Assembly: GCA_041651685.1 (NCBI GenBank)
Contig: JBAZIU010000001.1
Coordinates: forward strand, 308,414 to 372,413
From: Minisyncoccota bacterium
Lineage (GTDB): Bacteria; Patescibacteriota; Minisyncoccia; Minisyncoccales; Minisyncoccaceae
Direction: 5' to 3'
DNA: 64,000 nt
Shown here: piece after piece, positions 1 through 64,000 of the stretch
Position numbering within the stretch: position 1 is the first letter of the stretch
Layout: every line of letters starts with the position of its first letter
Program-made: the position numbers and the translations under genes
The notes under the pieces: generated by a model
The model's input: only the letters and a program-made list of their open reading frames with translations
Databases searched by the model: none
Told to the model about the DNA's origin: nothing

Positions 1-1484
1 TCTTCTCCCTGGACATCGGTCAATATCAAATACTTTTTGTCTTCGGTGGTTTTAGAGTCGTTCATTTCCATCATCAAGCCCATGGCGATTCCGGATACGG
101 GCTTTTTAATCGGAACACCTCCGTCCATCAAAGCCAGACAAGCGGCACAGGTCGAGGCCATTGAGGAAGATCCGTTAGAACACAAAACTTCGGAAACAAC
201 CCTGACCGTGTACGGGAACTTTTCAGCTTCGGGCAACATGCTGCGCAAAGCTTTTTCTCCGAGCATGCCGTGGCCGATTTCCCTTCTGCCCGGGCCCCTC
301 ATCATTCCCGTCTCTCCGACGCAAGAAGGAGGAAAGTTGTAGTGGTGCATGAATCTCTTTTTTCCGTCCAATTCCATTTCTTCATATATTTTTTGGTCTC
401 CCGGAGAACCCAAGGTTAAAACAGAAAGAACTCTGGTTTCGCCTCGGCAGAACAATCCGCTTCCGTGGACTCTGGGAAGCATGCCAACCTCGCAGGAAAT
501 GTCTCTCAATTGGTCGGACTTTCTTCCGTCGAATCTGACTCCTTTTTCAATCACGCTTTCGTGGATAAGCTTTTCGGTTTCCCTTTCGAAATAAGCAAAT
601 CCGTATTTTGTCTTTGTCGGATTTTCGTGTTTTTTCAGAATCTCGGCCAATTCTTCCCTGATTTTGTGCAAATCTTCTTCACTGTCTTTCTTCAACAGTT
701 TTTCGATTTTTCCTTTTAACAGTCCGTCGACTTCTTTTTCCACTTCTTCGTCTTTTTCCATTGTTGACGGCACTATTTTCTCTTTGCCCATTTCTTTGAT
801 AATCTTTTCTTCGAAGTCAAGAAGGTCTTTGTGATACTGGGCAGACATTTCAACCGCCTTCACAACTTCTTCTTCGGTTATCTCTTTCATGCCCGCTTCA
901 ATCATATTGATTAAGACTTCTTTTTTTGATTCTGATTTCAATCCGGATAACAACAAATCGAGAGAACCTTTTTCTCTTTCTTCGAATGTCGGGAAAGCAA
1001 CCATTTTATCATCTCTCATTCCGATTCTAACCGGAGCAACCGGTCCGTCCCAGGGAATGTCCGAGGTGGAAAGGACGATGGAGGCGGCAAGCAAGCCCAA
1101 GCAGGCCAAATCGCTTTTCTTGTCCCAAGACAAGCAAGTGACGATTACCTGCACTTCCCTTCTGAAGTTCTGAGGGAACAACGGTCTGACCGCTCGGTCG
1201 ATTAACCTCGAAGTTAAAATTGATTGTTCGCTGGGCCTTCCTTCTCTTTTTAGAAATCTAGAACCAAGTATTCTTCCCACGGCGTAGAAGCGTTCTTCAT
1301 AGGCAACGGTTAAAGGAAAAAAATCGATTCCCTCGATTTCATTCTTGCTCATGACCGCTGTCGCCATGAGTACTGTTTCTCCCATTTTTATAAAAATAGA
1401 ACTGTTCGCTCTTTCGGCGAGATTTTTGAATTGGACTTCCAACTCCTGACCGTCAATGTTTAATTTAAAAGATTTATTCTCCAT
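1..1484 (-). CDS. pnp: Polynucleotide phosphorylase, N-terminal ~494 codons (3' end lies beyond the window start)
   Basis: Own minus-strand translation from ATG 1484: MENKSFKLNIDGQELEVQFKNLAERANSS...RLIDRAVRPLFPQNF...GRREIGHGMLGEKAL (RNase PH-like repeats). Starts 2 nt after the rpsO stop (conserved rpsO-pnp pair). Missing from the ORF track because it is open at the edge; + strand ORFs 37-1173 are shadows. Confidence 0.9.
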   Translation of the reverse strand, partial: MENKSFKLNIDGQELEVQFKNLAERANSSIFIKMGETVLMATAVMSKNEIEGIDFFPLTVAYEERFYAVGRILGSRFLKREGRPSEQSILTSRLIDRAVRPLFPQNFRREVQVIVTCLSWDKKSDLACLGLLAASIVLSTSDIPWDGPVAPVRIGMRDDKMVAFPTFEEREKGSLDLLLSGLKSESKKEVLINMIEAGMKEITEEEVVKAVEMSAQYHKDLLDFEEKIIKEMGKEKIVPSTMEKDEEVEKEVDGLLKGKIEKLLKKDSEEDLHKIREELAEILKKHENPTKTKYGFAYFERETEKLIHESVIEKGVRFDGRKSDQLRDISCEVGMLPRVHGSGLFCRGETRVLSVLTLGSPGDQKIYEEMELDGKKRFMHHYNFPPSCVGETGMMRGPGRREIGHGMLGEKALRSMLPEAEKFPYTVRVVSEVLCSNGSSSMASTCAACLALMDGGVPIKKPVSGIAMGLMMEMNDSKTTEDKKYLILTDVQGE

Positions 1485-1486
1485 GA

Positions 1487-1753
1487 CTATGCTTTTAATC
1501 CCGATTTCTTAACGGCTTCCTTGTATCCTTTCTCATCTGTTCTTTCAAGGAATTTCAAAAGCTTTCTTCTTTTGCTGACCATTTTCAAGAGTCCCCTCTT
1601 TGAGCTGACGTCCTTTTTATGCTTTTTCAAGTGGTTTAAAAGTTTTTCTATTTCTTCACTCAATAAAGATATCTGGACTGAAGCTGAGCCGGTATCTGTT
1701 TCGTGAATTTTATTCTTGCCGATTATTTCGGTCTTTTCTGCTGTTGTTAACAT
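1487..1753 (-). CDS. rpsO: 30S ribosomal protein S15
   Basis: 88 aa, TGSASVQISLLSEEIEKLLNHLKKHKKDVSSKRGLLKMVSKRRKLLKFL is the typical S15 core; upstream of pnp. Confidence 0.95.
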   Translation of the reverse strand: MLTTAEKTEIIGKNKIHETDTGSASVQISLLSEEIEKLLNHLKKHKKDVSSKRGLLKMVSKRRKLLKFLERTDEKGYKEAVKKSGLKA

Positions 1754-1784
1754 ATGTTTGTATTATTACTGTGTATATCTCGGG

Positions 1785-1857
1785 TGCCCCGTGAGGGATT
1801 CGAACCCACGACCTTGAAGTTAAGAGCTTCCTGCTCTACCAGCTGAGCTAACGGGGC
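1785..1857 (-). tRNA. tRNA-Lys (anticodon CTT)
   Basis: Hand fold of the reverse complement: acceptor GCCCCGT/ACGGGGC, anticodon loop CTCTTAA, T-loop TTCGAAT; one mismatch each in the anticodon and T stems; no encoded CCA. Confidence 0.8.
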
Positions 1858-1866
1858 AAGCGTCAA

Positions 1867-2256
1867 TTACTGGAAAAATTTTAACGTCCATGCTTGGCCT
1901 CCCAAAAACTGGATGAAGCTTTTGACAATGGCCCAGGAGAGATAGATTATTATCAGTCCTATGCCGATGGTCATAATGGCATCTCTTCCCTGTTTGAATT
2001 TCCCCGGGTCTCCGCCTGAGGTCATCATGGTGATCGCGGCCATAACTATTCCGAAGACGGCCAAAACCGGAACAATGTACTGAAGAACATAATTAATTAC
2101 ATTGCCTAATGTCGTGAAAATATCGTTAAAGGTGCAGGCCGGCTGTCCTTCGTTGCCGCATTGGACCAGTCCTTCAGCGGCTAAAACCGAGGAAAAACCC
2201 AAAAACAAAAAAAGCAGTGAAGCAAAGATTAGTCTTTTTGTCTTTGTTCTAAGCAT
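1867..2256 (-). CDS. TrbC/VirB2-like (T4SS-pilin-like) small membrane protein
   Basis: Signal peptide, short Cys-containing ectodomain, then a two-helix hairpin AVFGIVMAAITMMTSGGDPGKFKQGRDAIMTIGIGLIIIYLSWAI, as in the three genes at 39171-40832. Confidence 0.6.
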   Translation of the reverse strand: MLRTKTKRLIFASLLFLFLGFSSVLAAEGLVQCGNEGQPACTFNDIFTTLGNVINYVLQYIVPVLAVFGIVMAAITMMTSGGDPGKFKQGRDAIMTIGIGLIIIYLSWAIVKSFIQFLGGQAWTLKFFQ

Positions 2257-2317
2257 GTTAATTGACTTTGTTATGTGTTTGGAGTATATACTGTTTTTTA
2301 GAAAAAATCAAGTTGCC

Positions 2318-2392
2318 TGGTGCCCCCGGCAAGATTCGAACTCGCACCACTGGTTCCGAAGACCAGCACTCTATCCGTTGAGCTACGGGGGC
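2318..2392 (-). tRNA. tRNA-Arg (anticodon TCG), CCA encoded
   Basis: Acceptor GCCCCCG/CGGGGGC, anticodon stem CTGGT/ACCAG with loop CTTCGGA, T arm GCGAG-TTCGAAT-CTTGC, 3' ACCA. Confidence 0.9.
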
Positions 2393-2395
2393 TCT

Positions 2396-3043
2396 CTACT
2401 TCTTCCTTATCTTCAACCGTATCGGCGGAATGGTATCCTGGTCGAAAATGAGGCGATTTTCCATCAATTCCCTGTATTCGGGATTGTTTGACAGGTCTTT
2501 AATCGGGCTCAATCTTTTGATTAAGACCGGAATTAAGGAAATCAGCATCAATAACCCGGCCATTTCATATCCCTTAAAAGAGAAGGAGAATATGATTCCG
2601 GTCAGGAACGACAAAAGGGTCCCGATTGAAGCAGTCCAGATTATAGTAAATAATAGGCAAGGAATCAAGGAGATGATTAAAACCGTGGGAGAAATAACCA
2701 AGAGTGCTCCGATCAAAGCGGCTAATCCCCTGCCTCCTTTTAATCCCAAAAAGATGGACCAGTTGTGCCCGGCCACGGCCAAGACTCCGCAAAACACTTG
2801 GAACAATTCGGAAAAACCGAAATATCTGGCCAGATAGACGGCAAGAAACCCTTTGCCGACATCAAAGATGAAAGTGAAGATGCCTTGCCACAAACCGACA
2901 TTTTTGAAAACATTGGAACCAGAATTCTTTTTCCAGCCTATTTCCATCAGATTCTTTTTGGTCGTGTATTTGGTAATCAAATATCCGAAAGGAATGGAGC
3001 CTAAAAGATAGGCAAGGATTAAAAGAAGAATGGCTTTAATCAT
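2396..3043 (-). CDS. plsY: Glycerol-3-phosphate acyltransferase PlsY (acyl-phosphate dependent)
   Basis: 215 aa polytopic protein; LLGSIPFGYL, SGSNVFKNVG, AGHNWSIFLGLKGGRGLAA match the PlsY signature blocks. Confidence 0.85.
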   Translation of the reverse strand: MIKAILLLILAYLLGSIPFGYLITKYTTKKNLMEIGWKKNSGSNVFKNVGLWQGIFTFIFDVGKGFLAVYLARYFGFSELFQVFCGVLAVAGHNWSIFLGLKGGRGLAALIGALLVISPTVLIISLIPCLLFTIIWTASIGTLLSFLTGIIFSFSFKGYEMAGLLMLISLIPVLIKRLSPIKDLSNNPEYRELMENRLIFDQDTIPPIRLKIRKK

Positions 3044-3710
3044 TTAAGTATTTCTTATTTTTTATCTTTTCAATTTGATCTAAAACTCTATCCTTGTGAG
3101 CATAGATTATCAGAATAGTTGCAAAAACAGTCGGAAAGAAAAGAGATGGAGCAAAATAATAAATCCATAAAACCGCTACAGCTTCTCCGATCAGTCTTCC
3201 AATTATTTGGTCAGAAACAGCAGCTTTGAATAGTTTGCCAGAAAACTTTCTTCCCATCAAAGCTTCAACGATGATCATAAAGAAAAGAACGATTCCTAAC
3301 CAGCCTAAGAATACTTGCCAGTTTAAGTATAATAATATTCCTAAGAATGTTGCAGCTCCCCTTCCCCCCTTAAATTTAAGAAAGATAGAATAGTTATGTC
3401 CTAAGATTACAAAGAATGTGGCAAGAGTTGTTAGTAGAACGGCGTTTCCAGGAATTAAATTGTTTGCCAAAATTACAGCTAATACACCTTTAGAAGCATC
3501 AAGAAGAAAAACGATAAGAAAGGAAATTATACCCCAGGCTTTTCCTTTTTCATGAGAAACAATTCTTAAAGTATTGAGAGCTCCGGTGTTTTTAGAACCG
3601 AAAGTTCTCATATCTTTATTCAAGAATAATTTAACATATAAAAGAGCAAAAGGAATAGAACCTAAAAGATATGAGATTACAGAAACTAGAATGTGGTTAA
3701 TGTTTAACAT
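3036..3710 (-). CDS. plsY: PlsY paralog (second G3P acyltransferase)
   Basis: 224 aa; LLGSIPFALL, SKNTGALNTLR, LGHNYSIFLKFKGGRGAAT; overlaps the downstream plsY by 8 nt. Confidence 0.8.
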   Translation of the reverse strand: MLNINHILVSVISYLLGSIPFALLYVKLFLNKDMRTFGSKNTGALNTLRIVSHEKGKAWGIISFLIVFLLDASKGVLAVILANNLIPGNAVLLTTLATFFVILGHNYSIFLKFKGGRGAATFLGILLYLNWQVFLGWLGIVLFFMIIVEALMGRKFSGKLFKAAVSDQIIGRLIGEAVAVLWIYYFAPSLFFPTVFATILIIYAHKDRVLDQIEKIKNKKYLND

Positions 3711-3723
3711 AGTTTATTTATTA

Positions 3724-4302
3724 TTATGGACAACATATGCCGTATGTCGTAATAGGCCAAGTTCCCCAAGTAAGCGCTGATCCGACATATTCATGACAAT
3801 ACCACCCCTGTGCGCCTGAAGTTATAACAGAAAGAGGTACTGATGCAGCCATATAGACATTATTGGCTTGACTAGGAACTCCATAACAACCTCCCCCAAC
3901 AATATATGTTGAAGTTGGGCATATAGCTGATGCTGTGCAATGAGTGCCTCCAGCACAACTCGAACTAGCAGTTACTTGAGTACAATTAGCAGCAGAAAAA
4001 GTTCCAGCTTTAGTTGTTTGCACTGTTCCGTCGGGAAACAAGAATCCTCCAGAGGTGGATTGCACCGTTCCTGCAACGCTTAATTTTTGCTGGGGAGAAT
4101 CTGTTCCTATTCCCACCTTATTATCCGAGGTCACGCAAAGTCCCGTAGTGCATTCCATTTCAGACCAAGAGTGTCCATTAGCCGGCTTTATTGTGGAATA
4201 GGCATCGACTATTTCTGACTTTAAAACATTAACATATTGGAATGATGTTGCCAGTATGGTTAATACCAGTATTGAGCAAATGATTGTTAGGTTTTTGTTC
4301 AT
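3724..4302 (-). CDS. Membrane-anchored Cys-rich fibre-like surface protein (shares its N-terminal module with the S74 proteins)
   Basis: N-terminal TM, then NGHSWSEMECTTGLCVTSDNKVGIGTDSPQQKLSVAGTV, paralleling NPGHLWSSMECNSDTLCVDT.NNRLGIGTASP in 20162 and 58076; then FLFPDGTVQTT (tail-fibre-like) and a 10-Cys C-terminal domain. Confidence 0.6.
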   Translation of the reverse strand: MNKNLTIICSILVLTILATSFQYVNVLKSEIVDAYSTIKPANGHSWSEMECTTGLCVTSDNKVGIGTDSPQQKLSVAGTVQSTSGGFLFPDGTVQTTKAGTFSAANCTQVTASSSCAGGTHCTASAICPTSTYIVGGGCYGVPSQANNVYMAASVPLSVITSGAQGWYCHEYVGSALTWGTWPITTYGICCP

Positions 4303-4321
4303 ATGCTTTTATTATAATACA

Positions 4322-5200
4322 TTATGCCTCAGTTGAGCAACAGATAAGGGTTCCCGGACCGACATGGCAGCCGATGGCCATACTGGTGATACTGATAAAC
4401 TCTATTTTGATTTGCGGATACTTTTCTTCAATCAATCCTCTTAATCTCTGGGCCTGTTCCAGATTATCGGCATGCGATATGCCGACTCGGCATCTCTTTC
4501 CTTCGCTCAAGGGCTTCTTGACAACCTCCTCCATTTGCTTAAATAAAGCGTTGGCGGTATCTTGAGCCTGCATTTTAAGATTGGCCGGCTTTACCACGCC
4601 GTCCTTTACCGAAAGAATCGGCCTCATTCCTATTTTTTGCATTTGAGATAAGATTACGGATAAGGCATGATTGATTCTTCCTCCGGCTTCAAGCCATTTG
4701 GGGCTTTCAATCATTCCGAAAAGGAAAGTTTTGGGAAGAAGTGCTTCCACTTCTTTTTTTATTTCTTCCAATGATTTTCCTTCTTCGCTCATTTCGGCAG
4801 CCTTGAGAGCCAAAAGACTTTCACTGGCGTCGGCATTAAAGGAATCGATAACGAGGATTCTTTTTTGTTTTTCCTCGTCAAACATTTTTTGAGCTTGTAT
4901 TGCCGAATTGTATGTTCCCGAGATGGCCGAACTGATGGTTATGCAAATTACGTTTTCAGAATTATTCAGAGCTTCTTCGAAGGCTTTCTTGAACACTCCC
5001 ACTGAAGGTTGAGATGTTTTAGGAGTTGTTTTTATCATTATTCTCTCTGCCTCCCTCATTTTTTCAAAAACATTATTGCCGGAAAGTTTTTCTCCTTCCG
5101 GCCAATCGATTACAAACGGAACAACTACCATTCCGTACTTATCAATCAGTTCTCTTGTGATTGGAGCACTTTCCCCGATGACGATTGTTGATTTTTTCAT
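4322..5200 (-). CDS. DegV family fatty-acid-binding protein (FakB-like)
   Basis: 292 aa; TSQPSVGVFKKAFEE...ICITISSAISGTYNSAIQA is the DegV core motif. Confidence 0.85.
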   Translation of the reverse strand: MKKSTIVIGESAPITRELIDKYGMVVVPFVIDWPEGEKLSGNNVFEKMREAERIMIKTTPKTSQPSVGVFKKAFEEALNNSENVICITISSAISGTYNSAIQAQKMFDEEKQKRILVIDSFNADASESLLALKAAEMSEEGKSLEEIKKEVEALLPKTFLFGMIESPKWLEAGGRINHALSVILSQMQKIGMRPILSVKDGVVKPANLKMQAQDTANALFKQMEEVVKKPLSEGKRCRVGISHADNLEQAQRLRGLIEEKYPQIKIEFISITSMAIGCHVGPGTLICCSTEA

Positions 5201-5210
5201 ATGTTTTTTA

Positions 5211-6092
5211 TTACTCTTCTAATGTTGCACACATTAACGTTCCCGGACCGACATGGGCGCCGATAAACGGCCCGGTCATGCTTATAAAGTCGACTTTGAT
5301 TTTATCTCCGAACCTGTTTAATAAAAGAGACTTCAGTTCGTTCGCTTTTTCTATGTTGTCGGCGTGGGAAATGGCAACCCGGTATTTTTTTCCTTCCTGC
5401 ATAGCTTTTTTGGTAACTTCTTCGAAGTGTTTCAAAAGGGCTTCGGCAATATCCTTGGCATTTATGCTTAAGTTGGCCGGCTTCACTTTCCCGTCTTTCA
5501 TATGCAGTATCGGACGTAATCCGATTTTCTGCATTTGGGCCAAGATAACGGCCAGAGTGTGGCTGATTCTTCCCCCGGCTTCCATCTGATTGGGGTTTTC
5601 GGTCATTCCGAAAAAGTATGTTTTATTAACATAGTTATTAATCGTTTCGACTATTTTTTGTATGTCCTCTCCCCTTTCAGATAGCTCGCAGGCCTTAATC
5701 GCCAAAAGACTTTCCGCCGCATCAATATTGTTTGAATCAATGATGTGAATCCTTTTCTGCATTTCTTCGCTGAACATTTTTCTGGTTTGAATTGCCGCAT
5801 TATATGTTCCCGATATTTTTGAACTGATGGTAATCACAATTGTGTTTTCGCTTTTCGACAGCGCTTCATCGTATGCTTTTTTAAAAGCTCCCATCGGCGG
5901 TTGAGAAGTTTTAGGAGTTGAATTGACTCCTTTCTCAACGGCTTTTCTCATTTTTTGAAAGATATTGTCCCCTTTTAATCCTTCTCCTTCCGGCCAATTA
6001 AGGCTGGGAGTCAAAGCAATTATCCCGTACTTATCAAGAATATCTTTAGTTGTTGAAGCGAAGCTGCAAACGATTACGGTTGCTTTTTGCAT
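5211..6092 (-). CDS. DegV family fatty-acid-binding protein (FakB-like)
   Basis: TSQPPMGAFKKAYDE...ITISSKISGTYNAAIQ. Start trimmed from 6158 to ATG 6092 (MQKATVIV) because the longer ORF overlaps the upstream gene by 60 nt. Confidence 0.8.
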   Translation of the reverse strand: MQKATVIVCSFASTTKDILDKYGIIALTPSLNWPEGEGLKGDNIFQKMRKAVEKGVNSTPKTSQPPMGAFKKAYDEALSKSENTIVITISSKISGTYNAAIQTRKMFSEEMQKRIHIIDSNNIDAAESLLAIKACELSERGEDIQKIVETINNYVNKTYFFGMTENPNQMEAGGRISHTLAVILAQMQKIGLRPILHMKDGKVKPANLSINAKDIAEALLKHFEEVTKKAMQEGKKYRVAISHADNIEKANELKSLLLNRFGDKIKVDFISMTGPFIGAHVGPGTLMCATLEE

Positions 6093-6097
6093 ATATT

Positions 6098-6976
6098 TTA
6101 TTGATTCCAAGAAAGAATTAATGTATCGGGTCCGATATGTCCTCCGACCGGAAAGCAAACCAGATTGATAAAAGAGATCTCGGTGTTTTTTAAGCTCAAG
6201 ACCATTTCTTTAAGTTTGTCCGCCTGTCCGATGCTATCGGCATGGGTAATGGCAACACTTACTTTTTTACCGGCATCTCTAATCTTTTTAGTCATCTTTT
6301 CAAATTCTTCAAAGAGAGCAGTGGGAAGATCCTTAACCCCTCTTTTAATGCCGATAATGGTTAGTTTGCCGTCTTTTATTCCGAAGAGCGGTTTTATATT
6401 CATTTTTTCTGCCTGATTAATTACGGTTGGCATGAATCGCGGGACTCTCCCGCTGGCTTCAACCCATTTCGGACTTTTGTACATTGCAATCAGTTTGAAA
6501 TTAGGCAACTCTTTTTTTAATCTTTCGATTACTTCTTTGATACCAAGCTTTTCTTTGATTAGGGATATTGCCTTTAAGCAAATGAGTCCTTCCGATCCGC
6601 TTCCGTGAGTTGAATCAAAAACATGGACTTTGTTTTGCAGTTCTTGAGCCAGGAATTTTTTGGCCTGCATCGCCGAATTGTATGTTCCGGAGATTTTTGA
6701 AGAAAAAGTGATGCACAAAACCTCTTCAAATTCTTTGAGTTTCTCTTTAAAAGCGGAAAGGAAATCGTTGATTGAAGGCTGGGAGGTTTTGATCAAGCTT
6801 TTCATTCCTCTTCTTTCCCCTTCCCTTACCTTTTCATAGATGTTGCCGGGAATGTTGGCCAATTCCTGAAAATCAAGCTTGAATCTGACAATTCCGACCT
6901 TATTGCTTTCTATTATTTCTTGAGGCAAGTCACAGACTTCGTCGAACACCAATCCTATTTTGTTTTGGTTTTCCAT
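6098..6976 (-). CDS. DegV family fatty-acid-binding protein (FakB-like)
   Basis: TSQPSINDFLSAFKE...CITFSSKISGTYNSAMQA; third tandem paralog. Confidence 0.85.
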   Translation of the reverse strand: MENQNKIGLVFDEVCDLPQEIIESNKVGIVRFKLDFQELANIPGNIYEKVREGERRGMKSLIKTSQPSINDFLSAFKEKLKEFEEVLCITFSSKISGTYNSAMQAKKFLAQELQNKVHVFDSTHGSGSEGLICLKAISLIKEKLGIKEVIERLKKELPNFKLIAMYKSPKWVEASGRVPRFMPTVINQAEKMNIKPLFGIKDGKLTIIGIKRGVKDLPTALFEEFEKMTKKIRDAGKKVSVAITHADSIGQADKLKEMVLSLKNTEISFINLVCFPVGGHIGPDTLILSWNQ

Positions 6977-7007
6977 ATTTTAAAAAGTTATGACTTCTTT
7001 TTTTGAA

Positions 7008-8792
7008 CTATTTGACTATCCAGCCCACCAACAAGCTTTGCGGACAGGCATTGATGCTGGTGACCGGGTCGGTAACATTGATAAAGGAGATGTCGGTCTT
7101 CCTTATCGTCTTCAGTTTTTGCTTTAATCCCTCGGCCATTTCCAGATGGTCTCCGTGACAGATAACCACTCTGATTCTCTTCCCTTCTCGGATGTCTCTT
7201 CGCGACTCTCTTTCTATTTTATTAAACAGGGCCGTGGCGAAATCATTGGTTTTAAAGCTTTCGGTGGCAACTATTTTTCCATGCCTCATTTCGCCCAAAG
7301 CATATCGAACCTCTTCCTTTTTTCTAAACCAGAAAGGAGTATTTTTTTCCTTGTTCCACCAGTCTGATTTTTCGGCGATACAATACAGGTTAGTTTTAAG
7401 AACGGTCATTTCCATTCTTTTCAATATTTCTCTGACCTTTCTTTGTTCGGTTATCATTTCCAGGGCTTCAAGGACTACGATTGATTGGCCGGCACTGACG
7501 TTTTTCGAATCAATGATAAAGACGTGTTCCCTCTCGACATAGTTGAGCATTTCCCTCCCTTTAACAGCCGCTTCGTAGTTTTGGGAAAGCTTGGAAGAAG
7601 AAACGATGCAAAGAATGTCTTCGAATTTTTCCAATTGTTTTTTGAAAGATTCCATGAAAAATTCGGGATGAATCGGCTCTATTTTCGGCTGGGAAACCAC
7701 GCCTTGTTTTTTGGCTTCTTTAATTCTCTGGCAAATATTTTCTCCGACGATATTTTCACCTTCCGGCCAGCTGATTCTCAAAGGAATCACTTCTATTCCG
7801 TAGTGGGAAATTATCTTGGCCGACAGCCCGGCTCTTTCATCGACAACGATTCCGATAGAAACATTCTCAACCGATTTTTCTCCGGTAACTTCTTTGGCCA
7901 TATCCTCGATTCTTAAGCTTTCAATCGTTCCCATTTTTTTGACAATGTCTCTCACCTCATACGGGTCGTCGGTATGGATATGGATTTTAGTCCTATCCCC
8001 CACTTGGATGACATCAAGGCAGTTGCCCAGGTAGTGCAATTTTTCTTTGATTTGTTTTTCCGAATAATCTCCGTCTTCAAGCAAGGCCACTACTTCATAT
8101 CTGTTGGAAAGAATCTGAACGAATCTTCTCGGCCTGTTCATTTCTTCCTTTTCGTATGACTTAATGGTGAACGGCTCGGACTGTTCTTTCAGTGTATCCA
8201 GATATGTTTCCAATATCATTAAAAAGCCCAATCCTCCGGCATCGACTACCCCCGCTTTTTTCAGCACTTCCATTTTGTTGGGGGTATCCAATAACGCAGC
8301 ATTGGCTTTTTCTAAGGCGTGATAGAAGATTTTGACAATGTCTTTTTCTTCGTCCGATTTTTCTTGTATTCCCAAGGCGAAAGCTTGAATGACATCGAGC
8401 ATGGTTCCCTCTTTGGGGTTTTGGATAGAATCTTTGGCTCTTTCATATCCTTTGTTAAAAGCTTCGCCCAGCTTCTTTGCGTCAACCGTCGATTCTTTGC
8501 TGATAACGGGAAGGAAGCCGGCCAAAAATCCCGTATAGATTATGCCGGTATTGCCTTGGGCGAAAGTCAGAGCTCCGTCCAAAGCATCGTTGCCCAGTTC
8601 TTCAATTGAAGAATATTCTTTGTTTTCAACCGCGTCTTTAATTCCCTTAAGTGTTGCGGCCAAGTTGTTTCCCGTGTCCTGGTCAGGTACCGGAAAAACA
8701 TTGATTTTGTTTACCTGCTCTTTATCTCTCTCGATTCTTTCGTAGGAGAAAAGCAGCATTTTCTGTAATTCTTTTTGCGATAGTTGGTCCAT
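7008..8792 (-). CDS. Dak2 (DhaL-like) domain fused to a DegV-like C-terminal domain; FakA/YloV-like fatty acid kinase candidate
   Basis: 594 aa; N-terminal FPVPDQDTGNNLAATLKGI (Dak2 phosphate-binding motif); C-terminal ~270 aa resembles the neighbouring DegV genes (VSQPKIEPIHPEFFMESF...CIVSSSKLSQNYEAA). Confidence 0.7.
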   Translation of the reverse strand: MDQLSQKELQKMLLFSYERIERDKEQVNKINVFPVPDQDTGNNLAATLKGIKDAVENKEYSSIEELGNDALDGALTFAQGNTGIIYTGFLAGFLPVISKESTVDAKKLGEAFNKGYERAKDSIQNPKEGTMLDVIQAFALGIQEKSDEEKDIVKIFYHALEKANAALLDTPNKMEVLKKAGVVDAGGLGFLMILETYLDTLKEQSEPFTIKSYEKEEMNRPRRFVQILSNRYEVVALLEDGDYSEKQIKEKLHYLGNCLDVIQVGDRTKIHIHTDDPYEVRDIVKKMGTIESLRIEDMAKEVTGEKSVENVSIGIVVDERAGLSAKIISHYGIEVIPLRISWPEGENIVGENICQRIKEAKKQGVVSQPKIEPIHPEFFMESFKKQLEKFEDILCIVSSSKLSQNYEAAVKGREMLNYVEREHVFIIDSKNVSAGQSIVVLEALEMITEQRKVREILKRMEMTVLKTNLYCIAEKSDWWNKEKNTPFWFRKKEEVRYALGEMRHGKIVATESFKTNDFATALFNKIERESRRDIREGKRIRVVICHGDHLEMAEGLKQKLKTIRKTDISFINVTDPVTSINACPQSLLVGWIVK

Positions 8793-8828
8793 ATTAAAAA
8801 CAATCTACTGATAATGGTAAATTCTTTC

Positions 8829-9479
8829 TTATTTCACTCTCCTTTCCACGTCTTCTAGTATCTTTTTGGCCAGGTCTTTTCCGCCCAAACCGAAAGAGAT
8901 TCCCAAGGTGATGACTATTATTGCAACAAATCCGATAAAGATGGTTAAAATCAATGTCTGGACAATCTGCAATTGGTAAAGAATGGCCAAGATTGCCAAA
9001 ATCCAGGCGCCCGAAGAGATGATGTCGCCCAAGAAATTGGAATAGACCATTTTTTCTTTATCCAAGCTGCCGACAATGATTTTCTTGCTGAAGTCGGCAA
9101 TAAAAACGGTAAAAATGAAGATAACGATTGAAATGAAGATATTGGGATAGTACCCGATTATGTCCCCCACCAATCCGCTGATGGTTTTTAAGTTCAAGAC
9201 ATCGAGGGAGATGACCAAGAAAAGCAGGAAGAAATAGACTTCAACGATGATTCCGAAGAATTTGGGAACGTTCAATTTGGCATCAAATCTGTCAAAGAAA
9301 CTTTCCCAGCCCAAGGCCTTGAGCATCTGGTTTAGTCTCAGTCTGTTTAAAAAATTGATAACAACCGCCCTGATTCTTCCGGCAATAATCCAACCGAAGA
9401 AAAGAATGATCAGAGCCCAAAAAAGATCGGGAACGCGGACCAATATCTCTTGATAAAACGCTTCAAAAATGTTTTGCAT
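8829..9479 (-). CDS. Polytopic membrane protein (conserved-TM-helix repeat type, MscS-N-terminal-like)
   Basis: 216 aa, 4-5 predicted TM helices, repeated helix-loop pattern; family assignment is weak. Confidence 0.4.
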   Translation of the reverse strand: MQNIFEAFYQEILVRVPDLFWALIILFFGWIIAGRIRAVVINFLNRLRLNQMLKALGWESFFDRFDAKLNVPKFFGIIVEVYFFLLFLVISLDVLNLKTISGLVGDIIGYYPNIFISIVIFIFTVFIADFSKKIIVGSLDKEKMVYSNFLGDIISSGAWILAILAILYQLQIVQTLILTIFIGFVAIIVITLGISFGLGGKDLAKKILEDVERRVK

Positions 9480-9518
9480 AGTTATTATTGGTTATTTTTA
9501 AACCTTTTTAATCTTATA

Positions 9519-10082
9519 TTACCACTTGGCTTTGTGCAACCCTAAGTTATACCCAACTCTATTGCATAAAATATGTATCAAAAATGTCAAGACAAAGAGA
9601 GTTATCCAGAATTCCAAAGAAAGGCGAACTAACGGCTGGATAAAGATAAATGCTCCGATGACGTAATTGGTTTGGTCAAAAGGGATGAAAGCAACTCCGG
9701 GCCTTAATCGCAATCTTCTTTTAAGAAAGGCGAAACCGATATCCCCTGCTATTATTCCGATTGATAACAGTAACCCCAAGGCCCAGCCGTTTATGCTATT
9801 AATGTCCAGCTCGATGGTTTGGTAGAACGAAAGATTATAATAGTTATGAATAAAGATGAATAACGGAGTCAAAAAAGTGCAAAGGATGATTTCACAAATC
9901 ACCCCCCTCCAAGTTTTGTGGCTGCCGAAAACAGGCATTCCGTTTATTGTCCTTCCCCCGTCAATAGGCTTATTCAAACCATTCAAAATATTAAAAGTGT
10001 TGGCTAAAGGAGGAGAAGCGTTGGCTAACAGCGCTGGCATGAAGAAATATATAACCGATAGTATATATAGGTAGTTAATCAC
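9519..10082 (-). CDS. CarS/DUF46-like CTP-dependent CDP-alcohol (CDP-archaeol synthase family) membrane enzyme
   Basis: 187 aa, GTG start; NKPIDGGRTINGMPVFGSHKTWRG, GDIGFAFLKRRLRLRPG, PFDQTNY and the C-terminal YNLGLHKAKW follow the CarS block order as I recall it. Confidence 0.6.
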   Translation of the reverse strand: MINYLYILSVIYFFMPALLANASPPLANTFNILNGLNKPIDGGRTINGMPVFGSHKTWRGVICEIILCTFLTPLFIFIHNYYNLSFYQTIELDINSINGWALGLLLSIGIIAGDIGFAFLKRRLRLRPGVAFIPFDQTNYVIGAFIFIQPLVRLSLEFWITLFVLTFLIHILCNRVGYNLGLHKAKW

Positions 10083-10436
10083 AAAATTTATTGAATGATA
10101 TATTCATTAATTAAATTATATAATAAAAGCCGAATATGTTCAACCGTTTTTATGATTTCCACCCCCTTGGTTTTTAGGATGTCTTTAATATATTATAAGA
10201 ATATAAATAGGTCCGAGTGTCAAGTGGTGGTGTGAATACGATCAGCATCAATTGACCAGATGATATATAGATATAGTTGTTTCGAAAAATTCGGCCAAGG
10301 CGGCATTCTCGAAACACCACTTCCCTATCCATACCCCTTAGTCTTTTGCAATCAAAAGGAATAAGATTAAGAAGTAATCTAATAATAAAGATTGCTAACA
10401 AGATATGTTAGTTCTATGTATCTAGACTAATAATAG

Positions 10437-10507
10437 TCGGGATGCCGGGATTTGAACCCGGATTACAGACTCCCGAAGCCTGCATAATGCCATTATATGA
10501 CATCCCG
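10437..10507 (-). tRNA. tRNA-Pro (anticodon CGG), compact 71 nt
   Basis: Acceptor CGGGATG/CATCCCG, anticodon stem CAGGC/GTCTG with loop TTCGGGA, 4-nt variable loop, T arm CCGGG-TTCAAAT-CCCGG, AT-only D stem. Confidence 0.8.
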
Positions 10508-10512
10508 ATATG

Positions 10513-10528
10513 TGTTTCACGTGAAACA
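10513..10528. promoter_or_regulatory. parS-consensus palindrome TGTTTCACGTGAAACA (site 1)
   Basis: Perfect 16-bp palindrome identical to the ParB/Spo0J parS consensus; begins 5 nt from the tRNA-Pro 5' end. Confidence 0.75.
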
Positions 10529-10539
10529 TTTACTAAACG

Positions 10540-10555
10540 TGTTTCACGCGAAACA
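10540..10555. promoter_or_regulatory. parS-like palindrome, one central mismatch (TGTTTCACGCGAAACA, site 2)
   Basis: 15/16 match to site 1. Confidence 0.6.
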
Positions 10556-10570
10556 TTTTAGAGGTTTTGA

Positions 10571-10664
10571 TTCTGGACACGATTCTGGACATTCTGGACA
10601 CGATTCTGGACAAACTGTGGATATTCTGGACAAATTGGGGACAATCTGGACACGATTCTGGACA
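10571..10664 (+). repeat. Iteron-like array: 6 perfect TTCTGGACA direct repeats plus 2 variants and one TGTGGATAT box
   Basis: Perfect copies start at 10571, 10583, 10592, 10604, 10624, 10656; variants TTGGGGACA (10635) and ATCTGGACA (10644); TGTGGATAT at 10616-10624 (8/9 to the DnaA box TGTGGATAA). Spacing 9-20 nt, all in the same orientation. Confidence 0.8.
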
Positions 10665-10668
10665 CGTG

Positions 10669-10739
10669 TGGACCTGATAAGAATCGGACTTATATTACTA
10701 CCGTGTGAAGGTAGCGTTCTACCATTGAACTACAGGTCC
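10669..10739 (-). tRNA. tRNA-Val (anticodon CAC), compact 71 nt
   Basis: Acceptor GGACCTG/CAGGTCC, D arm GTTC-AATGGTA-GAAC, anticodon stem CTACC/GGTAG with loop TTCACAC, 4-nt variable loop, AT-rich T arm ATAAG-TCCGATT-CTTAT. Confidence 0.8.
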
Positions 10740-10744
10740 GGGAA

Positions 10745-10760
10745 TGTTTCACGTGAAACA
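10745..10760. promoter_or_regulatory. parS-consensus palindrome (site 3)
   Basis: Perfect TGTTTCACGTGAAACA; begins 5 nt from the tRNA-Val 5' end; a half-site (ATATTTCAC) follows near 10767. Confidence 0.75.
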
Positions 10761-10850
10761 TTTAAGATATTTCACAGCGCATACTCTTCCCTACCTTGCT
10801 TCAGACTATGCGATTATATCTCTTTTTAAAATAATAATCAATCGTATGTG

Positions 10851-10921
10851 TGGACCCGATGAGAATTGAACTCATATCTCTGCAATGCGAATGCAGTATT
10901 CTACCGTTGGACTACGGGCCC
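10851..10921 (-). tRNA. tRNA-Ala (anticodon CGC), compact 71 nt
   Basis: Acceptor GGGCCCG/CGGGTCC with the G3:U70 alanine identity pair, anticodon stem CTGCA/TGCAG with loop TTCGCAT, T arm ATGAG-TTCAATT-CTCAT. Confidence 0.8.
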
Positions 10922-10926
10922 GAAGA

Positions 10927-10942
10927 TGTTTCACGTGAAACA
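10927..10942. promoter_or_regulatory. parS-consensus palindrome (site 4)
   Basis: Perfect TGTTTCACGTGAAACA; begins 5 nt from the tRNA-Ala 5' end. Confidence 0.75.
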
Positions 10943-10961
10943 TCTGGTAGGACATCCAAAA

Positions 10962-10977
10962 TGTTTCACGTGAAACA
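10962..10977. promoter_or_regulatory. parS-consensus palindrome (site 5)
   Basis: Perfect TGTTTCACGTGAAACA. Confidence 0.75.
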
Positions 10978-10988
10978 TTTGGAAGGAG

Positions 10989-11004
10989 TGTTTCACGTGA
11001 AACA
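10989..11004. promoter_or_regulatory. parS-consensus palindrome (site 6)
   Basis: Perfect TGTTTCACGTGAAACA, ending 1 nt before the cca stop codon (11006-11008). Confidence 0.75.
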
Positions 11005-11005
11005 C

Positions 11006-12499
11006 TTAGCTGACCCAGTACTTTTCTTTAGTCATTTGATCTTCCTTAATAATAACATTATTTCTCTCTTTCTTGGCTTTTTCAGCTAAATCTTCTAATT
11101 CCGCTTCACTCAGGCCACCCAATTCTAATAGTTTCTTCTTTAAATAGGTTTTAGTGTTGTTTTTAGGGTCCCTTAAGACATCTTCAAATAATACATCTAA
11201 TATCATGCCTACCTTGCGAGAAGGTTTAATATCCAATGTTTTCATTACCTCTTCGCCATTGATTTTAAGCATTTTGACGGAAATAGGGTCTTTAGACACC
11301 TTTTCAATCATATATTTGAAGTGCCTTAGTTTGTATGGTTCGGCTTTGGGGCACCCAGAGCCGATCCTGTCAGCCATCCTTAATTCCAGCAAATCTTCCA
11401 TGTTTTCGGCTCCGACGTTTCTGACCAGTCTTCGAACCGAAGCTTCTCCAACTTCGTCAACATTGTAGTAGAAGAGGTGATATCTGACTAAATTGACTAT
11501 CTTGTCCACATCTTTTTTGGGAAATCTCAATCGATTGAGTATTTTTTCGGCCATTTGAGCCCCAACCACCTCATGGTTATAGAAAGTGGCATCATTGCCT
11601 TCGCCTCTTTTAGTCTTCGGTTTTCCTATATCATGGAGCAGGGCAGCCATGCGAACTTCGAATTTATAAGCTTTATGACTTGCGAAATTGAGGCATTCTA
11701 AATTATGCTTGTAGCAATCATAGATATGATGCTTATTTTGGCCGACCTCATACCCTTCTTCCAATTCCGGTATTATATAGGCTAATAGCCCTTTATTTCG
11801 CAATGATTCTATTCCGGCAGCCGCATTTTCGCTATTAATGATCTTAATCAATTCATCCCGGATTCTTTCTTGGGATATTTTTTTCAATAATGGGGCATTA
11901 TCCTTAATAGCTTGCTTGGTTTTCTCTTCAATTATCCAATCATTACCCAGAGTAGTCTTTAATCTGACCGCCCTCATCATTCGCAGAGCATCTTCTTTAA
12001 ATCTTTCGTTCGGATCGCCCACAGCCCTGAGGATATGGTTCTCAAGGTCGTTTTTTCCATCAAATAAATCGATAATCTGCATCTCCGAGCCGTTTTTTAA
12101 GGATATTGCTATCGAATTGACGGTAAAATCACGCCTTTTCAAGTCTTCTTCGATGGTTTTTGACCAGGAAACCTTGTCCGGATGGCGACTATCAGAGTAA
12201 GTTGCTTCGTTTCTATAGGTAGTTATCTCAATCACGTCGAACTCGTCTTTCTTGATAGGAAAAGCGACTCCGACCGTTCCGAAGTCATTTTCATAGAAAG
12301 TTTTGATTTTCATCTTTTCAAAAATCTTTTGGGTTTCTTCGGGCAGGGCATTGGTGGCCACATCCCAGTCGGCCGGGATGGCGTCCCTCAAGAAATCTCT
12401 GGTGCATCCTCCGACAATATATGCCTCAAATCCGCTTTTTTGCAAAGCGTCTATACAGAATAAGACATTCTTGGGAATTGATTTCAAATCAATTTTCAT
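11006..12499 (-). CDS. cca: CCA-adding tRNA nucleotidyltransferase with HD domain
   Basis: 497 aa; AYIVGGCTRDFLRDAIPADWDVAT (PolyA_pol head), RMMRAVRL, LLHDIGKP (HD). Consistent with most tRNAs here lacking an encoded CCA. Confidence 0.9.
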   Translation of the reverse strand: MKIDLKSIPKNVLFCIDALQKSGFEAYIVGGCTRDFLRDAIPADWDVATNALPEETQKIFEKMKIKTFYENDFGTVGVAFPIKKDEFDVIEITTYRNEATYSDSRHPDKVSWSKTIEEDLKRRDFTVNSIAISLKNGSEMQIIDLFDGKNDLENHILRAVGDPNERFKEDALRMMRAVRLKTTLGNDWIIEEKTKQAIKDNAPLLKKISQERIRDELIKIINSENAAAGIESLRNKGLLAYIIPELEEGYEVGQNKHHIYDCYKHNLECLNFASHKAYKFEVRMAALLHDIGKPKTKRGEGNDATFYNHEVVGAQMAEKILNRLRFPKKDVDKIVNLVRYHLFYYNVDEVGEASVRRLVRNVGAENMEDLLELRMADRIGSGCPKAEPYKLRHFKYMIEKVSKDPISVKMLKINGEEVMKTLDIKPSRKVGMILDVLFEDVLRDPKNNTKTYLKKKLLELGGLSEAELEDLAEKAKKERNNVIIKEDQMTKEKYWVS

Positions 12500-12527
12500 G
12501 TTTCTATAATATAATATATTTCCTGAC

Positions 12528-12555
12528 TTGACAACTGGTTTTCTTTTGCTAAAAT
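12528..12555 (+). promoter_or_regulatory. Sigma70-type promoter candidate for nusA (TTGACA-16-TGcTAAAAT)
   Basis: TTGACA at 12528-12533, extended -10 TGCTAAAAT ending at 12555. Confidence 0.5.
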
Positions 12556-12583
12556 GGAATTAAGAATAAGCAGTTTTTTGATT

Positions 12584-12606
12584 GGTCGGATTGGTCCGAC
12601 CTTTTT
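12584..12606 (+). terminator. Intrinsic-terminator-like hairpin in the nusA leader
   Basis: GGTCGGA-ttgg-TCCGACC followed by TTTTT, located between the promoter candidate and the nusA ATG (12644). Confidence 0.5.
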
Positions 12607-12643
12607 AATAACAATTAAAGATAAATAATAAATAAAAAATAAT

Positions 12644-13903
12644 ATGGATTTTCAATCATTTTTATCAGCCATGACTCAGATTTCCGACGAGAAAGGACTG
12701 TCTCCGGAAAGAGTTTTAGACACGGTTGAGCATGCTTTGGCTTCGGCATACAAGAAAGAATACGGCAAGAAAGGTCAGGTTATCAGAGCCAAGATAAATC
12801 CCAAGACCGGCAAGGTTGATTTTTGGAGAGTCAGAGGCGTTGTTGATGACACCATGGTCTATATCCCGGAAAAAGTTGAAGTAGAAGGCGAAGAGGGGAC
12901 AGAACCAACAGAAGAAATCAAGGTTAAGGTTAAAGACAGTTACCGACCGACTGAAGCCGAATTAAACACTGAAGAAATTGAAAAAGAAGGGGAGGCTGCC
13001 GAGAGAAGAGTCAGATACAACCCGGAAAAGCATATGTTGATAGAAGAGGTTGAAGAAGAGGGATTGAAATTGAAAGCAGGCGAAGAGGAAGTCGTTACTT
13101 TGGAAAGCAGGGATGATTTTGGCAGAATTGCCGCACAAACAGCCAAACAAGTGGTTCTTCAGAAGATCAGGGAGGCTGAAAAAGAAACCGTTTTGGCCGA
13201 ATACAAGTCAAAAGAAGGAGAAATCGTCTCGGGAATCGTTCAAAGAATCGAAGGTTCCAACATTTACTTCGATATCGGCAAATCATTGGGAGTTTTGCCC
13301 AAAGAAGAGCAAATCAGAGGGGAGTTTTATAAGGAAGGACAGAGATTAAAATTGTATGTTTTACGTGTTGATACAACACCCAAGGGACCGATTATTCTCT
13401 TGTCCAGAAGCTATCCCAAGCTTATCTCCAAGCTATTCGAATTGGAAGTTCCGGAAATATCCGGCGAACAGGTAGAAATCAAAGCCATTGCCAGAGAGGC
13501 CGGGTCAAGAACCAAGATTGCCGTTGAATCATCAGCCGAAGGGGTTGATCCGATTGGAGCCATGGTCGGGCAGAGAGGAGTTAGGGTGGCCGCGGTCATG
13601 TCCGAACTGGGAGGAGAAAAGATTGATATTATCGAATATCATCCCGAACCGACCAAGTTCATTGCCAATGCTTTGTCTCCGGCTAAAATCATCGATGTTC
13701 TACCTCAAACCAAAAATACCGCCATCGTTGTTGTTCCCAAGGACCAGCTGTCTTTAGCCATCGGCAAAGACGGACAGAACGTCAGATTGGCTGCTAAATT
13801 AACCGGCTGGAAGATTGATGTTAAGAGCGAAGACCAGATTAATGAAATCAAAAAAGAGGAAGAGGAGTTGCATGTCGACGAAGAAGAATCAACTGAAAAA
13901 TAA
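12644..13903 (+). CDS. nusA: Transcription termination/antitermination factor NusA (with an acidic insertion)
   Basis: 419 aa; [23 protein letters not shown]1 and two KH blocks ([47 protein letters not shown]). Confidence 0.95.
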
Positions 13904-13906
13904 TCT

Positions 13907-15154
13907 ATGAAATACGAAATAAAAGAAATATCGGAAATTAAAAGAAAAGCCGAGGTTGAGGTAACCGCCGAAGAGTTCGACAATTACTACAATCAGGCTC
14001 TTTCCGAAATAACCAAGGGTGTGGAATTGCCCGGTTTCCGCAAAGGCAAAGCACCGGAAAAAATGGTGGAGGAAAAGATGAATCCGGCTTCTGTTTTGTC
14101 CGAAGCGGCTGAAGCGGCCATCAGAGATAATTGGATTAAGATTCTCAAGGAAACCAAGGCGGAAGCCGTGTCTCAACCGGAAGTGGAAATAGTTAAAATC
14201 GCTAAAGGAAATCCTTTTACTTTCAATGCCAATTTCGAAGTTTTGCCTGTAATCAAATTGCCCGATTTGAAAGCAATCGCCAAGAGTATCAAAAAGGAAG
14301 AAATCAAGGTTACCGACAAAGAAGTTGAAGATACTTTAAACTGGCTTCAGCAATCAAGAGCCAAGTTTTCTAACAAAGAAAGCGCTGCTGAAAAAACAGA
14401 CTTGGTTGAGTTTTCTTTTAATTGTTCGACCATCAAAGACGACCCGATAAAGAAAGACAGAATTGTTTTGGGCAAAGGCCATTATATCAGCGGAATGGAA
14501 GACGCTTTAATCGGCATGAAGAGGGGAGAGGAAAAGGATTTTGAAACCGAGAATCCCCAAGACAAAAAAGAAAAGATGACCATCCACATTAAAATTGATT
14601 CGGTCCAGAAAATGGAGTTGCCGGAAATCAATGATGAGTGGGTTAAAACCCTTGGCAATATTACCAGTGTCGAAGGATTAAAAGCCGATATTAAAAAAGG
14701 AATAATTCAGGAAAAAGAAATTGCCGAAAAGCAGAAACAGAGAGAGCAAGCTATAAAAGAAATATTGAAAGATGTCAAGTTTGAGGTTCCTCATATTTTA
14801 GTTGAAAGAGAGGCTGAAATGATGGTTGATAATGTAAAATCAAGGGTACAAACAGAAATCAATATGTCCTTTGAAGAATACCTTAATCAAATCAAGAAAA
14901 CCGAGGAAGATGTGAAGAAGGAATTCGAGAAGATTGCCGAAGAAAAGGTGAGGGGATTCTTAGTCTTGCATCAAATAGAGAAAGATGAGAAAATAGAGAT
15001 AACAGACAAGGAAATTGATGATAAGATAGAAGAAATAATTAGTCAGTATCCGGACAAGGAAAGCGCCAGAAAGAATATGGATATCGAGCATGTGAAAATG
15101 CACATTGAAGACGATATGAAAAGAGAAAAAATATTCCAAGTCCTCGGATGTTAA
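13907..15154 (+). CDS. tig: Trigger factor
   Basis: 415 aa; N-terminal [10 protein letters not shown] ribosome-binding motif, FKBP-like middle region; upstream of clpP as usual. Confidence 0.9.
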
Positions 15155-15167
15155 ATAATATAAAAAT

Positions 15168-15752
15168 ATGCTGATTCCAACAGTTATTGAAAAAACACAA
15201 GCGGGGGAGAGGGCATACGATATTTATTCCCGCCTTTTGAAAGACAGAATTATTTTTTTGTCGGGCGTAGTTGATGATCATATCGCCAATACCATTGTCG
15301 CCCAGATGTTGTTCTTGGCTTCAAAGGACCCCAACAAGGATATCCAATTATATATCAACAGTCCCGGAGGTTCGGTTACCGCCGGTCTGGCTATCTACGA
15401 TACGATGCAATACATCAAACCCGATGTTTCCACGGTTTCAATCGGAATGTCGGCTTCGATGGGAGCAATGATTCTGGCGGCCGGAGCCAAAGGAAAAAGA
15501 TATGCTTTGCCCAACTCGGAAATCCTTCTCCATCAGGTGATGGGAGGAGCGAGAGGACAGGCTTCGGAAATAGAAATCACGGCCAAGCAGATATTAAGGA
15601 TAAAAGAAAACATCAACAAAATTTTATCCAAGCATACTAATCAGCCTTTAGCAAAAATAGCTAAAGACACAGATAGAGATTTCTATTTAACCGCCGACGA
15701 GGCAAAAGAATACGGAGTGATTGACGAAGTTATCTATCCTAAAAAAAACTAG
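15168..15752 (+). CDS. clpP: ATP-dependent Clp protease proteolytic subunit
   Basis: 194 aa; [41 protein letters not shown] (Ser-His-Asp triad context). Confidence 0.95.
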
Positions 15753-15756
15753 AAGA

Positions 15757-15785
15757 CAAGCAGGCGAACGCCTGTTTGTTTTTTA
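15757..15785 (+). terminator. Rho-independent terminator after clpP
   Basis: CAAGCAGGC-gaac-GCCTGTTTG followed by a T-run. Confidence 0.7.
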
Positions 15786-15794
15786 ATATTTTTC

Positions 15795-15823
15795 TTGACT
15801 ATAGCTTATAAAATTGAGATAAT
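15795..15823 (+). promoter_or_regulatory. Sigma70-type promoter candidate (TTGACT-17-GATAAT) for the surface-protein operon
   Basis: TTGACT 15795-15800, 17-nt spacer, GATAAT 15818-15823. The same TTGACT-17-TAT-type pattern recurs at 34562 and 43332. Confidence 0.55.
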
Positions 15824-15851
15824 AAATTCAATAAAATCAACAAACATATTC

Positions 15852-18800
15852 ATGCCTCAAATATTTAAAGATAAAAGGTTCGTTATATTATTTTCCGCAA
15901 TTTTGTTTTTAATTATCGGAGGTTTTTGTTTTTGGAATGTAAATTTCAACAATGATGTTTCTGCAGCAGGGGAGAGTTGGCTTACCGGATGGAGCTACAG
16001 AAAGCCGATAACTGTAACCTCTACATCCGCAGCAACTGATTATCAAGTAAAACTAACCGTTTCATATATTGCTTCAAAAATGAACGCTGATTTTAGCGAT
16101 TTAAGATTCACTTCGTCGAACGGTTCAACCGAACTTTCTTACTGGATTGAATCATACACCGCTTCAACTTCTGCCATCGTTTGGGTTAAGGTTCCTTCTC
16201 TTGCTTCAGGTGCAAATACAATATACATGTATTATGGAAAATCTTCGGTAGCCACTACTTCTAACGGAACCAATACTTTTATTTTCTTTGATGATTTTAA
16301 CGGGACTCTTAGTAAATGGATGTCTGTAGGCTCAAATAGCCAGTGTTCCCCATCGACAAATTCTATTGGTGGAGGAGTATTTACAACATCAAATAATTAT
16401 GGTTCTGCTAATACCGTTGGACTGACGAGTGCAAGTCCTCTTTCCGTCACAGACAATTTTATCGTTGGAACGAAATTTAAGATGATGCCAGCGTGTACCT
16501 ATGCAGACGTTCGCTTCTTTCTTAATGTTAAGGCTTCGACTCAAGCGGCCATTAATGGTTCGTGTATTTTTTATAGAGAAGGGTCAACAATGTATAATAG
16601 ACTTTATGTGGATTATAATACGTCGTCATATACTTCCGTAAGTTCTCTTGCTGATAATACGTATTATAAAACAGAAATTTCTTATTACGGTGGCAACGGT
16701 AAAATAAATCTATATACATCAGACGGGACCTTATTGGGAACCAATAGCGGGACTATTCCAAACGGCGGTAATTACATTTCCGTTGGGAACGGCGGTCATA
16801 ATTATGGATCAGTTGATTGGCTTTATGTCCGTAAATATGTTTCTTCTGAGCCGACAATATCTTTCGGAGCCGAAGGAGAGCCGCCCTACACTTTTTCCTA
16901 CCGCACACCGATAATGATTAACAACACTCCCAATTCAAGTACGCTGACCAATTATCAAATTTTAGTAACTGTCGACACCGCTTCTTTGGTTAGTGCCGGA
17001 AAACTTCAAAGCGATTGTGACGATATTAGTTTTACCGACAACTCAACTTCATATAATAGTGGAGACTGGACCAATAAATATCCCTACTGGATAGAATCAG
17101 GATGTAACACCCCCACAACTAAGATTTGGGTCAAAGTGGATTCTATCGCCGCTTTGTCGTACAAGTCTATTTATATGTATTACGGAAATTTATCGGCAAC
17201 CATTGCCTCAAGTGGAACTAACACTTTTGTTTTCTTTGATGATTTTACCGGAACAACCATTAATACCAGTAAATGGATTAAAACCGATTCGGGAGGATAT
17301 ATAAGCCAAAACGGAGTTTTAACCATTAGTAATGGAACTGCAACTTGGGGCCAAACAGAAATGCACACGGTCAGTGATTTCAACAGGGCTGATGGATTGG
17401 TGGTCCAAGGCAAATACAAATCAACAATGGTAAGAGGAGCATCCTATACAGATACTACTATGCTTTGGATCAAAGATTCGGGAACAGGAACCAATTATAC
17501 GGATTATATTTATGCTTTATATCCGTATGAATCCAGTGGGGCAGCTTTTGCTATGTATGAAGACGGTAACTCAAGAGGTACTGCAACTGGAACCTTTACC
17601 GCCAACACTCAATACAACATTAGACAGATAATAAAGAGTGCGGGGGCATTAACTCAAATAAGTACGGATGGAGGGGATACGTGGACAGATAGTTATAATT
17701 CAACTTATTCAACCGAAACACCATTTAAGGTTGGCTTTACGCATTATCAAGGCGGAGATGTTATCATCGACAATGTGATTGTTCGTAAATATACATCAAC
17801 TGAACCGACGGTGACTGTGATTAATGAATCCCTTGATGGTTGCTCTGCTACTGGAGGAGTGATAACCAAAATTAGCGGTTATTGTATTCATACGTTTATT
17901 TCCAGCGGAACTTTTTATCCCAATAGTATTGCTTCCGTCGAATACCTTGTAGTTGGAGGCGGAGGGGCGGGTGGAAGAGAGGCGTCTACAGCTGGTTCCG
18001 GTGGAGGCGCTGGTGGATTGTTAACGTCTACGGGACTTGCCATTACACCCGGGTCATCTATTACAGTTACCGTAGGTGCTGGAGGTGTAGACGGCGGTGG
18101 CGTGGCAGGCACCAACGGTGGCAATTCTGTATTTTCAACAATTACTGCAACTGGCGGAGGCGGCGGAAGTTATTATTCTGGTGCAGATGGTGGTAGCGGA
18201 GGAGGATCAGGTCCGGGCGGTACTGCCGGAGGGACTGGTACACAAAATAACAATCCTGCGGGAATTGGTTTTGGCCACGATGGAGGATTGGGGGCATCAA
18301 ATGGTGGCGGTGGAGGCGGCGGAGGCGGCGCAGCTGGTGGAAACGCTTCATCAGGAGTCGGAGGAAGTGGAGGGGCGGGCATTTCTTCATCTATTACAGG
18401 AACAGCTACTTATTATGCCGGTGGGGGAGGAGGATCAGGTTCTTCTACAGCTGGCTCCGGCGGAAGCGGCATAGGAGGAGCTGGTAATATTGGTAATGGA
18501 AACGGAGGTAATGGAGTCGCAAATACTGGCAGCGGCGGCGGCGGCGCAAGGATTGGGTACATTGTTGGCTCCGGTGGTTCCGGTATCGTTATTGTCAAAT
18601 ATTTGATTGACAGCACGAGTCCGGTGATTGCTCAAGTTACAGCCGTACCCAGCCCTACAAGCGACACTACTCCCGATTATACTTTCAGTTCCACCGAAGC
18701 GGGAACCATCACATACGGTGGCGATTGTTCCAGTTCCACAACTTCAGCTGTATCTGGAAATAATACAATTACATTTAATATTTTGGCCGAAGGAACTCAT

Positions 18801-19739
18801 AGTAATTGTACAATTAAAGTAGCCGATGCTTCAAATAATAACAGCAACACCTTAACCGTTAATTCTTTTACCATTGCTTCGCATGTATCCACAGTATATT
18901 CCAACGGTGTTTTTTCCTGTTTTGTTTCCGGTGATTGCGGTACCGGAACAACTATTTTGAAATTGTCTGATTATATGGGCGGCCATGCCGAACTGTCCAG
19001 CGGAAGTGTTTACGAATACAAAGTTTGTTGTAGCGGAACAGGAATATCTAATTCATGTTCTGGTGGTTCGACTGTTTTGAGATTATCCGCTTCTACCGAC
19101 GCTCACGTGGAACAAAACAACAGAAGCAACAGTGCATATAATTCAAATAGCGTCTGTATCTCCGGAACAACCGGAATGACTTGCAGCTATGCAAGCAGCT
19201 GTTCTTCTCTCGGTTCTAACTATGTTTGTTTGGCATCGATTTCCGGAGACACCAATGCCCATGTTGCCGAGTGCGGTGTTTATTCGACTCAAGTTTGCTG
19301 CCAGACATCTGTTCCCACCAATTCGTGTATTGCAAAAATATCCGCTGTTCCATCGGTGGATAAGGCGGGAAGCGTTCAACTATGTTCCGATGCTGATATT
19401 ACCAACTCTTCCGACCCTTGTTATTCCACCTGCTGGACGGGAACGGGAACACCTGTTGTGACTGATTCCGATTGGAAATGCAGTACCTGCAAAGATACAA
19501 GTAACAATACTATTCCTTGCTTTAATTCGGGAGCCACCTATAGCTGGACCTTATCGGGCGGTCATTCATCTTCTTCCGATTACACGATTACCTCGGGCGG
19601 CTTATCCAGTGCCAATCTAAATATTAATTTTATCGTTGCCGACAAGACGAGAAAAGCGACTTTAAGTATTAATAGCAATCTTTGCAATGCGACAACTGGT
19701 GCCTTGTCGCCGGTATGGAAGGAGGTATCGCCATTTTAA
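15852..19739 (+). CDS. Giant membrane-anchored surface protein: 2x DUF2341 + LamG-like modules, Gly-rich domain, Ig-like domain, Cys-rich repeats
   Basis: Start moved to ATG 15852 (MPQIFKDKRFVILFSAILFLIIGGF, signal anchor) downstream of the promoter. WSYRKPITV...LRFTSSNGSTELSYWIES...IVWVKVP...IYMYYG and FSYRTPIMI...ISFTD...YPYWIES...IWVKVD...IYMYYGN are DUF2341-type; FFDDFNG/FFDDFTG...VRKY are LamG-like; YLVVGGGGAGG...GGSGIVIVKY is the Gly-rich domain. Confidence 0.8.
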   Translation: MPQIFKDKRFVILFSAILFLIIGGFCFWNVNFNNDVSAAGESWLTGWSYRKPITVTSTSAATDYQVKLTVSYIASKMNADFSDLRFTSSNGSTELSYWIESYTASTSAIVWVKVPSLASGANTIYMYYGKSSVATTSNGTNTFIFFDDFNGTLSKWMSVGSNSQCSPSTNSIGGGVFTTSNNYGSANTVGLTSASPLSVTDNFIVGTKFKMMPACTYADVRFFLNVKASTQAAINGSCIFYREGSTMYNRLYVDYNTSSYTSVSSLADNTYYKTEISYYGGNGKINLYTSDGTLLGTNSGTIPNGGNYISVGNGGHNYGSVDWLYVRKYVSSEPTISFGAEGEPPYTFSYRTPIMINNTPNSSTLTNYQILVTVDTASLVSAGKLQSDCDDISFTDNSTSYNSGDWTNKYPYWIESGCNTPTTKIWVKVDSIAALSYKSIYMYYGNLSATIASSGTNTFVFFDDFTGTTINTSKWIKTDSGGYISQNGVLTISNGTATWGQTEMHTVSDFNRADGLVVQGKYKSTMVRGASYTDTTMLWIKDSGTGTNYTDYIYALYPYESSGAAFAMYEDGNSRGTATGTFTANTQYNIRQIIKSAGALTQISTDGGDTWTDSYNSTYSTETPFKVGFTHYQGGDVIIDNVIVRKYTSTEPTVTVINESLDGCSATGGVITKISGYCIHTFISSGTFYPNSIASVEYLVVGGGGAGGREASTAGSGGGAGGLLTSTGLAITPGSSITVTVGAGGVDGGGVAGTNGGNSVFSTITATGGGGGSYYSGADGGSGGGSGPGGTAGGTGTQNNNPAGIGFGHDGGLGASNGGGGGGGGGAAGGNASSGVGGSGGAGISSSITGTATYYAGGGGGSGSSTAGSGGSGIGGAGNIGNGNGGNGVANTGSGGGGARIGYIVGSGGSGIVIVKYLIDSTSPVIAQVTAVPSPTSDTTPDYTFSSTEAGTITYGGDCSSSTTSAVSGNNTITFNILAEGTHSNCTIKVADASNNNSNTLTVNSFTIASHVSTVYSNGVFSCFVSGDCGTGTTILKLSDYMGGHAELSSGSVYEYKVCCSGTGISNSCSGGSTVLRLSASTDAHVEQNNRSNSAYNSNSVCISGTTGMTCSYASSCSSLGSNYVCLASISGDTNAHVAECGVYSTQVCCQTSVPTNSCIAKISAVPSVDKAGSVQLCSDADITNSSDPCYSTCWTGTGTPVVTDSDWKCSTCKDTSNNTIPCFNSGATYSWTLSGGHSSSSDYTITSGGLSSANLNINFIVADKTRKATLSINSNLCNATTGALSPVWKEVSPF

Positions 19740-19770
19740 GAAAAGATGTGATTGAATAAAGAATAAAAAT

Positions 19771-20160
19771 ATGTCAAAAAATAACATTTTTATCTTAATC
19801 CTTTCGGTGATAATTCTTTTGACCTCCGCTTATTTTTTCTATCTCAGCAGAACGGTCGATTCATATTATGCGGTATATTTAAAGACCGGCGATTTGTATT
19901 TCGGACACCTTTCAACTTTTCCTTCATTCAAAATGACCGACGTCTATTACATCCAGAAGAACGAAACAGACAATAGTTTGGGATTGCAAAAGTTCACCGA
20001 TTCTGTTTTTGCTCCGGAAAATCAGATTACTTTAGTTAAAGACAACATCGTCTGGACGACCAAACTGAAAGAAGATTCTCAGATTATCAAGGCGATAAAA
20101 CAGGGAATTACCACTACAACTAACGATCAAACACAAACAAATAATAATCAATCTAAATAA
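19771..20160 (+). CDS. Small membrane-anchored protein of unknown function
   Basis: 129 aa, N-terminal TM, Thr/Asn/Gln-rich tail; sits between the giant protein and the S74 fibre gene (1-nt gap to the latter). Confidence 0.55.
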   Translation: MSKNNIFILILSVIILLTSAYFFYLSRTVDSYYAVYLKTGDLYFGHLSTFPSFKMTDVYYIQKNETDNSLGLQKFTDSVFAPENQITLVKDNIVWTTKLKEDSQIIKAIKQGITTTTNDQTQTNNNQSK

Positions 20161-20161
20161 T

Positions 20162-21325
20162 ATGAATAAACAAAAATATCTAATTATTTTTATAGTTTTA
20201 TTCCTCGGTTTAGGTTTTTGTATCTACCAATATTTGGAAACATTCAAAACAGAAGTTGCTTCTGCAACTTCAACCGTTCCCAATCCGGGACACCTTTGGA
20301 GTTCCATGGAATGCAATTCCGATACTTTGTGCGTTGATACGGTCAACAACAGATTGGGAATAGGGACGGCGAGTCCGGCGGCAAAGATAGACATAGTTGG
20401 TAGCTTACGACTGGCATCATCAAGTACATATAAGAGATTTATCAATGTAGCATCGTATGAAGCTCAGGGATTCACTAAAACTGGTACCATAGTTATTAAA
20501 GTTGGACGCACGTCTACGCATTTTATGTCAAAAATTAGAATTTCTGGTTGGTCATATACTAAATCTTGGGACGTAACGGTTTCTGGCTACGCCCAGCCGA
20601 CACAGTGGTATCATACGGGAAATGTTGTTATTACTGGTAATCCTCCGTTTAGTGCATCTGATGTTAGGTTAATAACAGACGCTTCAAGTAATCAATATAT
20701 TCTTCTGGGCAAGACGACAACTTCTCACAATTATTACACGATGATTGGTGTCGATGCCGAGGAAACATATAATAATGCTTTGAATTCCGCCGGATGGACT
20801 ATTGATATAACCACAACTGAGCCAGTTGCGGCCTCTACTGTTACCCCGGTCGTGTCTTTGTTCGGCGGAACCTCGGTGATTCCCGGATATCTCGGTATTG
20901 GTACAGCAACTCCCGGTTATGCCTTAACCGTCGCCGGAACCGCCTGGGTCACCTCCGGTTCTTGGTCCGGCTCTGATGCAAGATGGAAAAAGAACGTTTC
21001 TACTCTTTCAACAACATCCTCTCTTGATAAAATATTAGCTTTAAATCCGGTTAACTATGAATGGAAAACAGACGAATATCCGGAAATGAAGTTCTCAAAG
21101 GATGCCCAACTCGGCTTCATCGCTCAGGATGTGGAAAACATCATCCCCGAAGTCGTCACCACCGATAACAACGGATACAAGGGAATATCATACGAAAAGA
21201 TAGTTCCCGTCTTAACCAGTGCTGTTCAGGAGCAGCAAAAGGAGATAAAGAATCTTTCAGATGAGAACAAGTCGTTGAAAGAGCTTGTTTGTTTGGACCA
21301 TCCATTGGCCGATACTTGCAAATAA
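20162..21325 (+). CDS. Tail-fibre-like surface protein with a C-terminal Peptidase_S74 intramolecular chaperone domain (copy A)
   Basis: 387 aa; N-terminal TM; SDARWKKNVSTLSTTSSLDKILALNPVNYEWK...LGFIAQDVENIIPEVV...ISYEKIVPVLTSAVQEQQKEI matches the endosialidase-chaperone (S74) signature. Confidence 0.85.
   Translation: MNKQKYLIIFIVLFLGLGFCIYQYLETFKTEVASATSTVPNPGHLWSSMECNSDTLCVDTVNNRLGIGTASPAAKIDIVGSLRLASSSTYKRFINVASYEAQGFTKTGTIVIKVGRTSTHFMSKIRISGWSYTKSWDVTVSGYAQPTQWYHTGNVVITGNPPFSASDVRLITDASSNQYILLGKTTTSHNYYTMIGVDAEETYNNALNSAGWTIDITTTEPVAASTVTPVVSLFGGTSVIPGYLGIGTATPGYALTVAGTAWVTSGSWSGSDARWKKNVSTLSTTSSLDKILALNPVNYEWKTDEYPEMKFSKDAQLGFIAQDVENIIPEVVTTDNNGYKGISYEKIVPVLTSAVQEQQKEIKNLSDENKSLKELVCLDHPLADTCK
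20225..20378 (+). repeat. Dispersed repeat, N-terminal module of S74 copy A (pairs with 58139-58292)
   Basis: By-eye alignment: only a handful of substitutions over ~150 nt; the encoded YQYLETFKTEVASATSTVPNPGHLWSSMECNSDTLCVDT.NNRLGIGTASP is identical except for one residue. Confidence 0.85.
20924..21247 (+). repeat. Dispersed repeat, C-terminal S74 module of copy A (pairs with 58754-59077)
   Basis: By-eye alignment: mostly synonymous differences over ~320 nt; 108 aa with about 5 substitutions. Confidence 0.85.
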
Positions 21326-21342
21326 TACTAGAATTTAAGCGA

Positions 21343-21367
21343 CTCTTGCTCCGGCAAGAGTTTTTTG
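21343..21367 (+). terminator. Rho-independent terminator after the surface operon
   Basis: CTCTTGC-tccg-GCAAGAG followed by TTTTTT. Confidence 0.75.
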
Positions 21368-21502
21368 TTATACTGACAATGTAAGTATATTAACGTTAAT
21401 TTTGAATTTTTGGTAATTATTTAATAATCTTAAAGAATGGTAAAAAGCTTTAAAATTGAAAACTGATTATTTTTTGTGTGCCAAATTTTCATATATGAAA
21501 AT

Positions 21503-23029
21503 ATGGAAATACTATTGATTGTTGCAGCAATTGTTGCATTATTTGCTGGTGGCGTCGTCGGATATTTTATCCGTCAATCGATTGCCAGAAAAAGAGCCGG
21601 TTCAATTGAAGCAGAGTTGCAGAAAAAGATTACCCAGACCAGGCAGACGGCCGAAGAGTTGGTTAGTAAGGCCAAAGAGAAGGTTGAAGAGATAGAAAAG
21701 AAAAGCTACACCGATATTGAAGAAAGGCAAAAGGTGGTTATCAAGGCCGAAACTAGGATATTTAAGAAAGAAGAAGAGCTTGATTTAAGAGAAAAGGAGA
21801 CCAAAGACAAGGAAAAAGAAATCACAGACAAGGTTGAAAAGCTAAAAGAGATAAAGAACAACCTTGAAGAACTGAGACAGGAATCAATTAATAAACTGGA
21901 AAGAGTTGCCGGGCTTAGCAGGGAACAGGCTAAATCCGAGCTTTTGGATAAAGTTGAACAGGAATACAGCGTCGAGGTTTTGGAAAGAATGAGAAAGCTG
22001 GAAGCAAGAGGAGCGGAACAGTATGAAAAGAAAGCCAAGGAAATCATAGCTACGGCCGTCCAGTCATATGCTCTTCCTCAAGTTCAAGAAATTACAACCT
22101 CGTCGGTCGTCCTTCCTTCGGAGGAAATTAAAGGAAGGATTATCGGAAAAGAGGGAAGGAATATCCGGGCTTTTGAAAAAGCGGCCGGAGTTGAATTAAT
22201 CGTTGATGAAACGCCCGGCTTGGTTATTATTTCAAGCTTTAATCCGGTCAGAAGGGAAATTGCCAAGATTGCTCTGGAAAAGTTATTGAGAGATGGCAGA
22301 ATTCAGCCGGCCAGAGTTGAGCAGGAAATCGAAAAAGCTGAGGAGGAAGTTAACAAAAAGGTGAGGGAAGCCGGAGAGGCAGCGGTATACGAAACCGGAG
22401 TTCTTGATTTGCCGGAAAAGTTGGTTCAGGTTTTGGGAAGACTTCAGTACAGAACCAGTTACGGTCAAAACGTGCTTGCTCACTCGATAGAAGTGGCTCA
22501 TTTATCAGCCGCTTTGGCCGCAGAAATAGGCTTGAATGTCGCACTTTCCAAGAAAGCCGGATTATTGCATGATATAGGAAAGGCCCTTGACTATAAGATA
22601 GAAGGGTCTCATACTGATATTGGAGCGAAGATATTGGAGAAATTTAGCATTGACCCGGTCATTATTTCAGCCATGAGGTCGCACCACGAAGAGTATCCCT
22701 ATGAAAGTCCGGAGGCGATGATTGTCCAGGCCGCTGACCAGATTTCGGGAGCCAGACCGGGAGCGAGAAAGGATAGTTTGGAAAACTACTTGAAGAGATT
22801 GGAAGACTTGGAAGATATTGCCAATTCATTTAATGGAGTTGAGAAATCGTTTGCCATTCAGGGGGGCAGAGAATTGAGAGTGTTTGTTAAGCCTAAAGAG
22901 ATTGATGATTTGACGGCTCATAAATTGGCTAGGGAAATCGCCCAGAAGATACAGCAAGAATTGAAGTATCCGGGTGAAATAAAGGTAATGTTGATAAGAG
23001 AGTCGAGGACAATAGAGTACGCGAAATAA
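21503..23029 (+). CDS. rny: Ribonuclease Y
   Basis: N-terminal TM (MEILLIVAAIVALFAGG), coiled coil, KH (GRIIGKEGRNIRAFE), HD (LLHDIGKA). Start trimmed to ATG 21503. Confidence 0.9.
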   Translation: MEILLIVAAIVALFAGGVVGYFIRQSIARKRAGSIEAELQKKITQTRQTAEELVSKAKEKVEEIEKKSYTDIEERQKVVIKAETRIFKKEEELDLREKETKDKEKEITDKVEKLKEIKNNLEELRQESINKLERVAGLSREQAKSELLDKVEQEYSVEVLERMRKLEARGAEQYEKKAKEIIATAVQSYALPQVQEITTSSVVLPSEEIKGRIIGKEGRNIRAFEKAAGVELIVDETPGLVIISSFNPVRREIAKIALEKLLRDGRIQPARVEQEIEKAEEEVNKKVREAGEAAVYETGVLDLPEKLVQVLGRLQYRTSYGQNVLAHSIEVAHLSAALAAEIGLNVALSKKAGLLHDIGKALDYKIEGSHTDIGAKILEKFSIDPVIISAMRSHHEEYPYESPEAMIVQAADQISGARPGARKDSLENYLKRLEDLEDIANSFNGVEKSFAIQGGRELRVFVKPKEIDDLTAHKLAREIAQKIQQELKYPGEIKVMLIRESRTIEYAK

Positions 23030-23072
23030 GAAAAGGTCGACAATATATATAAAAAATAATATATACACTAAA

Positions 23073-23345
23073 ATGACAAAAGAAGATTTAATCGAAGCAA
23101 TCGTTAAGAAGACAGCCATGGCCAAGAAAGATGCTGCCGAGGCCTTAAGCACAGTTATCGAAGAAATAACAAAAACTCTATCAAAGGGTGGAGAGGTTAC
23201 ATTAACAGGATTTGGATCATTCAAGGTTGGACACAGAGCCGCCAGAGAGGGAAGAAATCCTAAAACAGGAGAAAAGATCAAGATTCCCGCAATGAAGACA
23301 CCCAAATTCAAGGCCGGAAAAGGATTGAAGGACGCTGTTAGATAA
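23073..23345 (+). CDS. hup: DNA-binding protein HU
   Basis: 90 aa; LTGFGSFKVGHRAAREGRNPKTGEKIKIPAMKTPKFKAGK. Confidence 0.95.
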   Translation: MTKEDLIEAIVKKTAMAKKDAAEALSTVIEEITKTLSKGGEVTLTGFGSFKVGHRAAREGRNPKTGEKIKIPAMKTPKFKAGKGLKDAVR

Positions 23346-23360
23346 ACTTAAAAACAAAAG

Positions 23361-23385
23361 CCACCCGTGAGGGTGGTTTTCTGTT
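23361..23385 (+). terminator. Rho-independent terminator after hup
   Basis: CCACCC-gtga-GGGTGG followed by TTTTCTGTTT. Confidence 0.7.
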
Positions 23386-23494
23386 TGACTAATTGTTGGA
23401 CCAATAATTATACTAATTGTTGTACTAATTATTGTACCAATTTTATACTGATTTTCTATTGAAATTATATAGATAAATTGTTATTATAGAAATA

Positions 23495-24184
23495 ATGTTA
23501 AGGAAAAAAGCTTTGTATGATAAGGCAATATCCTTGAGGAAGAAGGGGTTATCGTATAACGAGATTTTAGCTATTGTTCCTGCTGGACAGGGAACTATAT
23601 CTAGATGGTGTCATGACATAGAGTTGACAGAAAAACAAAAAAATAGGATAAAGGACAAGAAAAGAAGCACTTTTCTCATTAAGAATTCGATAGAGTCTTC
23701 GCTAAAGAATAAAGAAAAAGATAAAATTTGGGCAGAAACAGCAATAAGTAAAATAAAGATAGATGATAGTAAGTTGTTACTATCAGGAATTATGCTTTAT
23801 TGGGCGGAGGGGTTCAATAGTGATAAAAGCCAAAACGCAGTTTTTACAAATACCGATTCGGAAATGGTGAAAATAATGATGAGATTTTTTAGAAATATCC
23901 TTTTAGTCGATGATTTAAAAATGAAGGTTATGGTAAGAATAGGAGAAAGGGGAAATGTGAATAAAGCAGAAAAATACTGGTCTAAGATAACTGGCTTGCC
24001 AATGGGTAGTTTTCAAAAGCCAGAAATTTTAAAATTAAAAGAAAATAGTAGAAGTCTCGAAAGATTTCCTAATGGAATATGTAGACTTTCTATTTATGAT
24101 GTGACTGTGAGAAGGAAGATAAGTAATTGTATAAGATTAATAAAAGATACAACAAGTCCCCGTAGCTCAATGGACAGAGCCTAA
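23495..24184 (+). CDS. HTH + LAGLIDADG-like protein (putative free-standing homing-endonuclease-type gene)
   Basis: 229 aa; N-terminal HTH (GLSYNEILAIVPAGQGTISRWCHDI); LLLSGIMLYWAEGFNS resembles a LAGLIDADG helix; visibly more AT-rich than its neighbours. The last 29 nt including the stop lie inside tRNA-Arg(CCT). Confidence 0.4.
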   Translation: MLRKKALYDKAISLRKKGLSYNEILAIVPAGQGTISRWCHDIELTEKQKNRIKDKKRSTFLIKNSIESSLKNKEKDKIWAETAISKIKIDDSKLLLSGIMLYWAEGFNSDKSQNAVFTNTDSEMVKIMMRFFRNILLVDDLKMKVMVRIGERGNVNKAEKYWSKITGLPMGSFQKPEILKLKENSRSLERFPNGICRLSIYDVTVRRKISNCIRLIKDTTSPRSSMDRA

Positions 24185-24227
24185 GACTCCTAAGCTTAAG
24201 ATAGAGGTCCGATTCCTCTCGGGGACA
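24156..24227 (+). tRNA. tRNA-Arg (anticodon CCT)
   Basis: Acceptor GTCCCCG/CGGGGAC, loop CTCCTAA, T arm AGAGG-TCCGATT-CCTCT, 4-nt variable loop; one A-G mismatch at the base of the anticodon stem. Confidence 0.8.
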
Positions 24228-24237
24228 CAGGCGTTGA

Positions 24238-24310
24238 GGGCCCATGGCGAATTTGGTATCGCGCGCCCATGGCATGGGCGAGATGGCGGGTTCGAATCCC
24301 GCTGGGTCCA
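24238..24310 (+). tRNA. tRNA-Ala (anticodon GGC)
   Basis: Acceptor GGGCCCA/TGGGTCC with G3:U70, anticodon stem CGCCC/GGGCG with loop ATGGCAT, T arm GCGGG-TTCGAAT-CCCGC. Confidence 0.85.
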
Positions 24311-24319
24311 CATAATAAG

Positions 24320-24355
24320 CACCATTCTCTAAAAAAGAGAGTGGTGTTTTATTTT
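24320..24355 (+). terminator. Rho-independent terminator after the tRNA pair
   Basis: 11-bp stem CACCATTCTCT / AGAGAGTGGTG, followed by TTTTATTTT. Confidence 0.7.
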
Positions 24356-24370
24356 ACTTTGAGATATAAT

Positions 24371-25411
24371 ATGCTCATGAGCAAATCACCGATTGTAGAA
24401 ATTGCAAAAAGAGTTTGTCCGGCAGTAATCACTGTCGTAGCTTCTCGCGATTTGCCCCAGATAGAAGAATTTTATTTCCTTCCCTTCAAAGGGGAGAAAG
24501 TTGCTTTTCCCAAGAAGATGAACAGTGACAAGCAGAAGACGAAGATAGGGGGAGGCTCCGGCTTTATCGTTTCCAAAGATGGATATGTTTTAACCTGCAA
24601 TCATGTAGTCGAGGAGCAGGATGCCGATTACACTGTTATCTTGGAACCGGATAAGAGGTATCCGGCCAAGGTGTTGTCTCGCGATCCTTTGACCGACACG
24701 GCTATTTTAAAGATAGAAGACGGAGCATCTTTTCCATTTTTAAAATTAGGAGATTCGGATGCGGTTGAATTGGGAGAATCGGTCGTGGCTGTCGGCAATC
24801 CTTTGGGAGAATTTGAAGATACTCTCTCGGCCGGAATAGTTTCCGGCTTGAGCAGAAGGATAACCGCCTATTGCGGAAGCCAGACAACTTGCAAGGCAAC
24901 TAACCTGAGAGGTTTGATTCAAACCGATGCGGCCATCAATCCCGGAAACTCCGGTGGTCCTCTTGTAAATATGAAAGGGGAGGTGATTGCGATAAACACG
25001 GCAATGATTATGGGTGCGGAAAATATCGGTTTTGCCTTACCGGTCAATTATATTAAAGAAGATTTGAAAGAGGTTAAAAAAGATGGCAAGATTAAGAGGC
25101 CGTATTTAGGAGTGAAGTATATTATTTTGAATGAACAGATCGCCAAGGCGAATAAAATAGACTGTCATTACGGAGCATTGATTGTGAGGGAAATGTTCGG
25201 GGAGCCGGCTGTGGCCAAAAACTCCAGTGCCGAAGATGCCGGATTGAAAGAGTATGATATTATTTTAGAAATCAATGGAAAGAAAATAACTCAGGACAAT
25301 AGCGTCAACGATGTCCTTTCGGAATGTGCGGTAGGGGAGAAGGTATATCTTTTGGTTTTGAGAAATGGAGAAGAAATTGATTTGGAAACTGTTTTAAAAG
25401 AAAAAAAATAG
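24371..25411 (+). CDS. htrA: HtrA/DegP-family serine protease with PDZ domain
   Basis: Start trimmed to ATG 24371 (the longer ORF overlaps tRNA-Ala). GSGFIVSKDGYVLTCNHVV, DTAILKI, GNSGGPLVN catalytic blocks; C-terminal PDZ. Confidence 0.9.
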   Translation: MLMSKSPIVEIAKRVCPAVITVVASRDLPQIEEFYFLPFKGEKVAFPKKMNSDKQKTKIGGGSGFIVSKDGYVLTCNHVVEEQDADYTVILEPDKRYPAKVLSRDPLTDTAILKIEDGASFPFLKLGDSDAVELGESVVAVGNPLGEFEDTLSAGIVSGLSRRITAYCGSQTTCKATNLRGLIQTDAAINPGNSGGPLVNMKGEVIAINTAMIMGAENIGFALPVNYIKEDLKEVKKDGKIKRPYLGVKYIILNEQIAKANKIDCHYGALIVREMFGEPAVAKNSSAEDAGLKEYDIILEINGKKITQDNSVNDVLSECAVGEKVYLLVLRNGEEIDLETVLKEKK

Positions 25412-25443
25412 ACAGAAAAGATTCTTTAAGATAAGATACAGAT

Positions 25444-25956
25444 ATGTTTAATAAGAATAAAATTACATTGGCTTCAATCATTTCCTTTCTCGGGATTTTT
25501 TTCGCTCAGACCGCTTCGGCTGTATGTCCGGTTTGTGTTGTTGGAGTTTCGGCCGGACTGGGCTTGGCGAGATGGCTTAAAATAGACGACACTATTACTG
25601 GTCTCTGGATAGGAGGATTGACCATTGCCATGGTCATGTGGACTATCGAGTGGTTTAACAAGAAAAATATCAAGTTTTGGGGAAGGGATATTTTAACGGC
25701 TATTGTTTTTTATGCCACTGTAATCTGGCCGCTTCGCTCAATTGAAGTTATCGGCAATGAATACCACACCATTTGGGGAATGGACAAGCTTATCCTAACT
25801 ATCTTTATCGGCAGTATTGCTTTTTTCGGTTTTGAAAAATGGTACAGATTGATGAGATCTAAAAACGGGAAGTCACTTTTCCGTTATCAAAAAGTTGTTT
25901 GGGCCTGGCTACCATTAGTAATTCTTTCAATTATATTTTTCTTTTTAACAAGATAA
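25444..25956 (+). CDS. Polytopic membrane protein with an extracytoplasmic CPVC motif
   Basis: 170 aa; signal-like N-terminus, AVCPVCVVG, then ~4 TM helices; no family recognised. Confidence 0.55.
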   Translation: MFNKNKITLASIISFLGIFFAQTASAVCPVCVVGVSAGLGLARWLKIDDTITGLWIGGLTIAMVMWTIEWFNKKNIKFWGRDILTAIVFYATVIWPLRSIEVIGNEYHTIWGMDKLILTIFIGSIAFFGFEKWYRLMRSKNGKSLFRYQKVVWAWLPLVILSIIFFFLTR

Positions 25957-26133
25957 AAGAAAAGAAGGACTACACCTTCTTTTTCTTTTTGATGTTTTTT
26001 GTTTGCACATTTTTAGCTTTACCTTCCATCCGAGGAGGTCTGGTTAAGCGTTCTTCGTGCCTTATGTCGTATCCTGTTTTTTTGGCCATATGTTTAATTA
26101 TATTTTGGACTAAAATATAATTATCGTCAAATG

Positions 26134-26205
26134 GGTGACTAACGGGATTTGAACCCGTACAAACACCTCCACAGGGTGTTGTGCTACCATTACACCATAG
26201 CCACC
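26134..26205 (-). tRNA. tRNA-His (anticodon GTG) with encoded G-1
   Basis: G-1 opposite C73, acceptor GTGGCTA/TAGTCAC, loop CTGTGGA, T arm ACGGG-TTCAAAT-CCCGT. Confidence 0.85.
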
Positions 26206-26221
26206 ATGAAAACCAAACCTG

Positions 26222-26295
26222 TGTCCTCGGTGCGAATCGAACGCACAACCTACGGATTAGAAGTCCGTCGCTCTGTCCTATTGAGCTACGAGGAC
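26222..26295 (-). tRNA. tRNA-Arg (anticodon TCT)
   Basis: Acceptor GTCCTCG/CGAGGAC, anticodon stem ACGGA/TCCGT with loop CTTCTAA, T arm GTGCG-TTCGATT-CGCAC. Confidence 0.9.
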
Positions 26296-26386
26296 GTGAT
26301 ATATATTTCATACCAAAAATACAGCTAAAAAGCAAGGAATATTTTTGACTGGAAAAGAGAAAGATGATATAAAAAGTAGGTAAAGC

Positions 26387-26458
26387 CGGGGCATAGTGAA
26401 ACGGCTATCACGAGTCCTTTGGGAGGATTTATTCTGAGTTCGAATCTCAGTGCCCCGA
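26387..26458 (+). tRNA. tRNA-Pro (anticodon TGG)
   Basis: Acceptor CGGGGCA/TGCCCCG, loop TTTGGGA, T arm CTGAG-TTCGAAT-CTCAG. Confidence 0.9.
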
Positions 26459-26468
26459 AAGGATAATT

Positions 26469-26542
26469 GCGAGTGTAGCTCAATGGCAGAGCGATAGCCT
26501 TCCAAGCTATACATGAGGGTTCGATTCCCTTCACTCGCTCCA
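26469..26542 (+). tRNA. tRNA-Gly (anticodon TCC), CCA encoded
   Basis: Acceptor GCGAGTG/CACTCGC, loop CTTCCAA, T arm GAGGG-TTCGATT-CCCTT, 3' TCCA. Confidence 0.9.
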
Positions 26543-26546
26543 ATAT

Positions 26547-28052
26547 ATGCTTACTCCCGAACAAGAAAAATGGATATCTCATTTATCCGACAAGGATAGG
26601 ATAACTATTGTTCCTTGGGATAAGACATGTTCGGAAAAGTTCGAAAAAACAAAAAATAAGATTCAGGCCATATTAGGGAAAGATGTGGAAGTTTTTCATT
26701 CCGGGGCTTCTAGTTTTGGTATTTCTGGGCAAGACGAAATAGATATTCATGTTCCCGTATCTCCCGAAAATTACGATTTATATGTTTCCAAGCTTAAGAA
26801 TGTTTTCGGAGAGCCAAGAAGTAATTATCCCCTAAGAAGGACTAGATTTAAAATAAATAAAAATGGAAAGAAGATAGATATTATCATTGTTAATAAAGAA
26901 CATTTTGATTGGCTTAATGAGATTAAATTTAGTGAATATTTAAAGGCTCATCCGATTGCACTAGAAGCATACAGGATTTTAAAAGAACAGGGCAATGGTT
27001 TTTCAGTTAAAAAATACTATCGAAGAAAAACAGAATTTATTAACCAAATACTGTCTTCCAAATTAAAAGTCGCTGTCATCGGCGGGGGAGTGATGGGTTT
27101 ATATATTTCTTGGAAATTGGCGGAAGCGGGACACGAGGTCTCTCTTTTCGACAGGAAGAAAGAAGATACGATAGGAAAGAAATGTTGTTCAGCTTTGGTT
27201 TCGGAAAGAATCAAGCAATTTATCCCTTTGGAGGATAACTGCATAGAAAATGAAATATCTTCTTGTTTAATTAATTTTCCCAAAGGAAAAGTTAAACTTA
27301 ACTTCAATCCCAAGCATTCGGCTTTAAATAGAGAAATGTTGATTAGTACTCTTCTTGATTTGAATAAGAAGGTTGGAACGAGAATCGTTTTGGGGCAGGA
27401 GATTAAAAAAGTACCGCCGGGCTTTGACCGGGTTATCGGATGTGACGGCGCTTTTTCTATCATCAGGAGAAGCTTGGGTTTGCCTGACCCGAAGATTAAA
27501 AATGGGATTCAAGCATATTCTTTGATAAAAAACAATTCTCACATTACCGAAACATATACTGATTACAACATTTTTGGTTTTTGCTGGAAGATTCCGAAAG
27601 GGGACAAGACTGAATACGGAGCACTGGGAAACCAAGAAGAAATGAAAAAGAAAGTGGATAAGATAATGGGAATAAAAGATGTCGAGAAAGATTCTTTTTC
27701 GGCTGCGGCCGTCCCTGCTCCTCATTTTCCTTTCTTCAATGCCGGATTGATTTTTCCCAAAGAAAAGAATGTCACCCTTTGCGGAGATGCAATGGGATTA
27801 ACCAAGCCGTGGAGCGGGGGAGGTATAATCTGGGGTCTTCACGCCGCTGACATTTTAATCAAAACGTTCCCCGATTTCAGGAAATACAAAAAGGAAACAG
27901 TCAGATTTTTTAAATTCAAAATATTAAAAGGGCAGATATCCAATTTTTTGGTTCAAACTATCGGCAAAAGATTCACTAATCTTCTCCCTAAAGAGATGGA
28001 ATATGACAATGACTTTCCGTCTTTTTCAATTGCTTTTAAGCGGAAAAGGTGA
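26547..28052 (+). CDS. Fusion protein: GrpB-like nucleotidyltransferase-fold domain + FAD-dependent geranylgeranyl-reductase-family oxidoreductase
   Basis: 501 aa; N-terminal FHSGASSFGISGQDEIDIHVPV (GrpB-like); C-terminal KVAVIGGGVMGLYISWKLAEAGHEVSLFDRK (Rossmann GxGxxG), VIGCDGAFSIIRR, GDAMGLTKPWSGGGI (GGR/FixC-type). ATG is 4 nt after the tRNA-Gly CCA. Confidence 0.65.
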   Translation: MLTPEQEKWISHLSDKDRITIVPWDKTCSEKFEKTKNKIQAILGKDVEVFHSGASSFGISGQDEIDIHVPVSPENYDLYVSKLKNVFGEPRSNYPLRRTRFKINKNGKKIDIIIVNKEHFDWLNEIKFSEYLKAHPIALEAYRILKEQGNGFSVKKYYRRKTEFINQILSSKLKVAVIGGGVMGLYISWKLAEAGHEVSLFDRKKEDTIGKKCCSALVSERIKQFIPLEDNCIENEISSCLINFPKGKVKLNFNPKHSALNREMLISTLLDLNKKVGTRIVLGQEIKKVPPGFDRVIGCDGAFSIIRRSLGLPDPKIKNGIQAYSLIKNNSHITETYTDYNIFGFCWKIPKGDKTEYGALGNQEEMKKKVDKIMGIKDVEKDSFSAAAVPAPHFPFFNAGLIFPKEKNVTLCGDAMGLTKPWSGGGIIWGLHAADILIKTFPDFRKYKKETVRFFKFKILKGQISNFLVQTIGKRFTNLLPKEMEYDNDFPSFSIAFKRKR

Positions 28053-28070
28053 TAGTCTTTAAACATATTT

Positions 28071-28157
28071 GGAGAGATGCCTGAGCGGCTTAAGGGGATG
28101 GTTTCGAAAACCATTGTGGGATAACTCCTACCGTGAGTTCGAATCTCACTCTCTCCG
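28071..28157 (+). tRNA. tRNA-Ser (anticodon CGA), long variable arm
   Basis: Acceptor GGAGAGA/TCTCTCC, anticodon stem ATGGT/ACCAT with loop TTCGAAA, long extra arm, T arm GTGAG-TTCGAAT-CTCAC. Confidence 0.85.
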
Positions 28158-28176
28158 CTTTAATTTATAGAACTAT

Positions 28177-29667
28177 ATGGCAGAAAACATCAAACAATCT
28201 GATGTGGCAACACGTCCGCCGGTGGTGGTTGTTTTGGGGCATATCGACCACGGCAAAACTTCGCTTTTGATGGCCATCAGGGATTTCAAGGTTTTGGAAA
28301 AAGAATCGGGAGGAATAACCCAACATGTCGGTGCCTATCAGATTGAGCACAATAATAATAAAATTACCTTTATCGACACTCCCGGACATGAGTCATTTTC
28401 AGCAATTCGAAGCAGGGGGAGCAAATTAGCCGATATCGCGGTTTTGGTTATCGATGCGGCCGAGGGAATCAAGAAACAAACCAAGGAGGCCATAACTCAC
28501 ATTAAGAGTGCGGGAATTTTAACCATTGTCGCTTTTAATAAAATAGATAAGCCGGGGGCCAATCCGGAAATGGTCAAACAGCAATTGACCAAGGAAGACA
28601 TCTGGGTGGAATCATTCGGAGGCAAAGTTCCTTCAGTTGAAATATCGGCCAAGACCGGACAGGGCATTACCGATTTGTTGGATATGATTCAGTTGTTGGC
28701 CGAAGTTGAAGAATTGAAAGCCGAATTCGGAGTTAAGGCGGAAGGAACAATCATTGAATCATATCTTGACCCGAAGAAAGGGCCGACTTCAACCGTTTTG
28801 GTTGAAAACGGAACCTTAAGACAGTCCGATTTTGTCGGAACCGATTCCGCTGTTGGAAAAGTTAAGAATTTGGGAGACTTTCTGGGAAAAGAAATGAAAG
28901 AAGCTAATCCTTCCGACCCGGCAATCATTATCGGTTTTGAAAATGTTCCTGCCGTTGGAGAAAAGTTTCATGTTTATTCTTCATACGATGAAGCCAAGAG
29001 CAATATGAAGGTGAGGGAACTGAAAACCGAGATTCTTGAAGTTGACCCAACTAAGAAATGTTTGAATTTGATAATCAAAGGAGATGCCCAAGGTTCGCTT
29101 GAAGGAATCGGAGAGGTCTTGAAAACTTTGCCCCAGGAAAATGTTTGCGTTAGGGTTCTTAAATCGGAAGTGGGGGATATAACCGAAGCCGATGTGAAGA
29201 TGGCCAAGACCAGCGAAGCGGTTATCATTGCTTTTAGAGTCAAAAAAGACAAGGTGGCCGAGATTACCGCCGAAAACAACAAAGTCAAAGTATATGATTT
29301 CAGCATTATTTATGAACTGGCTCAAAAGGTGAGGGAACTGATGGAGAGAAAGCTGGTTAAAGCCAAAGAAAGAACCGATTTGGGCAAGATTGAAGTTCTG
29401 GCTATCTTCAGAACGGAAAAGAACAGGCAGATTGTCGGAGGCAATGTTATCGAGGGCGAAGTGCAAAAAGGAGCATCTTTGGAAATATTCAGGAATGGAG
29501 AAAAGGTTGGGCAAGGAAGGATTGTGGAGCTGCAATCCAATAAAAAGGATTTTGATGTAGTTAAAAAAGGGAGAGAGAGCGGTATTCTCTATCAAGGCAG
29601 CGAGAGGATAAAGGAAGGGGATGAGTTGGTGGTATACAAGGAAGAGTATATTCAAGAAGAATTGTAA
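28177..29667 (+). CDS. infB: Translation initiation factor IF-2 (short form lacking the N-terminal domains)
   Basis: 496 aa; starts almost directly at the G domain (RPPVVVVLGHIDHGKTSLL, DTPGHESF, NKID). Confidence 0.95.
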   Translation: MAENIKQSDVATRPPVVVVLGHIDHGKTSLLMAIRDFKVLEKESGGITQHVGAYQIEHNNNKITFIDTPGHESFSAIRSRGSKLADIAVLVIDAAEGIKKQTKEAITHIKSAGILTIVAFNKIDKPGANPEMVKQQLTKEDIWVESFGGKVPSVEISAKTGQGITDLLDMIQLLAEVEELKAEFGVKAEGTIIESYLDPKKGPTSTVLVENGTLRQSDFVGTDSAVGKVKNLGDFLGKEMKEANPSDPAIIIGFENVPAVGEKFHVYSSYDEAKSNMKVRELKTEILEVDPTKKCLNLIIKGDAQGSLEGIGEVLKTLPQENVCVRVLKSEVGDITEADVKMAKTSEAVIIAFRVKKDKVAEITAENNKVKVYDFSIIYELAQKVRELMERKLVKAKERTDLGKIEVLAIFRTEKNRQIVGGNVIEGEVQKGASLEIFRNGEKVGQGRIVELQSNKKDFDVVKKGRESGILYQGSERIKEGDELVVYKEEYIQEEL

Positions 29668-29668
29668 T

Positions 29669-30022
29669 ATGTTCAGAATAGAAAAAGTAAACAGCATAAT
29701 ACAGCAAGAGCTGGGAACGATAATATTAAGGGAAATAGATTTATTTCCCGGGACGCTTTTGACCATTACCAGAGTCGAGTGTTCGAACAATATGTTTCAA
29801 TGCAAAGTATACATATCTGTTATCCCCGAGGATAAGTTTGAAGAGGTTTTGGCCCTTCTCAACAGGCATATCTATGCCTTACAGCAGATGTTGAACAAGA
29901 AGATGCAGATGAGGCCGGTGCCGAAGATAGAGTTTTTCAAGGAAAAGAAGACAGCCGAGGCGGGAAGGATAGACGAGTTGTTGTTTAAGATAAAGAAGGA
30001 GGATATTGAAAAAAGCGAATAA
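29669..30022 (+). CDS. rbfA: Ribosome-binding factor A
   Basis: Start trimmed to ATG 29669, 1 nt after the infB stop; RIEKVNSIIQQELGTIILREI; conserved infB-rbfA order. Confidence 0.85.
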   Translation: MFRIEKVNSIIQQELGTIILREIDLFPGTLLTITRVECSNNMFQCKVYISVIPEDKFEEVLALLNRHIYALQQMLNKKMQMRPVPKIEFFKEKKTAEAGRIDELLFKIKKEDIEKSE

Positions 30023-30047
30023 TCTTGTTATTGTTTCTTTGTGACTG

Positions 30048-30119
30048 GGCGTGGTGGCCAAGCAGTAAGGCAAGAGTCTGCAAAACTCTCATACGCGGGT
30101 GCAATTCCCGCCCACGCCT
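30048..30119 (+). tRNA. tRNA-Cys (anticodon GCA)
   Basis: Acceptor GGCGTGG/CCACGCC, anticodon stem AGAGT/ACTCT with loop CTGCAAA, T arm GCGGG-TGCAATT-CCCGC. Confidence 0.85.
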
Positions 30120-30126
30120 CACACAT

Positions 30127-30209
30127 GCCTCGGTGATGAAATTGGCAAACATACAGCACTTAAAATGCTGCGGGTAACACCCTTGTGGGTTCAAGTCCCA
30201 CCCGAGGCA
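30127..30209 (+). tRNA. tRNA-Leu (anticodon TAA), long variable arm
   Basis: Acceptor GCCTCGG/CCGAGGC, anticodon stem CAGCA/TGCTG with loop CTTAAAA, long extra arm. Confidence 0.85.
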
Positions 30210-30289
30210 CAATTTAAATAATCGTCTTTTGAGTGCTTGACACATATGTATAGATATGTTATTTTTTGTTTGGTAAAGAGGAAAGGATT

Positions 30290-30436
30290 ATGGTTTGTCC
30301 AATTTGTGGTAGGTATTACTGCGATCACACCGCAGCTGAAAGGCACCAGACCGATGATCATGTGACGGCTGATGCACTAGGAATGTCAGTCGACGAATAT
30401 CGTCAGAGGAAAAACGCGCAGGAAAAGAAGGCATAA
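30290..30436 (+). CDS. 48-aa CxxC small protein (below the ORF-track length cutoff)
   Basis: Own translation MVCPICGRYYCDHTAAERHQTDDHVTADALGMSVDEYRQRKNAQEKKA. Strong RBS (GAGGAAAGG) 5 nt upstream, TTGACA at 30236, terminator directly downstream; visibly GC-richer than the surroundings. Confidence 0.55.
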   Translation: MVCPICGRYYCDHTAAERHQTDDHVTADALGMSVDEYRQRKNAQEKKA

Positions 30437-30454
30437 TTAATTTGCCAGCACGAA

Positions 30455-30496
30455 GCCTTGATAGAAGATTAATTTCTTTATCAAGGCGTATTTTTT
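30455..30496 (+). terminator. Rho-independent terminator
   Basis: ~11-bp stem GCCTTGATAGA / TCTTTATCAAGGC followed by GTATTTTTT. Confidence 0.65.
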
Positions 30497-30533
30497 AAAT
30501 AAAATAAAAACACACCGATTTCTCGGTGCGTCT

Positions 30534-31037
30534 TTATATCTCTAGAACTTCGATGTATGTTTCCTTGACCCCGAAGGCCTGGGCCTGTTCAAGAGTGGGG
30601 AACCATATGTCGATTTGGTATTTGCTTTTTCTTGAATGCATCCTGTCTTCTACCGTGAATACTTTGTTTCCGTATAATTCGGGCAATTTGATTGCTGTTC
30701 CGAAAGGCAACATGTTATTGGCTACGATGCCGTCCCTGACTTCAGAACCGTTTGCGGTAGTGAAGGGAGTATCGTCTGTCTGCCAAGGCGTAGAAGAGTA
30801 TGCTGTAACGATAACCTTGATTTTTCGATACGTCTTTTGATCACTGCCTCCGTCTCTGTCTTCCTTTTCTGAAAATAGCGCTAACGCGTTATTCTCCAAG
30901 GAATAACTCTTTTCTGACTCATAACCTTTAGCCAAGTTAGTATTATCCGCTTTGGCATCAATGGTTAGAACCAGGGCCGAGAAAGAGAAAACAATGGCCG
31001 CCAGAAGTACGATTGTCAAATTTTGCTTTTTAAGCAT
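30534..31037 (-). CDS. 3D-domain (RlpA/MltA-like double-psi barrel) secreted cell-wall protein
   Basis: Start trimmed to ATG 31037 (MLKKQNLTIVLLAAIVF signal). VTAYSSTPWQTDDTPFTTANGSEVRDGIVANNMLPFGTAIKLP...FTVEDRM...IDIW is a 3D-domain pattern. Confidence 0.75.
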   Translation of the reverse strand: MLKKQNLTIVLLAAIVFSFSALVLTIDAKADNTNLAKGYESEKSYSLENNALALFSEKEDRDGGSDQKTYRKIKVIVTAYSSTPWQTDDTPFTTANGSEVRDGIVANNMLPFGTAIKLPELYGNKVFTVEDRMHSRKSKYQIDIWFPTLEQAQAFGVKETYIEVLEI

Positions 31038-31189
31038 AAATAAAATCCCGCCTAACGGGATAGGCATATCCTAACCCATAAAGGCCTTTTTGTCAACGAG
31101 TTTGTCCACATCAAGTTTCTATTGTTTAAGGGTTGATTATTTGACTTTTGGGGATATTTTGAGGTAAATAATATATAGAGGGAGTCGCC

Positions 31190-31432
31190 TTGACAATCAA
31201 AGAATATACGGTTAAGGAAGTCCTTGCTATGAATCAAGCAATGATTTCGGTTGGTGCACTGCTGTTGATTGACCCCAAGAAGAAAAAGGGCGTTAACAGG
31301 CTCGACAACACCTGCAACGTCCTAGTTAAGGAGGTTTTCGAAAGAGGAGACAAGGTGTTTGTCAGGGGCAATCACATACCGTCGAACCGGTCGATGGTAT
31401 TAGACCAAGAGACCAGAGTCATCCTGGTCTAG
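31190..31432 (+). CDS. Hypothetical 80-aa protein (TTG start)
   Basis: RBS AGAGGGAG 5 nt upstream of TTG; terminator immediately downstream; no recognisable family. Confidence 0.4.
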   Translation: MTIKEYTVKEVLAMNQAMISVGALLLIDPKKKKGVNRLDNTCNVLVKEVFERGDKVFVRGNHIPSNRSMVLDQETRVILV

Positions 31433-31446
31433 TAATTTTTGTTTTC

Positions 31447-31472
31447 GACGCTCATTGGAGCGTCCTTTTTTT
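31447..31472 (+). terminator. Rho-independent terminator
   Basis: GACGCTC-attg-GAGCGTC followed by CTTTTTTT. Confidence 0.75.
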
Positions 31473-31510
31473 GACTTGATAATCTTAATTCTTTGTGATA
31501 TAAGGATGAT

Positions 31511-32602
31511 ATGCAAAACGAAACATTACAAAAACTAACCGATAACGTTCAGATTCCCAGAAATGGTGAAATCGTGGACGGAAAGATTCTCGCTATAGAG
31601 AATTCTGCCATGTATTTGGATATTGGCCCGAGAAAAACGGGAATTATCTATGGTGCGGAATATCAAAACGCTAAGAACGTTTTGAAAAACATTAAGGTAG
31701 GGGACACTATCTCTGTTAAGGTTGTCACTCCTGAAAACGAAGAAGGATTCGTTGAATTGTCTTTGAGAGAGGCTGAGAAAGAATTGGCTTGGTCTACAAT
31801 CAAAGAAAAGAAAGACCAGAATCTGGAATTTGCGGTAAAGATATCAAAGGTGAATAAGGGAGGACTTATTACCGAAGTTGCCGGCATTCCCGCTTTCTTG
31901 CCGACTTCTCAATTATCACCCGACAATTATCCCAGAGTGCCCGAAGGAGACAAATCAAAGATATTAAGGAAGCTGCAAGGCTTTATCGGACAAGAAATCA
32001 AAGTTAAGATTCTTGATTTTGACGAAAAGACCGGACAGGTTATCTTGACCGAAGAATCCAAAGAGAGTGAATCTTTGCAGAAAGCCATTAAAACTATTAA
32101 AGTGGGGGATATTGTTGAAGGCAAGGTTTCGGGAATTGTTAATTTCGGAGCTTTCATTAAATTCAATTTACCAGACTCAAAACCTGAAGATGCAGCCTTG
32201 GAAGGATTGGTTCACATTTCCGAATTGGATTGGCAGCTGATTGAAGACCCGGCCCAGGTGGTTGAGGTCGGCCAGGATGTCAAAGCCCAGGTTATCGATA
32301 TTTCCCAAGGCAGAGTCTCTTTGTCTCTCAAGAGTTTGAAGAAAGATCCTTGGCAGAACTTGAACTACAAAACCAGCGATACTATTAAAGGAGTCGTTGT
32401 TAGATTCAATCCTTTCGGAGCTTTTGTTCAGGTGGTTGATGGGAACAAGGACAACGATACTAAAATACAAGGACTTATTCACATTTCTGAATTCGGTTCC
32501 GAAGTCAAGATGAAAGAGAAGCTTGAATTGAACAAGGAGTACGAATTCCAGATATTGAGCTTCCAGCCTCAAAGACATTGGATGTCTTTAAGAATAAAAT
32601 AA
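31511..32602 (+). CDS. rpsA: S1 RNA-binding-domain protein (4 S1 repeats; ribosomal protein S1-like)
   Basis: 363 aa; four repeats of the G-x-V-x-G-x-V...GAFV/GLVHISE pattern. Confidence 0.8.
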   Translation: MQNETLQKLTDNVQIPRNGEIVDGKILAIENSAMYLDIGPRKTGIIYGAEYQNAKNVLKNIKVGDTISVKVVTPENEEGFVELSLREAEKELAWSTIKEKKDQNLEFAVKISKVNKGGLITEVAGIPAFLPTSQLSPDNYPRVPEGDKSKILRKLQGFIGQEIKVKILDFDEKTGQVILTEESKESESLQKAIKTIKVGDIVEGKVSGIVNFGAFIKFNLPDSKPEDAALEGLVHISELDWQLIEDPAQVVEVGQDVKAQVIDISQGRVSLSLKSLKKDPWQNLNYKTSDTIKGVVVRFNPFGAFVQVVDGNKDNDTKIQGLIHISEFGSEVKMKEKLELNKEYEFQILSFQPQRHWMSLRIK

Positions 32603-32609
32603 AACACAT

Positions 32610-34442
32610 ATGAAAAAGAGCCCTATCTCAGGTCTCCTTAAGAATATCTTTTTAGTTATTATCGTTTTTTTGGTCCTCGGACTGGCTTTCGGCATGTTCA
32701 ATGTTCCCAAAGAATCAATCAATAGCATTTCTATCACTCAATTGGCTCAGGATGTTAACGACGGAAAGGTCAAGGAGATTAAGATATTGAACAATGATAT
32801 TTCAATTGAGTATATTGATGGAGCCAAAGCCGAGAGCAAAAAGGAAACAGGGGATACCTTGGGTGCTGCCTTGCTTGATTATGGAGCCAACCAGGAAAGC
32901 ATTAAAAAAGTGTCTTTTGTTTTCAACGAGCCGGATACTTCTTGGGACTGGGTGGGAACCTTTTTATTGATGGTTATTTTCCCTTTGGTTTTAATGGGAG
33001 TGTTTTTCTTTATGATTTTCAGAAATGCCAAAGCCGGAGCAGCCCAAAGTTTTGATTTTACCAAAGCTAAAGCAACATTGTTCGGAGCCGAAGGCCATCC
33101 CAAAGAAAAGATTACTTTTAAAGATGTCGCCGGATTAAAGGAAGAAAAGCAGGAATTGGAAGAAATAGTTGATTTCTTGAAGAATCCTCAGAAGTATTTG
33201 AAAATGGGAGCGAGAATCCCCAAGGGAGTGTTATTGGTTGGTCCGGCCGGGTGCGGCAAGACATTATTGGCCAGAGCGGTGGCAGGGGAGAGCAATGTTC
33301 CTTTCTTTTCCGTGGCCGGATCTTCTTTCGTTGAAATGTTCGTTGGAGTCGGTTCGGGCAGAGTGAGAAGCTTATTCACCGCCGCCAAGAAACAGCAGCC
33401 CTGTTTGGTCTTTATCGATGAACTGGACAGTATTGGAAAAGCCAGGGGTCCGGCTATAACCGGAGGGCATGAAGAAAGGGAGCAGACCTTGAATCAATTG
33501 TTGACCGAAATGGATGGATTCGAGAAGAACGACAAAATAATTGTTTTGGCTGCCACCAACAGGCCCGATGTTTTAGACCCTGCTTTATTAAGGCCGGGCA
33601 GATTTGATCGAAAAGTTGTCATTAATCTTCCTGATATAAAAGAGAGAGAAGAGATATTGCAGATACACTCAAGAGGGAAGCCTTTGTCTGTAAATATTAA
33701 ATTAAGAGAAGTGGCGGAAAGAACCCCCGGATTTTCCGGAGCCGACTTGGAAAATGTTTTTAATGAAGCGGCGATATTGGCAGCCAAAAAGAATGTCAAA
33801 GAAGTGGTTCAGCAGGATTTGCTTGATTCAATCGAAAAGGTTTTATTGGGACCGGAAAGAAGAAGCCATATCATGACTGACAAAGAAAAAGAAATCACCG
33901 CCTATCACGAAGCTGGACATGCTTTGATTGCAGCCAAGATTTCTCACGCCGAACCGGTGAGGAAGATTTCCATTATTTCCAGAGGTATGGCTGCCGGGTA
34001 CACTTTAAAAGTTCAAAAGGAGGAAAGAATGCTCCGAACTAAGAAAGAATTCGAAGCCGAATTGGCCGTTCTTTTGGGCGGCTATTGTTCCGAGAAAATG
34101 ATATTCGGAGATATGACTACCGGAGCTTCCGACGATTTGAATAAATGTTCACAATTGGCCAGAAGTATTGTTAAGAAATACGGAATGTCTTCTTTGGGTC
34201 CGATTGTGTTCGGAGATAGGAGCAGAGAGATATTCTTGGATTCAGAAAGCGAGAGCAAGAATTATTCCGAGGGAGTGGCGGTAAAGATTGATAATGAGGT
34301 GGAGAAGATAATATTAGAAGCACAGAAAGAAGCTGAGAAAATATTGAAAGAGAATAAAGATTTGTTGGCCAAGATTGCGAAGACTCTGATTGAGAAGGAA
34401 ACAATCGAAAGAGAGGAATTTGAGGAGTTGATAGGGAAGTAA
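32610..34442 (+). CDS. ftsH: ATP-dependent zinc metalloprotease FtsH
   Basis: 610 aa; two TM helices, [29 protein letters not shown] zinc motif. Confidence 0.95.
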
Positions 34443-34447
34443 CTCCT

Positions 34448-34522
34448 GCGCGTGTAGCTCAGTTGGTTAGAGCGACCGACTTATAATCGGTAGGTTCGAT
34501 GGTTCGAGTCCATCCACGCGCA
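34448..34522 (+). tRNA. tRNA-Ile (anticodon TAT)
   Basis: Acceptor GCGCGTG/CACGCGC, anticodon stem ACCGA/TCGGT with loop CTTATAA, T arm GATGG-TTCGAGT-CCATC. My fold needs a 6-nt variable region (one extra nt). Confidence 0.75.
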
Positions 34523-34561
34523 CAATAGACAAATCAATCGTTTTCTGGTAGTTTATTTTTG

Positions 34562-34590
34562 TTGACTAAAAGCCCCAAATCACCTATTAT
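34562..34590 (+). promoter_or_regulatory. Sigma70-type promoter candidate (TTGACT-17-TATTAT) ahead of tRNA-Val/rplS
   Basis: TTGACT 34562-34567, 17-nt spacer, TATTAT 34585-34590. Confidence 0.55.
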
Positions 34591-34613
34591 AAAAAAGAGC
34601 TCTTCCACAAAAG

Positions 34614-34687
34614 GGGCGTATAGCTCAGTTGGTTAGAGCGTTACGTTGACATCGTAAAGGCCCCCTGTTCGAGTCAGGGTACGCCCA
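34614..34687 (+). tRNA. tRNA-Val (anticodon GAC)
   Basis: Acceptor GGGCGTA/TACGCCC, anticodon stem TTACG/CGTAA with loop TTGACAT, T arm CCCTG-TTCGAGT-CAGGG. Confidence 0.9.
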
Positions 34688-34715
34688 CAGTTTGAGTAAT
34701 AAAGATAATAAACAT

Positions 34716-35168
34716 ATGGCAGAAGAAATAAAAAAAGAAGAAAATGCCGCCGAAGTTGTTGAAACTGAAGTTGCAGAAGTAAAAGAACCCGTCGAAGAGA
34801 AGGGGATTATTGAAGCTAATTTGAAAGATGGCTTGCCTGATATCAAACCGGGAGATATGGTCAAAGTTCACCAGAAGGTTAAAGATATATCGGCTAAAGA
34901 TAAAAAAGTCAAAGAAAGAATTCAGATTTTTGAAGGGCAGGTTTTGGCCAGAAAGCACGGCAAAGGAGTTTCCGCTACAATTACCGTCAGAAAAGTTGTT
35001 GATGGAATCGGAGTGGAAAAGATTTTCCCGATTCATTCTCCTTCAATTGAAAAAATAGAAATTGTCAGAAGCGGAAAGACAAGAAGAAGTAAGCTGTATT
35101 ATTTGAGAACCGCCAAAGGAAGAAAGGCGAAGTTAAAAACAAGAGAAGGAAAAGAAGCGGCAGAGTAG
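34716..35168 (+). CDS. rplS: 50S ribosomal protein L19 (acidic N-terminal extension)
   Basis: IKPGDMVKVHQKVKD...RIQIFEGQVLARKHGKGVSATITVRKV.DGIGVEKIFPIHSPSIEKIEIV. ATG 34716 preferred over the TTG at 34692. Confidence 0.9.
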   Translation: MAEEIKKEENAAEVVETEVAEVKEPVEEKGIIEANLKDGLPDIKPGDMVKVHQKVKDISAKDKKVKERIQIFEGQVLARKHGKGVSATITVRKVVDGIGVEKIFPIHSPSIEKIEIVRSGKTRRSKLYYLRTAKGRKAKLKTREGKEAAE

Positions 35169-35251
35169 GGCGAGTGATGAAATTGGCAGACATCTATGCT
35201 TGAGGTGCATAGGGGATTATTCCCGTGCGGGTTCAAGTCCCGCCCCGCCCA
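35168..35251 (+). tRNA. tRNA-Leu (anticodon GAG), long variable arm
   Basis: Acceptor GGGCGAG/CCCGCCC (one A-C mismatch), anticodon stem TATGC/GCATA with loop TTGAGGT, T arm GCGGG-TTCAAGT-CCCGC. Confidence 0.8.
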
Positions 35252-35265
35252 CATAGATGCAGCAC

Positions 35266-35338
35266 GGGCGATTAGCTCAATTGGTAGAGCACTTCGTTTA
35301 CACCGAAGGGGTTAGAGGTTCGAGTCCTCTATCGCCCA
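35266..35338 (+). tRNA. tRNA-Val (anticodon TAC)
   Basis: Acceptor GGGCGAT/ATCGCCC, anticodon stem CTTCG/CGAAG with loop TTTACAC, T arm AGAGG-TTCGAGT-CCTCT. Confidence 0.9.
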
Positions 35339-35344
35339 CAGGAC

Positions 35345-35417
35345 GCCGAGGTAGCCAAGTCGGTCACGGCGAATGTCTGAAAAACATTAGATTCCGGTTC
35401 GATTCCGGACCTCGGCA
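35345..35417 (+). tRNA. tRNA-Phe (anticodon GAA)
   Basis: Acceptor GCCGAGG/CCTCGGC, anticodon stem AATGT/ACATT with loop CTGAAAA, T arm TCCGG-TTCGATT-CCGGA. Confidence 0.9.
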
Positions 35418-35431
35418 CAGATAAGAATCGC

Positions 35432-35505
35432 GCGGGTGTAGTACAATGGTAGTACGTATGCTTGCCAAGCATAATACGGCGGTTCGATTCCGCTCACCCG
35501 CTCCA
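35432..35505 (+). tRNA. tRNA-Gly (anticodon GCC), CCA encoded
   Basis: Acceptor GCGGGTG/CACCCGC, anticodon stem TATGC/GCATA with loop TTGCCAA, T arm GGCGG-TTCGATT-CCGCT, 3' TCCA. Confidence 0.9.
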
Positions 35506-35521
35506 TAATTATTTAAAAAGT

Positions 35522-36130
35522 ATGAAAATAACCTGGTGTGGAGATTCTTGTTTCGAAATAGCGAGTGTTTCCAAGGACAAAGATAATGTCTTGACTGTTG
35601 TCGACCCGATTGGAAAAAAGTCCAATAAAGCCGATATCATACTTGAAACTCATCCCGAGAAGAGCGGATTTGAGACGGACGAACAGTTCGTTATTTCTTC
35701 TTGCGGAGAATATGAAAGAAAGGGAGTTTTCATTCAGGGAATAGATTCTTTCCAGCCGGACAAGAAATCAAAAAATATTATCTATGCAATCGAAGTTGAA
35801 GATGTGAGAATTGTTCATTTGGGTTATTTCGGGGAAGGGGACATCTCGGAAAAGCAATTGGAAGAAATGGGCAATGTTGATATTTTGATTGTTCCGGTTG
35901 ACGGAGACAAAACCGTCAGCTATGCCGAAGCGGCCAAGATTGTCTCCCGCATTGAACCTGCAATAGTCATTCCGATGTGCTATGATGGTAAAAAGAAGGA
36001 CAAGGGATTGGCACCTTTCTTGAAAGCACTGGGACAGAAAGATGTTATTCCTCAGGATAAATTAAGCATACAAAAGAAAAACATTTCTGTGGGAGAAAAA
36101 GCGGAAATAGTAATATTAGAGGAAAAGTAA
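35522..36130 (+). CDS. MBL-fold (UPF0173-like) hydrolase-like protein
   Basis: Start trimmed to ATG 35522 (the longer ORF overlaps tRNA-Gly). [13 protein letters not shown]...VDP...[10 protein letters not shown] pattern; the metal-binding His motif looks degenerate. Confidence 0.5.
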
Positions 36131-36131
36131 A

Positions 36132-38615
36132 ATGGCAAAAAAAGAAGAAAAAGAAATTCAGGTCATCGGCAGCGTTGAAGAAAGAGAGATTTCTTCGGAG
36201 ATGAAGGAGAGCTATATCGACTACGCCATGTCGGTTATCGTCTCAAGAGCCCTTCCCGATGTGCGAGATGGATTAAAGCCGGTGCAGAGGAGGATTTTGT
36301 ATGCCATGTATGATATGGGCGTGAGAAGCGACGCCAAATTCAGAAAATCAGCAGCCGTTACCGGAGAAGTTTTGGGAAAATACCATCCGCACGGAGACAG
36401 TTCCGTCTACGGAGCTTTGGTCAGAATGGCTCAGGATTTTTCTTTGCGATACCCCTTGGTTAAAGGTCAAGGAAATTTTGGATCGATTGAGGGAGATCCG
36501 CCCGCCGCTCAAAGATATACCGAATGCAAATTGTCGAAGGCCGGAGAAGAGTTGTTGAAAGATATTGACCGGGATACGGTTTCATGGACCGACAACTATG
36601 ATGCGACCAGAAAAGAACCGGCCGTTTTGCCGTCTCCTTTGCCCAATTTATTATTAAACGGTTCTACCGGTATTGCCGTTGGTATGGCTACCAATATTCC
36701 TCCCCACAATTTAAAGGAGGTTTGCGAAGCCTTGATTCATTTGATTGACAATCCTAAGGCGGAAACAGAAGATTTGTTCCAATTCATCAAGGGACCGGAT
36801 TTTCCGACCAGCGGAATAATCTACAACAAAAAAGATATTTTATCGGCCTATTCCCAAGGCAAGGGATCATTTTTGACCAGAGGAAAAGTTGAGGTGGTTG
36901 AAAAAGAAAAAGGATATCAATTGATTGTTTCCGAAATTCCTTATCAGGTGGATAAATCGGCCTTGATTATTCAAATGGCCAATTTGGTTCAGACCAAGAG
37001 ATTGGAAGGGGTGAGAGATATCAGAGACGAATCGGACAAGGAGGGAATGAGGATTGCAGTTGATTTGCAGAGAGGAGTCGCCCCTAAGAAAGTATTGAAT
37101 ATCTTATACAAATACACCGATATCCAGAAGACATATCACTTGAATATGTTGGCTTTGGTTAACGGAATCGAGCCGAGAGTGTTGTCCTTGAAAGATGTTT
37201 TGGAATTATACTTGGTTCACAAGCAGGAAGTCGTTGTCAGAAGAACCAAGTTTGATTTGGAGAAAGCCAAAGAAAGAGCCCATATTTTGGAAGGTATTTC
37301 CAAGGCATTGGATAATGTTGATGCGGTGATTAAGACGATAAGAGCTTCGAAAGATAAAGAAGATGCCAAAGTCAATCTAGTCAAGAAATTCAAATTGACC
37401 ATAATTCAGGCCGAAGCGGTCGTCGAAATCAGATTGCACCAATTAGCCAAATTGGAAAAACAAAAGATTGAAGACGAACTGGCTGAAATAATGAAGCAGA
37501 TAAAATTCTTAACTAAGATTTTAGATAGCAAAGCTGAACAGAAGAAAGTGATGAAAGCGGAGATAGAGAAAGAAGTTGAACTGTACGGAGACGAGAGAAG
37601 GACCGTGGTCATGGCTCATTCACCGGAAACAATTTCCGAAGAAGATTTGGTTCCTTTGGAAGACACTATCGTTACCTTGACTTCCGGCGGATACATTAAG
37701 AGAATCAATCCTTCCGAATATAAGAAGCAGAACAGGGGAGGACAGGGCATGCTCGGAATGAAAACTATGGAAGATGACGAAGTCTATCATTTCTTCACCG
37801 CCAAGACCCACGATTCATTATTCTTCTTTACCGATTCCGGAAAAGTATTCCAGACCAAGGTCTACGAAGTTCCGGAAGGACAGAGAGCTAATCGAGGCAG
37901 GGGACTGATGAACTTCCTTGAGATTTCAACTTCGGATAAAGTTTTGTCGGTTTTGAACTTGGACAAAAAGGACAAAGAAGATAAGATAAACTCCTTGGTT
38001 ATGGTTACCAAAAAAGGAGTAATCAAAAAGACTCCCTTGAAAGATTTTGAAAATGTAAGAAAGGGAGGATTGATTGCCATCAAATTGAAACCCGATGATT
38101 CTTTGTGCAATGTCAGAAAGATTGGCGACGGGGATGAGGTGATTATTGCCACCAAGAACGGACAATCAATTCGTTTTTCCGAAAAAGAGGTCAGGCCGAT
38201 GGGCCGACCGGCTTCGGGCATCCGCGGAATCAAATTAAAGAAGGGAGACGAGGTTATCGGAATGGAAGTCATTAAAAAAGAAAGACTTAAAGAAAAAGAT
38301 TATTTATTGGTTTTGACCGATAACGGCTTCGGCAAGAGGACGTTATCTTCGGAATATAAGACTCAGGGTAGGGGTGGCTCAGGCGTCAGAATAGCCCATA
38401 TTACCTCTAAAACAGGCCAATTGGCGAAGATTGAGGTCATTACCGATAAAGAGGACCTGATTGTCATTTCTCAGAAAGGACAGGTTATCAGGACTAAGAT
38501 TTCCAGCATTCCCAAGCTGGGCAGAGACACCCAGGGAGTGAAGATTATGAAGATGAAGCCAGGAGACAAGGTGGCTTCGGCAACCTGTTTGACCGAGAAA
38601 GAAGAGGCCGAGTAA
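36132..38615 (+). CDS. gyrA: DNA gyrase subunit A
   Basis: 827 aa; [31 protein letters not shown] (active-site Tyr), [10 protein letters not shown]-terminal beta-pinwheel repeats. No gyrB adjacent. Confidence 0.95.
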
Positions 38616-38652
38616 TTTACATTTCTTAAATTATCTTATACAATATTCTTAT

Positions 38653-39174
38653 ATGAACGAAGGGTTCTTAAATCCCCAACAGATTCTTAAGAATATTCCG
38701 TTGAAGGAAGACATGATTGCCTGTGATTTCGGTTCGGGCTCGGGAGGATGGGCGATTCCCTTGGCCCACGAACTCAAGGCCGGAATGGTCTATGCCATCG
38801 ATGTTTTGGAAAGTGCAGTTTCCGCTTTAGATGGAAAGATTTCCGCCCAGCAGTTATTTAACATTAAAACGATATCGGGTGACATAGAAAAGGGAGTGAA
38901 GATAAAAGACGGGTATTTTGATTTAATATTAATGACCAACCTCTTGTTTCAAGTTGAGAACAGAGATTTTGTCATGCAGGAAGCGAAGAGAGTTTTAAAG
39001 CCGAACGGAATGGTTTTGATTATCGACTGGAAGAAAGATGCTCCGGTCGGTTCTAAAGAGGGAAGACTGTCCATTGAAGAGGCTGTTTTGTTGGGAGAGA
39101 AAAACGGATTCAAAAAAGAGAAAGAAATTGGTTCGGGTAATTTTCATTGGGGTTTATTATTAAGAAAAATATGA
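38653..39174 (+). CDS. Class I SAM-dependent methyltransferase
   Basis: 173 aa; ACDFGSGSGGWAIPLA motif I; ends in TGA overlapping the next ATG (ATGA). Confidence 0.75.
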   Translation: MNEGFLNPQQILKNIPLKEDMIACDFGSGSGGWAIPLAHELKAGMVYAIDVLESAVSALDGKISAQQLFNIKTISGDIEKGVKIKDGYFDLILMTNLLFQVENRDFVMQEAKRVLKPNGMVLIIDWKKDAPVGSKEGRLSIEEAVLLGEKNGFKKEKEIGSGNFHWGLLLRKI

Positions 39175-40004
39175 AAAAAATATTTATTCTATGTGCGTTA
39201 TCTATAATTTTTTCGGTCGTTTTGCCATTATCAGCAATGGCAGAATCATGTCCTGGTGGTAAATGGGAAGATAACATAACGTCAGATGGTCGTAATTTAG
39301 GAAAATGCGTTTGTTATGTTGCGAGTGAAACATACCCTAATTGTAGTGGTAGTTGTACTAATGGCAGAGTCCTTTCTGCAGGAGAATGTGTTTGTCCTCA
39401 AGCTAACCAATATTGGAATGGAAGTTCTTGTGTTGTTACAACCCATACTGATGCTACAACTAGGAATAATTGCAGTGCTATTGTTTGCGAAGCTCTTTCT
39501 TATTGTAGCGGAAGCAACTGTCAGGGCAGTACAGATAGAGAACAAGGATATTATAGCGATTCTTTAGGCAAGTGCGTTTGTCCTACAGGATACTATAGTA
39601 ACGAAGCTCCGACTGTAGGTGGATCTAGTAGTGGCTCCGGTGTTACTTCTGGTTCAACAGGGAGTGGCTCATCAACTATATCCAGTACTTATACCCCAGG
39701 AAATGTTGGGGGAGGTTCACTTAGCTTACCAACAGTGACCAGCACGGGAGTTTTAACCAATCCCATTACTTCGGGAAGCTTTGCCGATTTACTTAACAGG
39801 ATAATTGATTGGATTTTGAATATCGCTTTGGTCTTGGCTCCATTGGTTATTGTCTACGGAGGGTTCATTTATATGACTGCGGCAGGGGATACCGGTAAGG
39901 TTACCCAAGGAAAGAATATCGTCCTTTATGCCGTCATCGGATTCATTGTGGCGCTTCTGGCCAAGTCCCTTATTGGCATTTTTACAGATTTAGTGGTAAA
40001 ATAG
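39171..40004 (+). CDS. Secreted Cys-rich protein with a C-terminal TrbC/VirB2-like (T4SS-pilin-like) hairpin
   Basis: Start trimmed to ATG 39171 (MKKIFILCALSIIFSVVLPLSAMA). ~20 Cys in C-x-C / C-x3-C patterns, Ser/Gly linker, then LAPLVIVYGGFIYMTAAGDTGKVTQGKNIVLYAVIGFIVALLAKSLI. Confidence 0.65.
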   Translation: MKKIFILCALSIIFSVVLPLSAMAESCPGGKWEDNITSDGRNLGKCVCYVASETYPNCSGSCTNGRVLSAGECVCPQANQYWNGSSCVVTTHTDATTRNNCSAIVCEALSYCSGSNCQGSTDREQGYYSDSLGKCVCPTGYYSNEAPTVGGSSSGSGVTSGSTGSGSSTISSTYTPGNVGGGSLSLPTVTSTGVLTNPITSGSFADLLNRIIDWILNIALVLAPLVIVYGGFIYMTAAGDTGKVTQGKNIVLYAVIGFIVALLAKSLIGIFTDLVVK

Positions 40005-40027
40005 TTTTAAATTAAAATAACAAAAAT

Positions 40028-40360
40028 ATGAAAAAGCAAACACTAATTCTTATCTGTCTCTGGGTAGCCGTGTTGTTTGTCCCGTTTATGTCTTTGGCTG
40101 ATGTTGTTGATTACGATGAAGATAACGCCATTGCGCAGACGATAACCAACATTACCAAGTGGGTTACTAATATATGTCTGGGCATAGCCATTCTGATGTA
40201 TGTTATCGGAGGATATTTCTGGGTGATTGATAATGGTAACTTGGAAAGCGTTAAGATGGCCAAGAATATCATTCTGTCGGCAACAATCGGATTGGCCATC
40301 ATCTTAATCGCCAACAGCCTAGTCAGCGTAGTAAAGACATTAGTTGTAACAAATGATTAA
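40028..40360 (+). CDS. TrbC/VirB2-like (T4SS-pilin-like) protein
   Basis: 110 aa; signal peptide, then ILMYVIGGYFWVIDNGNLESVKMAKNIILSATIGLAIILIANSLV. Confidence 0.6.
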   Translation: MKKQTLILICLWVAVLFVPFMSLADVVDYDEDNAIAQTITNITKWVTNICLGIAILMYVIGGYFWVIDNGNLESVKMAKNIILSATIGLAIILIANSLVSVVKTLVVTND

Positions 40361-40394
40361 TAACCATATAAAGGTCGGATAATAATTAACAAAC

Positions 40395-40832
40395 ATGACT
40401 ATGAAGAAAAAAATATTAGCCTTGATTGCCTGCGCAATAGTATTATCGTTTATCGGAACAGGCTATGTTGCCGCTGCAGAAGACAATTTGGATGGTTGCA
40501 GAATTACAAGAACAAGCAGATTGCCCACCACATTGGACTGTGAGACAACGTCAAGCAATGGAACGCTTTACTGTTATTATGATGACGGAGATTGCGGAAT
40601 GTGCTGCTTATTGAACGGAATCTACAACATTACCGATTGGGTATTCGTTGTTTTGATGGCTATTTCATCACTAATGATTATTTGGGGTGCTGTATTATTC
40701 ACCACTTCTTCGGGAGACCCGAAAAAGACAGGCAACGCAAGACAGCTCATCATCTATGCCGCAGTTGGTATTGCCGTAGCTCTATTTTCAAGAGCGGTTC
40801 CTCCGGCAGTCAAGATGATCATCGGAGCTTAA
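40395..40832 (+). CDS. TrbC/VirB2-like (T4SS-pilin-like) protein with a Cys-rich ectodomain
   Basis: 145 aa; signal peptide, 7 Cys, then LMIIWGAVLFTTSSGDPKKTGNARQLIIYAAVGIAVALFSRAV. Confidence 0.65.
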   Translation: MTMKKKILALIACAIVLSFIGTGYVAAAEDNLDGCRITRTSRLPTTLDCETTSSNGTLYCYYDDGDCGMCCLLNGIYNITDWVFVVLMAISSLMIIWGAVLFTTSSGDPKKTGNARQLIIYAAVGIAVALFSRAVPPAVKMIIGA

Positions 40833-40848
40833 TATGTTTGAATATTGA

Positions 40849-40887
40849 CACCCACTTGTTTTTGTTATACAAAGTGGGTGTTTTATT
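40849..40887 (+). terminator. Rho-independent terminator after the pilin-like trio
   Basis: CACCCACTT / AAGTGGGTG 9-bp stem, 14-nt loop, TTTTATT. Confidence 0.6.
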
Positions 40888-40970
40888 GCCGAGGTGGCGG
40901 AACTGGCAGACGCGTATGCCTTAGGAGCATATGCCCTTGTGGTGTGAGGGTTCAAATCCCTCCCTCGGCA
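40888..40970 (+). tRNA. tRNA-Leu (anticodon TAG), long variable arm
   Basis: Acceptor GCCGAGG/CCTCGGC, anticodon stem TATGC/GCATA with loop CTTAGGA, T arm GAGGG-TTCAAAT-CCCTC. Confidence 0.9.
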
Positions 40971-40982
40971 CTCATTTAAAAA

Positions 40983-41004
40983 CTGCCCCTTGTGGGGCAG
41001 TTTT
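40983..41004. terminator. Bidirectional terminator between tRNA-Leu (+) and hsp20 (-)
   Basis: CTGCCCC-ttgt-GGGGCAG flanked by an A-run and a T-run. Confidence 0.7.
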
Positions 41005-41005
41005 G

Positions 41006-41386
41006 TTATTCAACTTCTATTTTTTTGTTTTTGGCTCTTTCTATCTTCGGCATCCTCACTGTCAGTATCCCGTCTTTGACTTTGGCATCTATTTTTGAGG
41101 TATCTATTTCTCGGGGAAGAATTATCTCTTTAGAAAACGGTCCCCAGTAGCACTCTTTGAGAAAGTATCTTTTGTCTTTTTCTTTGCTCGGGTCTTCTCT
41201 CTCTCCTTTGATAACCAAAATATCGTTATCAAGGGCAACGTCAATTTGTTCGCTTTTGATTCCGGCGATGGCTGATTGAACAATCAGTTCTTTGTCGGTT
41301 TCGTAGACGTCGACAACCAATTGGCCGTGCGGAGCGTCCCATCTTTTTTCTTCTTTTGGTTCGATATTTTCTTTTGCTTTTGCCAT
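41006..41386 (-). CDS. Small heat-shock protein (Hsp20/alpha-crystallin family)
   Basis: Start set to ATG 41386 (MAKAKENIEP), just after the prsW stop. LVIKGERE...FSKEIILPREID...DGILTVRMPK. Confidence 0.85.
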   Translation of the reverse strand: MAKAKENIEPKEEKRWDAPHGQLVVDVYETDKELIVQSAIAGIKSEQIDVALDNDILVIKGEREDPSKEKDKRYFLKECYWGPFSKEIILPREIDTSKIDAKVKDGILTVRMPKIERAKNKKIEVE

Positions 41387-41387
41387 A

Positions 41388-42113
41388 TTATATTTTAGAA
41401 ACACTTTTTAATTTTTTAATCTTTTTAAAGGCGAACGACAAACCGATGAAAAGAATGAAAATAATGAAGAATGAGTAGAGGACGGAAGATCCCTCAACTG
41501 TTTCTTTTATTATAGACGGTTCTAAGAAAAAGTTAAAGAGGGCATGGGTCATAATTCCCAGAACGAAGCCGATGAAGATTAAAACGCGTCGCCATTTCAT
41601 ATTGTAGATGGCCAAAGCGATGAAGAGCCCGATTGTTCCCGAAGATAAGGCGTGAAGAAGGGTAGACGAAACAAATCTTCCCAGACCCAAGATCAAAGGA
41701 TCGGATAAAGTTACAAATCCTTGCCCAAAAAAGGCTAAAATGTTTTCCGCGGTGGCGAATCCCAAAGCGGCGATTATCATATATAAAGGGATGTCTATCG
41801 GTTCGTCAATGTGAGAGCTTTTCATGATGGAATATCTGGCGGCTACGTATTTGAACATTTCTTCAACCAGAGCGATAACGAATACGGCTTTAATGATTAG
41901 GTAGGTTTTGGTGGGCAAATTAAGAGTTTGCAATTCTTGCCTGAGGCAGAATTCAAAAATAACAACAGGGATACAGACCAAGAAACCGCAAATGAACACT
42001 TTTATCACTTGTTTTTTTGGCTCGGGCAGAACATCTTTTTTTAAAAAGAAAAAAAGCCAAATCAGTCCGGGAAGAATCGCCAATATTAAATAAAGAAAAA
42101 TATAGTTATCCAT
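41388..42113 (-). CDS. PrsW-family intramembrane metalloprotease
   Basis: 241 aa polytopic protein; LVEEMFKYVAARY (EExxK), FATAENI, LHALSSG blocks. Confidence 0.7.
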   Translation of the reverse strand: MDNYIFLYLILAILPGLIWLFFFLKKDVLPEPKKQVIKVFICGFLVCIPVVIFEFCLRQELQTLNLPTKTYLIIKAVFVIALVEEMFKYVAARYSIMKSSHIDEPIDIPLYMIIAALGFATAENILAFFGQGFVTLSDPLILGLGRFVSSTLLHALSSGTIGLFIALAIYNMKWRRVLIFIGFVLGIMTHALFNFFLEPSIIKETVEGSSVLYSFFIIFILFIGLSFAFKKIKKLKSVSKI

Positions 42114-43269
42114 TGATTTTTAAATTAGAGTCCGGTTTTAATTTTTGCCAGGTTGTTTTTTTAACGTTGGGAGAAATCAAGGCGGTAAGACCGATCATTG
42201 AAGCATTGTCTCCGGTAAACTTGGTCTGGGGAACGATGCAGTTAATTTTTTCTTTTTTGCAGAGTTTTTTAAACTCTTTGATTATTTCTTTATTGGCCGA
42301 GACTCCGCCTCCGATGATTATCGATTTGGCTTTTAATTCTTTAGCCGCCTTCATTGTTTTGGAAGTCAGAACATCAATGATAGAGCTTTGTATTTGATAA
42401 GCCATTTCATTTATATATTCTTTGGAGGTTCTGTCTTTTTCCTTTCTCTTTTTGAAATCGTAAAGGACGGCAGTTTTCAATCCGGAAAAACTGAAGTCAT
42501 AATTTTTGTCATGAATCATGGGTCGGGGCAGAGAAATATTGTATACAGCTTTTTTAAAATCTTTGGCTCTTTTACTGATGGCCGGACCGCCGGGATAGGG
42601 GAGGCCCAATATTCTCGCAGTTTTGTCAAAGCATTCTCCGGCCGCATCATCTCTGGTTTGACCGATTAATTTGTATTTGCCGATATTTTGCATTTCGATT
42701 ATTTGGGTGTTTCCTCCGGAAACAACCAAGGCTATGGCCGGAAATTCTATTTTTTCAATCGGAGAAAGCCAGTTACTTAAAATATGACCTTCCAAGTGAT
42801 TAATTCCGAAAACGGGAACGTCCCAATAGAAAGAAAGGGCTTTGCTCAAATTGACTCCGGTGTACAGGCAGGGCTCCAATCCCGGTCCGATTGTCACGGC
42901 GATTTTGTTTATTTCCGGCGCCTGGTATTTTTTGAAGAATTCTTTCAGGTCTTTGAAGATATCGGGATTCCTTTCCAGTATTTTTTGCAATCGTAATATT
43001 TTTTTATTATCCACCCCTTTTTTGTTTTCCTTGAGCAGCCCGGAATTTTTCAATGATTTGATTAAGAGGGGGACGAGGGCTTTCTGGTGTTCTCTCTTGG
43101 CGATGGCCGGAAAAACTCCGCCGTAGGGGGAGTGAATCAACGATTGCGAAGAAACATTATCGGAAAGGAGTTCAAAATCGGAGAAAGAAATCTTCTTTTT
43201 TTTCAATCCCGATTTTATGACGCTCACTCCCGTATCGTCGCAGCTGGTTTCGATTGCAAGTATTATCAT
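42106..43269 (-). CDS. tsaD: tRNA N6-adenosine threonylcarbamoyltransferase TsaD (Kae1/Gcp)
   Basis: 387 aa; ILAIETSCDDTGVSV, GINHLEGH, IIGGGVSAN; carries a ~40-aa insertion near the N-terminus. Confidence 0.9.
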   Translation of the reverse strand: MIILAIETSCDDTGVSVIKSGLKKKKISFSDFELLSDNVSSQSLIHSPYGGVFPAIAKREHQKALVPLLIKSLKNSGLLKENKKGVDNKKILRLQKILERNPDIFKDLKEFFKKYQAPEINKIAVTIGPGLEPCLYTGVNLSKALSFYWDVPVFGINHLEGHILSNWLSPIEKIEFPAIALVVSGGNTQIIEMQNIGKYKLIGQTRDDAAGECFDKTARILGLPYPGGPAISKRAKDFKKAVYNISLPRPMIHDKNYDFSFSGLKTAVLYDFKKRKEKDRTSKEYINEMAYQIQSSIIDVLTSKTMKAAKELKAKSIIIGGGVSANKEIIKEFKKLCKKEKINCIVPQTKFTGDNASMIGLTALISPNVKKTTWQKLKPDSNLKING

Positions 43270-43331
43270 ATTGACATTAATTCAAGTATTGTCTAAATTG
43301 TAGACGAAAAAGAAAGTTTCCGCAAACCCCG

Positions 43332-43360
43332 TTGACTAAAACGATTTTTAAGTTTATATT
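43332..43360 (+). promoter_or_regulatory. Sigma70-type promoter candidate (TTGACT-17-TATATT) for secDF
   Basis: TTGACT 43332-43337, 17-nt spacer, TATATT 43355-43360. Confidence 0.55.
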
Positions 43361-43380
43361 ATAACTATACTTTAAACGAT

Positions 43381-44811
43381 ATGACTAATAAAAACACAGT
43401 ATTTTCGCTTATTCTAATTTTGATTCTGGCTGTTATTGCCGGAATCTTTTGCTATCCCAATCCATATAACCAGATGGTTGACAACATCAATTCAAAATAT
43501 AATTGGAAGATTTGGCATTTCCCCGAGACAGACTTTAAGTTGGGCCTTGACCTGAAAGGGGGAGTTCACTTGGAATATCAGGCTGATTTGAGTAATATTG
43601 GGGATCAGGACAAGGCAGATGTGATGAACGGATTAAGAGATGTTATCGAAAGGAGGGTAAATATTTTCGGAGTGACCGAGCCAGTGGTTCAGGTATACGG
43701 TTCTGACAGAATTGCCGTTGAATTGCCCGGAGTGGAAAGCATTGATTCGGCAATCAGCTGGATTGGAGCGACTCCTTTGCTCGAGTTTTGGGAACTGAGG
43801 CCTCAGGAAGAAATAGACAAAATTAATGCCAAGAGGGAAGAGCTTAAGGATATGACGACCATCGAAGAAATTCAAAAGGTGGCCGACTGGGAAGTAGCCT
43901 TCGAAAATCCCTATCAAAAAACCGATTTAACCGGAAGATATTTAAAGAAAGCTTCTTTGAGCTTCGACCAGACAACCCATGCCCCGATTATCGACCTTCA
44001 GTTTAATGACGAGGGAGCTAAGATATTTGAAACTATCACCGAAAAAAACGTCGGGAAGACATTAGCCATTTATTTGGACGGGAAATCAATTGTTGACACC
44101 AATGGAGATGGGAAAATCGACGATTCCGATTTATACGCTCCGAGAGTGGATGAAAAAATCAGCGGGGGAAAAGCAGTCATCAGCGGACAGACCGATGTCA
44201 AAGCAGCTAAATTATTAGTTCAGAGATTGAATCAGGGTGCTTTGCCTGTTCCGTTAGGTGATCCGATTGTCCAAAAGAAAGTCGGACCGACTTTGGGAGC
44301 CATTTCTTTAAACAATGCCGTTTGGGCCGGAGTCTACGGTTTGCTCGGAATTATTATTTTCTTGATTTTATTCTACAAGCTTCCCGGATTGTTGGCTTCT
44401 TTTGCTCTATTATCTTATTGTTTGATATTCTTATCGCTGGTTAAATTAATCCCGGTCACCTTGACTTTGGCCGGTATCGGCGGAGTCATTCTTTCAGTCG
44501 GCATGGCTGTTGATGCCAATGTCTTGATATTTTCCAGAATGAGGGAGGAATTAAAAGCCGGCAAGGATACTTTAACCAGTATTGTTGAAGGATGCGAACG
44601 TGCCTGGCCTTCAATCAGGGACGGAAATTTCACCACATTAATCGTTGCTTTCATTTTGTACTTCTTGGGCACCAGCTTTATTAAGGCCTTCGCCTTTGCC
44701 TTAATACTCGGTATTTTAATCAGTATGTTTTCGGCAATGGTTATTTCCAGAATATTCCTTGAATTCGTTGCCAAGAGCAGATTAGGAAGAATTAAGTGGC
44801 TATGGTCATAA
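43381..44811 (+). CDS. secD: Protein translocase subunit SecD
   Basis: 476 aa; LGLDLKGGVHL, large periplasmic domain, C-terminal 6-TM bundle (GIGGVILSVGMAVDANVLIFSRMREE). Confidence 0.9.
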   Translation: MTNKNTVFSLILILILAVIAGIFCYPNPYNQMVDNINSKYNWKIWHFPETDFKLGLDLKGGVHLEYQADLSNIGDQDKADVMNGLRDVIERRVNIFGVTEPVVQVYGSDRIAVELPGVESIDSAISWIGATPLLEFWELRPQEEIDKINAKREELKDMTTIEEIQKVADWEVAFENPYQKTDLTGRYLKKASLSFDQTTHAPIIDLQFNDEGAKIFETITEKNVGKTLAIYLDGKSIVDTNGDGKIDDSDLYAPRVDEKISGGKAVISGQTDVKAAKLLVQRLNQGALPVPLGDPIVQKKVGPTLGAISLNNAVWAGVYGLLGIIIFLILFYKLPGLLASFALLSYCLIFLSLVKLIPVTLTLAGIGGVILSVGMAVDANVLIFSRMREELKAGKDTLTSIVEGCERAWPSIRDGNFTTLIVAFILYFLGTSFIKAFAFALILGILISMFSAMVISRIFLEFVAKSRLGRIKWLWS

Positions 44812-44815
44812 ACAT

Positions 44816-45721
44816 ATGAATTTTCTAAAATACACAAAATTATATTTCGCTTTGGCGATAGTGATGGTCGGATTATCTCTTTATAGTATTTTTACTTACG
44901 GACTGAAGATGGGAATCGATTTTGAAGGAGGCAGTTCCATCAGTGCCACCTACAAAGCCGAGAACATAGATTTGGAAAAAGTGAAAGCAGCTTTATCCCA
45001 GATTCCGGAAATGGAAGGAGTGCAGATTCAGCCCTTGGACAACAATGAAATCGTTTTAAAGGTTAACAAGAAAGACATTTCCGCAGAAGCTTATCAGAAT
45101 GTTTTAACTCAGTTGAAGACAGTGGGAGAGATTGAAGAGAATTCAGTCAGCGTCGAAACCATCAGCCCCTTAATCGGAAAGGAATTGAAAGACAAAACAA
45201 TTATTGTGGTCATTGTTGCTTTGTTGGCCATGTTGATTTATATCGCCCTGGCTTTCAGGAATGTCGGAAAGCCGATCAGTTCTTTCCAGTACGGATTTTC
45301 TTCAACCTTGATGCTTTTCCACGACATTATTATTCCTTTGGGAGTTTTAGCCTATTTGGGAGCTCAGTTGAGTATTCCGGTAGTCACCGCTTTGCTGACC
45401 GTAGTCGGTTATTGTATCAATAATAATGTTGTTGTTTTCGACCGAATCAGAGAGAATTTGCAGAAAGACAGAAAATCTTCATATGCTGAAATCGTTAACA
45501 AGAGTTTGAACGAAACCATTGTCAGATGTATCAATACTTCTTTGACTGTAATCATTGCTTTGATACCTTTGTACTATTTTTTCCACAATGAAGAGAGCTT
45601 GAAGTACTTCACTTTGACCATGGGAATCGGAGTCATCGTCGGTATTTTTTCTTCAGTCTTTTTGGCCAGCCCCTTATTGGTCGCCTGGAACAATTACAGG
45701 CAAAATAAGGGGAAAAGGTAG
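44816..45721 (+). CDS. secF: Protein translocase subunit SecF
   Basis: 301 aa; GIDFEGGS, LFHDIIIPLG, VVFDRIREN. Confidence 0.9.
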   Translation: MNFLKYTKLYFALAIVMVGLSLYSIFTYGLKMGIDFEGGSSISATYKAENIDLEKVKAALSQIPEMEGVQIQPLDNNEIVLKVNKKDISAEAYQNVLTQLKTVGEIEENSVSVETISPLIGKELKDKTIIVVIVALLAMLIYIALAFRNVGKPISSFQYGFSSTLMLFHDIIIPLGVLAYLGAQLSIPVVTALLTVVGYCINNNVVVFDRIRENLQKDRKSSYAEIVNKSLNETIVRCINTSLTVIIALIPLYYFFHNEESLKYFTLTMGIGVIVGIFSSVFLASPLLVAWNNYRQNKGKR

Positions 45722-45763
45722 TTTTGTTGACAAACATCGTTTTAAATGTTATAAGTAACCAAT

Positions 45764-46813
45764 ATGGAATTTGATTACAAAAAAATAACGCAAAATATAT
45801 TGAAAAGCCTTCCGGACAGAACGAAAGCGGTCATCTCTCGCAGATTTTCGTTAAACAAATCCGGCAAGCCGGAAACTCTTGAAGCCATCGGCAAGAGCTA
45901 CAACATTACCAGAGAAAGAGTGAGACAGATTGAGAACGACGGAATGAAGAGAGCCAAGAAGATTTTGGAAAGCACCGAAGTCAAAGATGAGTTTAAGAAA
46001 ATTAAAACATATTTTGAAAAGAAGATTGATTCATGCGGGGGAGTGAGAGAAGAAAAGAAACTTTTGGAAGAAATTGCTTCAATTGAACAGAAAGACAATA
46101 TTTTATTTTTATTGAGCTTGTCCGACTCTTTGGTCAGAGAAAAAGAAGATGATAATTTTCACGCTTTTTGGGCGCTGAACAAAGATTTGGTTTCGGGAGC
46201 CAAGAAAGTTTCCAATGATTTTGTTAAGTCATTGAAAGAGAAGGGAGTTCCGGAAACTTTGGAAAGTTTGTATTCAGAATACAAGAAAAACGGAGGCAAG
46301 GTTTCTTTTGAAGCTTTCTCCTGCTATTTGGAAATCTCCAAAGATATTTTTAAGACTTTGGACGGCAGCAAGGTTGGATTGAAATCATGGCCGGAAGTAA
46401 ATCCGAGAACGGTTAAAGACAAAATCAAATTGATTTTGAAAGAAAAAGAAAAGCCGTTGCACTTTAAAGAAATCGCTGAAATGATTTTTGATTTGAATGA
46501 GACTTTGACTACTGGGAAGAATAAAAGATTGCACCCTCAGACGGTTCACAACGAATTAATCAGAAATACCGACTTCGTTTTGGTGGGCAGGGGATACTAC
46601 GCTTTGAAAGATTGGGGATACAACCCCGGACAGGTTAAGGATGTTATTTATCAGGTTTTGCAGGCTTCCGATAATTCTCTTAATAAAGAAGAAATCGTTA
46701 GCTCGGTTTTGAAGCAAAGGATGGTTAAGGAATCAACAATTCTTTTGAATTTACAGAACAAAAACTTCTTCCTAAAAGATGGAGAAGGAAAGTATAAAGT
46801 TCGAGAAGCATAA
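45764..46813 (+). CDS. Sigma-70 region-4-like HTH fused to a C-terminal HARE-HTH (RNAP delta-like) domain
   Basis: 349 aa; ETLEAIGKSYNITRERVRQIENDGMKRAKK (region 4.2-like); C-terminal LHFKEIAEMI...HPQTVHNELIRNTDFVLVGRGYYALKDWGY (HARE-HTH pattern). Confidence 0.6.
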   Translation: MEFDYKKITQNILKSLPDRTKAVISRRFSLNKSGKPETLEAIGKSYNITRERVRQIENDGMKRAKKILESTEVKDEFKKIKTYFEKKIDSCGGVREEKKLLEEIASIEQKDNILFLLSLSDSLVREKEDDNFHAFWALNKDLVSGAKKVSNDFVKSLKEKGVPETLESLYSEYKKNGGKVSFEAFSCYLEISKDIFKTLDGSKVGLKSWPEVNPRTVKDKIKLILKEKEKPLHFKEIAEMIFDLNETLTTGKNKRLHPQTVHNELIRNTDFVLVGRGYYALKDWGYNPGQVKDVIYQVLQASDNSLNKEEIVSSVLKQRMVKESTILLNLQNKNFFLKDGEGKYKVREA

Positions 46814-46828
46814 GTTTAAAATTAATCA

Positions 46829-48166
46829 ATGCCAGAAGAAATACTGTACGTAATTAAAGGGCTTTCCACTCTTTGGAAAATTAGCGTTCCCTATCTTTTG
46901 GTCTTGAAAACTATTATCGTTCAATTTTGGTGGCTTCCACTGCCTTTTTATTTGAAACATCACATCGATTTCATCTACAATCTTTTTATCGGCGATGATT
47001 GGGATTCTGATAAGATAAGAAAAAGGGTTGTGGTAGAGATAAAGATTCCTCAAGTCATTGTCAGGCCGTTAAGGGCCATGGAAGCGGTTTTCGCTTCTTT
47101 TTGGGGAACGTATGACCCGCCCAGTAGCTGGAAAGAAGGTCATTTCAAAGGGAAAAGAATATTGGGAGCTTCTTTTGAGATAGCCGGAATTGATGGCGTT
47201 CCTCATTTTTTTGTGAGATTGCCGGAAAGCAACAAGAAATTGCTTAAGGCGGTTATCTATTCGCAATACCCCGAAGTGGAAATTATCGATGTTCCCGATT
47301 ATACCAAGCAAGTGCCGCAGGATATTCCCAACAAAGAGTGGGATTTGTGGGGTTGTGATTTTGAGGTTATAAAGTCCGATGTTTATCCGATTAAAACTTA
47401 TGAATCTTTCTATGAAGAAAGACCGGATGTTTTGAGTGAGGAAAAAAGAATAGATCCACTTTCTCCGTTATTTGAAACTATTTCTTTGACAGTCCCTGGT
47501 GAGCAGTTGTGGTTTTCCATTTTTGTAACACCTCGAGGACCCAAGGAAACCGATTTTTTTGACCGAGCCAGAAAAGAAATCGATAAATTGGCGAAGAGAC
47601 CGGAAAAAGCCAAAAGCAATCCCTTGTGGTTAGATTTTTGGAATCTTTTGATACACGGCACAGATCCTTTGGGCGAAGAAGCCAAAGAAGATACATTTCT
47701 TCCTCCCGAAATGAAGTTGACCACCGGAGAAAGGGATGTTGTTGCAGCCATCGAAAGAAAGAAATCAAAAAATGTCTTCCTTTGCTACATCAAATATGTT
47801 TATGTGGCCAAAAGAAAGGTATTTTATAATAGTGCTAAAGGATTCGGAACCAGTTTCTTCTCCCAGTTTGGAACTCAGAATTTAAACAGCACCAAGCCTT
47901 GGAGCATGACCACCACCAAAGTCCATTCGCCGACTTTTTTCCAAGCCAGAAAGCTTTATTTGAGAAAAAGAGATTTGATAGAAAATTACAGAACCAGAGA
48001 CCCGGGATTCGATCCTTTTCCTGTTGAAGGAGCGTGCTATCATTTAAATACCGAAGAATTAGCCACTTTATATCACTTCCCGAGCTATGAAGGTGCTCCG
48101 TCAGCCGCTTTAAAGAGAATGGAAACCAAGAAGGGCGCTCCGCCTTCTCAATTACCAGTGGAATAA
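46829..48166 (+). CDS. Uncharacterised membrane-anchored protein, upstream partner of the VirD4/FtsK-like ATPase
   Basis: 445 aa; hydrophobic N-terminus (ISVPYLLVLKTIIVQFWWLPLPFYL), large soluble domain, C-terminal LNTEELATLYHFP motif; 5-nt gap to the next gene. Confidence 0.6.
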   Translation: MPEEILYVIKGLSTLWKISVPYLLVLKTIIVQFWWLPLPFYLKHHIDFIYNLFIGDDWDSDKIRKRVVVEIKIPQVIVRPLRAMEAVFASFWGTYDPPSSWKEGHFKGKRILGASFEIAGIDGVPHFFVRLPESNKKLLKAVIYSQYPEVEIIDVPDYTKQVPQDIPNKEWDLWGCDFEVIKSDVYPIKTYESFYEERPDVLSEEKRIDPLSPLFETISLTVPGEQLWFSIFVTPRGPKETDFFDRARKEIDKLAKRPEKAKSNPLWLDFWNLLIHGTDPLGEEAKEDTFLPPEMKLTTGERDVVAAIERKKSKNVFLCYIKYVYVAKRKVFYNSAKGFGTSFFSQFGTQNLNSTKPWSMTTTKVHSPTFFQARKLYLRKRDLIENYRTRDPGFDPFPVEGACYHLNTEELATLYHFPSYEGAPSAALKRMETKKGAPPSQLPVE

Positions 48167-48171
48167 TATAT

Positions 48172-49863
48172 ATGGATAAATCAGAAATCATATTTTTCGG
48201 ACAAACGACCTTTAGGGGAGAAATGAAAAGGTTCGGAATCAAAACAGACGACAGAAGGCGTCATATTTATGTCGTCGGTAAAACCGGTATGGGTAAAACC
48301 GAGCTTTTGAAGAATATGGTTATTCAGGATATCAGGAATGGCAACGGAGTCGGCTTTGTCGACCCGCACGGAGAAGCTTCCGAAGAAATATTAAGGTTCG
48401 TTCCCAAGGAAAGAATCAAAGACGTGGTCTATATCAATCCGGCCGATATTGAAAATCCGATTGCTTTTAATATCATGGAAGATGTTGACGCCGAATACAG
48501 GCATCTTATCGCCGGTGGACTGATGGGTGTTTTTAAGAAGATTTGGCCCGACGTCTGGTCTTCTCGAATGGAATACATTCTAAACAATGCCATTTTGGCT
48601 TTGCTCGATATTCCCGGTTCGACTTTATTGGGAGTCAATAGATTATTGTCCGATCCCGAATGGAGAGCGGAAGTGGTTGAAAAAGTTAAAGACCCGGTGG
48701 TCAAATCTTTTTGGTTAAAAGAATTCAGCCGATACAGCCAGAGATACGAAGTCGAAGCCACCGCCGCCATTCAGAATAAAATCGGACAGTTTATTTCTTC
48801 TCCTCTGGTCAGGAATATTATCGGACAGGAAAAGTCAACGATAGATATCAGGAAGATTATGGATGAAAAAAAGATTCTGATTATGAATCTTAGTAAAGGA
48901 AGAATAGGGGAGGACTCTTCGAGGTTGTTGGGAGCACTATTGGTTACCAAGCTGCAATTGGCCGCCATGTCGAGAGTTGATACGGCCGAAAAAGAAAGAA
49001 ATGATTTTATCTTGTATATTGATGAGTTCCAAAATTTTTCAACTGATTCTTTCGCCAATATTTTATCCGAAGCCAGAAAATACAGACTGTCTTTGGTCTT
49101 GGCCCATCAGTATATAAAGCAAATGGAGGAGAAGGTTATGGACGCGGTGTTCGGCAACGTGGGAACGATGATTGTTTTTAGGGTGGGAGCCGAAGACGGA
49201 GAGTTTTTGGAAAAAGAGTTTTCTCCCGAATTCTATACCCATGATTTGGTTAATCTTCCCAAACAGAATATCTATGTTAAATTGATGATTGACGGTTTGA
49301 CTTCCCGACCTTTTTCTGCGGAAACTCTTCCTCCGGCAATACCGACCGAAGATGACCACGAGAAAGAGATTATTGAATTCTCAAGGAAGACATACGGAAC
49401 CTTAAGGCCGATTGTTGAAGAAAAGATATCCAAATACGCAGGAGTTGAAGATCTTCCCAAGATGGAGGCAAGGGAAAACAGGCCGCAAAAAGATTTGTAT
49501 GATGCCGAGTGCGGCAAATGTGGAAAGAAGGTCAAAGTTCCTTTTAAGCCGGACGGAAAAAGGCCGGTCTATTGCAAGAGTTGTTTAGGCAAGAATGGGG
49601 GAGAGCAGTCCAAGAGTGCTTTTGAAAAGCTTCCTTTCATTTCTTTAGAAGAAACGGCCAAGGAGTTTACCCCGGTTCAGAAAGAAAGGAAGAAAGAAAA
49701 TATTGTTAAACCGGAAATAATTGATTCAAATAAATCCAAAAAGAAAATTGACTTTGAAGGATTGAGGAGTGTGATAAAAGAAGCAAAAAAGGAGAAAGAA
49801 GAAAAGGAGGAAGCTCCGAAAGATAAAGGAACCATCAATCCTGGAGAAGTGATTAAGTTTTAA
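48172..49863 (+). CDS. VirD4/TraD/FtsK-HerA-like P-loop ATPase with a C-terminal CxxC-x17-CxxC zinc ribbon and Lys/Glu-rich tail
   Basis: 563 aa; Walker A VVGKTGMGKTE, Walker B FILYIDEFQNF, LVLAHQY; CGKCGKKVKVPFKPDGKRPVYCKSC; no TM segment. Confidence 0.7.
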   Translation: MDKSEIIFFGQTTFRGEMKRFGIKTDDRRRHIYVVGKTGMGKTELLKNMVIQDIRNGNGVGFVDPHGEASEEILRFVPKERIKDVVYINPADIENPIAFNIMEDVDAEYRHLIAGGLMGVFKKIWPDVWSSRMEYILNNAILALLDIPGSTLLGVNRLLSDPEWRAEVVEKVKDPVVKSFWLKEFSRYSQRYEVEATAAIQNKIGQFISSPLVRNIIGQEKSTIDIRKIMDEKKILIMNLSKGRIGEDSSRLLGALLVTKLQLAAMSRVDTAEKERNDFILYIDEFQNFSTDSFANILSEARKYRLSLVLAHQYIKQMEEKVMDAVFGNVGTMIVFRVGAEDGEFLEKEFSPEFYTHDLVNLPKQNIYVKLMIDGLTSRPFSAETLPPAIPTEDDHEKEIIEFSRKTYGTLRPIVEEKISKYAGVEDLPKMEARENRPQKDLYDAECGKCGKKVKVPFKPDGKRPVYCKSCLGKNGGEQSKSAFEKLPFISLEETAKEFTPVQKERKKENIVKPEIIDSNKSKKKIDFEGLRSVIKEAKKEKEEKEEAPKDKGTINPGEVIKF

Positions 49864-49906
49864 GCTTGTCTTTTTGCCTTCTTTTTGCTATATATAATCT
49901 ATCTTT

Positions 49907-49978
49907 GGCCCCATCGTCTAACGGTTAGGACACCAGATTTTCAATCTGGTAATCAGGGTTCGATTCCCTGTGGGGTCA
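49907..49978 (+). tRNA. tRNA-Glu (anticodon TTC)
   Basis: Acceptor GGCCCCA/TGGGGTC (G2-U71), anticodon stem CCAGA/TCTGG with loop TTTTCAA, T arm CAGGG-TTCGATT-CCCTG. Confidence 0.9.
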
Positions 49979-49980
49979 CA

Positions 49981-51537
49981 ATGGAAGAAAAATACTACTT
50001 AAAAGTCGGAAGAGCGGCAGACTTGAAGGACAAAAAAGAAAGAAGGGTTTACCGTTTCTTGGAAATGTTAACCGGGCTCATCACTCTGACGATATTGGTT
50101 TTGTCGGTTGTTTTTTCATACAAGCTGCCCATTTTGGTTTCTTTCTTTATCATAGTTTATGATATTTATTGGTTTTTAAGAACAATTTATTTTTCTTTTT
50201 ATCTGAAGACCGGGTATGAACAGATGAAGAAAAATGAAAAGGAAGATTGGATTAAAAAATTGAACGAGTTGGGGCGTCCGAAGAACGGAATCAATATTGA
50301 TTCTTGGAAAGATATTTATCATCTGGTAATTTTTCCGATGTACAAAGAGCCCTTAGAAATAGTTGAATCAACGTTTGATTGTTTGATTAATACCGATTAT
50401 CCCAAAGACAAAATGATTGTGGTTTTGGCCTGCGAAGAGGCAGACAAAGAAAACGCCAGAGAGATTGCTTTAAAGATTAAAGAAAAATACGGAGATAAAT
50501 TTTTCAAGTTTTTGATTACCTGTCACCCCGAGGGATTACCCGGTGAATTGGCCGGACACGGAGCCAATGATGCCTGGGCTTCGCAAAAGGCAAAAGAATT
50601 AATCGACTCTTTAAATATTCCTTATGAAAACGTCATCATTTCTTCTTTTGATATTGATGCCTGCGTTTATCCCAAACATTTCAGCTGTTTGGCTTATTAT
50701 TATTTAACAGTTGAAAAACCATTAAGAACCAGCTATCAGCCGGTGCCTTTGTATTTGAATAACGTCTGGCAGTCGCCTCCGCTCTCAAGAGTGTTTTCCT
50801 TTTCTTCTACTTTTTGGCACACCATGAATCAGGAGAGGCCGGACAAGCTGATAACATTCTCTTCTCATTCAATGTCTTTCAGAGCCTTAGTCGATGTGGG
50901 GTTCAAGCAGAAGAATGTTGTTTCTGACGATTCGAGGATATTCTGGCAGTGTTTCTTTGAATACGACGGAGACTATAAGGTCCAGCCGATGTATTATCCT
51001 ATTTCCATGGATGCCAATTGTGCCGAAACATTTTTAAAGACAATGAAGAATGTTTATAAGCAGCAGAAGAGATGGGCCTATGGAGTAGGGGAGGTGCCTT
51101 TCTTTATTTTCGCTTCTTTGAGGAATAAAAAAGTTTCTCTCAAAAAGAAGCTTTCAATGGGTTTTGATTTGATTGAGGGACATGTTTCTTGGGCCGTTTC
51201 TTCCGTCCTTATTTTCTTGTTGGGCTGGCTTCCTTTATGGCTGGGAGGAGCTGCATTTTCTCAGTCTCTTGTTTCTTATAATCTGCCCAAAATCACCAGT
51301 CTCATTCTGACCGTAACCATGTCCAGCTTGATTATTAGCATCTGGGTCTCTATGTTGCTGTTACCGCCCAAACCGGTCAATTACGGCCGTTATAAGTACG
51401 TTTTAATGGCTTTGGAGTGGATTCTGATACCCTTTGTGATGATATTCTTTTCTTCTTTGCCGGCTTTCCATGCCCAGATGCACTGGCTGTTTGGTAGATA
51501 CATGGGATTTTGGGTGACGCCAAAGGTGAGAAAATAG
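49981..51537 (+). CDS. Membrane-embedded family-2 glycosyltransferase (processive, cellulose/PNAG-synthase-like)
   Basis: Start trimmed to ATG 49981 (the longer ORF overlaps tRNA-Glu). FPMYKEP, FDIDA, QQKRWAYG (QxxRW), TM helices at both ends. Confidence 0.75.
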   Translation: MEEKYYLKVGRAADLKDKKERRVYRFLEMLTGLITLTILVLSVVFSYKLPILVSFFIIVYDIYWFLRTIYFSFYLKTGYEQMKKNEKEDWIKKLNELGRPKNGINIDSWKDIYHLVIFPMYKEPLEIVESTFDCLINTDYPKDKMIVVLACEEADKENAREIALKIKEKYGDKFFKFLITCHPEGLPGELAGHGANDAWASQKAKELIDSLNIPYENVIISSFDIDACVYPKHFSCLAYYYLTVEKPLRTSYQPVPLYLNNVWQSPPLSRVFSFSSTFWHTMNQERPDKLITFSSHSMSFRALVDVGFKQKNVVSDDSRIFWQCFFEYDGDYKVQPMYYPISMDANCAETFLKTMKNVYKQQKRWAYGVGEVPFFIFASLRNKKVSLKKKLSMGFDLIEGHVSWAVSSVLIFLLGWLPLWLGGAAFSQSLVSYNLPKITSLILTVTMSSLIISIWVSMLLLPPKPVNYGRYKYVLMALEWILIPFVMIFFSSLPAFHAQMHWLFGRYMGFWVTPKVRK

Positions 51538-51598
51538 GGCGTATTGACAATTAATTTAAAATGCAATACAATACAATTGTAACTTAATATACAAAAAT

Positions 51599-51883
51599 AT
51601 GGCTTCTGCAAACAACGAACAAATTCAAGTTCGCATTGATTCTGAAACTAAAAATGAAGCAAAGAAGATTTTAGATAGTTTGGGCATGGATATGAGCTCG
51701 GCAATTAAAATTTTTTTTCGTCAGATAATAAATGCTAAAAATTTTCCTTGCGAATTAAGAGGGGAGAACGGATTTACCTTGCGAAATGCCGAAATTTTAC
51801 GTGAATCAATCGCGAGTGCAAAAAGTAGCAGCAAATTTTTTAAAAAGGGACACGATCTTATTAAAGATGCTCTAGAAGATTAA
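51599..51883 (+). CDS. RelB/DinJ-family antitoxin
   Basis: 94 aa; IQVRIDSETKNEAKKILDSLGMDMSSAIKIFFRQI (ribbon-helix-helix). Confidence 0.8.
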   Translation: MASANNEQIQVRIDSETKNEAKKILDSLGMDMSSAIKIFFRQIINAKNFPCELRGENGFTLRNAEILRESIASAKSSSKFFKKGHDLIKDALED

Positions 51884-51886
51884 ATT

Positions 51887-52159
51887 ATGTTTATTTTAAA
51901 ATATTCTAGCCGATTTAAGAAAGATTTAAAGAATTATAAACATAATAAGAGTGTCCTTATCGAATTGGAGAAAGTTTTAGATGTTTTAATTAAGGACAGT
52001 GAACTGCCGATTAAAAATGTTAATCATCGCTTGTCCGGAGAGTTTAGGGATTGTTTTGAATGTCACATAAGACCGGACATTCTTCTTGTTTATAAGATAG
52101 AAAAAACAGAAATAACCATTTTGTTATTAAGAATCGGCTCTCACTCGGATATTTTTTAA
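51887..52159 (+). CDS. YafQ/RelE-family mRNA interferase toxin
   Basis: 90 aa; HRLSGEFRDCFECHIRPDILLVYKIE...ILLLRIGSHSDIF. Confidence 0.8.
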   Translation: MFILKYSSRFKKDLKNYKHNKSVLIELEKVLDVLIKDSELPIKNVNHRLSGEFRDCFECHIRPDILLVYKIEKTEITILLLRIGSHSDIF

Positions 52160-54259
52160 TTATTCCAAATGAACCTTTTCTTCAAATGCTTCCAGCCTTC
52201 TTTTCAAAAGAGGGTATTTTTCTAATTGAGGGAATACTTCTTCAGCCGCCTCTCTGGCCAGTTTAGTTTTTTTGATATCCTTTAAGGCATTCATGGCAAA
52301 ATCGGGAAGTCCCCATTGGCGCACTCCGAAGAAGTCACCCGGGCCTCTTAATTTCAAATCCATTTCCGAAAGCTTGAAACCGCTATCGTATTTAATCATC
52401 GCTCCTAGTCGTTCCCTCGTTTTTTTACTTTTAGAATCGGTAAAGAGAAGACAATATGATTGTTGCTCTCCTCTGCCGACTCTTCCCCTGAATTGATGCA
52501 GTTGAGATAACCCAAACCTGTCGCTTCCTTCAATCATCATTACCGTTGCGTTGGGAACATCAATTCCGACTTCTATAACCGAGGTTGAAACAAGAATATT
52601 GTATTTTTTGCTTCTGAAATCTTTCATCGTTTTGTCTTTTTCTTTACTTGTCATTTTTCCATGAAGCATGGCTAATTTAAATTCCGGAAAAACTTCTTTA
52701 GAAAGATAGTCGTATTCTTTTTTGACGTTTTTCATTTCTTCATCTTTCTCATCTGATTCTATTCTGGGACAAACAACAAAAACTTGTCCTCCTTTAGTTA
52801 TTTCTTTTTTAATGAATTCATATTTTTTTTCTCTTTGGTTATCCGAAACTATTTCGGTGATGATTTTTTTTCTGTTTTTTGGCATCTCGTCGATGATTGA
52901 TAAATCAAGATCGCCCCAGACGGTTAAAGCCAGAGAGCGGGGGATAGGGGTGGCGGTCATGGAAAGGAGGTGGGGAACTTTGTCCCTGTTATTTTGAAGA
53001 GCGGCTCTTTGCTTAACTCCAAAGCGATGCTGTTCGTCAACAATTACCAGTCCCAAGTTTTTGAATTTTACCTTTTGTTCTTCCTTTTTCTTTTTATTGC
53101 TGACGATCAAAGCCTGGGTTCCGATTAAGATATCGATATCGCCATTTTCAACTTTTTCCAATAGTTTTTTTCTCGATATCTCGATAGTATCTGAATGGAG
53201 TTTCTTTGAGTAGTATTTATCTTCTTTTCCGGTCAAAAGACCCACGTTCAGATTGAAGGTTTTAAGCATTTGAAAAAATGTCTTGAAGTGTTGCTTGGTT
53301 AATATTTCTGTCGGAGCCATCAGAACGACTTGAGCTTTGGCTTTAACCGCATTAATTGAAGCCAATGCGGCAACAGCGGTCTTTCCCGAGCCGACGTCTC
53401 CTTGCAATAATCTGTTCATGGGATTAGGCCTTTCCATGTCTTTCAATATCTCATCCAAGGTTTTTTTCTGGGTTTTGGTTAATTCAAAAGGAAGAGAATT
53501 TTTAACTCTTTCTATCAGTTCTTTGTTTGTCGGAATCGACTGCGAATTTTCTTTTTTGATTTCCGATTTCTTTTTGAGATTGAAAAGAGAGATGAAGAAT
53601 ATCTGTTCAAAGGAAAATCTTTGTTCGGCTTTTTGGGCCAATTCAAGAGAAGAGGGGAAGTGAATTTGTTCCAAAGCTTCTTTTAAGGGAAGCAATTCAT
53701 ATTTATCAATTATTTCTTGAGGGAGTGTTTCCGGAATCTTGTCCTTAATTGCTTTTATAATCGGTTTGATTATCCACCTTAAGTATCTTGAAGAAACCCC
53801 TTGGGTTTCGGGATAAACAGCCATTATCCTGCCCAGGTGAGTCGTTTCTTTTAATGATGTTTTTTCAAAAATAGGTGATGAGATTTGAAGACTTCTGTTT
53901 TGAATGACAAGTTTTCCGGCCACTATTATTTCGTCTCCGATTTTTAAAATTTTATTTAAATATGGCTGATTAAACCAGACGAGTTCTATTGCTCCGGTAT
54001 CGTCTTGAATCAGAGCCGTTGTGACAATCATTTTTTTGACCCAGGTTCTTTGCTGCTCCAAAGAAATTATCTTTCCTTGGACGCAGGCCTTTTCATTGAT
54101 TTTTACATCAGCTATCTTTGATATCTTGGAAAAGTCTTTGTATTCGCGGGGAAAGTAGTATATTAAATCAGCCATGGTTTTTATCCCCATTCCTTTCAAT
54201 CTTTTGCCGTAAACTGGACCGATGCCGGGAATTTCTTCTATTTTGGTTGAGAAATTCAT
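52160..54259 (-). CDS. recG: ATP-dependent DNA helicase RecG
   Basis: 699 aa; wedge/OB N-terminus, LQGDVGSGKTAVA, VVDEQHRFGV, MTATPIPR, QLHQFRGRVGRG. Confidence 0.95.
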   Translation of the reverse strand: MNFSTKIEEIPGIGPVYGKRLKGMGIKTMADLIYYFPREYKDFSKISKIADVKINEKACVQGKIISLEQQRTWVKKMIVTTALIQDDTGAIELVWFNQPYLNKILKIGDEIIVAGKLVIQNRSLQISSPIFEKTSLKETTHLGRIMAVYPETQGVSSRYLRWIIKPIIKAIKDKIPETLPQEIIDKYELLPLKEALEQIHFPSSLELAQKAEQRFSFEQIFFISLFNLKKKSEIKKENSQSIPTNKELIERVKNSLPFELTKTQKKTLDEILKDMERPNPMNRLLQGDVGSGKTAVAALASINAVKAKAQVVLMAPTEILTKQHFKTFFQMLKTFNLNVGLLTGKEDKYYSKKLHSDTIEISRKKLLEKVENGDIDILIGTQALIVSNKKKKEEQKVKFKNLGLVIVDEQHRFGVKQRAALQNNRDKVPHLLSMTATPIPRSLALTVWGDLDLSIIDEMPKNRKKIITEIVSDNQREKKYEFIKKEITKGGQVFVVCPRIESDEKDEEMKNVKKEYDYLSKEVFPEFKLAMLHGKMTSKEKDKTMKDFRSKKYNILVSTSVIEVGIDVPNATVMMIEGSDRFGLSQLHQFRGRVGRGEQQSYCLLFTDSKSKKTRERLGAMIKYDSGFKLSEMDLKLRGPGDFFGVRQWGLPDFAMNALKDIKKTKLAREAAEEVFPQLEKYPLLKRRLEAFEEKVHLE

Positions 54260-54314
54260 AATTTTTATGGTATTGTTTTACCATGATTATGGTATAAATC
54301 ATGCCATATGATTG

Positions 54315-54386
54315 TGCCCTCGAGAGGATTCGAACCTCTATCGCAAGCTCCGCAAGCTGGTATTCTATCCATTGAACTACGAGGGC
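54315..54386 (-). tRNA. tRNA-Arg (anticodon GCG)
   Basis: Acceptor GCCCTCG/CGAGGGC, loop TTGCGGA, T arm AGAGG-TTCGAAT-CCTCT; one C-T mismatch in the anticodon stem. Confidence 0.75.
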
Positions 54387-54487
54387 GTTGTTTATATACT
54401 ATACAAAAAAACAATTAAAAACAATGCCTTATTGCCTGTTGTTTTTTTCTTTTGTATAATACACTAAAGATAATAATTATTAAAAAT

Positions 54488-54706
54488 ATGGATAAAAGAG
54501 CATTGGGTGTTATTATCGGAGCAGTCATAATTGCGATATGCGGTTTTGTTTATTACGGGCTGAGAAGCAATAGTGCTCCTAAAGCCAATGAAGAGGGAGG
54601 GTTTAACGGAGTAATTGAAAATCCGGTTGAAAGCATGCCGGAAACCAATCCTTTTGAAACAACGGTTAATCCGATGGACGGCTATACCAATCCCTTTGAA
54701 GAATAA
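54488..54706 (+). CDS. Small membrane-anchored protein
   Basis: 72 aa from ATG 54488 (MDKRALGVIIGAVIIAICGFVYYGL). Confidence 0.45.
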   Translation: MDKRALGVIIGAVIIAICGFVYYGLRSNSAPKANEEGGFNGVIENPVESMPETNPFETTVNPMDGYTNPFEE

Positions 54707-54723
54707 TCATTAAAAATAAAAAC

Positions 54724-55980
54724 ATGAAAAAGATAATTTTTCTTTCAATAGCTTCTTTCTTCTGTTTTTTGGGAACAGCTTTCGCCATTGACGCTCCGGC
54801 ATATCCCATAACTGAACTGGGTGATTGCGCCAATAAGGCCGAGTGTGCAAATTATTGCAATCAAGCGGAAAACATGACCGCCTGTATTTCCTATGCCGAA
54901 AATAATAATATGCTTTCCAAAGAAGAAATCAGTCTTTCCAAGAAGGTGGCGGAGAAGGTTAGGGAAGGGAAGATGCCGGGAGGATGCAAGGACAAAAACA
55001 GCTGTGAGACTTTTTGCCAGAACAATATTGCCAATCTTGATGAATGCTTGTCTTTTGCCGATGAAATCGGAATTTCCGGAACAAGCATTGAAGAAGGAAA
55101 GAAGATTGCCAAAGCCTTAAAAGAAGGGGCCAATCTTCCTGGCGGGTGTAGCGGTAAAGCCGAATGTGAGACTTATTGCGCCGAACCCAGCCACATTGAC
55201 GAATGTCTTGATTTTGGAGAAGCCTCGGGAATTATCGGGGCCGGAGAGATAGCCGAAGCCAGAAAGATTTCAGAATTTATTAAAAACGGGGAAACTCCCG
55301 GAGGATGCAAGAGAAAAGCCGAATGTGAGACTTATTGCCAAATTGAATCTAATTTTGATGAGTGCTTGGCTTTTGCCCAGAAGGCGGGCTTCTTGAGCGA
55401 GAAAGAAATGGAAATGGTTAAGAAGACGGGAGGGAAAGGGCCCGGCGGGTGCAAAAGCGAAGAAGCCTGTGCAACTTATTGCGCCAATCCGGCTCACTTG
55501 GACGAATGTGTGGAATTCGGAGTTAAAACGGGAATGATTAGCGAAGAAGAAAAAGAGAACATAGAGGGTGGAGTTGAAAAGTTGAAAAACGGACTGGAAG
55601 AGATTCCGGCAGAAGCGAGAGGCAATGCCGAAAGTTGTTTGAACGAAGTTTTTGAAGGGAAATTGCAGGAAGTTTTAAACGGAACCGTTACAATAACCAA
55701 AGAACAGGGAGAGAAAATCGCACCATGTATGGAAGGGGCTGTTAACAAATATATTGAGAGCCAGATGCCCCAGGGCGGCGGGTCTTCTGGCGGAGGCATG
55801 CCAAGTGGTACCCAAGGATCGCCTGAAGAAATTCCCACTATTCCCAGTGGAGTTCAGGGCCCGCCTGAGAATATTCCTACCGCTCCCGGCGGAATTCAAG
55901 GGCCTCCGGCCAATATACCGACTGGAGCACCTTGTTCCTCTCCTGAAGAATGTATGAAAATGTTCGGACCGCAGCAATAA
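54724..55980 (+). CDS. Secreted protein with five ~50-aa four-Cys repeats and a Pro-rich C-terminus
   Basis: Signal peptide; repeats of PGGC-x6-C-x3-C-x9/10-ECLxF (GGCKDKNSCETFCQNNIANLDECLSF, GGCSGKAECETYCAEPSHIDECLDF, GGCKRKAECETYCQIESNFDECLAF, GGCKSEEACATYCANPAHLDECVEF); tail IPTIPSGVQGPPENIPTAPGGIQGPPANIPTG. Confidence 0.7.
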   Translation: MKKIIFLSIASFFCFLGTAFAIDAPAYPITELGDCANKAECANYCNQAENMTACISYAENNNMLSKEEISLSKKVAEKVREGKMPGGCKDKNSCETFCQNNIANLDECLSFADEIGISGTSIEEGKKIAKALKEGANLPGGCSGKAECETYCAEPSHIDECLDFGEASGIIGAGEIAEARKISEFIKNGETPGGCKRKAECETYCQIESNFDECLAFAQKAGFLSEKEMEMVKKTGGKGPGGCKSEEACATYCANPAHLDECVEFGVKTGMISEEEKENIEGGVEKLKNGLEEIPAEARGNAESCLNEVFEGKLQEVLNGTVTITKEQGEKIAPCMEGAVNKYIESQMPQGGGSSGGGMPSGTQGSPEEIPTIPSGVQGPPENIPTAPGGIQGPPANIPTGAPCSSPEECMKMFGPQQ

Positions 55981-55987
55981 TACAAAA

Positions 55988-56009
55988 AGAGGCCGTTAAG
56001 GCCTCTTTA
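55988..56009. terminator. Bidirectional terminator between convergent genes
   Basis: AGAGGCC-gttaa-GGCCTCT flanked by A- and T-runs. Confidence 0.7.
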
Positions 56010-56011
56010 TC

Positions 56012-56275
56012 TTATGAGTATAATTTACTATGGCTTCCTATAGCAATGAAATAAATAATTTTTCCATTATTTATTTCTTCGAAAACAGCCCTCCAGTCGC
56101 CAGTTATATTTATGCTTCTGAAATTTTTTAATTTTCCGGAAAGCTGGTGGTTATTCAAAATAGGAGAGTGTGCATCATTGGTAAGTATTTCAAGGCGAGA
56201 CCTAAAAGAATTTTTAATATTTGGAGGGCATTTTTTAAATTCTTTTATGAATTTTTGAGAATATTCAATCAGCAT
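56012..56275 (-). CDS. RelE/ParE-superfamily toxin
   Basis: 87 aa; HQLSGKLKNFRSINITGDWRAVFEE...IYFIAIGSHSKLY. Confidence 0.75.
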   Translation of the reverse strand: MLIEYSQKFIKEFKKCPPNIKNSFRSRLEILTNDAHSPILNNHQLSGKLKNFRSINITGDWRAVFEEINNGKIIYFIAIGSHSKLYS

Positions 56276-56277
56276 GC

Positions 56278-56553
56278 TTATTTACCTTTAAGAAAATCAA
56301 TGGCTTCTTTGTTATTCTTAAAAGCATAATATGCTTTGCTTTTTCTTTCCTTCCTGGATTCGTTTATTGAGTCCAATAGGTACTTGCTGGGGGACCCTTC
56401 ATCCATAGTCAATAGAAATGTTTTATCTCTGACGAGCTGTTTTAGGAATCCATTAATAGCTCCGCTTAATGTCAGCCCCAAATCAGAGGCTACCTTTTGG
56501 GCCTCTTTTTTAACCCTTGAATCGGTCTTGATGTTTATAACAGCTGTTTCCAT
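56278..56553 (-). CDS. RelB/DinJ-family antitoxin
   Basis: 91 aa; INIKTDSRVKKEAQKVASDLGLTLSGAINGFLKQLV; 2-nt gap to the toxin. Confidence 0.75.
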   Translation of the reverse strand: METAVINIKTDSRVKKEAQKVASDLGLTLSGAINGFLKQLVRDKTFLLTMDEGSPSKYLLDSINESRKERKSKAYYAFKNNKEAIDFLKGK

Positions 56554-56626
56554 ATTTGTATATACTTAGTATATACATTAAATAAATTGCTGTCAATACA
56601 AAAACCCTTTAAAAGGGTTTTATATG

Positions 56627-56711
56627 AGGAGGGAGAGGGATTCGAACCCTCGGTGAGTTGCCCCACAATAGTTTTCAAGACTATCCCTTTCAACCGCTCA
56701 GGCATCCCTCC
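56627..56711 (-). tRNA. tRNA-Ser (anticodon TGA), long variable arm
   Basis: Acceptor GGAGGGA/TCCCTCC, anticodon stem ATAGT/ACTAT with loop CTTGAAA, T arm GAGGG-TTCGAAT-CCCTC. Confidence 0.85.
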
Positions 56712-56756
56712 GCGATAGGGAAATGATATATAAAAAGAGGGTGATTGTCAATTTGA

Positions 56757-57353
56757 TTATTTGTGGAATCCCAAATCGGCCGGATTGCTTCCCCCGGAGA
56801 TATGTTCCATTTCTCCACCTCCTTTTTCGAATTCGTATCTCAGCTTCTTAACTTCATTGCTTAAATCAAGAGTTTCTTTGGGCATTTCTTTTTTTATATA
56901 TCCCTTTGACCAATAATCAAGAATTAATTTACTGTCCCCAAATGCCTTTTTAATGTTTTCTTTCAAGGCAATCTGGAGGGCATATTTGCAGGCCAAGAGT
57001 TCGCCGAAATTATTGGTGACGTTTTTAATAATCAAATGCTTGCCTCGGTGATTGATATCTTTCTTTTTTAATATTTTATCCAAAAGGTCGTTTCCGTTTT
57101 CGTCGGTAACGCTGATTTCAACTCCAGTGCCCGCTCCGGTTCCAGCATCAAAATATATTCCTTTTTCAGCGGCGGTATTTTTCGAACCATATTCGGCTCC
57201 GGCGTCCAGCCATCTTTCGGCCTGGTCTTTGGTTTCAAATCCTTTGTATTTGGCACCGACCATTCCCGAAACAATTTTCTGGCATTGAGGCCAGCTGTCG
57301 GTTATTCCGTTTTTTCCATTGATTGAATAGGCGTAGTATTTTTTCTTGGTCAT
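56757..57353 (-). CDS. RNase H1 hybrid-binding-domain (viroplasmin-like) protein with an RNase H-like C-terminal domain
   Basis: 198 aa; YYAYSINGKNGITDSWPQCQKIVSGMVGAKYKGFETKDQAERWL (HBD pattern); GIYFDAGTG...NNFGELLACKYAL...GGSNPADLGFHK. Confidence 0.6.
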   Translation of the reverse strand: MTKKKYYAYSINGKNGITDSWPQCQKIVSGMVGAKYKGFETKDQAERWLDAGAEYGSKNTAAEKGIYFDAGTGAGTGVEISVTDENGNDLLDKILKKKDINHRGKHLIIKNVTNNFGELLACKYALQIALKENIKKAFGDSKLILDYWSKGYIKKEMPKETLDLSNEVKKLRYEFEKGGGEMEHISGGSNPADLGFHK

Positions 57354-57384
57354 ATCGGTATTTTAACATTTAAAATCCATCGAA

Positions 57385-58026
57385 TCAATTTTTCTTCTTA
57401 ATCAATCCTACCGCTACCGGGATGATTGATATTATGATTATGCCGATGACGATGAGAGAGAAGTTTTGTTTTATCAAAGGAATGTTTCCAAAGAAATATC
57501 CCAAGCCGACAAAGAGGGAAGTCCAGACAAACCCTCCGACGATGTTATAAACAAAGAATTTTTTGTATTCCATTTTCCCTAATCCGGCGACAAAAGGAGC
57601 GAAGGTTCTGATGATGGGAATAAAGCGGGCAAGGAAAATGGTCATACCTCCGTATTTTTTATAGAATTCTTGGGTTCTATCAAGGTACTCTTGATTAACC
57701 TTATTGGATAATTTTTTCCCAAAGAATTTTCCTATGAAGTAATTTGCCGTGTCTCCTGCGAAAGCGGCAAGCCAGAGAATTGCAATCAGGATATAGATAT
57801 TGAGAGAGTTGATTGCGGCAATGGCTCCGGCAGCAAAGAGTAGGGAATCGCCGGGCAGGAAGGGAACGAAGACCAGCCCGGTTTCGATAAAAATAACGGC
57901 GAACAGCAAAAGATAGGATAATGTTCCGTAGGCATTAACAATTTCGGCTAAATAGATGTCTATATGAAGAATTGTATTAATTAAATCCATGATAAAATTA
58001 TAATAGTTTACCGAAGCTTTGTCCAT
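57385..58026 (-). CDS. DedA-family membrane protein
   Basis: LPGDSLLFAAG, FLARFIPIIRTFAPFVAG. The true start may be the internal ATG at 57990. Confidence 0.85.
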   Translation of the reverse strand: MDKASVNYYNFIMDLINTILHIDIYLAEIVNAYGTLSYLLLFAVIFIETGLVFVPFLPGDSLLFAAGAIAAINSLNIYILIAILWLAAFAGDTANYFIGKFFGKKLSNKVNQEYLDRTQEFYKKYGGMTIFLARFIPIIRTFAPFVAGLGKMEYKKFFVYNIVGGFVWTSLFVGLGYFFGNIPLIKQNFSLIVIGIIIISIIPVAVGLIKKKN

Positions 58027-58075
58027 TGAATAATTGACACAATAACTGGTTAAGGTAAAATATAAATAAACAAAT

Positions 58076-59134
58076 ATGAAAAAACAAACAATATTTACAA
58101 TCTTCGCAGTGGTATTATTGGGATTAGCTTTCAGTCTCTATCAATATTTAGAAACCTTTAAAACAGAAGTTGCTTCTGCCACTTCAACCGTTCCTAATCC
58201 GGGACACCTCTGGAGTTCCATGGAATGCAATTCCGATACTTTGTGCGTTGATACGACCAACAATAGATTGGGGATAGGGACGGCGAGTCCGGGAACTAAG
58301 TTGGATGTTAACGGAGGCATAAGAGCAATTGGTTCAGGGTTTACGGGAGCCACAGGAAAAAGCGCCGAGATCCAATTATATAGCAATACAGCTTATTTCC
58401 AGGGATATGATAGAACGGGGGATGCCTTTATACCAACCTATTTCCGTGGCAATCCAATTATTTTAGAAGGTGGTAATGTCGGCATCGGGACGACAGTGCC
58501 AAAAACTCAATTACATTTAGGTACAGAGCTCCCAGTTTTATCTATTGGAGCTATTACCACTTACGGTGGTTCCAGCGGCAACGCTATGGCTGCTATTACA
58601 AGTACTCTTACTGCTGGAGGTCAAACTGGCGGTTCATTAAATTTCCAAACTAACCCCTGGGGAGTCATTGATAGTTCTTATGTCCCTGTTACTATGATGA
58701 CTATTCTTCCACGGGGCAATGTCGGCATCGGCACTACTTCTCCTGGCTATAATCTAACCGTTGCCGGCACCGCCTGGGTCACCTCCGGTTCTTGGTCCGG
58801 CTCTGATGCACGATGGAAGAAGAACATTTCAACTCTTTCAACAGCATCTTCTCTTGATAAAATATTAGCTTTAAATTCGGTTAACTATGAATGGAAAACA
58901 GACGAATACCCGGAAATGAAATTCTCGAAAGACGCCCAACTCGGCTTTATCGCTCAGGACGTGGAAAACATCATCCCCGAAGTGGTCACTACCGATAACA
59001 ACGGATATAAGGGAATATCATATGAAAAGATAGTTCCCGTTTTGACCAGTGCCATACAGGAGCAGCAAAAGGAGATAGAGCAATTAAAAACAATGGTCTG
59101 TTCGGACCATCCTTTAGCGGAGATTTGTAAATAG
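58076..59134 (+). CDS. Tail-fibre-like surface protein with a C-terminal Peptidase_S74 intramolecular chaperone domain (copy B)
   Basis: 352 aa; same N-terminal and S74 modules as 20162-21325, different central ~150-180 aa. Confidence 0.85.
   Translation: MKKQTIFTIFAVVLLGLAFSLYQYLETFKTEVASATSTVPNPGHLWSSMECNSDTLCVDTTNNRLGIGTASPGTKLDVNGGIRAIGSGFTGATGKSAEIQLYSNTAYFQGYDRTGDAFIPTYFRGNPIILEGGNVGIGTTVPKTQLHLGTELPVLSIGAITTYGGSSGNAMAAITSTLTAGGQTGGSLNFQTNPWGVIDSSYVPVTMMTILPRGNVGIGTTSPGYNLTVAGTAWVTSGSWSGSDARWKKNISTLSTASSLDKILALNSVNYEWKTDEYPEMKFSKDAQLGFIAQDVENIIPEVVTTDNNGYKGISYEKIVPVLTSAIQEQQKEIEQLKTMVCSDHPLAEICK
58139..58292 (+). repeat. Dispersed repeat, N-terminal module of S74 copy B (pairs with 20225-20378)
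   Basis: See the entry for 20225-20378. Confidence 0.85.
58754..59077 (+). repeat. Dispersed repeat, S74 module of copy B (pairs with 20924-21247)
   Basis: See the entry for 20924-21247. Confidence 0.85.
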
Positions 59135-59194
59135 GGCGGGCTACTCGGTTTAAGTACTCACGAGCGCAATGTTTATAAGGTCTAAAAATGATAG

Positions 59195-59500
59195 CTATTT
59201 CAGTTTTTTCTCTTTAAGAAACTCCGGATCATAGATTATTTTTACATCCTGATAGAAAGTATATTCGCATTTATTTCCAGTATTTTTCTCCCATTCTTCT
59301 ATGATACGAATTATAGATTGCATGGATAGCAACAGACATTGCAAATCATCTATACCGCAAGAATGGTCGTGCTTTTCAAAACCTGGGGCGCAGATTGACC
59401 ATGACACTCTTTTATTATTAGGAGGCAGGTCTTCAGGAGTATCTATGGTAACAGTGATAAATTCGGATGTATCTTTAATTGGATATTTTGCAATAAGCAT
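59195..59500 (-). CDS. Hypothetical 101-aa cytoplasmic protein
   Basis: ORF only; no family recognised. Confidence 0.4.
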   Translation of the reverse strand: MLIAKYPIKDTSEFITVTIDTPEDLPPNNKRVSWSICAPGFEKHDHSCGIDDLQCLLLSMQSIIRIIEEWEKNTGNKCEYTFYQDVKIIYDPEFLKEKKLK

Positions 59501-59519
59501 ATTTTAAACAAATGGGTTA

Positions 59520-59609
59520 TGGCGGAGAGGGAGGGATTCGAACCCTCGAGTCGCTTTCGCAACTAACACCTTAGCAGGGTGCCCCATTCGACCACTCTGG
59601 CACCTCTCC
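59520..59609 (-). tRNA. tRNA-Ser (anticodon GCT), long variable arm, CCA encoded
   Basis: Acceptor GGAGAGG/CCTCTCC, loop CTGCTAA, T arm GAGGG-TTCGAAT-CCCTC, 3' GCCA. Confidence 0.85.
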
Positions 59610-59624
59610 AATAATGAGGTCATT

Positions 59625-60332
59625 CTATACAAAATAATGCTGTTGGTCAACTTCTCTTGCGACGGTTAGCCCCCAGACTTCTTTGGCTCCGGACTGTTTT
59701 AATGCCTTGGCGCATTCTTCCATAGTCGATCCGGTGGTATAGACATCGTCCAGGAGAAGTATAATTTTGTCTTTAATTATTTCTCCTTTTTCGATTTTAA
59801 AACAATCTTTAATATTATTAATTCTTTCTTCTCTTTTCAGCTCCATCTGCGGAGCGGTTTCCCTTATTTTTATCAGCATATTGGATAAGAGGGGAATGCC
59901 GGTGGATTCGGAGATTGTTTTTCCCATCTCTTCCGATTGATTGAATCCTCTCCTCCTTTTCTTTTTGTCAGTCATGGGAATCGGGATGATGATAAAAGAC
60001 TTATTTATTTCCATTCCGATAGCTTGGAGGTGGGTTAAAATAAGTATTGATAACGGTTGGCAGAGGTCTTTGATGTATCCGTATTTGAATTTATGAATGG
60101 CTTCTTTTAGTATTTTGTTTTTAAAAGAAGCGGCCGAGAATATTTTATCCAGATATCTGTTTTTACATTTATCGCATTTGTCTCTTTTTTCCAGTTTTTC
60201 GCAAAGGCAGTATTGATAGGGGTTTATCTCTATCAAAGACAAACAATCTTCGCAGAGATAGGGCCCTTCTTTTTTGCAATTAATGCACTTTTTAGGAAAA
60301 ATCAAGTCCCAGATTTGTTTTAGATATTCCAT
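59625..60332 (-). CDS. comFC: ComF-family phosphoribosyltransferase-like competence protein (ComFC)
   Basis: 235 aa; N-terminal 4-Cys zinc finger (CINCKKEGPYLCEDC), PRT motif IILLLDDVYTTGST. Confidence 0.8.
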   Translation of the reverse strand: MEYLKQIWDLIFPKKCINCKKEGPYLCEDCLSLIEINPYQYCLCEKLEKRDKCDKCKNRYLDKIFSAASFKNKILKEAIHKFKYGYIKDLCQPLSILILTHLQAIGMEINKSFIIIPIPMTDKKKRRRGFNQSEEMGKTISESTGIPLLSNMLIKIRETAPQMELKREERINNIKDCFKIEKGEIIKDKIILLLDDVYTTGSTMEECAKALKQSGAKEVWGLTVAREVDQQHYFV

Positions 60333-60368
60333 TGCTTTTTAAAAGGTGTTATTATATCAGTATAGCAT

Positions 60369-60396
60369 TTGTCAATGCATTTAAAAATGCTATAAT
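60369..60396 (+). promoter_or_regulatory. Extended -10 promoter candidate for the pil operon (TTGTCA-16-TGcTATAAT)
   Basis: TTGTCA 60369-60374; TGCTATAAT ending at 60396; 10 nt before the pilM ATG. Confidence 0.5.
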
Positions 60397-60406
60397 ATTT
60401 TTAATT

Positions 60407-61483
60407 ATGATTTTCGCCAAAAGAAAAAGTCAAAAAAGCCTGGGCGTCGATATCGGAACCAAGGTTATCCGCGTGGTTGAGATTTCGGGAAAGAAAGGAA
60501 AATTGGCCTTGGAAAATTACGGGGAGGTGAATCTTGACGTGGCCTGCAAAGAATTCTTCAGGTCTTTTGACAAGAAGAATCTTAATCCGTCGGTTGATAA
60601 TATTTCAGCGGCCCTCAAGGCTATAATCGAAGAAACGGGGATTAAAACCAAGAAGGTTGTTTTTTCTCTTCCTGATTTTGCCACCTTTTTTACCACTTTT
60701 GAACTCCCTCCGATGAGCAGTAAAGAAATAGCCAATGCTGTCGGATTCGAAGCGAGGAAATATATTCCCTTGCCTCTATCGGAATTAGTTTTAGACTGGC
60801 AATTGATGAGCAAGGAACCTTCGCCGAAAGAAAACAGCAAGATTTTGGTTATGGCTGTTCCGAAGATTATCGTCGAACAATACAAGACCATTGCCGAGCA
60901 GGCCGGACTGGAACTGACCGCTCTTGAGGCCGAAGCCATGGCTTTAAAAAGAGCGGTGGTTAATGAAAACGATCCAACTTCTTGTTTATTGGAAATAGGA
61001 TTTCAATCGACGAATATAAATATCGTTGAAGACGGTTTTATGAAAATGAGTTTTAGTTTTGACATTGCCGGAAAAGATTTGACTTTTAGCATTTCCGAAA
61101 CATTGAATATCTCGACCGGCGACGCTGAAATAATAAAAAAGAAGCAGGGATTATTGGTTAACGAGGAGGGAAACATTTCTCATATTTTGACACCGATTCT
61201 TTCGGTTATCTCCGAGAGGACGAGAAAGGTCATTAAAGATTTTGAGTCAAAGGAAGGGAAGACAGTGGAAAAGGTAGTTATCGCCGGAGGGACTTCGCTT
61301 TTGCCGGGAATATTGGAATACTTTACCGAGAGTTTGAACCAAGACGAAGCACAGCCAAAGATAGTGGAAATTGCCAAGCCTTTCGTTAAAGTCGCTTATC
61401 CTCCTATTTTAGATAAAAAAATGGAAGAAATTAACCCGACCTATGCCATAGCGCTGGGCGAGGCCTTGAGAAAGTTTGAATAA
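60407..61483 (+). CDS. pilM: Type IV pilus assembly protein PilM (actin-like ATPase fold)
   Basis: Start trimmed to ATG 60407. SLGVDIGTKVIRVVEI, PDFATFFTTFELP, IAGGTSLLPGI. Confidence 0.85.
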   Translation: MIFAKRKSQKSLGVDIGTKVIRVVEISGKKGKLALENYGEVNLDVACKEFFRSFDKKNLNPSVDNISAALKAIIEETGIKTKKVVFSLPDFATFFTTFELPPMSSKEIANAVGFEARKYIPLPLSELVLDWQLMSKEPSPKENSKILVMAVPKIIVEQYKTIAEQAGLELTALEAEAMALKRAVVNENDPTSCLLEIGFQSTNINIVEDGFMKMSFSFDIAGKDLTFSISETLNISTGDAEIIKKKQGLLVNEEGNISHILTPILSVISERTRKVIKDFESKEGKTVEKVVIAGGTSLLPGILEYFTESLNQDEAQPKIVEIAKPFVKVAYPPILDKKMEEINPTYAIALGEALRKFE

Positions 61484-61518
61484 GAAAGTATAATAGACTT
61501 CAAGGATAAAAAACATTT

Positions 61519-62043
61519 ATGGCTATTGAAATAGCACCGGTTAAAAAAGAAACTTCAAATAAGGAAAATATCGCCTTGCTTTTTTCGATATTGATTTTAA
61601 TTGTTTGTTTTGGATTATACTTTTATTTTTCGCAAGTCCTTCTGGCCCAAAAAGAAACAGAAACGATTAATCTCAATACGCAGTTGTCGGCCCTGGGCCA
61701 AGAAGATATCAAAACCAAGGAAGCAGAATTGGCTTTGGCCGGAGTGTATATCAATGACTTTAAGATTCTTTTTGAAAATAATCCAAAGGCATCCAATTTT
61801 TTTGGAACCTTCCAGAAATGGGCCCACCCCAAGGTGGTTTATTCCGGATTCAGTTTTGACGTCTCCGGGAAGATTAGCATGGCCGGAAGAACCAGCGGAT
61901 TTCAAAATGTGATGCAGCAGCTGGCTCTTCTTAATCAAGAGGGTTCGATTCAAAGTTATCAGATTTCCAATGTCGGGATGACGGAGAATGGGGGAGTCAC
62001 CTTTAATTTAGATTTGGTTTTGAAACCGGAAGTTTTAAAATAA
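61519..62043 (+). CDS. pilN: PilN-like bitopic pilus assembly protein
   Basis: 174 aa; single TM, coiled coil, ferredoxin-like C-terminus; position after pilM. Confidence 0.55.
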   Translation: MAIEIAPVKKETSNKENIALLFSILILIVCFGLYFYFSQVLLAQKETETINLNTQLSALGQEDIKTKEAELALAGVYINDFKILFENNPKASNFFGTFQKWAHPKVVYSGFSFDVSGKISMAGRTSGFQNVMQQLALLNQEGSIQSYQISNVGMTENGGVTFNLDLVLKPEVLK

Positions 62044-62044
62044 T

Positions 62045-62710
62045 ATGGAAAAAAGAAATACAAAAATTTTAGCGATTGCCGGCCTTATTCTCTTACTTTC
62101 CATCGGAGTGGTTTATTTTCTGGTCTTGCCCGCGTATAAGCAGATGGGATTGCAGGACGACCAAATTAGGCAGATAAAGGAACAGATTGAAGCCAGAAAT
62201 AATTATTATTCCACCGTTGAAGCGAAAGTAAAGGCACTGGAAGATTCGGGATGGGCCGAGAAGAAGAAAACCATTGAGGTTAACTTCACATCTTCTCCTT
62301 TTTTCGTTCCCAAAATGAATGTTTTTTTCAGAACCATGGTTTCGGGCAGCGGAATGACCCTTTCGGGAATAACAGCATCTCCCGCCGTTTCGGTCAAAAC
62401 TGTTGCCCAGACACCTACCAAAAGCGAGGAAACGGTTCAGGTAAGCTCAGGTTCTTCGACAGCAGACTCTCAACAAACCGTATCGACTACTTATTTTGAT
62501 AGGTTGCAGGGCCCGGTTAAGAAGGTAACTTTCAATCTTTCCGTTTTAGGAACTTATAATTCTTTCAAAAAATTATTATCCGACTTGGAAACGCAGACAA
62601 GAATAGTTACGGTTAAGAGCGTTTCGGTTTCTTCTTCTCTGCAAGGAGCGGGAAAGAGCGCTTCCAATTTATCGACTTTTAATTTAGTAGTAGATACTTA
62701 TTCTTATTAA
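62045..62710 (+). CDS. pilO: PilO-like bitopic pilus assembly protein
   Basis: 221 aa; single TM, coiled coil (QIRQIKEQIEARNNYYSTVEAKVKALE); 1-nt gap after the pilN-like gene. Confidence 0.55.
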   Translation: MEKRNTKILAIAGLILLLSIGVVYFLVLPAYKQMGLQDDQIRQIKEQIEARNNYYSTVEAKVKALEDSGWAEKKKTIEVNFTSSPFFVPKMNVFFRTMVSGSGMTLSGITASPAVSVKTVAQTPTKSEETVQVSSGSSTADSQQTVSTTYFDRLQGPVKKVTFNLSVLGTYNSFKKLLSDLETQTRIVTVKSVSVSSSLQGAGKSASNLSTFNLVVDTYSY

Positions 62711-62711
62711 T

Positions 62712-63011
62712 ATGGAAGAACAAGAAATAAAAAAAGAAAAAAGTGTTCTTGAAAAAGCGGCTCCGTTTATTTTAATCGTTCTCGTTATTTTTATCGGCTA
62801 TTTCGGGTTAAGCAAGATTAATTTCGGCGGTAATGCTGGCACGATTTCCAATTCTTCTACGCAGAATAACGTGTCGGTTGAGGTCGATATAGATTTTTTG
62901 AACTCAGAAATCTTCAAGGCCTTGAAATTCATTCCTGACTCGTCGGTTTTTAGTCCGGCGACGGGAATCATTCCCGCAGGAAGGGAAGATCCGTTCGCTC
63001 CGGTCAACTAA
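62712..63011 (+). CDS. Small bitopic protein in the pilus operon
   Basis: 99 aa, one TM; translationally coupled to its neighbours. Confidence 0.45.
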   Translation: MEEQEIKKEKSVLEKAAPFILIVLVIFIGYFGLSKINFGGNAGTISNSSTQNNVSVEVDIDFLNSEIFKALKFIPDSSVFSPATGIIPAGREDPFAPVN

Positions 63012-63022
63012 TTTAAAACAAG

Positions 63023-64000
63023 ATGTTTATACAAAAGCTTTTAGAAAAAAAAATAATAACCGAAGAGCAAAGCAAGGTTCTTTCGGCCGAATTCAAGGAA
63101 TTCAAAGGGACGGAAGAGCAGTTTTTGCTGTCTAAAAAAGTAATCAAGGAAAACCAATTGAACGCCATCAAGGCCGAAATATACGGCATGCCCTTTTTTG
63201 AGAATGCCGAGATTTTGGAAGTGCCCAGCAATGTCCTTTCGATGATTCCCGAGGAGTCGGCCAGAGTGTATAAAATAATTCCTTTGGGTCTGCGGGGCAC
63301 TGTTTTGGAAGTTGGATTGGTTAATCCCGACGATATTAAAGCAAAGGAGGCTCTTAATTTTTTGTCCCGACAGAACAAGATAACATACAAGACTTATTTA
63401 ATCAGCGAGAATTCTTTTGAATTGTTTTTGAGGCAATACAGAAACGTCAGGGAAGAGGTGGGCAAAGCTCTTTCCGCTCTTGAAACCGAACTGGGGGGAG
63501 AAGAAAATATCGAACTTTACTCCACCGATTCAAAGCCCAAAGCTGAGCGTCTTTCCGAAGAGGCCCCGATTATCAAGATGGTGGCGGTTATCTTGCGTCA
63601 CGCCGTTGATGGAAATGCTTCCGATATTCACATTGAACCGGAAGAAGAACAATTGAGAATCCGTTTCCGAATGGATGGCAGCTTGTACTCTTCTTTGTTT
63701 TTGCCGATTCATACTCATCCTTCAATTGTTGCCAGAATTAAAATCGTTTCCAATTTAAGAATTGATGAGACGAGAATCCCTCAGGATGGAAGATTTTCAG
63801 CCAAGATAGACGGCAAAGATATTGACTTCAGAGTTTCAACTTTCCCGACTAAATTGGGAGAGAAGGTGGTAATCAGAGTCCTTGACCCGAATGAAGGGTT
63901 GAAGAGCTACGAAGAAATAGGTTTAACCGGGTATAATTACAAAACAATCAAAGATGCGGTGTCGAAGCCATTCGGTATGATTCTGGCCACCGGTCCGACC
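63023..64000 (+). CDS. pilB: Type IV pilus assembly ATPase PilB/GspE (5' part; runs off the window end)
   Basis: Own translation from ATG 63023: MFIQKLLEKKIITEEQ...APIIKMVAVILRHAVDGNASDIHIEPEEEQLRIRFRMDGSL...IVARIKIVSNLRIDETRIPQDGRF...FRVSTFPTKLGEKVVIRVLD...GMILATGPT (the Walker A motif starts at the edge). Confidence 0.9.
   Translation, partial: MFIQKLLEKKIITEEQSKVLSAEFKEFKGTEEQFLLSKKVIKENQLNAIKAEIYGMPFFENAEILEVPSNVLSMIPEESARVYKIIPLGLRGTVLEVGLVNPDDIKAKEALNFLSRQNKITYKTYLISENSFELFLRQYRNVREEVGKALSALETELGGEENIELYSTDSKPKAERLSEEAPIIKMVAVILRHAVDGNASDIHIEPEEEQLRIRFRMDGSLYSSLFLPIHTHPSIVARIKIVSNLRIDETRIPQDGRFSAKIDGKDIDFRVSTFPTKLGEKVVIRVLDPNEGLKSYEEIGLTGYNYKTIKDAVSKPFGMILATGPT

Follow-up and report, generated by a model that had tools for sequence, protein, structure and literature searches.

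The closest described counterparts of the genes analysed here are the mosaic adhesive trimer (MAT) fibres, the prey-recognition fibres of the predator Bdellovibrio bacteriovorus (PMC10769870). These include an S74 class, represented by Bd3182, and a non-S74 class, represented by Bd2133 (Caulton et al., 2024; PMC10769870). An SDxxxK motif, a conserved N-terminal domain, 'tip swapping' and a capping-loop consensus common to MAT fibres and the myelin regulatory factor MYRF were described in the same work (PMC10769870). Cellular S74 fibres with swappable tips are not new as a kind, since the Bdellovibrio MAT fibres have already been described. For the CPR (Patescibacteria), the reviews and Tn-seq work consulted mention, besides type IV pili, only unnamed adhesins as players in finding and holding hosts, and a literature search found no paper tying S74 or tail-fibre-like proteins to this group. 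The window, the whole stretch of 64,000 nucleotides analysed, comes from the MAG of an ultra-small, uncultivated Paceibacterota bacterium and carries two fibre genes on the plus strand. Gene A (20162..21325, 387 aa) encodes a leader, an N module, a beta-sandwich knob, an S74 chaperone and a Cys tail, and gene B (58076..59134, 352 aa) a leader, an N module, two short loop-bounded units, an S74 chaperone and a Cys tail. The product of gene A is identical to P0001, recorded as 'tail fiber domain-containing protein [Candidatus Paceibacterota bacterium]'. We regard it as probable that A and B are lineage-specific exported phage-tail-fibre-like fibres of Paceibacterota (CPR), built like the MAT fibres of Bdellovibrio.

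Genes A and B resemble MAT fibres in being cellular, in having several paralogues and in joining a conserved N-terminal part to variable distal domains. S74 ends with SDxxxK are present on some members and non-S74 ends on others, and the units are bounded by a V-G-x-x-x-x-P-x-x-x-L-type capping loop, which is also found in MYRF. The family profile matched the PDB sequences of Bd2133 (8ond, E 1.4e-10) and Bd3182 (8ojn/8onb/8onc, E 2.8e-7), although these matches are driven largely by the repeated loop motif (HMMER bias 12 for Bd2133). The GIGT motifs of the family fall on the capping loops of both proteins, and the homology of the between-loop units to MAT fibres is weaker. However, the beta-rich N-terminal domain of ~130 aa that follows the MAT signal peptide is absent from A and B, and the alignment of their N-terminal part with MAT proteins covered the last ~30 residues only, a loop unit. 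Instead, A and B have a hydrophobic leader and a Cys-containing module of ~50 aa. In contrast to MAT fibres, which reach ~550 Å, the A and B proteins have 352-387 aa with one or two units, belong to a CPR bacterium and retain a conserved VCxDHPxxxxCK end after the chaperone. Moreover, strain-level cassette replacement and inter-locus homogenisation, documented here for A and B, set them apart from the MAT reports. The A/B family is read as a CPR version, compact in form, of MAT-like fibre adhesins with S74 processing, and it has an N-terminal module of its own.

Three other systems are relevant. The chaperone-ended phage fibres compared (K1F endosialidase, 3GW6; T5 pb1, 4UW8; S16 gp37, 6F45) share with A and B the PF13884 domain, the Ser/Lys motif and a helical end. 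Their receptor-binding part lies just upstream of the cleavage site and such modules are swapped among relatives, an arrangement that A and B resemble. Unlike phage fibres, A and B are not set among virion or baseplate genes but in housekeeping loci of the chromosome, and they carry an export leader in place of a baseplate-docking N-terminus. The ICA domain of MYRF (7DC3) is the top PDB match to the C module in both structure and sequence, the pre-cleavage loop motif included. MYRF, too, is a membrane-associated cellular protein with a phage-type S74 domain, but it acts as a transcription factor in eukaryotes, its N-terminal part is freed from the membrane by the cleavage, and it has no variable cassettes. 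With the Neisseria pilE/pilS system, A and B share conserved segments around variable ones and inferred non-reciprocal recombination between dispersed copies. However, every copy of the family in the window is a whole gene that has its own expression signals, and the variation is seen between strains, not as switching within a clone. A search for promoterless partial donor copies, by self-blastn and by tblastn of modules and centres in the window, returned three complete genes only. Silent-cassette antigenic variation was rejected, as the window holds no second copy of either centre. A diversity-generating retroelement was likewise rejected: no template repeat lies in the window, where neither centre is duplicated, and the centres differ by length and fold, not at scattered positions.

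Mosaic layout of genes A and B

According to the original prediction, the two genes have near-identical 5' and 3' modules, differing mostly by synonymous changes, around unrelated centres. The alignments bear this out. In blastn, positions 20159-20378 matched 58073-58292 at 86.0% (E 3e-65) and positions 20925-21253 matched 58755-59084 at 91.8% (E 2e-132), and these are the top two repeats in the self-comparison of the whole window. The codon-aware sliding amino acid identity was 0.93-1.0 at codons 21-65 and 262-361, and 0.1-0.4 in the centre, where the lengths are also unequal. The first 20 codons (47% aa identity) and the last ~25 codons are diverged as well. Synonymous differences outnumbered non-synonymous ones by 25 to 6 in the C module and by 9 to 3 in the N module. 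A and B are thus confirmed as mosaic genes with the same ends and unrelated middles, and uniform divergence along their length was not observed.

The hydrophobic leader of gene A (codons 1-22, 20162..20227, plus strand) is locus-specific, with 86-88% nt identity to other locus-A alleles and 66-71% to locus-B genes; its dS between A and B is 1.83. Residues 3-34 form a predicted helix in the AF2 model (pLDDT above 80). The original prediction took this segment for a membrane anchor; the hydrophobic segment is real, but it ends near residue 35 in an (A/V)-x-A site that is conserved, and the leader may therefore be a cleaved signal peptide instead of an anchor. Such cleavage, if real, would leave the attachment to the cell unexplained. 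A lipoprotein leader was ruled out, as gene B has no lipobox Cys, and so was a pilin leader, the G/FTLxE prepilin motif being absent from both sequences. In other lineages an S74 end is joined to a pilin-type N-terminus (P0027).

The N module of gene A comprises codons 21-72, YQYLETFKTEVASATSTVPNPGHLWSSMECNSDTLCVDTVNNRLGIGTASP (20222..20377, plus strand), and is shared with gene B (58136..58291, plus strand), as found by blastn, sliding identity and module comparison. Over a 141-nt core the two copies are 92.9% identical (dS 0.31). Residues Q23, Y24, A35, G43, H44, E50, C51 and C57 are invariant. A one-pattern scan detected this Cys-containing module in only 3 of 185,579 species genomes, and the third word-based search, run with the N-module profile, gave short or truncated proteins only. 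The 'split' gene L157, considered as a silent cassette, proved to be a frameshift in a long-read-style contig (named contig_25990).

The C module of gene A (20891..21247, plus strand) contains the last LGIGT loop, the S74 chaperone and the first part of a long helix, and is 88.7-91.8% identical in nucleotides to that of gene B (58721..59077, plus strand; blastn, Pfam, module comparison), with a dS of 0.44. Its earlier assignment to the Peptidase_S74 intramolecular chaperones was upheld, and the Ser/Lys dyad was found intact, in the Pfam profile match and in structure alignments. PF13884 matched residues 271-333 of A (E 5e-17, 62.4 bits) and 243-305 of B (E 2e-16, 60.3 bits), far above the gathering score of 22, with profile positions 1-58 of 58 covered in both. 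In the AF2 model the C module of gene A reached a pLDDT above 90, and Foldseek matched it to the MyRF ICA domain 7dc3 (TMt 0.64-0.70, probability 1.0) and weakly to the endosialidase chaperone 3gw6; the full-length monomer model was poor in the centre. In gene A, the predicted site of cleavage and catalysis, S271-D-A-R-W-K276 (20972..20989, plus strand), was located by translation and family conservation and corresponds to residues 243-248 of B (58802-58819); SDARWKKN spans 20972-20995 and 58802-58825, respectively. Ser and Lys are five residues apart at the start of the domain. Of 60 family members, at least 90% keep S271, D272, R274 and K276, and in alignments the counterparts of the motif are 'ADLRAK' in MYRF (7dc3) and 'SDRRIK' in gp37 of phage S16 (6f45). 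The fibres of both genes are probably self-cleaving via S74. The C module is followed by a diverged tail (21248..21325, plus strand; dS ~2 vs gene B), in which a helix precedes the C-terminal VCLDHPLADTCK and the stop codon. The VCxDHPxxxxCK ending is retained even beside another S74 variant (L011, P0016).

Variable centres and cassette replacement

The first LGIGT loop motif of gene A (20354..20368, plus strand), found by motif scan, falls on the capping loops when aligned with Bd2133 and Bd3182. After it, at ~20381-20391, comes the left border of the cassette, where similarity to the L005 and L009 alleles stops. The variable centre of gene A (20378..20890, plus strand) is one beta-sandwich knob domain of ~170 aa, dissimilar to gene B and to the locus-A alleles of other strains. 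A word-based search with this centre gave zero matches, and an exhaustive HMMER search among 1.84 billion representatives found 56 homologues, the best of which (49%) lies inside fibre-like proteins of 958-2620 aa. The AF2 model of the knob is all-beta (pLDDT 82) and resembles predicted phage tail and tail-fibre proteins (TMq 0.55-0.61). PDB sequence and fold searches for a solved structure of the knob returned weak beta-sandwich matches only. The centre of gene B (58292..58720, plus strand) consists of two cassettes divided by a VGIGT motif at 58478-58492 and aligns with the beta-helix units of Bd2133; its first cassette was found again in P0017 and P0042 by segment clustering. The motif (N)VGIGTxxPxxKL is present at every cassette border, and the borders mark both the ends of homology and the starts of domains. 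As a DNA-level recombination site, the loop motif was rejected: its five copies use differing codons and have no conserved nucleotide string. The GC3 was 32-35% in the centres and in the giant gene described below, and ~45% in the modules and housekeeping genes; a composition check gave no strong anomaly.

Further alleles were sought in relatives, and other centres were found at both loci, so that the suggestion of exchangeable tips gained support from allele replacement as well as from a single-cassette swap. At locus A, related strains are 88-95% identical (nt) in the flanks, with 20391-20885 unalignable. At locus B of strain L091, the flanks are 87-88% identical, and similarity stops at 58282 and returns at 58715. 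The alleles L005 and L009, from two strains, are 93-95% identical apart from a single loop-bounded cassette, and L002 and L009, from one sample, are coexisting alleles. Within the family, many different centres, as well as ends other than S74, are found joined to the N module, and one cassette occurs at differing positions. The N module is not locus-specific, with 92.9% identity between A and B vs 87.9% between A and other locus-A alleles, and the C module groups by genome (88.7% between A and B vs 81-82%). Between A and B, the modules have dS values of 0.31 and 0.44, against ~1.8-2.1 in the adjacent leader and tail, where they were estimated from 20 and 13 codons only; synonymous divergence is thus 4-6 times lower in the modules. 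This indicates that gene conversion or inter-locus exchange homogenises the modules of A and B, because these group across loci or by genome and have a low dS next to a saturated leader and tail. The predicted recombination between the conserved flanks is supported by both patterns. Some replacements at locus A may have used the housekeeping flanks, and not gene A's own modules, as arms, because the entire operon (15910-21330) is a divergent island. Natural competence has been documented in Patescibacteria (PMC10633639). The comF and pilMNO genes adjoin gene B.

Genomic context, proposed mechanism and rival explanations

The lack of phage neighbours claimed in the original prediction holds for the ORFs scanned around both loci and across the window; the surroundings are purely cellular and of housekeeping type. 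The neighbours include NusA, trigger factor, ClpP, RNase Y, DedA, ComF, PilMNO, GyrA and FtsH, among others, and 25 tRNA genes are scattered across the window. Among the ~40 larger ORFs scanned, every family match was a cellular gene, and no phage structural, integrase or lysis genes were found around both loci or elsewhere in the window. The operon of gene A is headed by a strain-variable giant surface-protein gene (15795..19739, plus strand), with two DUF2341 and a Gly_rich_2 match in Pfam and a Cys-rich end, downstream of a clpP terminator at 15750-15785. In other strains its product is mostly replaced (703 or 926 aa vs 1314 aa). The next ORF (19771..20160, plus strand), which abuts gene A, encodes a 129-aa membrane protein without a match in Pfam, PHROG or NCBIfam; it is a partner at locus A only, with 71-89% aa identity in all locus-A relatives, and is absent from locus B and the other fetched loci. 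A terminator-like hairpin (21341..21362, plus strand; 9-bp stem, then a T run) ends the operon. Gene B has its own promoter-like site, TTGACA-16 nt-TAAAAT (58034..58061, plus strand; 11/12 consensus matches), 15 bp before the ATG. A third N-module gene, C (3724..4302, minus strand; tblastn 49%, E 4e-12), has a Cys-rich end that is not S74 and no Pfam or NCBIfam family match; zero NCBIfam models matched any of five proteins. P0009, probably of the same genome, is a further S74-ended paralogue, and P0065, P0090 and P0094 are further non-S74 members.

Trimerisation, autocleavage, export topology, surface display and adhesion to a host are inferred for these proteins. In the proposed mechanism, the hydrophobic leader would export the chain and then either serve as an N-in/C-out anchor or be cut at (A/V)-x-A35. 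The S74 chaperone and the long helix downstream would align three chains, and the loop-capped units or the knob would fold outward from this end. The Ser/Lys dyad (S271/K276 in A, S243/K248 in B) would then sever the chaperone, freeing 117 (A) or 110 (B) aa and exposing the distal end. The conserved N module may tie all paralogues to a common cell-envelope partner or to the membrane, and the variable centre would bind a ligand, for which the most plausible place is the surface of the organism that carries this episymbiont. Whole cassettes bounded by (N)VGIGTxxPxxKL would be replaced by recombination, with the N and C modules as homology arms whose likeness may be maintained by non-crossover exchange between the loci; a crossover between the direct copies A and B would remove 38 kb of essential genes.

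The architecture outlined above has to be weighed against several other explanations. That the mosaic is an assembly artefact, a metagenome contig chimeric across the repeated modules, is suggested by the nature of the genome, a MAG, and by repeats of 150-330 bp. However, repeats that are 86-92% identical are too diverged for collapse, neither ORF is broken or out of frame, three independent assemblies contain gene A together with its flanks, and gene B with its flanks has an allele at 94% nt (97% aa) in the independent assembly L090; we consider such an artefact extremely improbable. Only slightly more credence is given to two further accounts. In one, A and B are plain paralogues: strong positive selection drove their centres apart in situ, purifying selection held the ends, and neither cassette exchange nor gene conversion took part. 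The ends do hold the constrained S74 domain and the dN/dS of the modules is low (0.05-0.08), but the centre architectures differ (a 179-aa segment in A vs two of 70 and 81 aa in B), each centre has separate homologues elsewhere, and the modules cluster across loci or by genome, not by locus. This account was rejected on the dS contrast, the centre architecture and the cleanly bounded single-cassette swap between L005 and L009. In the other, A and B are remnants of a prophage or tailocin, or else tail-fibre genes of phages carried as morons, and do not encode cellular surface proteins. All PHROG matches are indeed tail fibres, and the knob of gene A is found in proteins with phage tail-fibre ends, but the PHROG matches arise mostly via the S74 end and the loop motif. 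Moreover, both proteins start with an export leader, the paralogues, four at least, are spread over separate housekeeping loci, and the locus-A operon is syntenic even in relatives at ~73-76% nt. A prophage origin was rejected on the content of the ORFs scanned in the window.

More weight, though still well short of an even chance, is given to the view that these are S74-processed exported fibres without host recognition. They could bind environmental glycans or matrix, in biofilm or nutrient capture, contribute with the giant protein to the scaffold of the envelope or S-layer, or serve to decoy or block phages whose fibres are similar. This is consistent with the glycan-type cassettes of paralogues and relatives (CBM_4_9, F5/8 type C), with the co-transcription of gene A with the giant DUF2341/Gly-rich surface protein and with the beta-sandwich knob that gene A has in common with phage-type tail fibres. 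On the other hand, strain-level tip replacement in one community fits selection that is diversifying and specific to the partner, the MAT fibres, as the nearest relatives so far characterised, serve prey recognition and handling (PMC10769870), and small-genome CPR bacteria are generally host-dependent. A farther-reaching host-range reading is offered tentatively, as the fibres may be determinants of host range that share an N-module docking platform and draw on a community tip pool through transformation and gene conversion. If so, a single lineage-specific N module would dock every paralogue on one envelope platform, and the tip pool would be common to phage tail fibres and co-resident small-genome organisms, including MAGs labelled Micrarchaeia (DPANN). 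Cassettes would enter by natural transformation and pass between loci by gene conversion, and the cell would evolve partner specificity as a phage evolves its host range.

As probable exported MAT-like fibres, the members of this compact, putatively self-processing family with strain-variable, cleanly bounded tip cassettes are concrete candidates for CPR host attachment. The tip alleles could be correlated with co-occurring hosts in metagenomes, and the proteins are small enough to be easily expressed and assayed for cleavage and binding. The MAT principle, experimentally shown so far in one predator only, would be extended to an unrelated host-dependent lineage, in which the population genetics of such fibres becomes visible in swaps of single cassettes and in constant parts that evolve in concert. 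On the contigs labelled 'Micrarchaeia', a search of 95 kb returned no RNA genes, and the adjoining ORFs encode giant surface proteins.

Mosaic structure and genomic setting of the two fibre genes

The two open reading frames described in the original prediction, gene A (20162-21325, + strand, 387 aa) and gene B (58076-59134, + strand, 352 aa), were both recovered, and the claim that near-identical ends enclose unrelated, exchangeable centres was upheld in observation and interpretation. In blastn, 20159-20378 aligned with 58073-58292 (86.0%) and 20925-21253 with 58755-59084 (91.8%), without any alignment in between, and self-comparison of the whole window identified these matches as by far the strongest repeats. 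The codon-aware profile showed near-identity of codons 21-65 and 262-361 (the shared N and C modules), with third-position identity of 0.67-0.93, whereas the centres, unequal in length, were at chance level and the first 20 and last ~25 codons were also diverged. According to Nei-Gojobori estimates, the N module carried 9 synonymous and 3 non-synonymous changes (dS 0.31) and the C module 25 and 6 (dS 0.44), against 8.3 and 13.7 in the 20-codon leader (dS 1.83) and 5.5 and 4.5 in the last 13 codons (dS 2.06), the dS values of such short segments being noisy. Even so, this dS contrast, which protein-level constraint alone does not account for, means that both modules have a more recent common ancestry than the remainder of the same genes.

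The surroundings of both genes are chromosomal in character. The scanned open reading frames of the window contained no phage genes, 25 tRNA genes are scattered over it, and housekeeping genes occur throughout (CCA-adding enzyme, NusA, trigger factor, ClpP, RNase Y, HtrA, IF-2, S1, FtsH, GyrA, TsaD, SecD, RecG, DedA, ComF and PilM/N/O). Gene A was recovered with the same flanks from three independent assemblies, and on a 433,938-bp contig NCBI lists a protein identical to its product under the name 'tail fiber domain-containing protein [Candidatus Paceibacterota bacterium]'. It is the third and last gene of a unit which follows a terminator-like hairpin 3' of clpP (15750-15785) and comprises a giant DUF2341/Gly_rich_2 protein (15795-19739, + strand), a 129-aa membrane ORF (19771-20160) abutting gene A, and a further terminator-like hairpin (21341-21362) 3' of gene A. 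The giant protein has two DUF2341 domains, Gly_rich_2 and a Cys-rich end; its length depends on the strain (1314 aa in the window, 703 aa in the related loci L005 and L009, 926 aa in L011) and its conservation is confined to the C-terminal third. Since the mechanically assigned TTG at 15795 overlaps a promoter-like site, the real start is probably further downstream. The 129-aa ORF is kept wherever the gene A operon occurs and nowhere else. Gene B is solitary and preceded by a promoter-like site (58034-58061); comF and the PilM/PilN/PilO cluster (60332-62710, + strand) adjoin it. Also encoded in the window is a coupling protein of the VirD4/TraG type that carries a treble-clef zinc finger (48172-49860, + strand); this protein and PilM/PilN/PilO belong to envelope machineries typical of Patescibacteria.

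Constant modules and variable centres

Residues 6-22 are hydrophobic and are followed by a family-conserved module with the consensus …QY…KTE..SA….PNPGH.W…EC..D.LCVD..NxRLGIGT..P, in which Q23, Y24, A35, G43, H44, E50, C51 and C57 are invariant. Family position 35 is Ala without exception, position 33 either Ala or Val, and in short relatives such as P0196 the (A/V)-x-A stands immediately after the hydrophobic core and resembles a signal-peptidase site. Therefore, the leader may either stay as an anchor, as originally assumed, or be removed. The same leader and N module occur in gene C (3724-4302, - strand; 49% identity to A), which in place of the Peptidase_S74 intramolecular chaperone (S74) ends in a Cys-rich domain of ~115 aa without a family match. 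Other non-S74 ends on the N module are found in the related proteins P0065 (Cys-rich), P0090 (FGE-sulfatase domain) and P0094 (Gly-rich domain).

A motif scan placed (N)VGIGTxxPxxKL at every border of a variable segment. The gene A centre is one 179-aa segment between two motifs; that of gene B is divided into a 70-aa and an 81-aa segment. The gene A centre matched no family in Pfam, PHROG or NCBIfam. An exhaustive HMMER search yielded 56 homologues (best identity 49%) within proteins of 958-2620 aa bearing up to 20 loop motifs, some of them S74-ended (P0125, P0126) and some phage tail-fibre-ended (P0121, P0130). Built on the alignment of these homologues, the AF2 model shows an all-beta sandwich, predicted with confidence (pLDDT 82, residues 30-170 >90), which has only weak PDB neighbours and resembles predicted phage tail and tail-fibre proteins (TMq 0.55-0.61).

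The C module is a clear S74 domain. Residues 271-333 of A and 243-305 of B score well over the Pfam threshold against PF13884; SDARWKKN starts at S271 and S243, respectively, the S, D, R and K of SDARWK are ≥90% conserved among 60 relatives, and the motif aligns with the cleavage motifs of MYRF (7dc3) and phage S16 gp37 (6f45). In the AF2 model the module has pLDDT >90; Foldseek ranks the MyRF ICA domain first (TMt 0.70, probability 1.0), with the endosialidase chaperone 3gw6 as a weak match. Beyond the S74 core lie a long helix (344-379) and then the conserved ending VCxDHPxxxxCK (21287-21322 in A, 59096-59131 in B). This end is retained with a different S74 variant (P0016; L011 7132-7167), is present in proteins from MAGs labelled Micrarchaeia and is missing from pilin-fused relatives (P0027); our guesses at its role are that it forms a disulfide loop or binds a metal in the predicted released chaperone fragment. 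In other lineages the same C module is joined to a prepilin-type N-terminus (PF07963 N_methyl; P0023, P0024, P0027, P0037), which suggests fibres displayed on type IV pilins or assembled like them.

Evidence for cassette replacement and for exchange between loci

Across the family, the same N module precedes many unrelated centres. An 80-aa cassette (a loop-bounded unit of the centre) takes the second position in P0002, P0003 and P0019 and the first in P0004, and the first cassette of gene B is found again in P0017 and P0042. At locus A, related strains keep the order NusA, trigger factor, ClpP, giant gene, 127-129 aa ORF, fibre gene and RNase Y, but their fibre alleles differ (P0003, P0002). 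Relative to the window, their flanks are 88-95% identical at the nucleotide level and 19759-20391 is 84% identical; 20391-20885 is without similarity, the match restarts at 20885, and the C module reaches only ~80% before the downstream flank at 90-97%. Since the giant gene is likewise largely replaced, the entire locus-A operon is a strain-variable island. The locus B allele is retained in L090 (94%), whereas in L091 the flanks are 87-88% identical up to 58282 and from 58715 and the centre is unalignable. The cleanest case of cassette exchange is that of L005 and L009, which are 93-95% identical throughout the operon except for one cassette (217 versus 244 nt) bounded exactly by two loop motifs. 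L002, which has allele A, and L009, which has allele P0002, stem from a single sample.

Leader identity is locus-specific, but that of the N module is not. The first 66 nt are 86-92% identical within locus A, 91-95% within locus B and 63-71% between them. The N module of window A is 87.9% identical to that of other strains' locus A, compared with 92.9% to window B and 95.0% to L090 (88-95% within locus B). The C modules cluster by genome: window A versus window B gives 88.7%, window A versus other strains 81-82% and window B versus L091 81.4%. Because the A and B modules are direct repeats 38 kb apart which enclose essential genes, we infer that only non-crossover exchanges between them are tolerated. 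The loop motif itself was considered as a recombination site and rejected because its nucleotide sequence is not conserved; either the housekeeping flanks or the long modules are likely to serve as homology arms. Patescibacteria are documented to be naturally competent (PMC10633639), the competence-related comF and pilMNO adjoin gene B, and competence would be the route by which alleles are imported.

Distribution of the family and likeness to Bdellovibrio fibres

When 185,579 species, represented by one genome each, were scanned with a single pattern, the full N module occurred at only four loci from three genomes, all CPR-like, whereas the loop motif alone was widespread (Flavobacteriia, Saccharibacteria, Peregrinibacteria, Bdellovibrionales and DPANN-labelled MAGs). 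The 655-kb chromosome L011 has a syntenic locus-A operon, whose fibre combines the N module with another centre, a different S74 variant (SDERIKKDI) and, again, the VCLDHPTAEICK end. In L013 (4105-7178), two N-module genes, one a 64-aa fragment, lie in a 3-kb insert directly 3' of tRNA-Leu; this insert is missing from the window, where the equivalent site (40888-41000) has no fibre gene, so the family moves between loci. In the more distant relative L095 (1636-7392), the locus-B upstream flank (tRNA-Ser, RNase H-like gene, DedA) is joined to the locus-A unit of giant gene, 129-aa ORF and fibre gene, as expected if loci A and B are related by rearrangement or duplication through fibre genes.

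A third S74 paralogue, P0009 (L004 10001-11248), with a CBM_4_9 centre, lies elsewhere among housekeeping genes, probably in the same genome as A and B. Its CBM_4_9 cassette and C module show 70% protein identity to P0020 (L155), assigned by NCBI to 'Candidatus Micrarchaeia archaeon'. P0021 (L156), also labelled Micrarchaeia, shares its samples of origin with the window organism and adjoins leucine and branched-chain amino acid biosynthesis genes. These observations may reflect cross-domain cassette sharing or mis-binning. Apparent large expansions of paralogues in other small genomes are seen on Ga0310040_1000001 (~1.2 Mb; at least five genes with the same C module: L097, L107, L111, L112, L118) and Ga0209749_1000002 (~1.2 Mb; at least two: L101, L109), surrounded by giant ORFs of 800-1700 aa. 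In L157 (6585-7833), next to restriction-modification, Fic and antitoxin genes, the ORF of a 104-aa N module overlaps that of a 321-aa protein combining S74 with an F5/8 type C domain; the contig (contig_25990) is long-read-like in appearance, and a genuinely split gene is less likely than a frameshift or an error of sequencing.

The closest known counterparts are the mosaic adhesive trimer (MAT) fibres of Bdellovibrio. A family profile built from 13 members matched Bd2133 (8ond; E 1.4e-10, profile positions 54-251) and Bd3182 (8ojn/8onb/8onc; E 2.8e-7), scores driven largely by the repeated motif (HMMER bias 12). The GIGT motifs coincide with the capping loops of both structures, and the final part of the N module aligns as a further loop unit. 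MAT fibres are surface-located, have a conserved N-terminal domain and a capping-loop consensus common to MYRF, and are described as undergoing 'tip swapping'; of the 21 paralogues, 13 have an autoproteolytic S74 end (SDxxxK) and 8 do not (PMC10769870). The CPR family follows the same plan on a smaller scale, with gene C as counterpart of the non-S74 class, but its N-terminal module differs. In the literature library searched, no paper linking S74 or tail-fibre-like proteins to CPR was found. The kind of protein is already known from MAT fibres; new are a compact form in CPR that has an N-terminal module of its own, population data that directly show single-cassette swaps, homogenised constant modules and the conserved Cys/His tail after S74.

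Several other features of the window were recorded. Three tandem DegV-like paralogues (4322-5200, 5211-6158 and 6098-6976, - strand) share an internal repeat (74% nt, 4842-5028 versus 5734-5920) and adjoin a FakA-like Dak2 + DegV fusion gene (7008-8792, - strand). Located between the genes for tRNA-Ala and the CCA-adding enzyme is an imperfect palindrome of 53 nt (83%, 10926-10978). ARAGORN predicted a tRNA-Ile with anticodon UAU (34448-34523, + strand; 73.7 bits by the Rfam tRNA model), and reading of AUA by tRNA-Ile(UAU) is unusual in a bacterium.

Follow-up and report, generated by a model that had tools for sequence, protein, structure and literature searches.

The window, i.e., the whole 64-kb stretch of DNA analyzed here, comes from a member of the Patescibacteria, which are ultra-small bacteria, and carries the core genes secDF, tsaD, recG, and gyrA. 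The three plus-strand open reading frames listed in the earlier note are all confirmed (Table 1), including the 445-codon gene 2, whose stop codon lies 5 nt before the start of gene 3. The open reading frame 3' of gene 3 overlaps a tRNA gene, hence we place the end of the module at 49863; since relatives have pgk in place of this tRNA gene, the conserved block stops at gene 3. The base composition of the module is the same as that of its surroundings in the window.

Table 1. Coordinates of the module and of related features in the 64-kb window
Feature	Position	Strand	Details
Genes for VirB2-type T4SS pilins (T4SS_pilin)	39147..40832		three genes
Sigma-70-type promoter-like element	45727..45755	+	TTGACA (45727-45732), 17 nt, TATAAG (45750-45755)
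Gene 1	45764..46813	+	349 aa; sigma-70 region 4 and HARE-HTH
Sigma70_r4 domain	45800..45952		gene 1, aa 13-63
HARE-HTH winged helix	46406..46615		gene 1, aa 215-284
Gene 2	46829..48166	+	445 aa; N-terminal half of split ATPase
Two N-terminal helices	46835..47005		gene 2, aa 3-59
Gene 3	48172..49863	+	563 aa; VirD4/TrwB-type ATPase, zinc ribbon, charged tail
VirD4/TrwB-type nucleotide-binding domain	48172..49446	+	gene 3, aa 1-425; Pfam, NCBIfam, AF2 model
Walker A, GKTGMGKT	48277..48300		gene 3, aa 36-43
Walker B, ILYIDE	49009..49026		gene 3, aa 280-285
CxxC-x17-CxxC zinc ribbon	49492..49593	+	gene 3, aa 441-474; PF23477 (zf_Tbcl_2), TIGR04272
Lys/Glu-rich tail	49594..49863	+	gene 3, aa 475-563; alignment consensus; AF2 low confidence
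tRNA-Glu(UUC)	49907..49979	+	ARAGORN; Rfam 67 bits; downstream module boundary
pilM, pilO	60332..62710		

Gene 3 had been described as a coupling-protein-like ATPase with Walker motifs and without a transmembrane segment, and this holds. Pfam detects TrwB_AAD_bind at positions 25–339 (37.4 bits, cut-off 20.5) and TraG-D_C at positions 281–346, with T4SS-DNA_transf matched as well; AAA_10, P-loop_TraG, and CagE_TrbE_VirB have no Pfam match in the protein. Both Walker motifs are invariant across 35 homologues, an all-alpha domain (helices at approximately 107–217) is inserted in the ATPase, and no 19-residue window exceeds 1.4 on the Kyte–Doolittle scale. The best Foldseek matches are DotL (6sz9, 1.2e-10), Cagβ (8dol), and TrwB (1e9s/1gki); HerA chains rank below those of T4SS coupling proteins (T4CPs), and the top 50 matches contain no VirB4 chain. 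In profile comparison with hhalign, TrwB is matched with a probability of 92.5% (E = 4.9e-7, 260 columns) vs. 2.6% for TrwK, and matches to TrsE, gp155 of Bacillus phage G, and one patescibacterial VirB4 are confined to the Walker A region. Gene 3 groups with the T4CPs, not with HerA or VirB4.

The zinc ribbon and the Lys/Glu-rich tail, both noted earlier, are indeed present in gene 3; the ribbon is common but not universal, being found in 55 of 70 split-type homologues. It is recognized by PF23477 (E = 2.5e-13) and TIGR04272 (E = 6.7e-14), and Cys447, Cys450, Cys468, and Cys471 are invariant among the 35 homologues. Zinc binding has been shown for this domain family in small proteins of Methanosarcina mazei (PMC12704099), and we infer that the ribbon of gene 3 binds zinc. 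Most of the tail has AF2 pLDDT below 50. Conserved here are ISLEE (approximately 490–494), the helix IDFEGL...IKEAK (approximately 525–543), and the C-terminal peptide INPGEVIKF, with Ser491, Leu492, Leu531, Pro557, Gly558, and Phe563 near-invariant; the terminus PG(E/Q)x(I/V)KF recurs in closer relatives, be the ribbon present or not. The ATPase half of the split clade has usually gained both the ribbon and the charged tail.

Gene 2, for which the earlier note could name no family, has homologues that carry PF26449 (DUF8128), and a search with the family profile yields 2,570 cluster representatives at E ≤ 1e-3. Nor is its product an orphan membrane protein replacing the transmembrane domain of a T4CP, as had been suggested: its bulk is a soluble domain of about 380 residues (DUF8128 at approximately 65–420), and the hydrophobic anchor is optional. 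The N-terminal helices do contain a hydrophobic, aromatic-rich segment with a borderline hydropathy maximum (Kyte–Doolittle 1.61 at positions 18–36); judging from its sequence, it is a probable membrane anchor, although many fused relatives (see below) and all phage forms lack it. The C-terminal linker, ...EELATLYHFP...KKGAPPSQLPVE, is conserved. Among PDB matches of the AF2 model (pLDDT 79.9, pTM 0.76), the top 12 in Foldseek are all TrwK/VirB4 (E = 4e-4, probability 0.97–0.99, TM ~0.3); BFVD matches include gp156 of phage G (1e-16), the VirB4-like gp155 (2.4e-7), and a "component of type IV transporter system." The gene 2 profile matches the N-terminal half of gp156 (hhalign, probability 95.8%, E = 7.5e-9), and the DUF8128 profile gives no signal with TrwK, TrsD, TrsE, gp155, or one patescibacterial VirB4. 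DUF8128 resembles the VirB4 N-terminal domain at the fold level only.

Fused single-chain proteins of 730–990 residues, composed of an optional N-terminal transmembrane helix, DUF8128, and a VirD4-type ATPase, occur in other Patescibacteria and in phage G; about 90 proteins among the matches listed combine PF26449 with PF10412/PF12696/PF02534. The concatenated products of genes 2 and 3 align to such a protein from Berkelbacteria (P0421, 937 aa) in one BLASTP HSP (residues 65–886, E = 0, 39.5% identity, 840 columns) that crosses the junction 445/446, with a similar outcome for P0427 and P0483. By tblastn, genes 2 and 3 match contiguous halves of fused genes in loci L086–L088, and the C-terminal half of gp156 matches gene 3 with E = 2e-34. 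Since the concatenate aligns continuously to single-chain homologues, this is a true fission of one ATPase gene, which bears out the earlier suspicion of a split coupling protein. The break falls exactly in the linker that joins DUF8128 to the ATPase; the split form characterizes a Paceibacteria-type clade that includes the organism of the window, and the fused form, other classes of Patescibacteria and phage G-like jumbo phages. Among cultivable Paceibacteria, Minisyncoccus archaeiphilus has a homologue (P0219).

About 74 of 75 species-level genomes share this order of the three genes. Gene 3 adjoins gene 2 in 73 of 75 loci, so that the neighborhood check proposed in the earlier note has a positive outcome, and gene 1 immediately precedes gene 2 in 74, in genomes spanning about 30–77% identity; the median gaps are 22.5 nt (genes 1 and 2) and 16.5 nt (genes 2 and 3). 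Neither loss of synteny, nor an unrelated function of gene 2, nor grouping of gene 3 with HerA or other non-translocase clades, any of which the earlier note would have counted against the pair, is observed. The module usually follows secDF, with secF upstream in 57 of 61 loci, and gene 3 is more conserved than SecD (median identity 63.5 vs. 52%). The chromosomal site is fixed in each class, and pgk, dnaX, or gyrB adjoin relatives. A promoter-like element in the secF–gene 1 spacer (TTGACA-N16–18-TATAAT-like, at least 10 of 12 positions matched) is seen in 35 of 63 related loci vs. 1 of 63 controls, i.e., same-length stretches inside gene 2. In the window, this element presumably works as a promoter, and, as it ends 8 nt before the ATG of gene 1, the mRNA probably has little or no leader. 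The three closely packed genes, preceded by a conserved sigma-70-type promoter-like element, make up a unit that is vertically inherited beside secDF.

Both domains previously assigned to gene 1, the region 4 of sigma factors (E = 3.5e-14) and HARE-HTH (E = 1.6e-9), score above the Pfam cut-offs and are present in 20 of 20 aligned homologues; the linker between them is poorly conserved, the C-terminal extension is conserved, and sigma region 2 is absent. In PDB, region 4 has matches to the corresponding region of RpoD/SigA/RpoS (E from 1e-16 to 1e-11). The product of gene 1 is most likely an accessory factor that binds DNA or RNA polymerase, or else it regulates the operon. The membership of gene 1 in the module, claimed earlier, and its link to the ATPase are a matter of operon-type synteny within one clade and do not extend to the fused forms of other classes: no relative of gene 1 is found beside fused genes in L086–L088 and L091 (four loci; tblastn or hhalign), and no Sigma70_r4 or HARE-HTH gene in L090 and the P0488 contig (Pfam listings), the corresponding place being taken by unrelated small genes or T4SS genes; in L064, gene 1 is 4 kb away from gene 2. 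It is possible, at somewhat less than even odds, that gene 1 is a mere neighbor, encoding a general factor that associates with RNA polymerase in this clade and is co-transcribed by historical accident, with genes 2 and 3 as the functional unit. The patchy distribution just described points that way, as do the nature of its domains (region 4 and HARE-HTH, the latter of the RNA polymerase delta subunit, are known RNA-polymerase- or DNA-associated modules) and the long housekeeping syntenies retained in patescibacterial genomes. The near-universal adjacency with short gaps at such divergence argues against it, as does the conserved promoter-like element, which precedes gene 1 and not gene 2. So does the likeness to conjugative Dtr operons, where DNA-binding accessory genes typically lie directly upstream of T4CP genes (for example, in R388, the gene upstream of trwB, which encodes TrwA).

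The pilin-like genes mentioned in the earlier note are the three VirB2-type T4SS pilin genes, 6 kb upstream of the module, and pilM and pilO are placed as in Table 1; genes for VirB4, VirB6-like proteins, or a TrwC-type relaxase were not found in the window with the T4SS queries used. On two contigs (L088 and P0488), a fused form lacking the transmembrane helix lies divergently beside PrgI-like, TraC-like, and VirB4 genes, and in phage G gp155 adjoins gp156. These neighborhoods, the upstream pilins, the fold of DUF8128, and the wide occurrence of VirD4-like homologues in Patescibacteria (see the survey below) lead us to read genes 2 and 3 as a two-chain, membrane-tethered, coupling-protein-like ATPase of a patescibacterial T4SS, with a probability of about 0.6. 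The pair is a distinctive variant of a known protein family, with a putative function. Counted against this reading are the lack of matches to the above genes in the window with these queries, the similarity of DUF8128 to VirB4 in fold but not in profile comparisons, the borderline anchor that many fused relatives and all phage forms lack, and two results of a published survey: only 148 of 5,713 patescibacterial T4CP homologues, which may not all be of the DUF8128 family, are near virB4, and in Southlakia epibionticum the T4CP homologue is reported as non-essential, while T4SS genes are essential (PMC12102498).

The same survey finds VirD4-like homologues, again perhaps not all with DUF8128, in 2,918 of 3,035 genomes, mostly distant from virB4, and VirB4 in 2,417 (PMC12102498). 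This excess fits a T4SS-independent role, and its authors themselves raise exaptation. The split ATPase would then be an autonomous membrane-associated motor for DNA (or RNA/protein) that serves a housekeeping process, such as the uptake or processing of DNA together with the competence/T4P machinery, or the handling of the chromosome, with the zinc ribbon and gene 1 binding nucleic acid. The core-gene surroundings here and in relatives, the fixed site in each class, the conservation of gene 3 above that of SecD, and the ribbon and tail gained in the split clade agree with this. Still, we consider this serious rival less likely than the T4SS reading: bona fide systems often encode T4CP genes away from virB4, the non-essential homologue of S. 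epibionticum makes a vital housekeeping function doubtful, at least for its class (PMC12102498), fused relatives adjoin T4SS clusters on two contigs, pilin genes are close to the module, and no specific alternative process has positive evidence.

Much less probable is a split VirB4-like ATPase, with gene 2 equivalent to the VirB3/VirB4 N-terminal domain and gene 3 to the ATPase domain, the pair being a second VirB4 paralogue that energizes T4SS or pilus assembly and not a substrate receptor. In size (445 + ~425 aa together) and in its layout of N-domain and ATPase the pair is VirB4-like, as are the Foldseek matches of gene 2 in PDB and BFVD, and TrsD plus TrsE of Gram-positive systems are a similarly split pair (PMC12102498); however, all matches of gene 3 (Pfam, hhalign, Foldseek) favor T4CPs, and DUF8128 lacks a profile signal with VirB4 or TrsD. 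Least credible is a defense or mobile-element ATPase, be it a HerA/FtsK-type motor (similar to mad8 of MADS) or what is left of a prophage or of an integrated conjugative element. Gene 3 does match mad8 in PADLOC (E = 3.2e-17; weaker HerA matches) and phrog_5156 (E = 4.9e-63), with homologues in jumbo phages and HerA chains among the fold matches; but T4CP chains rank higher there, genes 1 and 2 have no PADLOC match except a weak sigma-region one, and partners such as a nuclease, SIR2, or methylase are lacking. Moreover, about 75 species have the module at the same site, between secDF and a tRNA gene or pgk, the base composition is that of the surroundings, and no integrase, repeats, or relaxase were found in the window.

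Under the preferred T4SS reading, the N-terminal helices of gene 2 would tether the complex to the membrane, and its cytoplasmic DUF8128 would hold the gene 3 ATPase, as in the fused proteins, the VirB4-like fold probably being the surface by which it docks onto the inner-membrane complex of the T4SS. Gene 3 would form a ring of the FtsK/HerA superfamily, possibly hexameric by analogy with TrwB, and its ATP hydrolysis may deliver substrate (DNA or protein) to a chromosomally encoded, relaxase-less T4SS; gene 1 would act as the DNA- or RNA-polymerase-binding accessory factor or operon regulator. The C-terminal tails of other T4CPs (TraD, DotL) serve substrate or adaptor binding, and by analogy the zinc ribbon, charged tail, and C-terminal peptide of gene 3 are probable sites of this kind.

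Comparative analysis shows that the three genes behind secF form a vertically inherited unit, the last two of them being the halves of one DUF8128 plus VirD4-type ATPase. The three open reading frames placed here by the earlier note are all present on the + strand, exactly where it put them (see table): gene 1, with sigma region 4 and HARE-HTH; gene 2, the DUF8128 half; and, 5 nt after the end of gene 2, gene 3, the VirD4/TrwB-type ATPase half. Given the downstream tRNA-Glu, the long open reading frame called after gene 3 has a later start, so that 49863 is the last position of the module. The window belongs to the core chromosome of a Patescibacteria genome (Paceibacteria/Minisyncoccales-type) and carries nusA, tig, clpP, rny, infB, ftsH, gyrA, tsaD, secD, secF, recG, and 25 tRNAs, and its base composition is even throughout. 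The promoter-like element in the secF–gene 1 spacer recurs: matches at 10 or more of 12 positions are seen at the equivalent place in 35/63 loci vs. 1/63 control stretches, and across loci the end of TTGACA-N17-TATAAx lies approximately 8–10 nt from the gene 1 start codon. Read from sequence, this suggests a separate transcription unit of genes 1–3, whose first gene would be leaderless or near-leaderless.

Coordinates of the module and of other features; positions refer to the window unless a fetched locus (L-number) is named
Feature	Coordinates	Strand	Remarks
Promoter-like TTGACA-17-TATAAG	45727-45755		secF–gene 1 spacer; ends 8 nt before gene 1 ATG; read from sequence
Gene 1	45764-46813	+	349 aa
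Gene 2	46829-48166	+	445 aa
Gene 3	48172-49863	+	563 aa
tRNA-Glu	49907-49979		downstream of gene 3
Three tandem VirB2-type T4SS pilin genes (PF18895)	39147-40832	+	about 6 kb upstream of the module
DUF2341 + glycine-rich-domain protein	15795-19739	+	1,314 aa
Peptidase_S74 protein	20162-21325	+	
Peptidase_S74 protein	58076-59134	+	
Lipid-scavenging cluster	2396-8792; 9519-10082	-	
pilM, pilO-like gene	60332-62710	+	right end of window
Small gene 5' of fused gene	L086 6651-6995		
Small gene 5' of fused gene	L091 6641-6997		
Small gene 5' of fused gene	L087 6519-6998		
Small gene 5' of fused gene	L090 1063-1542		
gp155 and gp156, phage G	L084 (JN638751.1) 1196-5338		

Several other features of the window were also recorded. 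The DUF2341 and the two Peptidase_S74 (tail-fibre/endosialidase intramolecular chaperone) products are probably surface or adhesin proteins. The lipid-scavenging cluster comprises two plsY, three DegV-family genes, and a Dak2-FakA-DegV fusion (593 aa), with a CDP-archaeol-synthase-like (CarS-like) gene nearby. The com/pil cluster of the earlier note corresponds to two type IV pilus assembly genes, pilM (383 aa) and a pilO-like one (221 aa), separated by an unassigned 174-aa open reading frame.

Synteny was assessed in 80 species-representative genomes with a gene 2 relative, plus two further loci; at least 514 genomes matched. Gene 3 lies directly 3' of gene 2 in 73 of the 75 loci with enough flank, so the adjacency of this pair, proposed earlier as a point to be checked, is conserved; gene 1 lies directly 5' of gene 2 in 74/75, and secF precedes the block in 57/61. 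Median intergenic gaps are 22.5 nt (genes 1–2) and 16.5 nt (genes 2–3). Median identity is 63.5% for gene 3, 52% for SecD, 42% for SecF and for gene 1, and 40% for gene 2; hence, the ATPase is under unusually strong constraint, stronger than that on SecD. The secD-secF-gene 1-gene 2-gene 3 block is also seen in three loci titled Pacearchaeota archaeon, Bdellovibrionales, and Gammaproteobacteria (L009, L073, L075); these contigs most likely come from Patescibacteria and were wrongly labelled or binned.

The relationship between genes 2 and 3 is resolved by fused homologs. Gene 3 matches PHROG 5156 only within profile positions 406–807 of 824, and the C-terminal half of gp156 of Bacillus phage G (825 aa) at E 2e-34 (tblastn); the N-terminal half of gp156 (residues 48–314) aligns to the gene 2 profile with hhalign probability 95.8% and E 7.5e-9. 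For gene 2, a tblastn search of 50,697 phage genomes gave no match; the phage link was reached via gene 3 and then confirmed from the gene 2 side by comparing profiles and folds. A search with gp156 yields approximately 90 patescibacterial proteins of 730–990 aa (Berkelbacteria, Falkowbacteria, Saccharibacteria, Gottesmanbacteria, and others), in which DUF8128 is joined to TrwB_AAD_bind/TraG-D_C/T4SS-DNA_transf. Concatenated genes 2 and 3 align to the Berkelbacteria protein P0421 as one BLASTP segment (65–886 vs. 46–822, 39.5% identity, E 0) that crosses the junction 445/446 unbroken, and likewise to P0427 (Falkowbacteria) and P0483; the break sits in the linker between ...KKGxPPxxLPV and ...ITFFGxTxFRG...FGIKxxDRRRHxY-GKTGxGK. 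Judged by these alignments, genes 2 and 3 are fission products of one protein, and the fused forms are Rosetta-stone evidence, from sequence comparison, for a joint function of the two products. In phage G, gp156 is annotated "MsbA-like" and directly follows the VirB4-like gp155 (549 aa); proteins of the same fold occur in other Bacillus phages (S5MSQ0 of phage JL and U5Q0H6 of phage Slash; BFVD), and approximately 28 phage-G-like homologs in metagenomes.

The Pfam matches of gene 3 are TrwB_AAD_bind (aa 25–339, 37.4 bits vs. the cut-off of 20.5), T4SS-DNA_transf (20.5 vs. 20.1), and TraG-D_C. Walker A GKTGMGKT (36–43) and Walker B ILYIDE (280–285) are invariant among 35 homologs, and helices of the model at aa ~107–217 form an all-alpha insert between them. 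The hhalign alignment with TrwB residues 117–392 is continuous from Walker A to Walker B (probability 92.5%, E 4.9e-7, 260 columns). In the AF2 model (pLDDT 68) the core is ordered and the tail disordered, and the best Foldseek matches in PDB are to type IV coupling proteins (T4CPs), namely DotL (6sz9, 1.2e-10), Cagβ (8dol), and TrwB (1e9s/1gki/1gl6), with E from 1e-10 to 1e-7. HerA chains rank below the T4CPs, in agreement with the coupling-protein-like ATPase of the earlier note, for which a grouping with HerA had been named as the opposing outcome; its reading of gene 3 as free of transmembrane segments is borne out as well, since neither gene 3 nor 34 homologs have a KD window above 1.51. 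No VirB4 appears among the top 50 fold matches, and VirB4-type ATPases align only at the P-loop (hhalign to TrwK, 2.6%).

The ATPase is followed by a CxxC-x17-CxxC zinc ribbon (aa 441–474, matched by PF23477/TIGR04272), a domain family that binds zinc in small proteins of Methanosarcina mazei (PMC12704099). None of its four Cys varies among 35 close homologs; the ribbon is present in 55/70 split-type genes and absent from more distant lineages. The tail after it, of approximately 90 aa, is roughly 38% charged and carries conserved short motifs, and the C-terminal PG(E/Q)x(I/V)KF peptide recurs in the closer relatives, even in ribbon-less ones. In the T4CPs TraD and DotL, C-terminal tails serve as adaptor/substrate sites; by analogy, the tail motifs and the C-terminal peptide of gene 3 are candidates for this role.

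Gene 2, previously described as an orphan, does have a family: a database search finds 1,866 relatives, all from Paceibacteria-type genomes and many with precomputed PF26449, which is DUF8128 according to gene tables and is precomputed on homologs down to 42% identity and also on fused proteins. The gene 2 profile detects 2,570 proteins at E ≤ 1e-3 in a 50%-identity representative library. The DUF8128 assignment is taken from these precomputed annotations; the local Pfam scan yields no match for gene 2 or four homologs. Gene 2 does align to the PF26449-bearing fused proteins. A literature search for DUF8128/PF26449 returned 0 papers.

The AF2 model of gene 2 (pLDDT 79.9, pTM 0.76) has two N-terminal helices (aa 3–59) followed by an alpha/beta domain. 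The N-terminus is aromatic-rich and borderline hydrophobic, with a KD maximum of 1.61; values of at least 1.6 are seen at the N-terminus of 27/39 split-type and 63/92 fused patescibacterial proteins, whereas no phage protein among those checked reaches this value. A membrane tether is thus common but accessory, the conserved core being DUF8128 plus the ATPase. In PDB, Foldseek places only TrwK/VirB4 chains, from the R388 T4SS, among the top 12 matches of gene 2 (E 4e-4 to 6e-3, probability 0.90–0.99, TM 0.28–0.34). Its matches in BFVD comprise gp156 (1e-16) and further Bacillus phage proteins, together with the VirB4-like gp155 (2.4e-7) and a "component of type IV transporter system" (5e-3). 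Sequence profiles give a different picture. The gene 2 profile finds nothing in PDB sequences at E ≤ 1, and gene 2/DUF8128 profiles of 39 and 128 sequences give probabilities of at most 0.7% against TrwK/VirB4, TrwM/VirB3, and TrwB (R388 sequences from NC_028464), pSK41 TrsD, TrsE, and TrsK, phage G gp155, and the VirB4 halves, PrgI-like, and 431-aa proteins of a locus with the fused form (L088). Due to these empty comparisons, the likeness of gene 2 to the VirB4 N-domain is confined to the fold level; as read from the predicted model, it is suggestive, not established.

Gene 1 combines Sigma70_r4 (aa 13–63, E 3.5e-14) with HARE-HTH (aa 215–284, E 1.6e-9), and both domains are found in 20/20 aligned homologs; no description of this combination was found in the literature searched. 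Residues 7–74 match region 4 of RpoD, SigA, and RpoS, with E down to 1.7e-16. Sigma70_r4 stands without region 2 in gene 1 and all 20 homologs, and NCBIfam sigma models match only via their C-terminal ~70 positions, far under the cut-offs; since sigma regions 1–3 are absent, gene 1 does not qualify as a sigma factor and cannot initiate transcription by itself. Similarly, HARE-HTH is the fold of the N-domain of the RNAP delta subunit (RpoE), yet TIGR04567 scores 25.3 bits vs. the cut-off of 42, and the N-terminal HARE-HTH and long acidic tail of delta differ from gene 1, in which HARE-HTH belongs to the C-terminal half and the conserved extension after it is non-acidic. The TTGACA element precedes a gene whose own primary-sigma-like region 4 is the TTGACA-reading domain.

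No gene 1 relative stands beside fused genes of other classes, hence the association is specific to the split clade. The neighbors there are T4SS genes or unrelated small genes of 114–159 aa; the latter (114–118 aa or 159 aa, Saccharibacteria-type/Falkowbacteria-type) are class-conserved, lie 2–7 nt before the fused gene, resemble neither gene 1 nor DUF8128, and belong to no Pfam family. There is thus no phylum-wide third partner, and the small genes may be class-specific partners. The gene 1 association could be functional, with gene 1 as an accessory DNA-binding protein or as a regulator of the operon, or could simply reflect inherited operon structure.

We favor, with a probability of about 0.6, a two-chain, membrane-tethered, ring-forming T4CP-like motor that would serve the chromosomal T4SS; its substrate would be bound by the gene 3 tail and possibly also by gene 1. 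A link to T4SS is suggested where a TM-less fused form lies divergent to PrgI-like, TraC-like, VirB4, and Peptidase_M23 genes (two independent contigs), and in phage G, where the fused gene follows gp155. The window itself has the VirB2-type pilin genes, directly after gyrA and a methyltransferase gene; one product, of 285 aa (E 1.9e-13), has an N-terminal extension rich in Cys, and the others are of 110 aa (5e-10) and 145 aa (1e-9). The main rival, that the same motor has been exapted to a T4SS-independent, probably nucleic-acid-related task, seems to us less likely, albeit with several observations on its side. VirD4-like homologs occur in 2,918/3,035 Patescibacteria genomes and VirB4 in 2,417, and only 148/5,713 VirD4-like homologs lie near virB4, these counts referring to VirD4-like homologs without presupposing DUF8128 identity; the homolog is non-essential in S. 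epibionticum, and exaptation was raised by the authors (PMC12102498). Tblastn queries with VirB4, PrgI-like, TrwC relaxase, and T4CP sequences against the 64-kb window return only the expected gene 3 match, and in four other contigs, of Saccharibacteria-/Falkowbacteria-type, fused genes lie among housekeeping and not T4SS genes.

A split VirB4-type assembly ATPase, to which the gene 2 fold might point, is unlikely: gene 3 has no AAA_10 or P-loop_TraG match and reaches TIGR00929 only at E 0.006, and neither gene 2 nor gene 3 has a Pfam match to CagE_TrbE_VirB. Unlikely, too, is an origin in defence or mobile elements; DUF87, at 23.6 bits, is barely over its cut-off, gene 3 has a short N-terminus, and its upstream partner encodes DUF8128 rather than a nuclease, with no PADLOC system partner found. 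The PADLOC mad8 and HerA matches were set aside as generic P-loop similarity, given the lack of partner genes and the core-chromosome context; the literature offered nothing useful on mad8 domain content. The broadest reading, which we regard as improbable, would make DUF8128-VirD4-like ATPases a third, so far unrecognised T4SS-motor lineage, with a VirB4-like N-domain on a T4CP ATPase as an evolutionary link between VirB4 and VirD4; in Paceibacteria, the split zinc-ribbon form and the sigma-r4/HARE-HTH protein would then be a dedicated nucleic-acid machine, either the missing module for substrate recruitment of the essential relaxase-less T4SS or a mover of host-derived DNA/RNA.

In the single species examined, epibiotic growth requires the patescibacterial T4SS (PMC10633639; PMC12857230), and the essential cluster of the Tn-seq study has no recognizable coupling or relaxase proteins (PMC10633639). 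The T4CP homolog family of Patescibacteria is already known, its VirD4-like members having been counted phylum-wide and not dissected (PMC12102498), and no description of the DUF8128 N-domain, VirB4-like fold, fission, zinc ribbon, or operon partner was found in the papers searched. The results give the uncharacterised Pfam family DUF8128 a context and suggest that the patescibacterial VirD4-like protein has an architecture of its own, with a DUF8128 N-domain whose fold is apparently VirB4-like. The form found in the largest class consists of two co-translated chains, has acquired the zinc ribbon and conserved tail motifs, and shares its operon with a protein that has two HTH domains. What the motor binds can be approached through the two separable chains, the zinc ribbon, which is removable, the C-terminal peptide, and the candidate DNA-binding partner.

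Compared with the T4CPs VirD4, TrwB, TraD, DotL, and Cagβ, the module shares the RecA-like domain, Walker A/B, all-alpha insert, and C-terminal extension, which may have an adaptor/substrate role as in TraD/DotL, and some of its fused relatives are encoded beside T4SS genes. It differs in having no TM on the gene 3 chain, in DUF8128 (~380 aa) preceding the ATPase, absent from canonical T4CPs and here a separate gene, in the zinc ribbon after the ATPase, and in its housekeeping context with no relaxase or virB4 nearby. The fused Patescibacteria proteins and gp156 are homologous to both halves and colinear across the junction, with DUF8128 and the T4CP ATPase core; unlike the module, they are single polypeptides, mostly without the ribbon and with no sigma-r4/HARE-HTH gene 5', and the phage forms lack the hydrophobic N-terminus. 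The layout of N-domain and ATPase parallels that of VirB4 (TrwK, TrsE) and TrsD, and the gene 2 model matches the folds of TrwK/VirB4 and gp155, although there is no sequence-profile similarity to TrwK, TrsD, or TrsE and the partner ATPase is of T4CP type. The separate N-domain gene parallels the Gram-positive TrsD plus TrsE arrangement (PMC12102498), and a VirB4-like N-domain, if confirmed, would bear on the divergence of T4CPs and VirB4.
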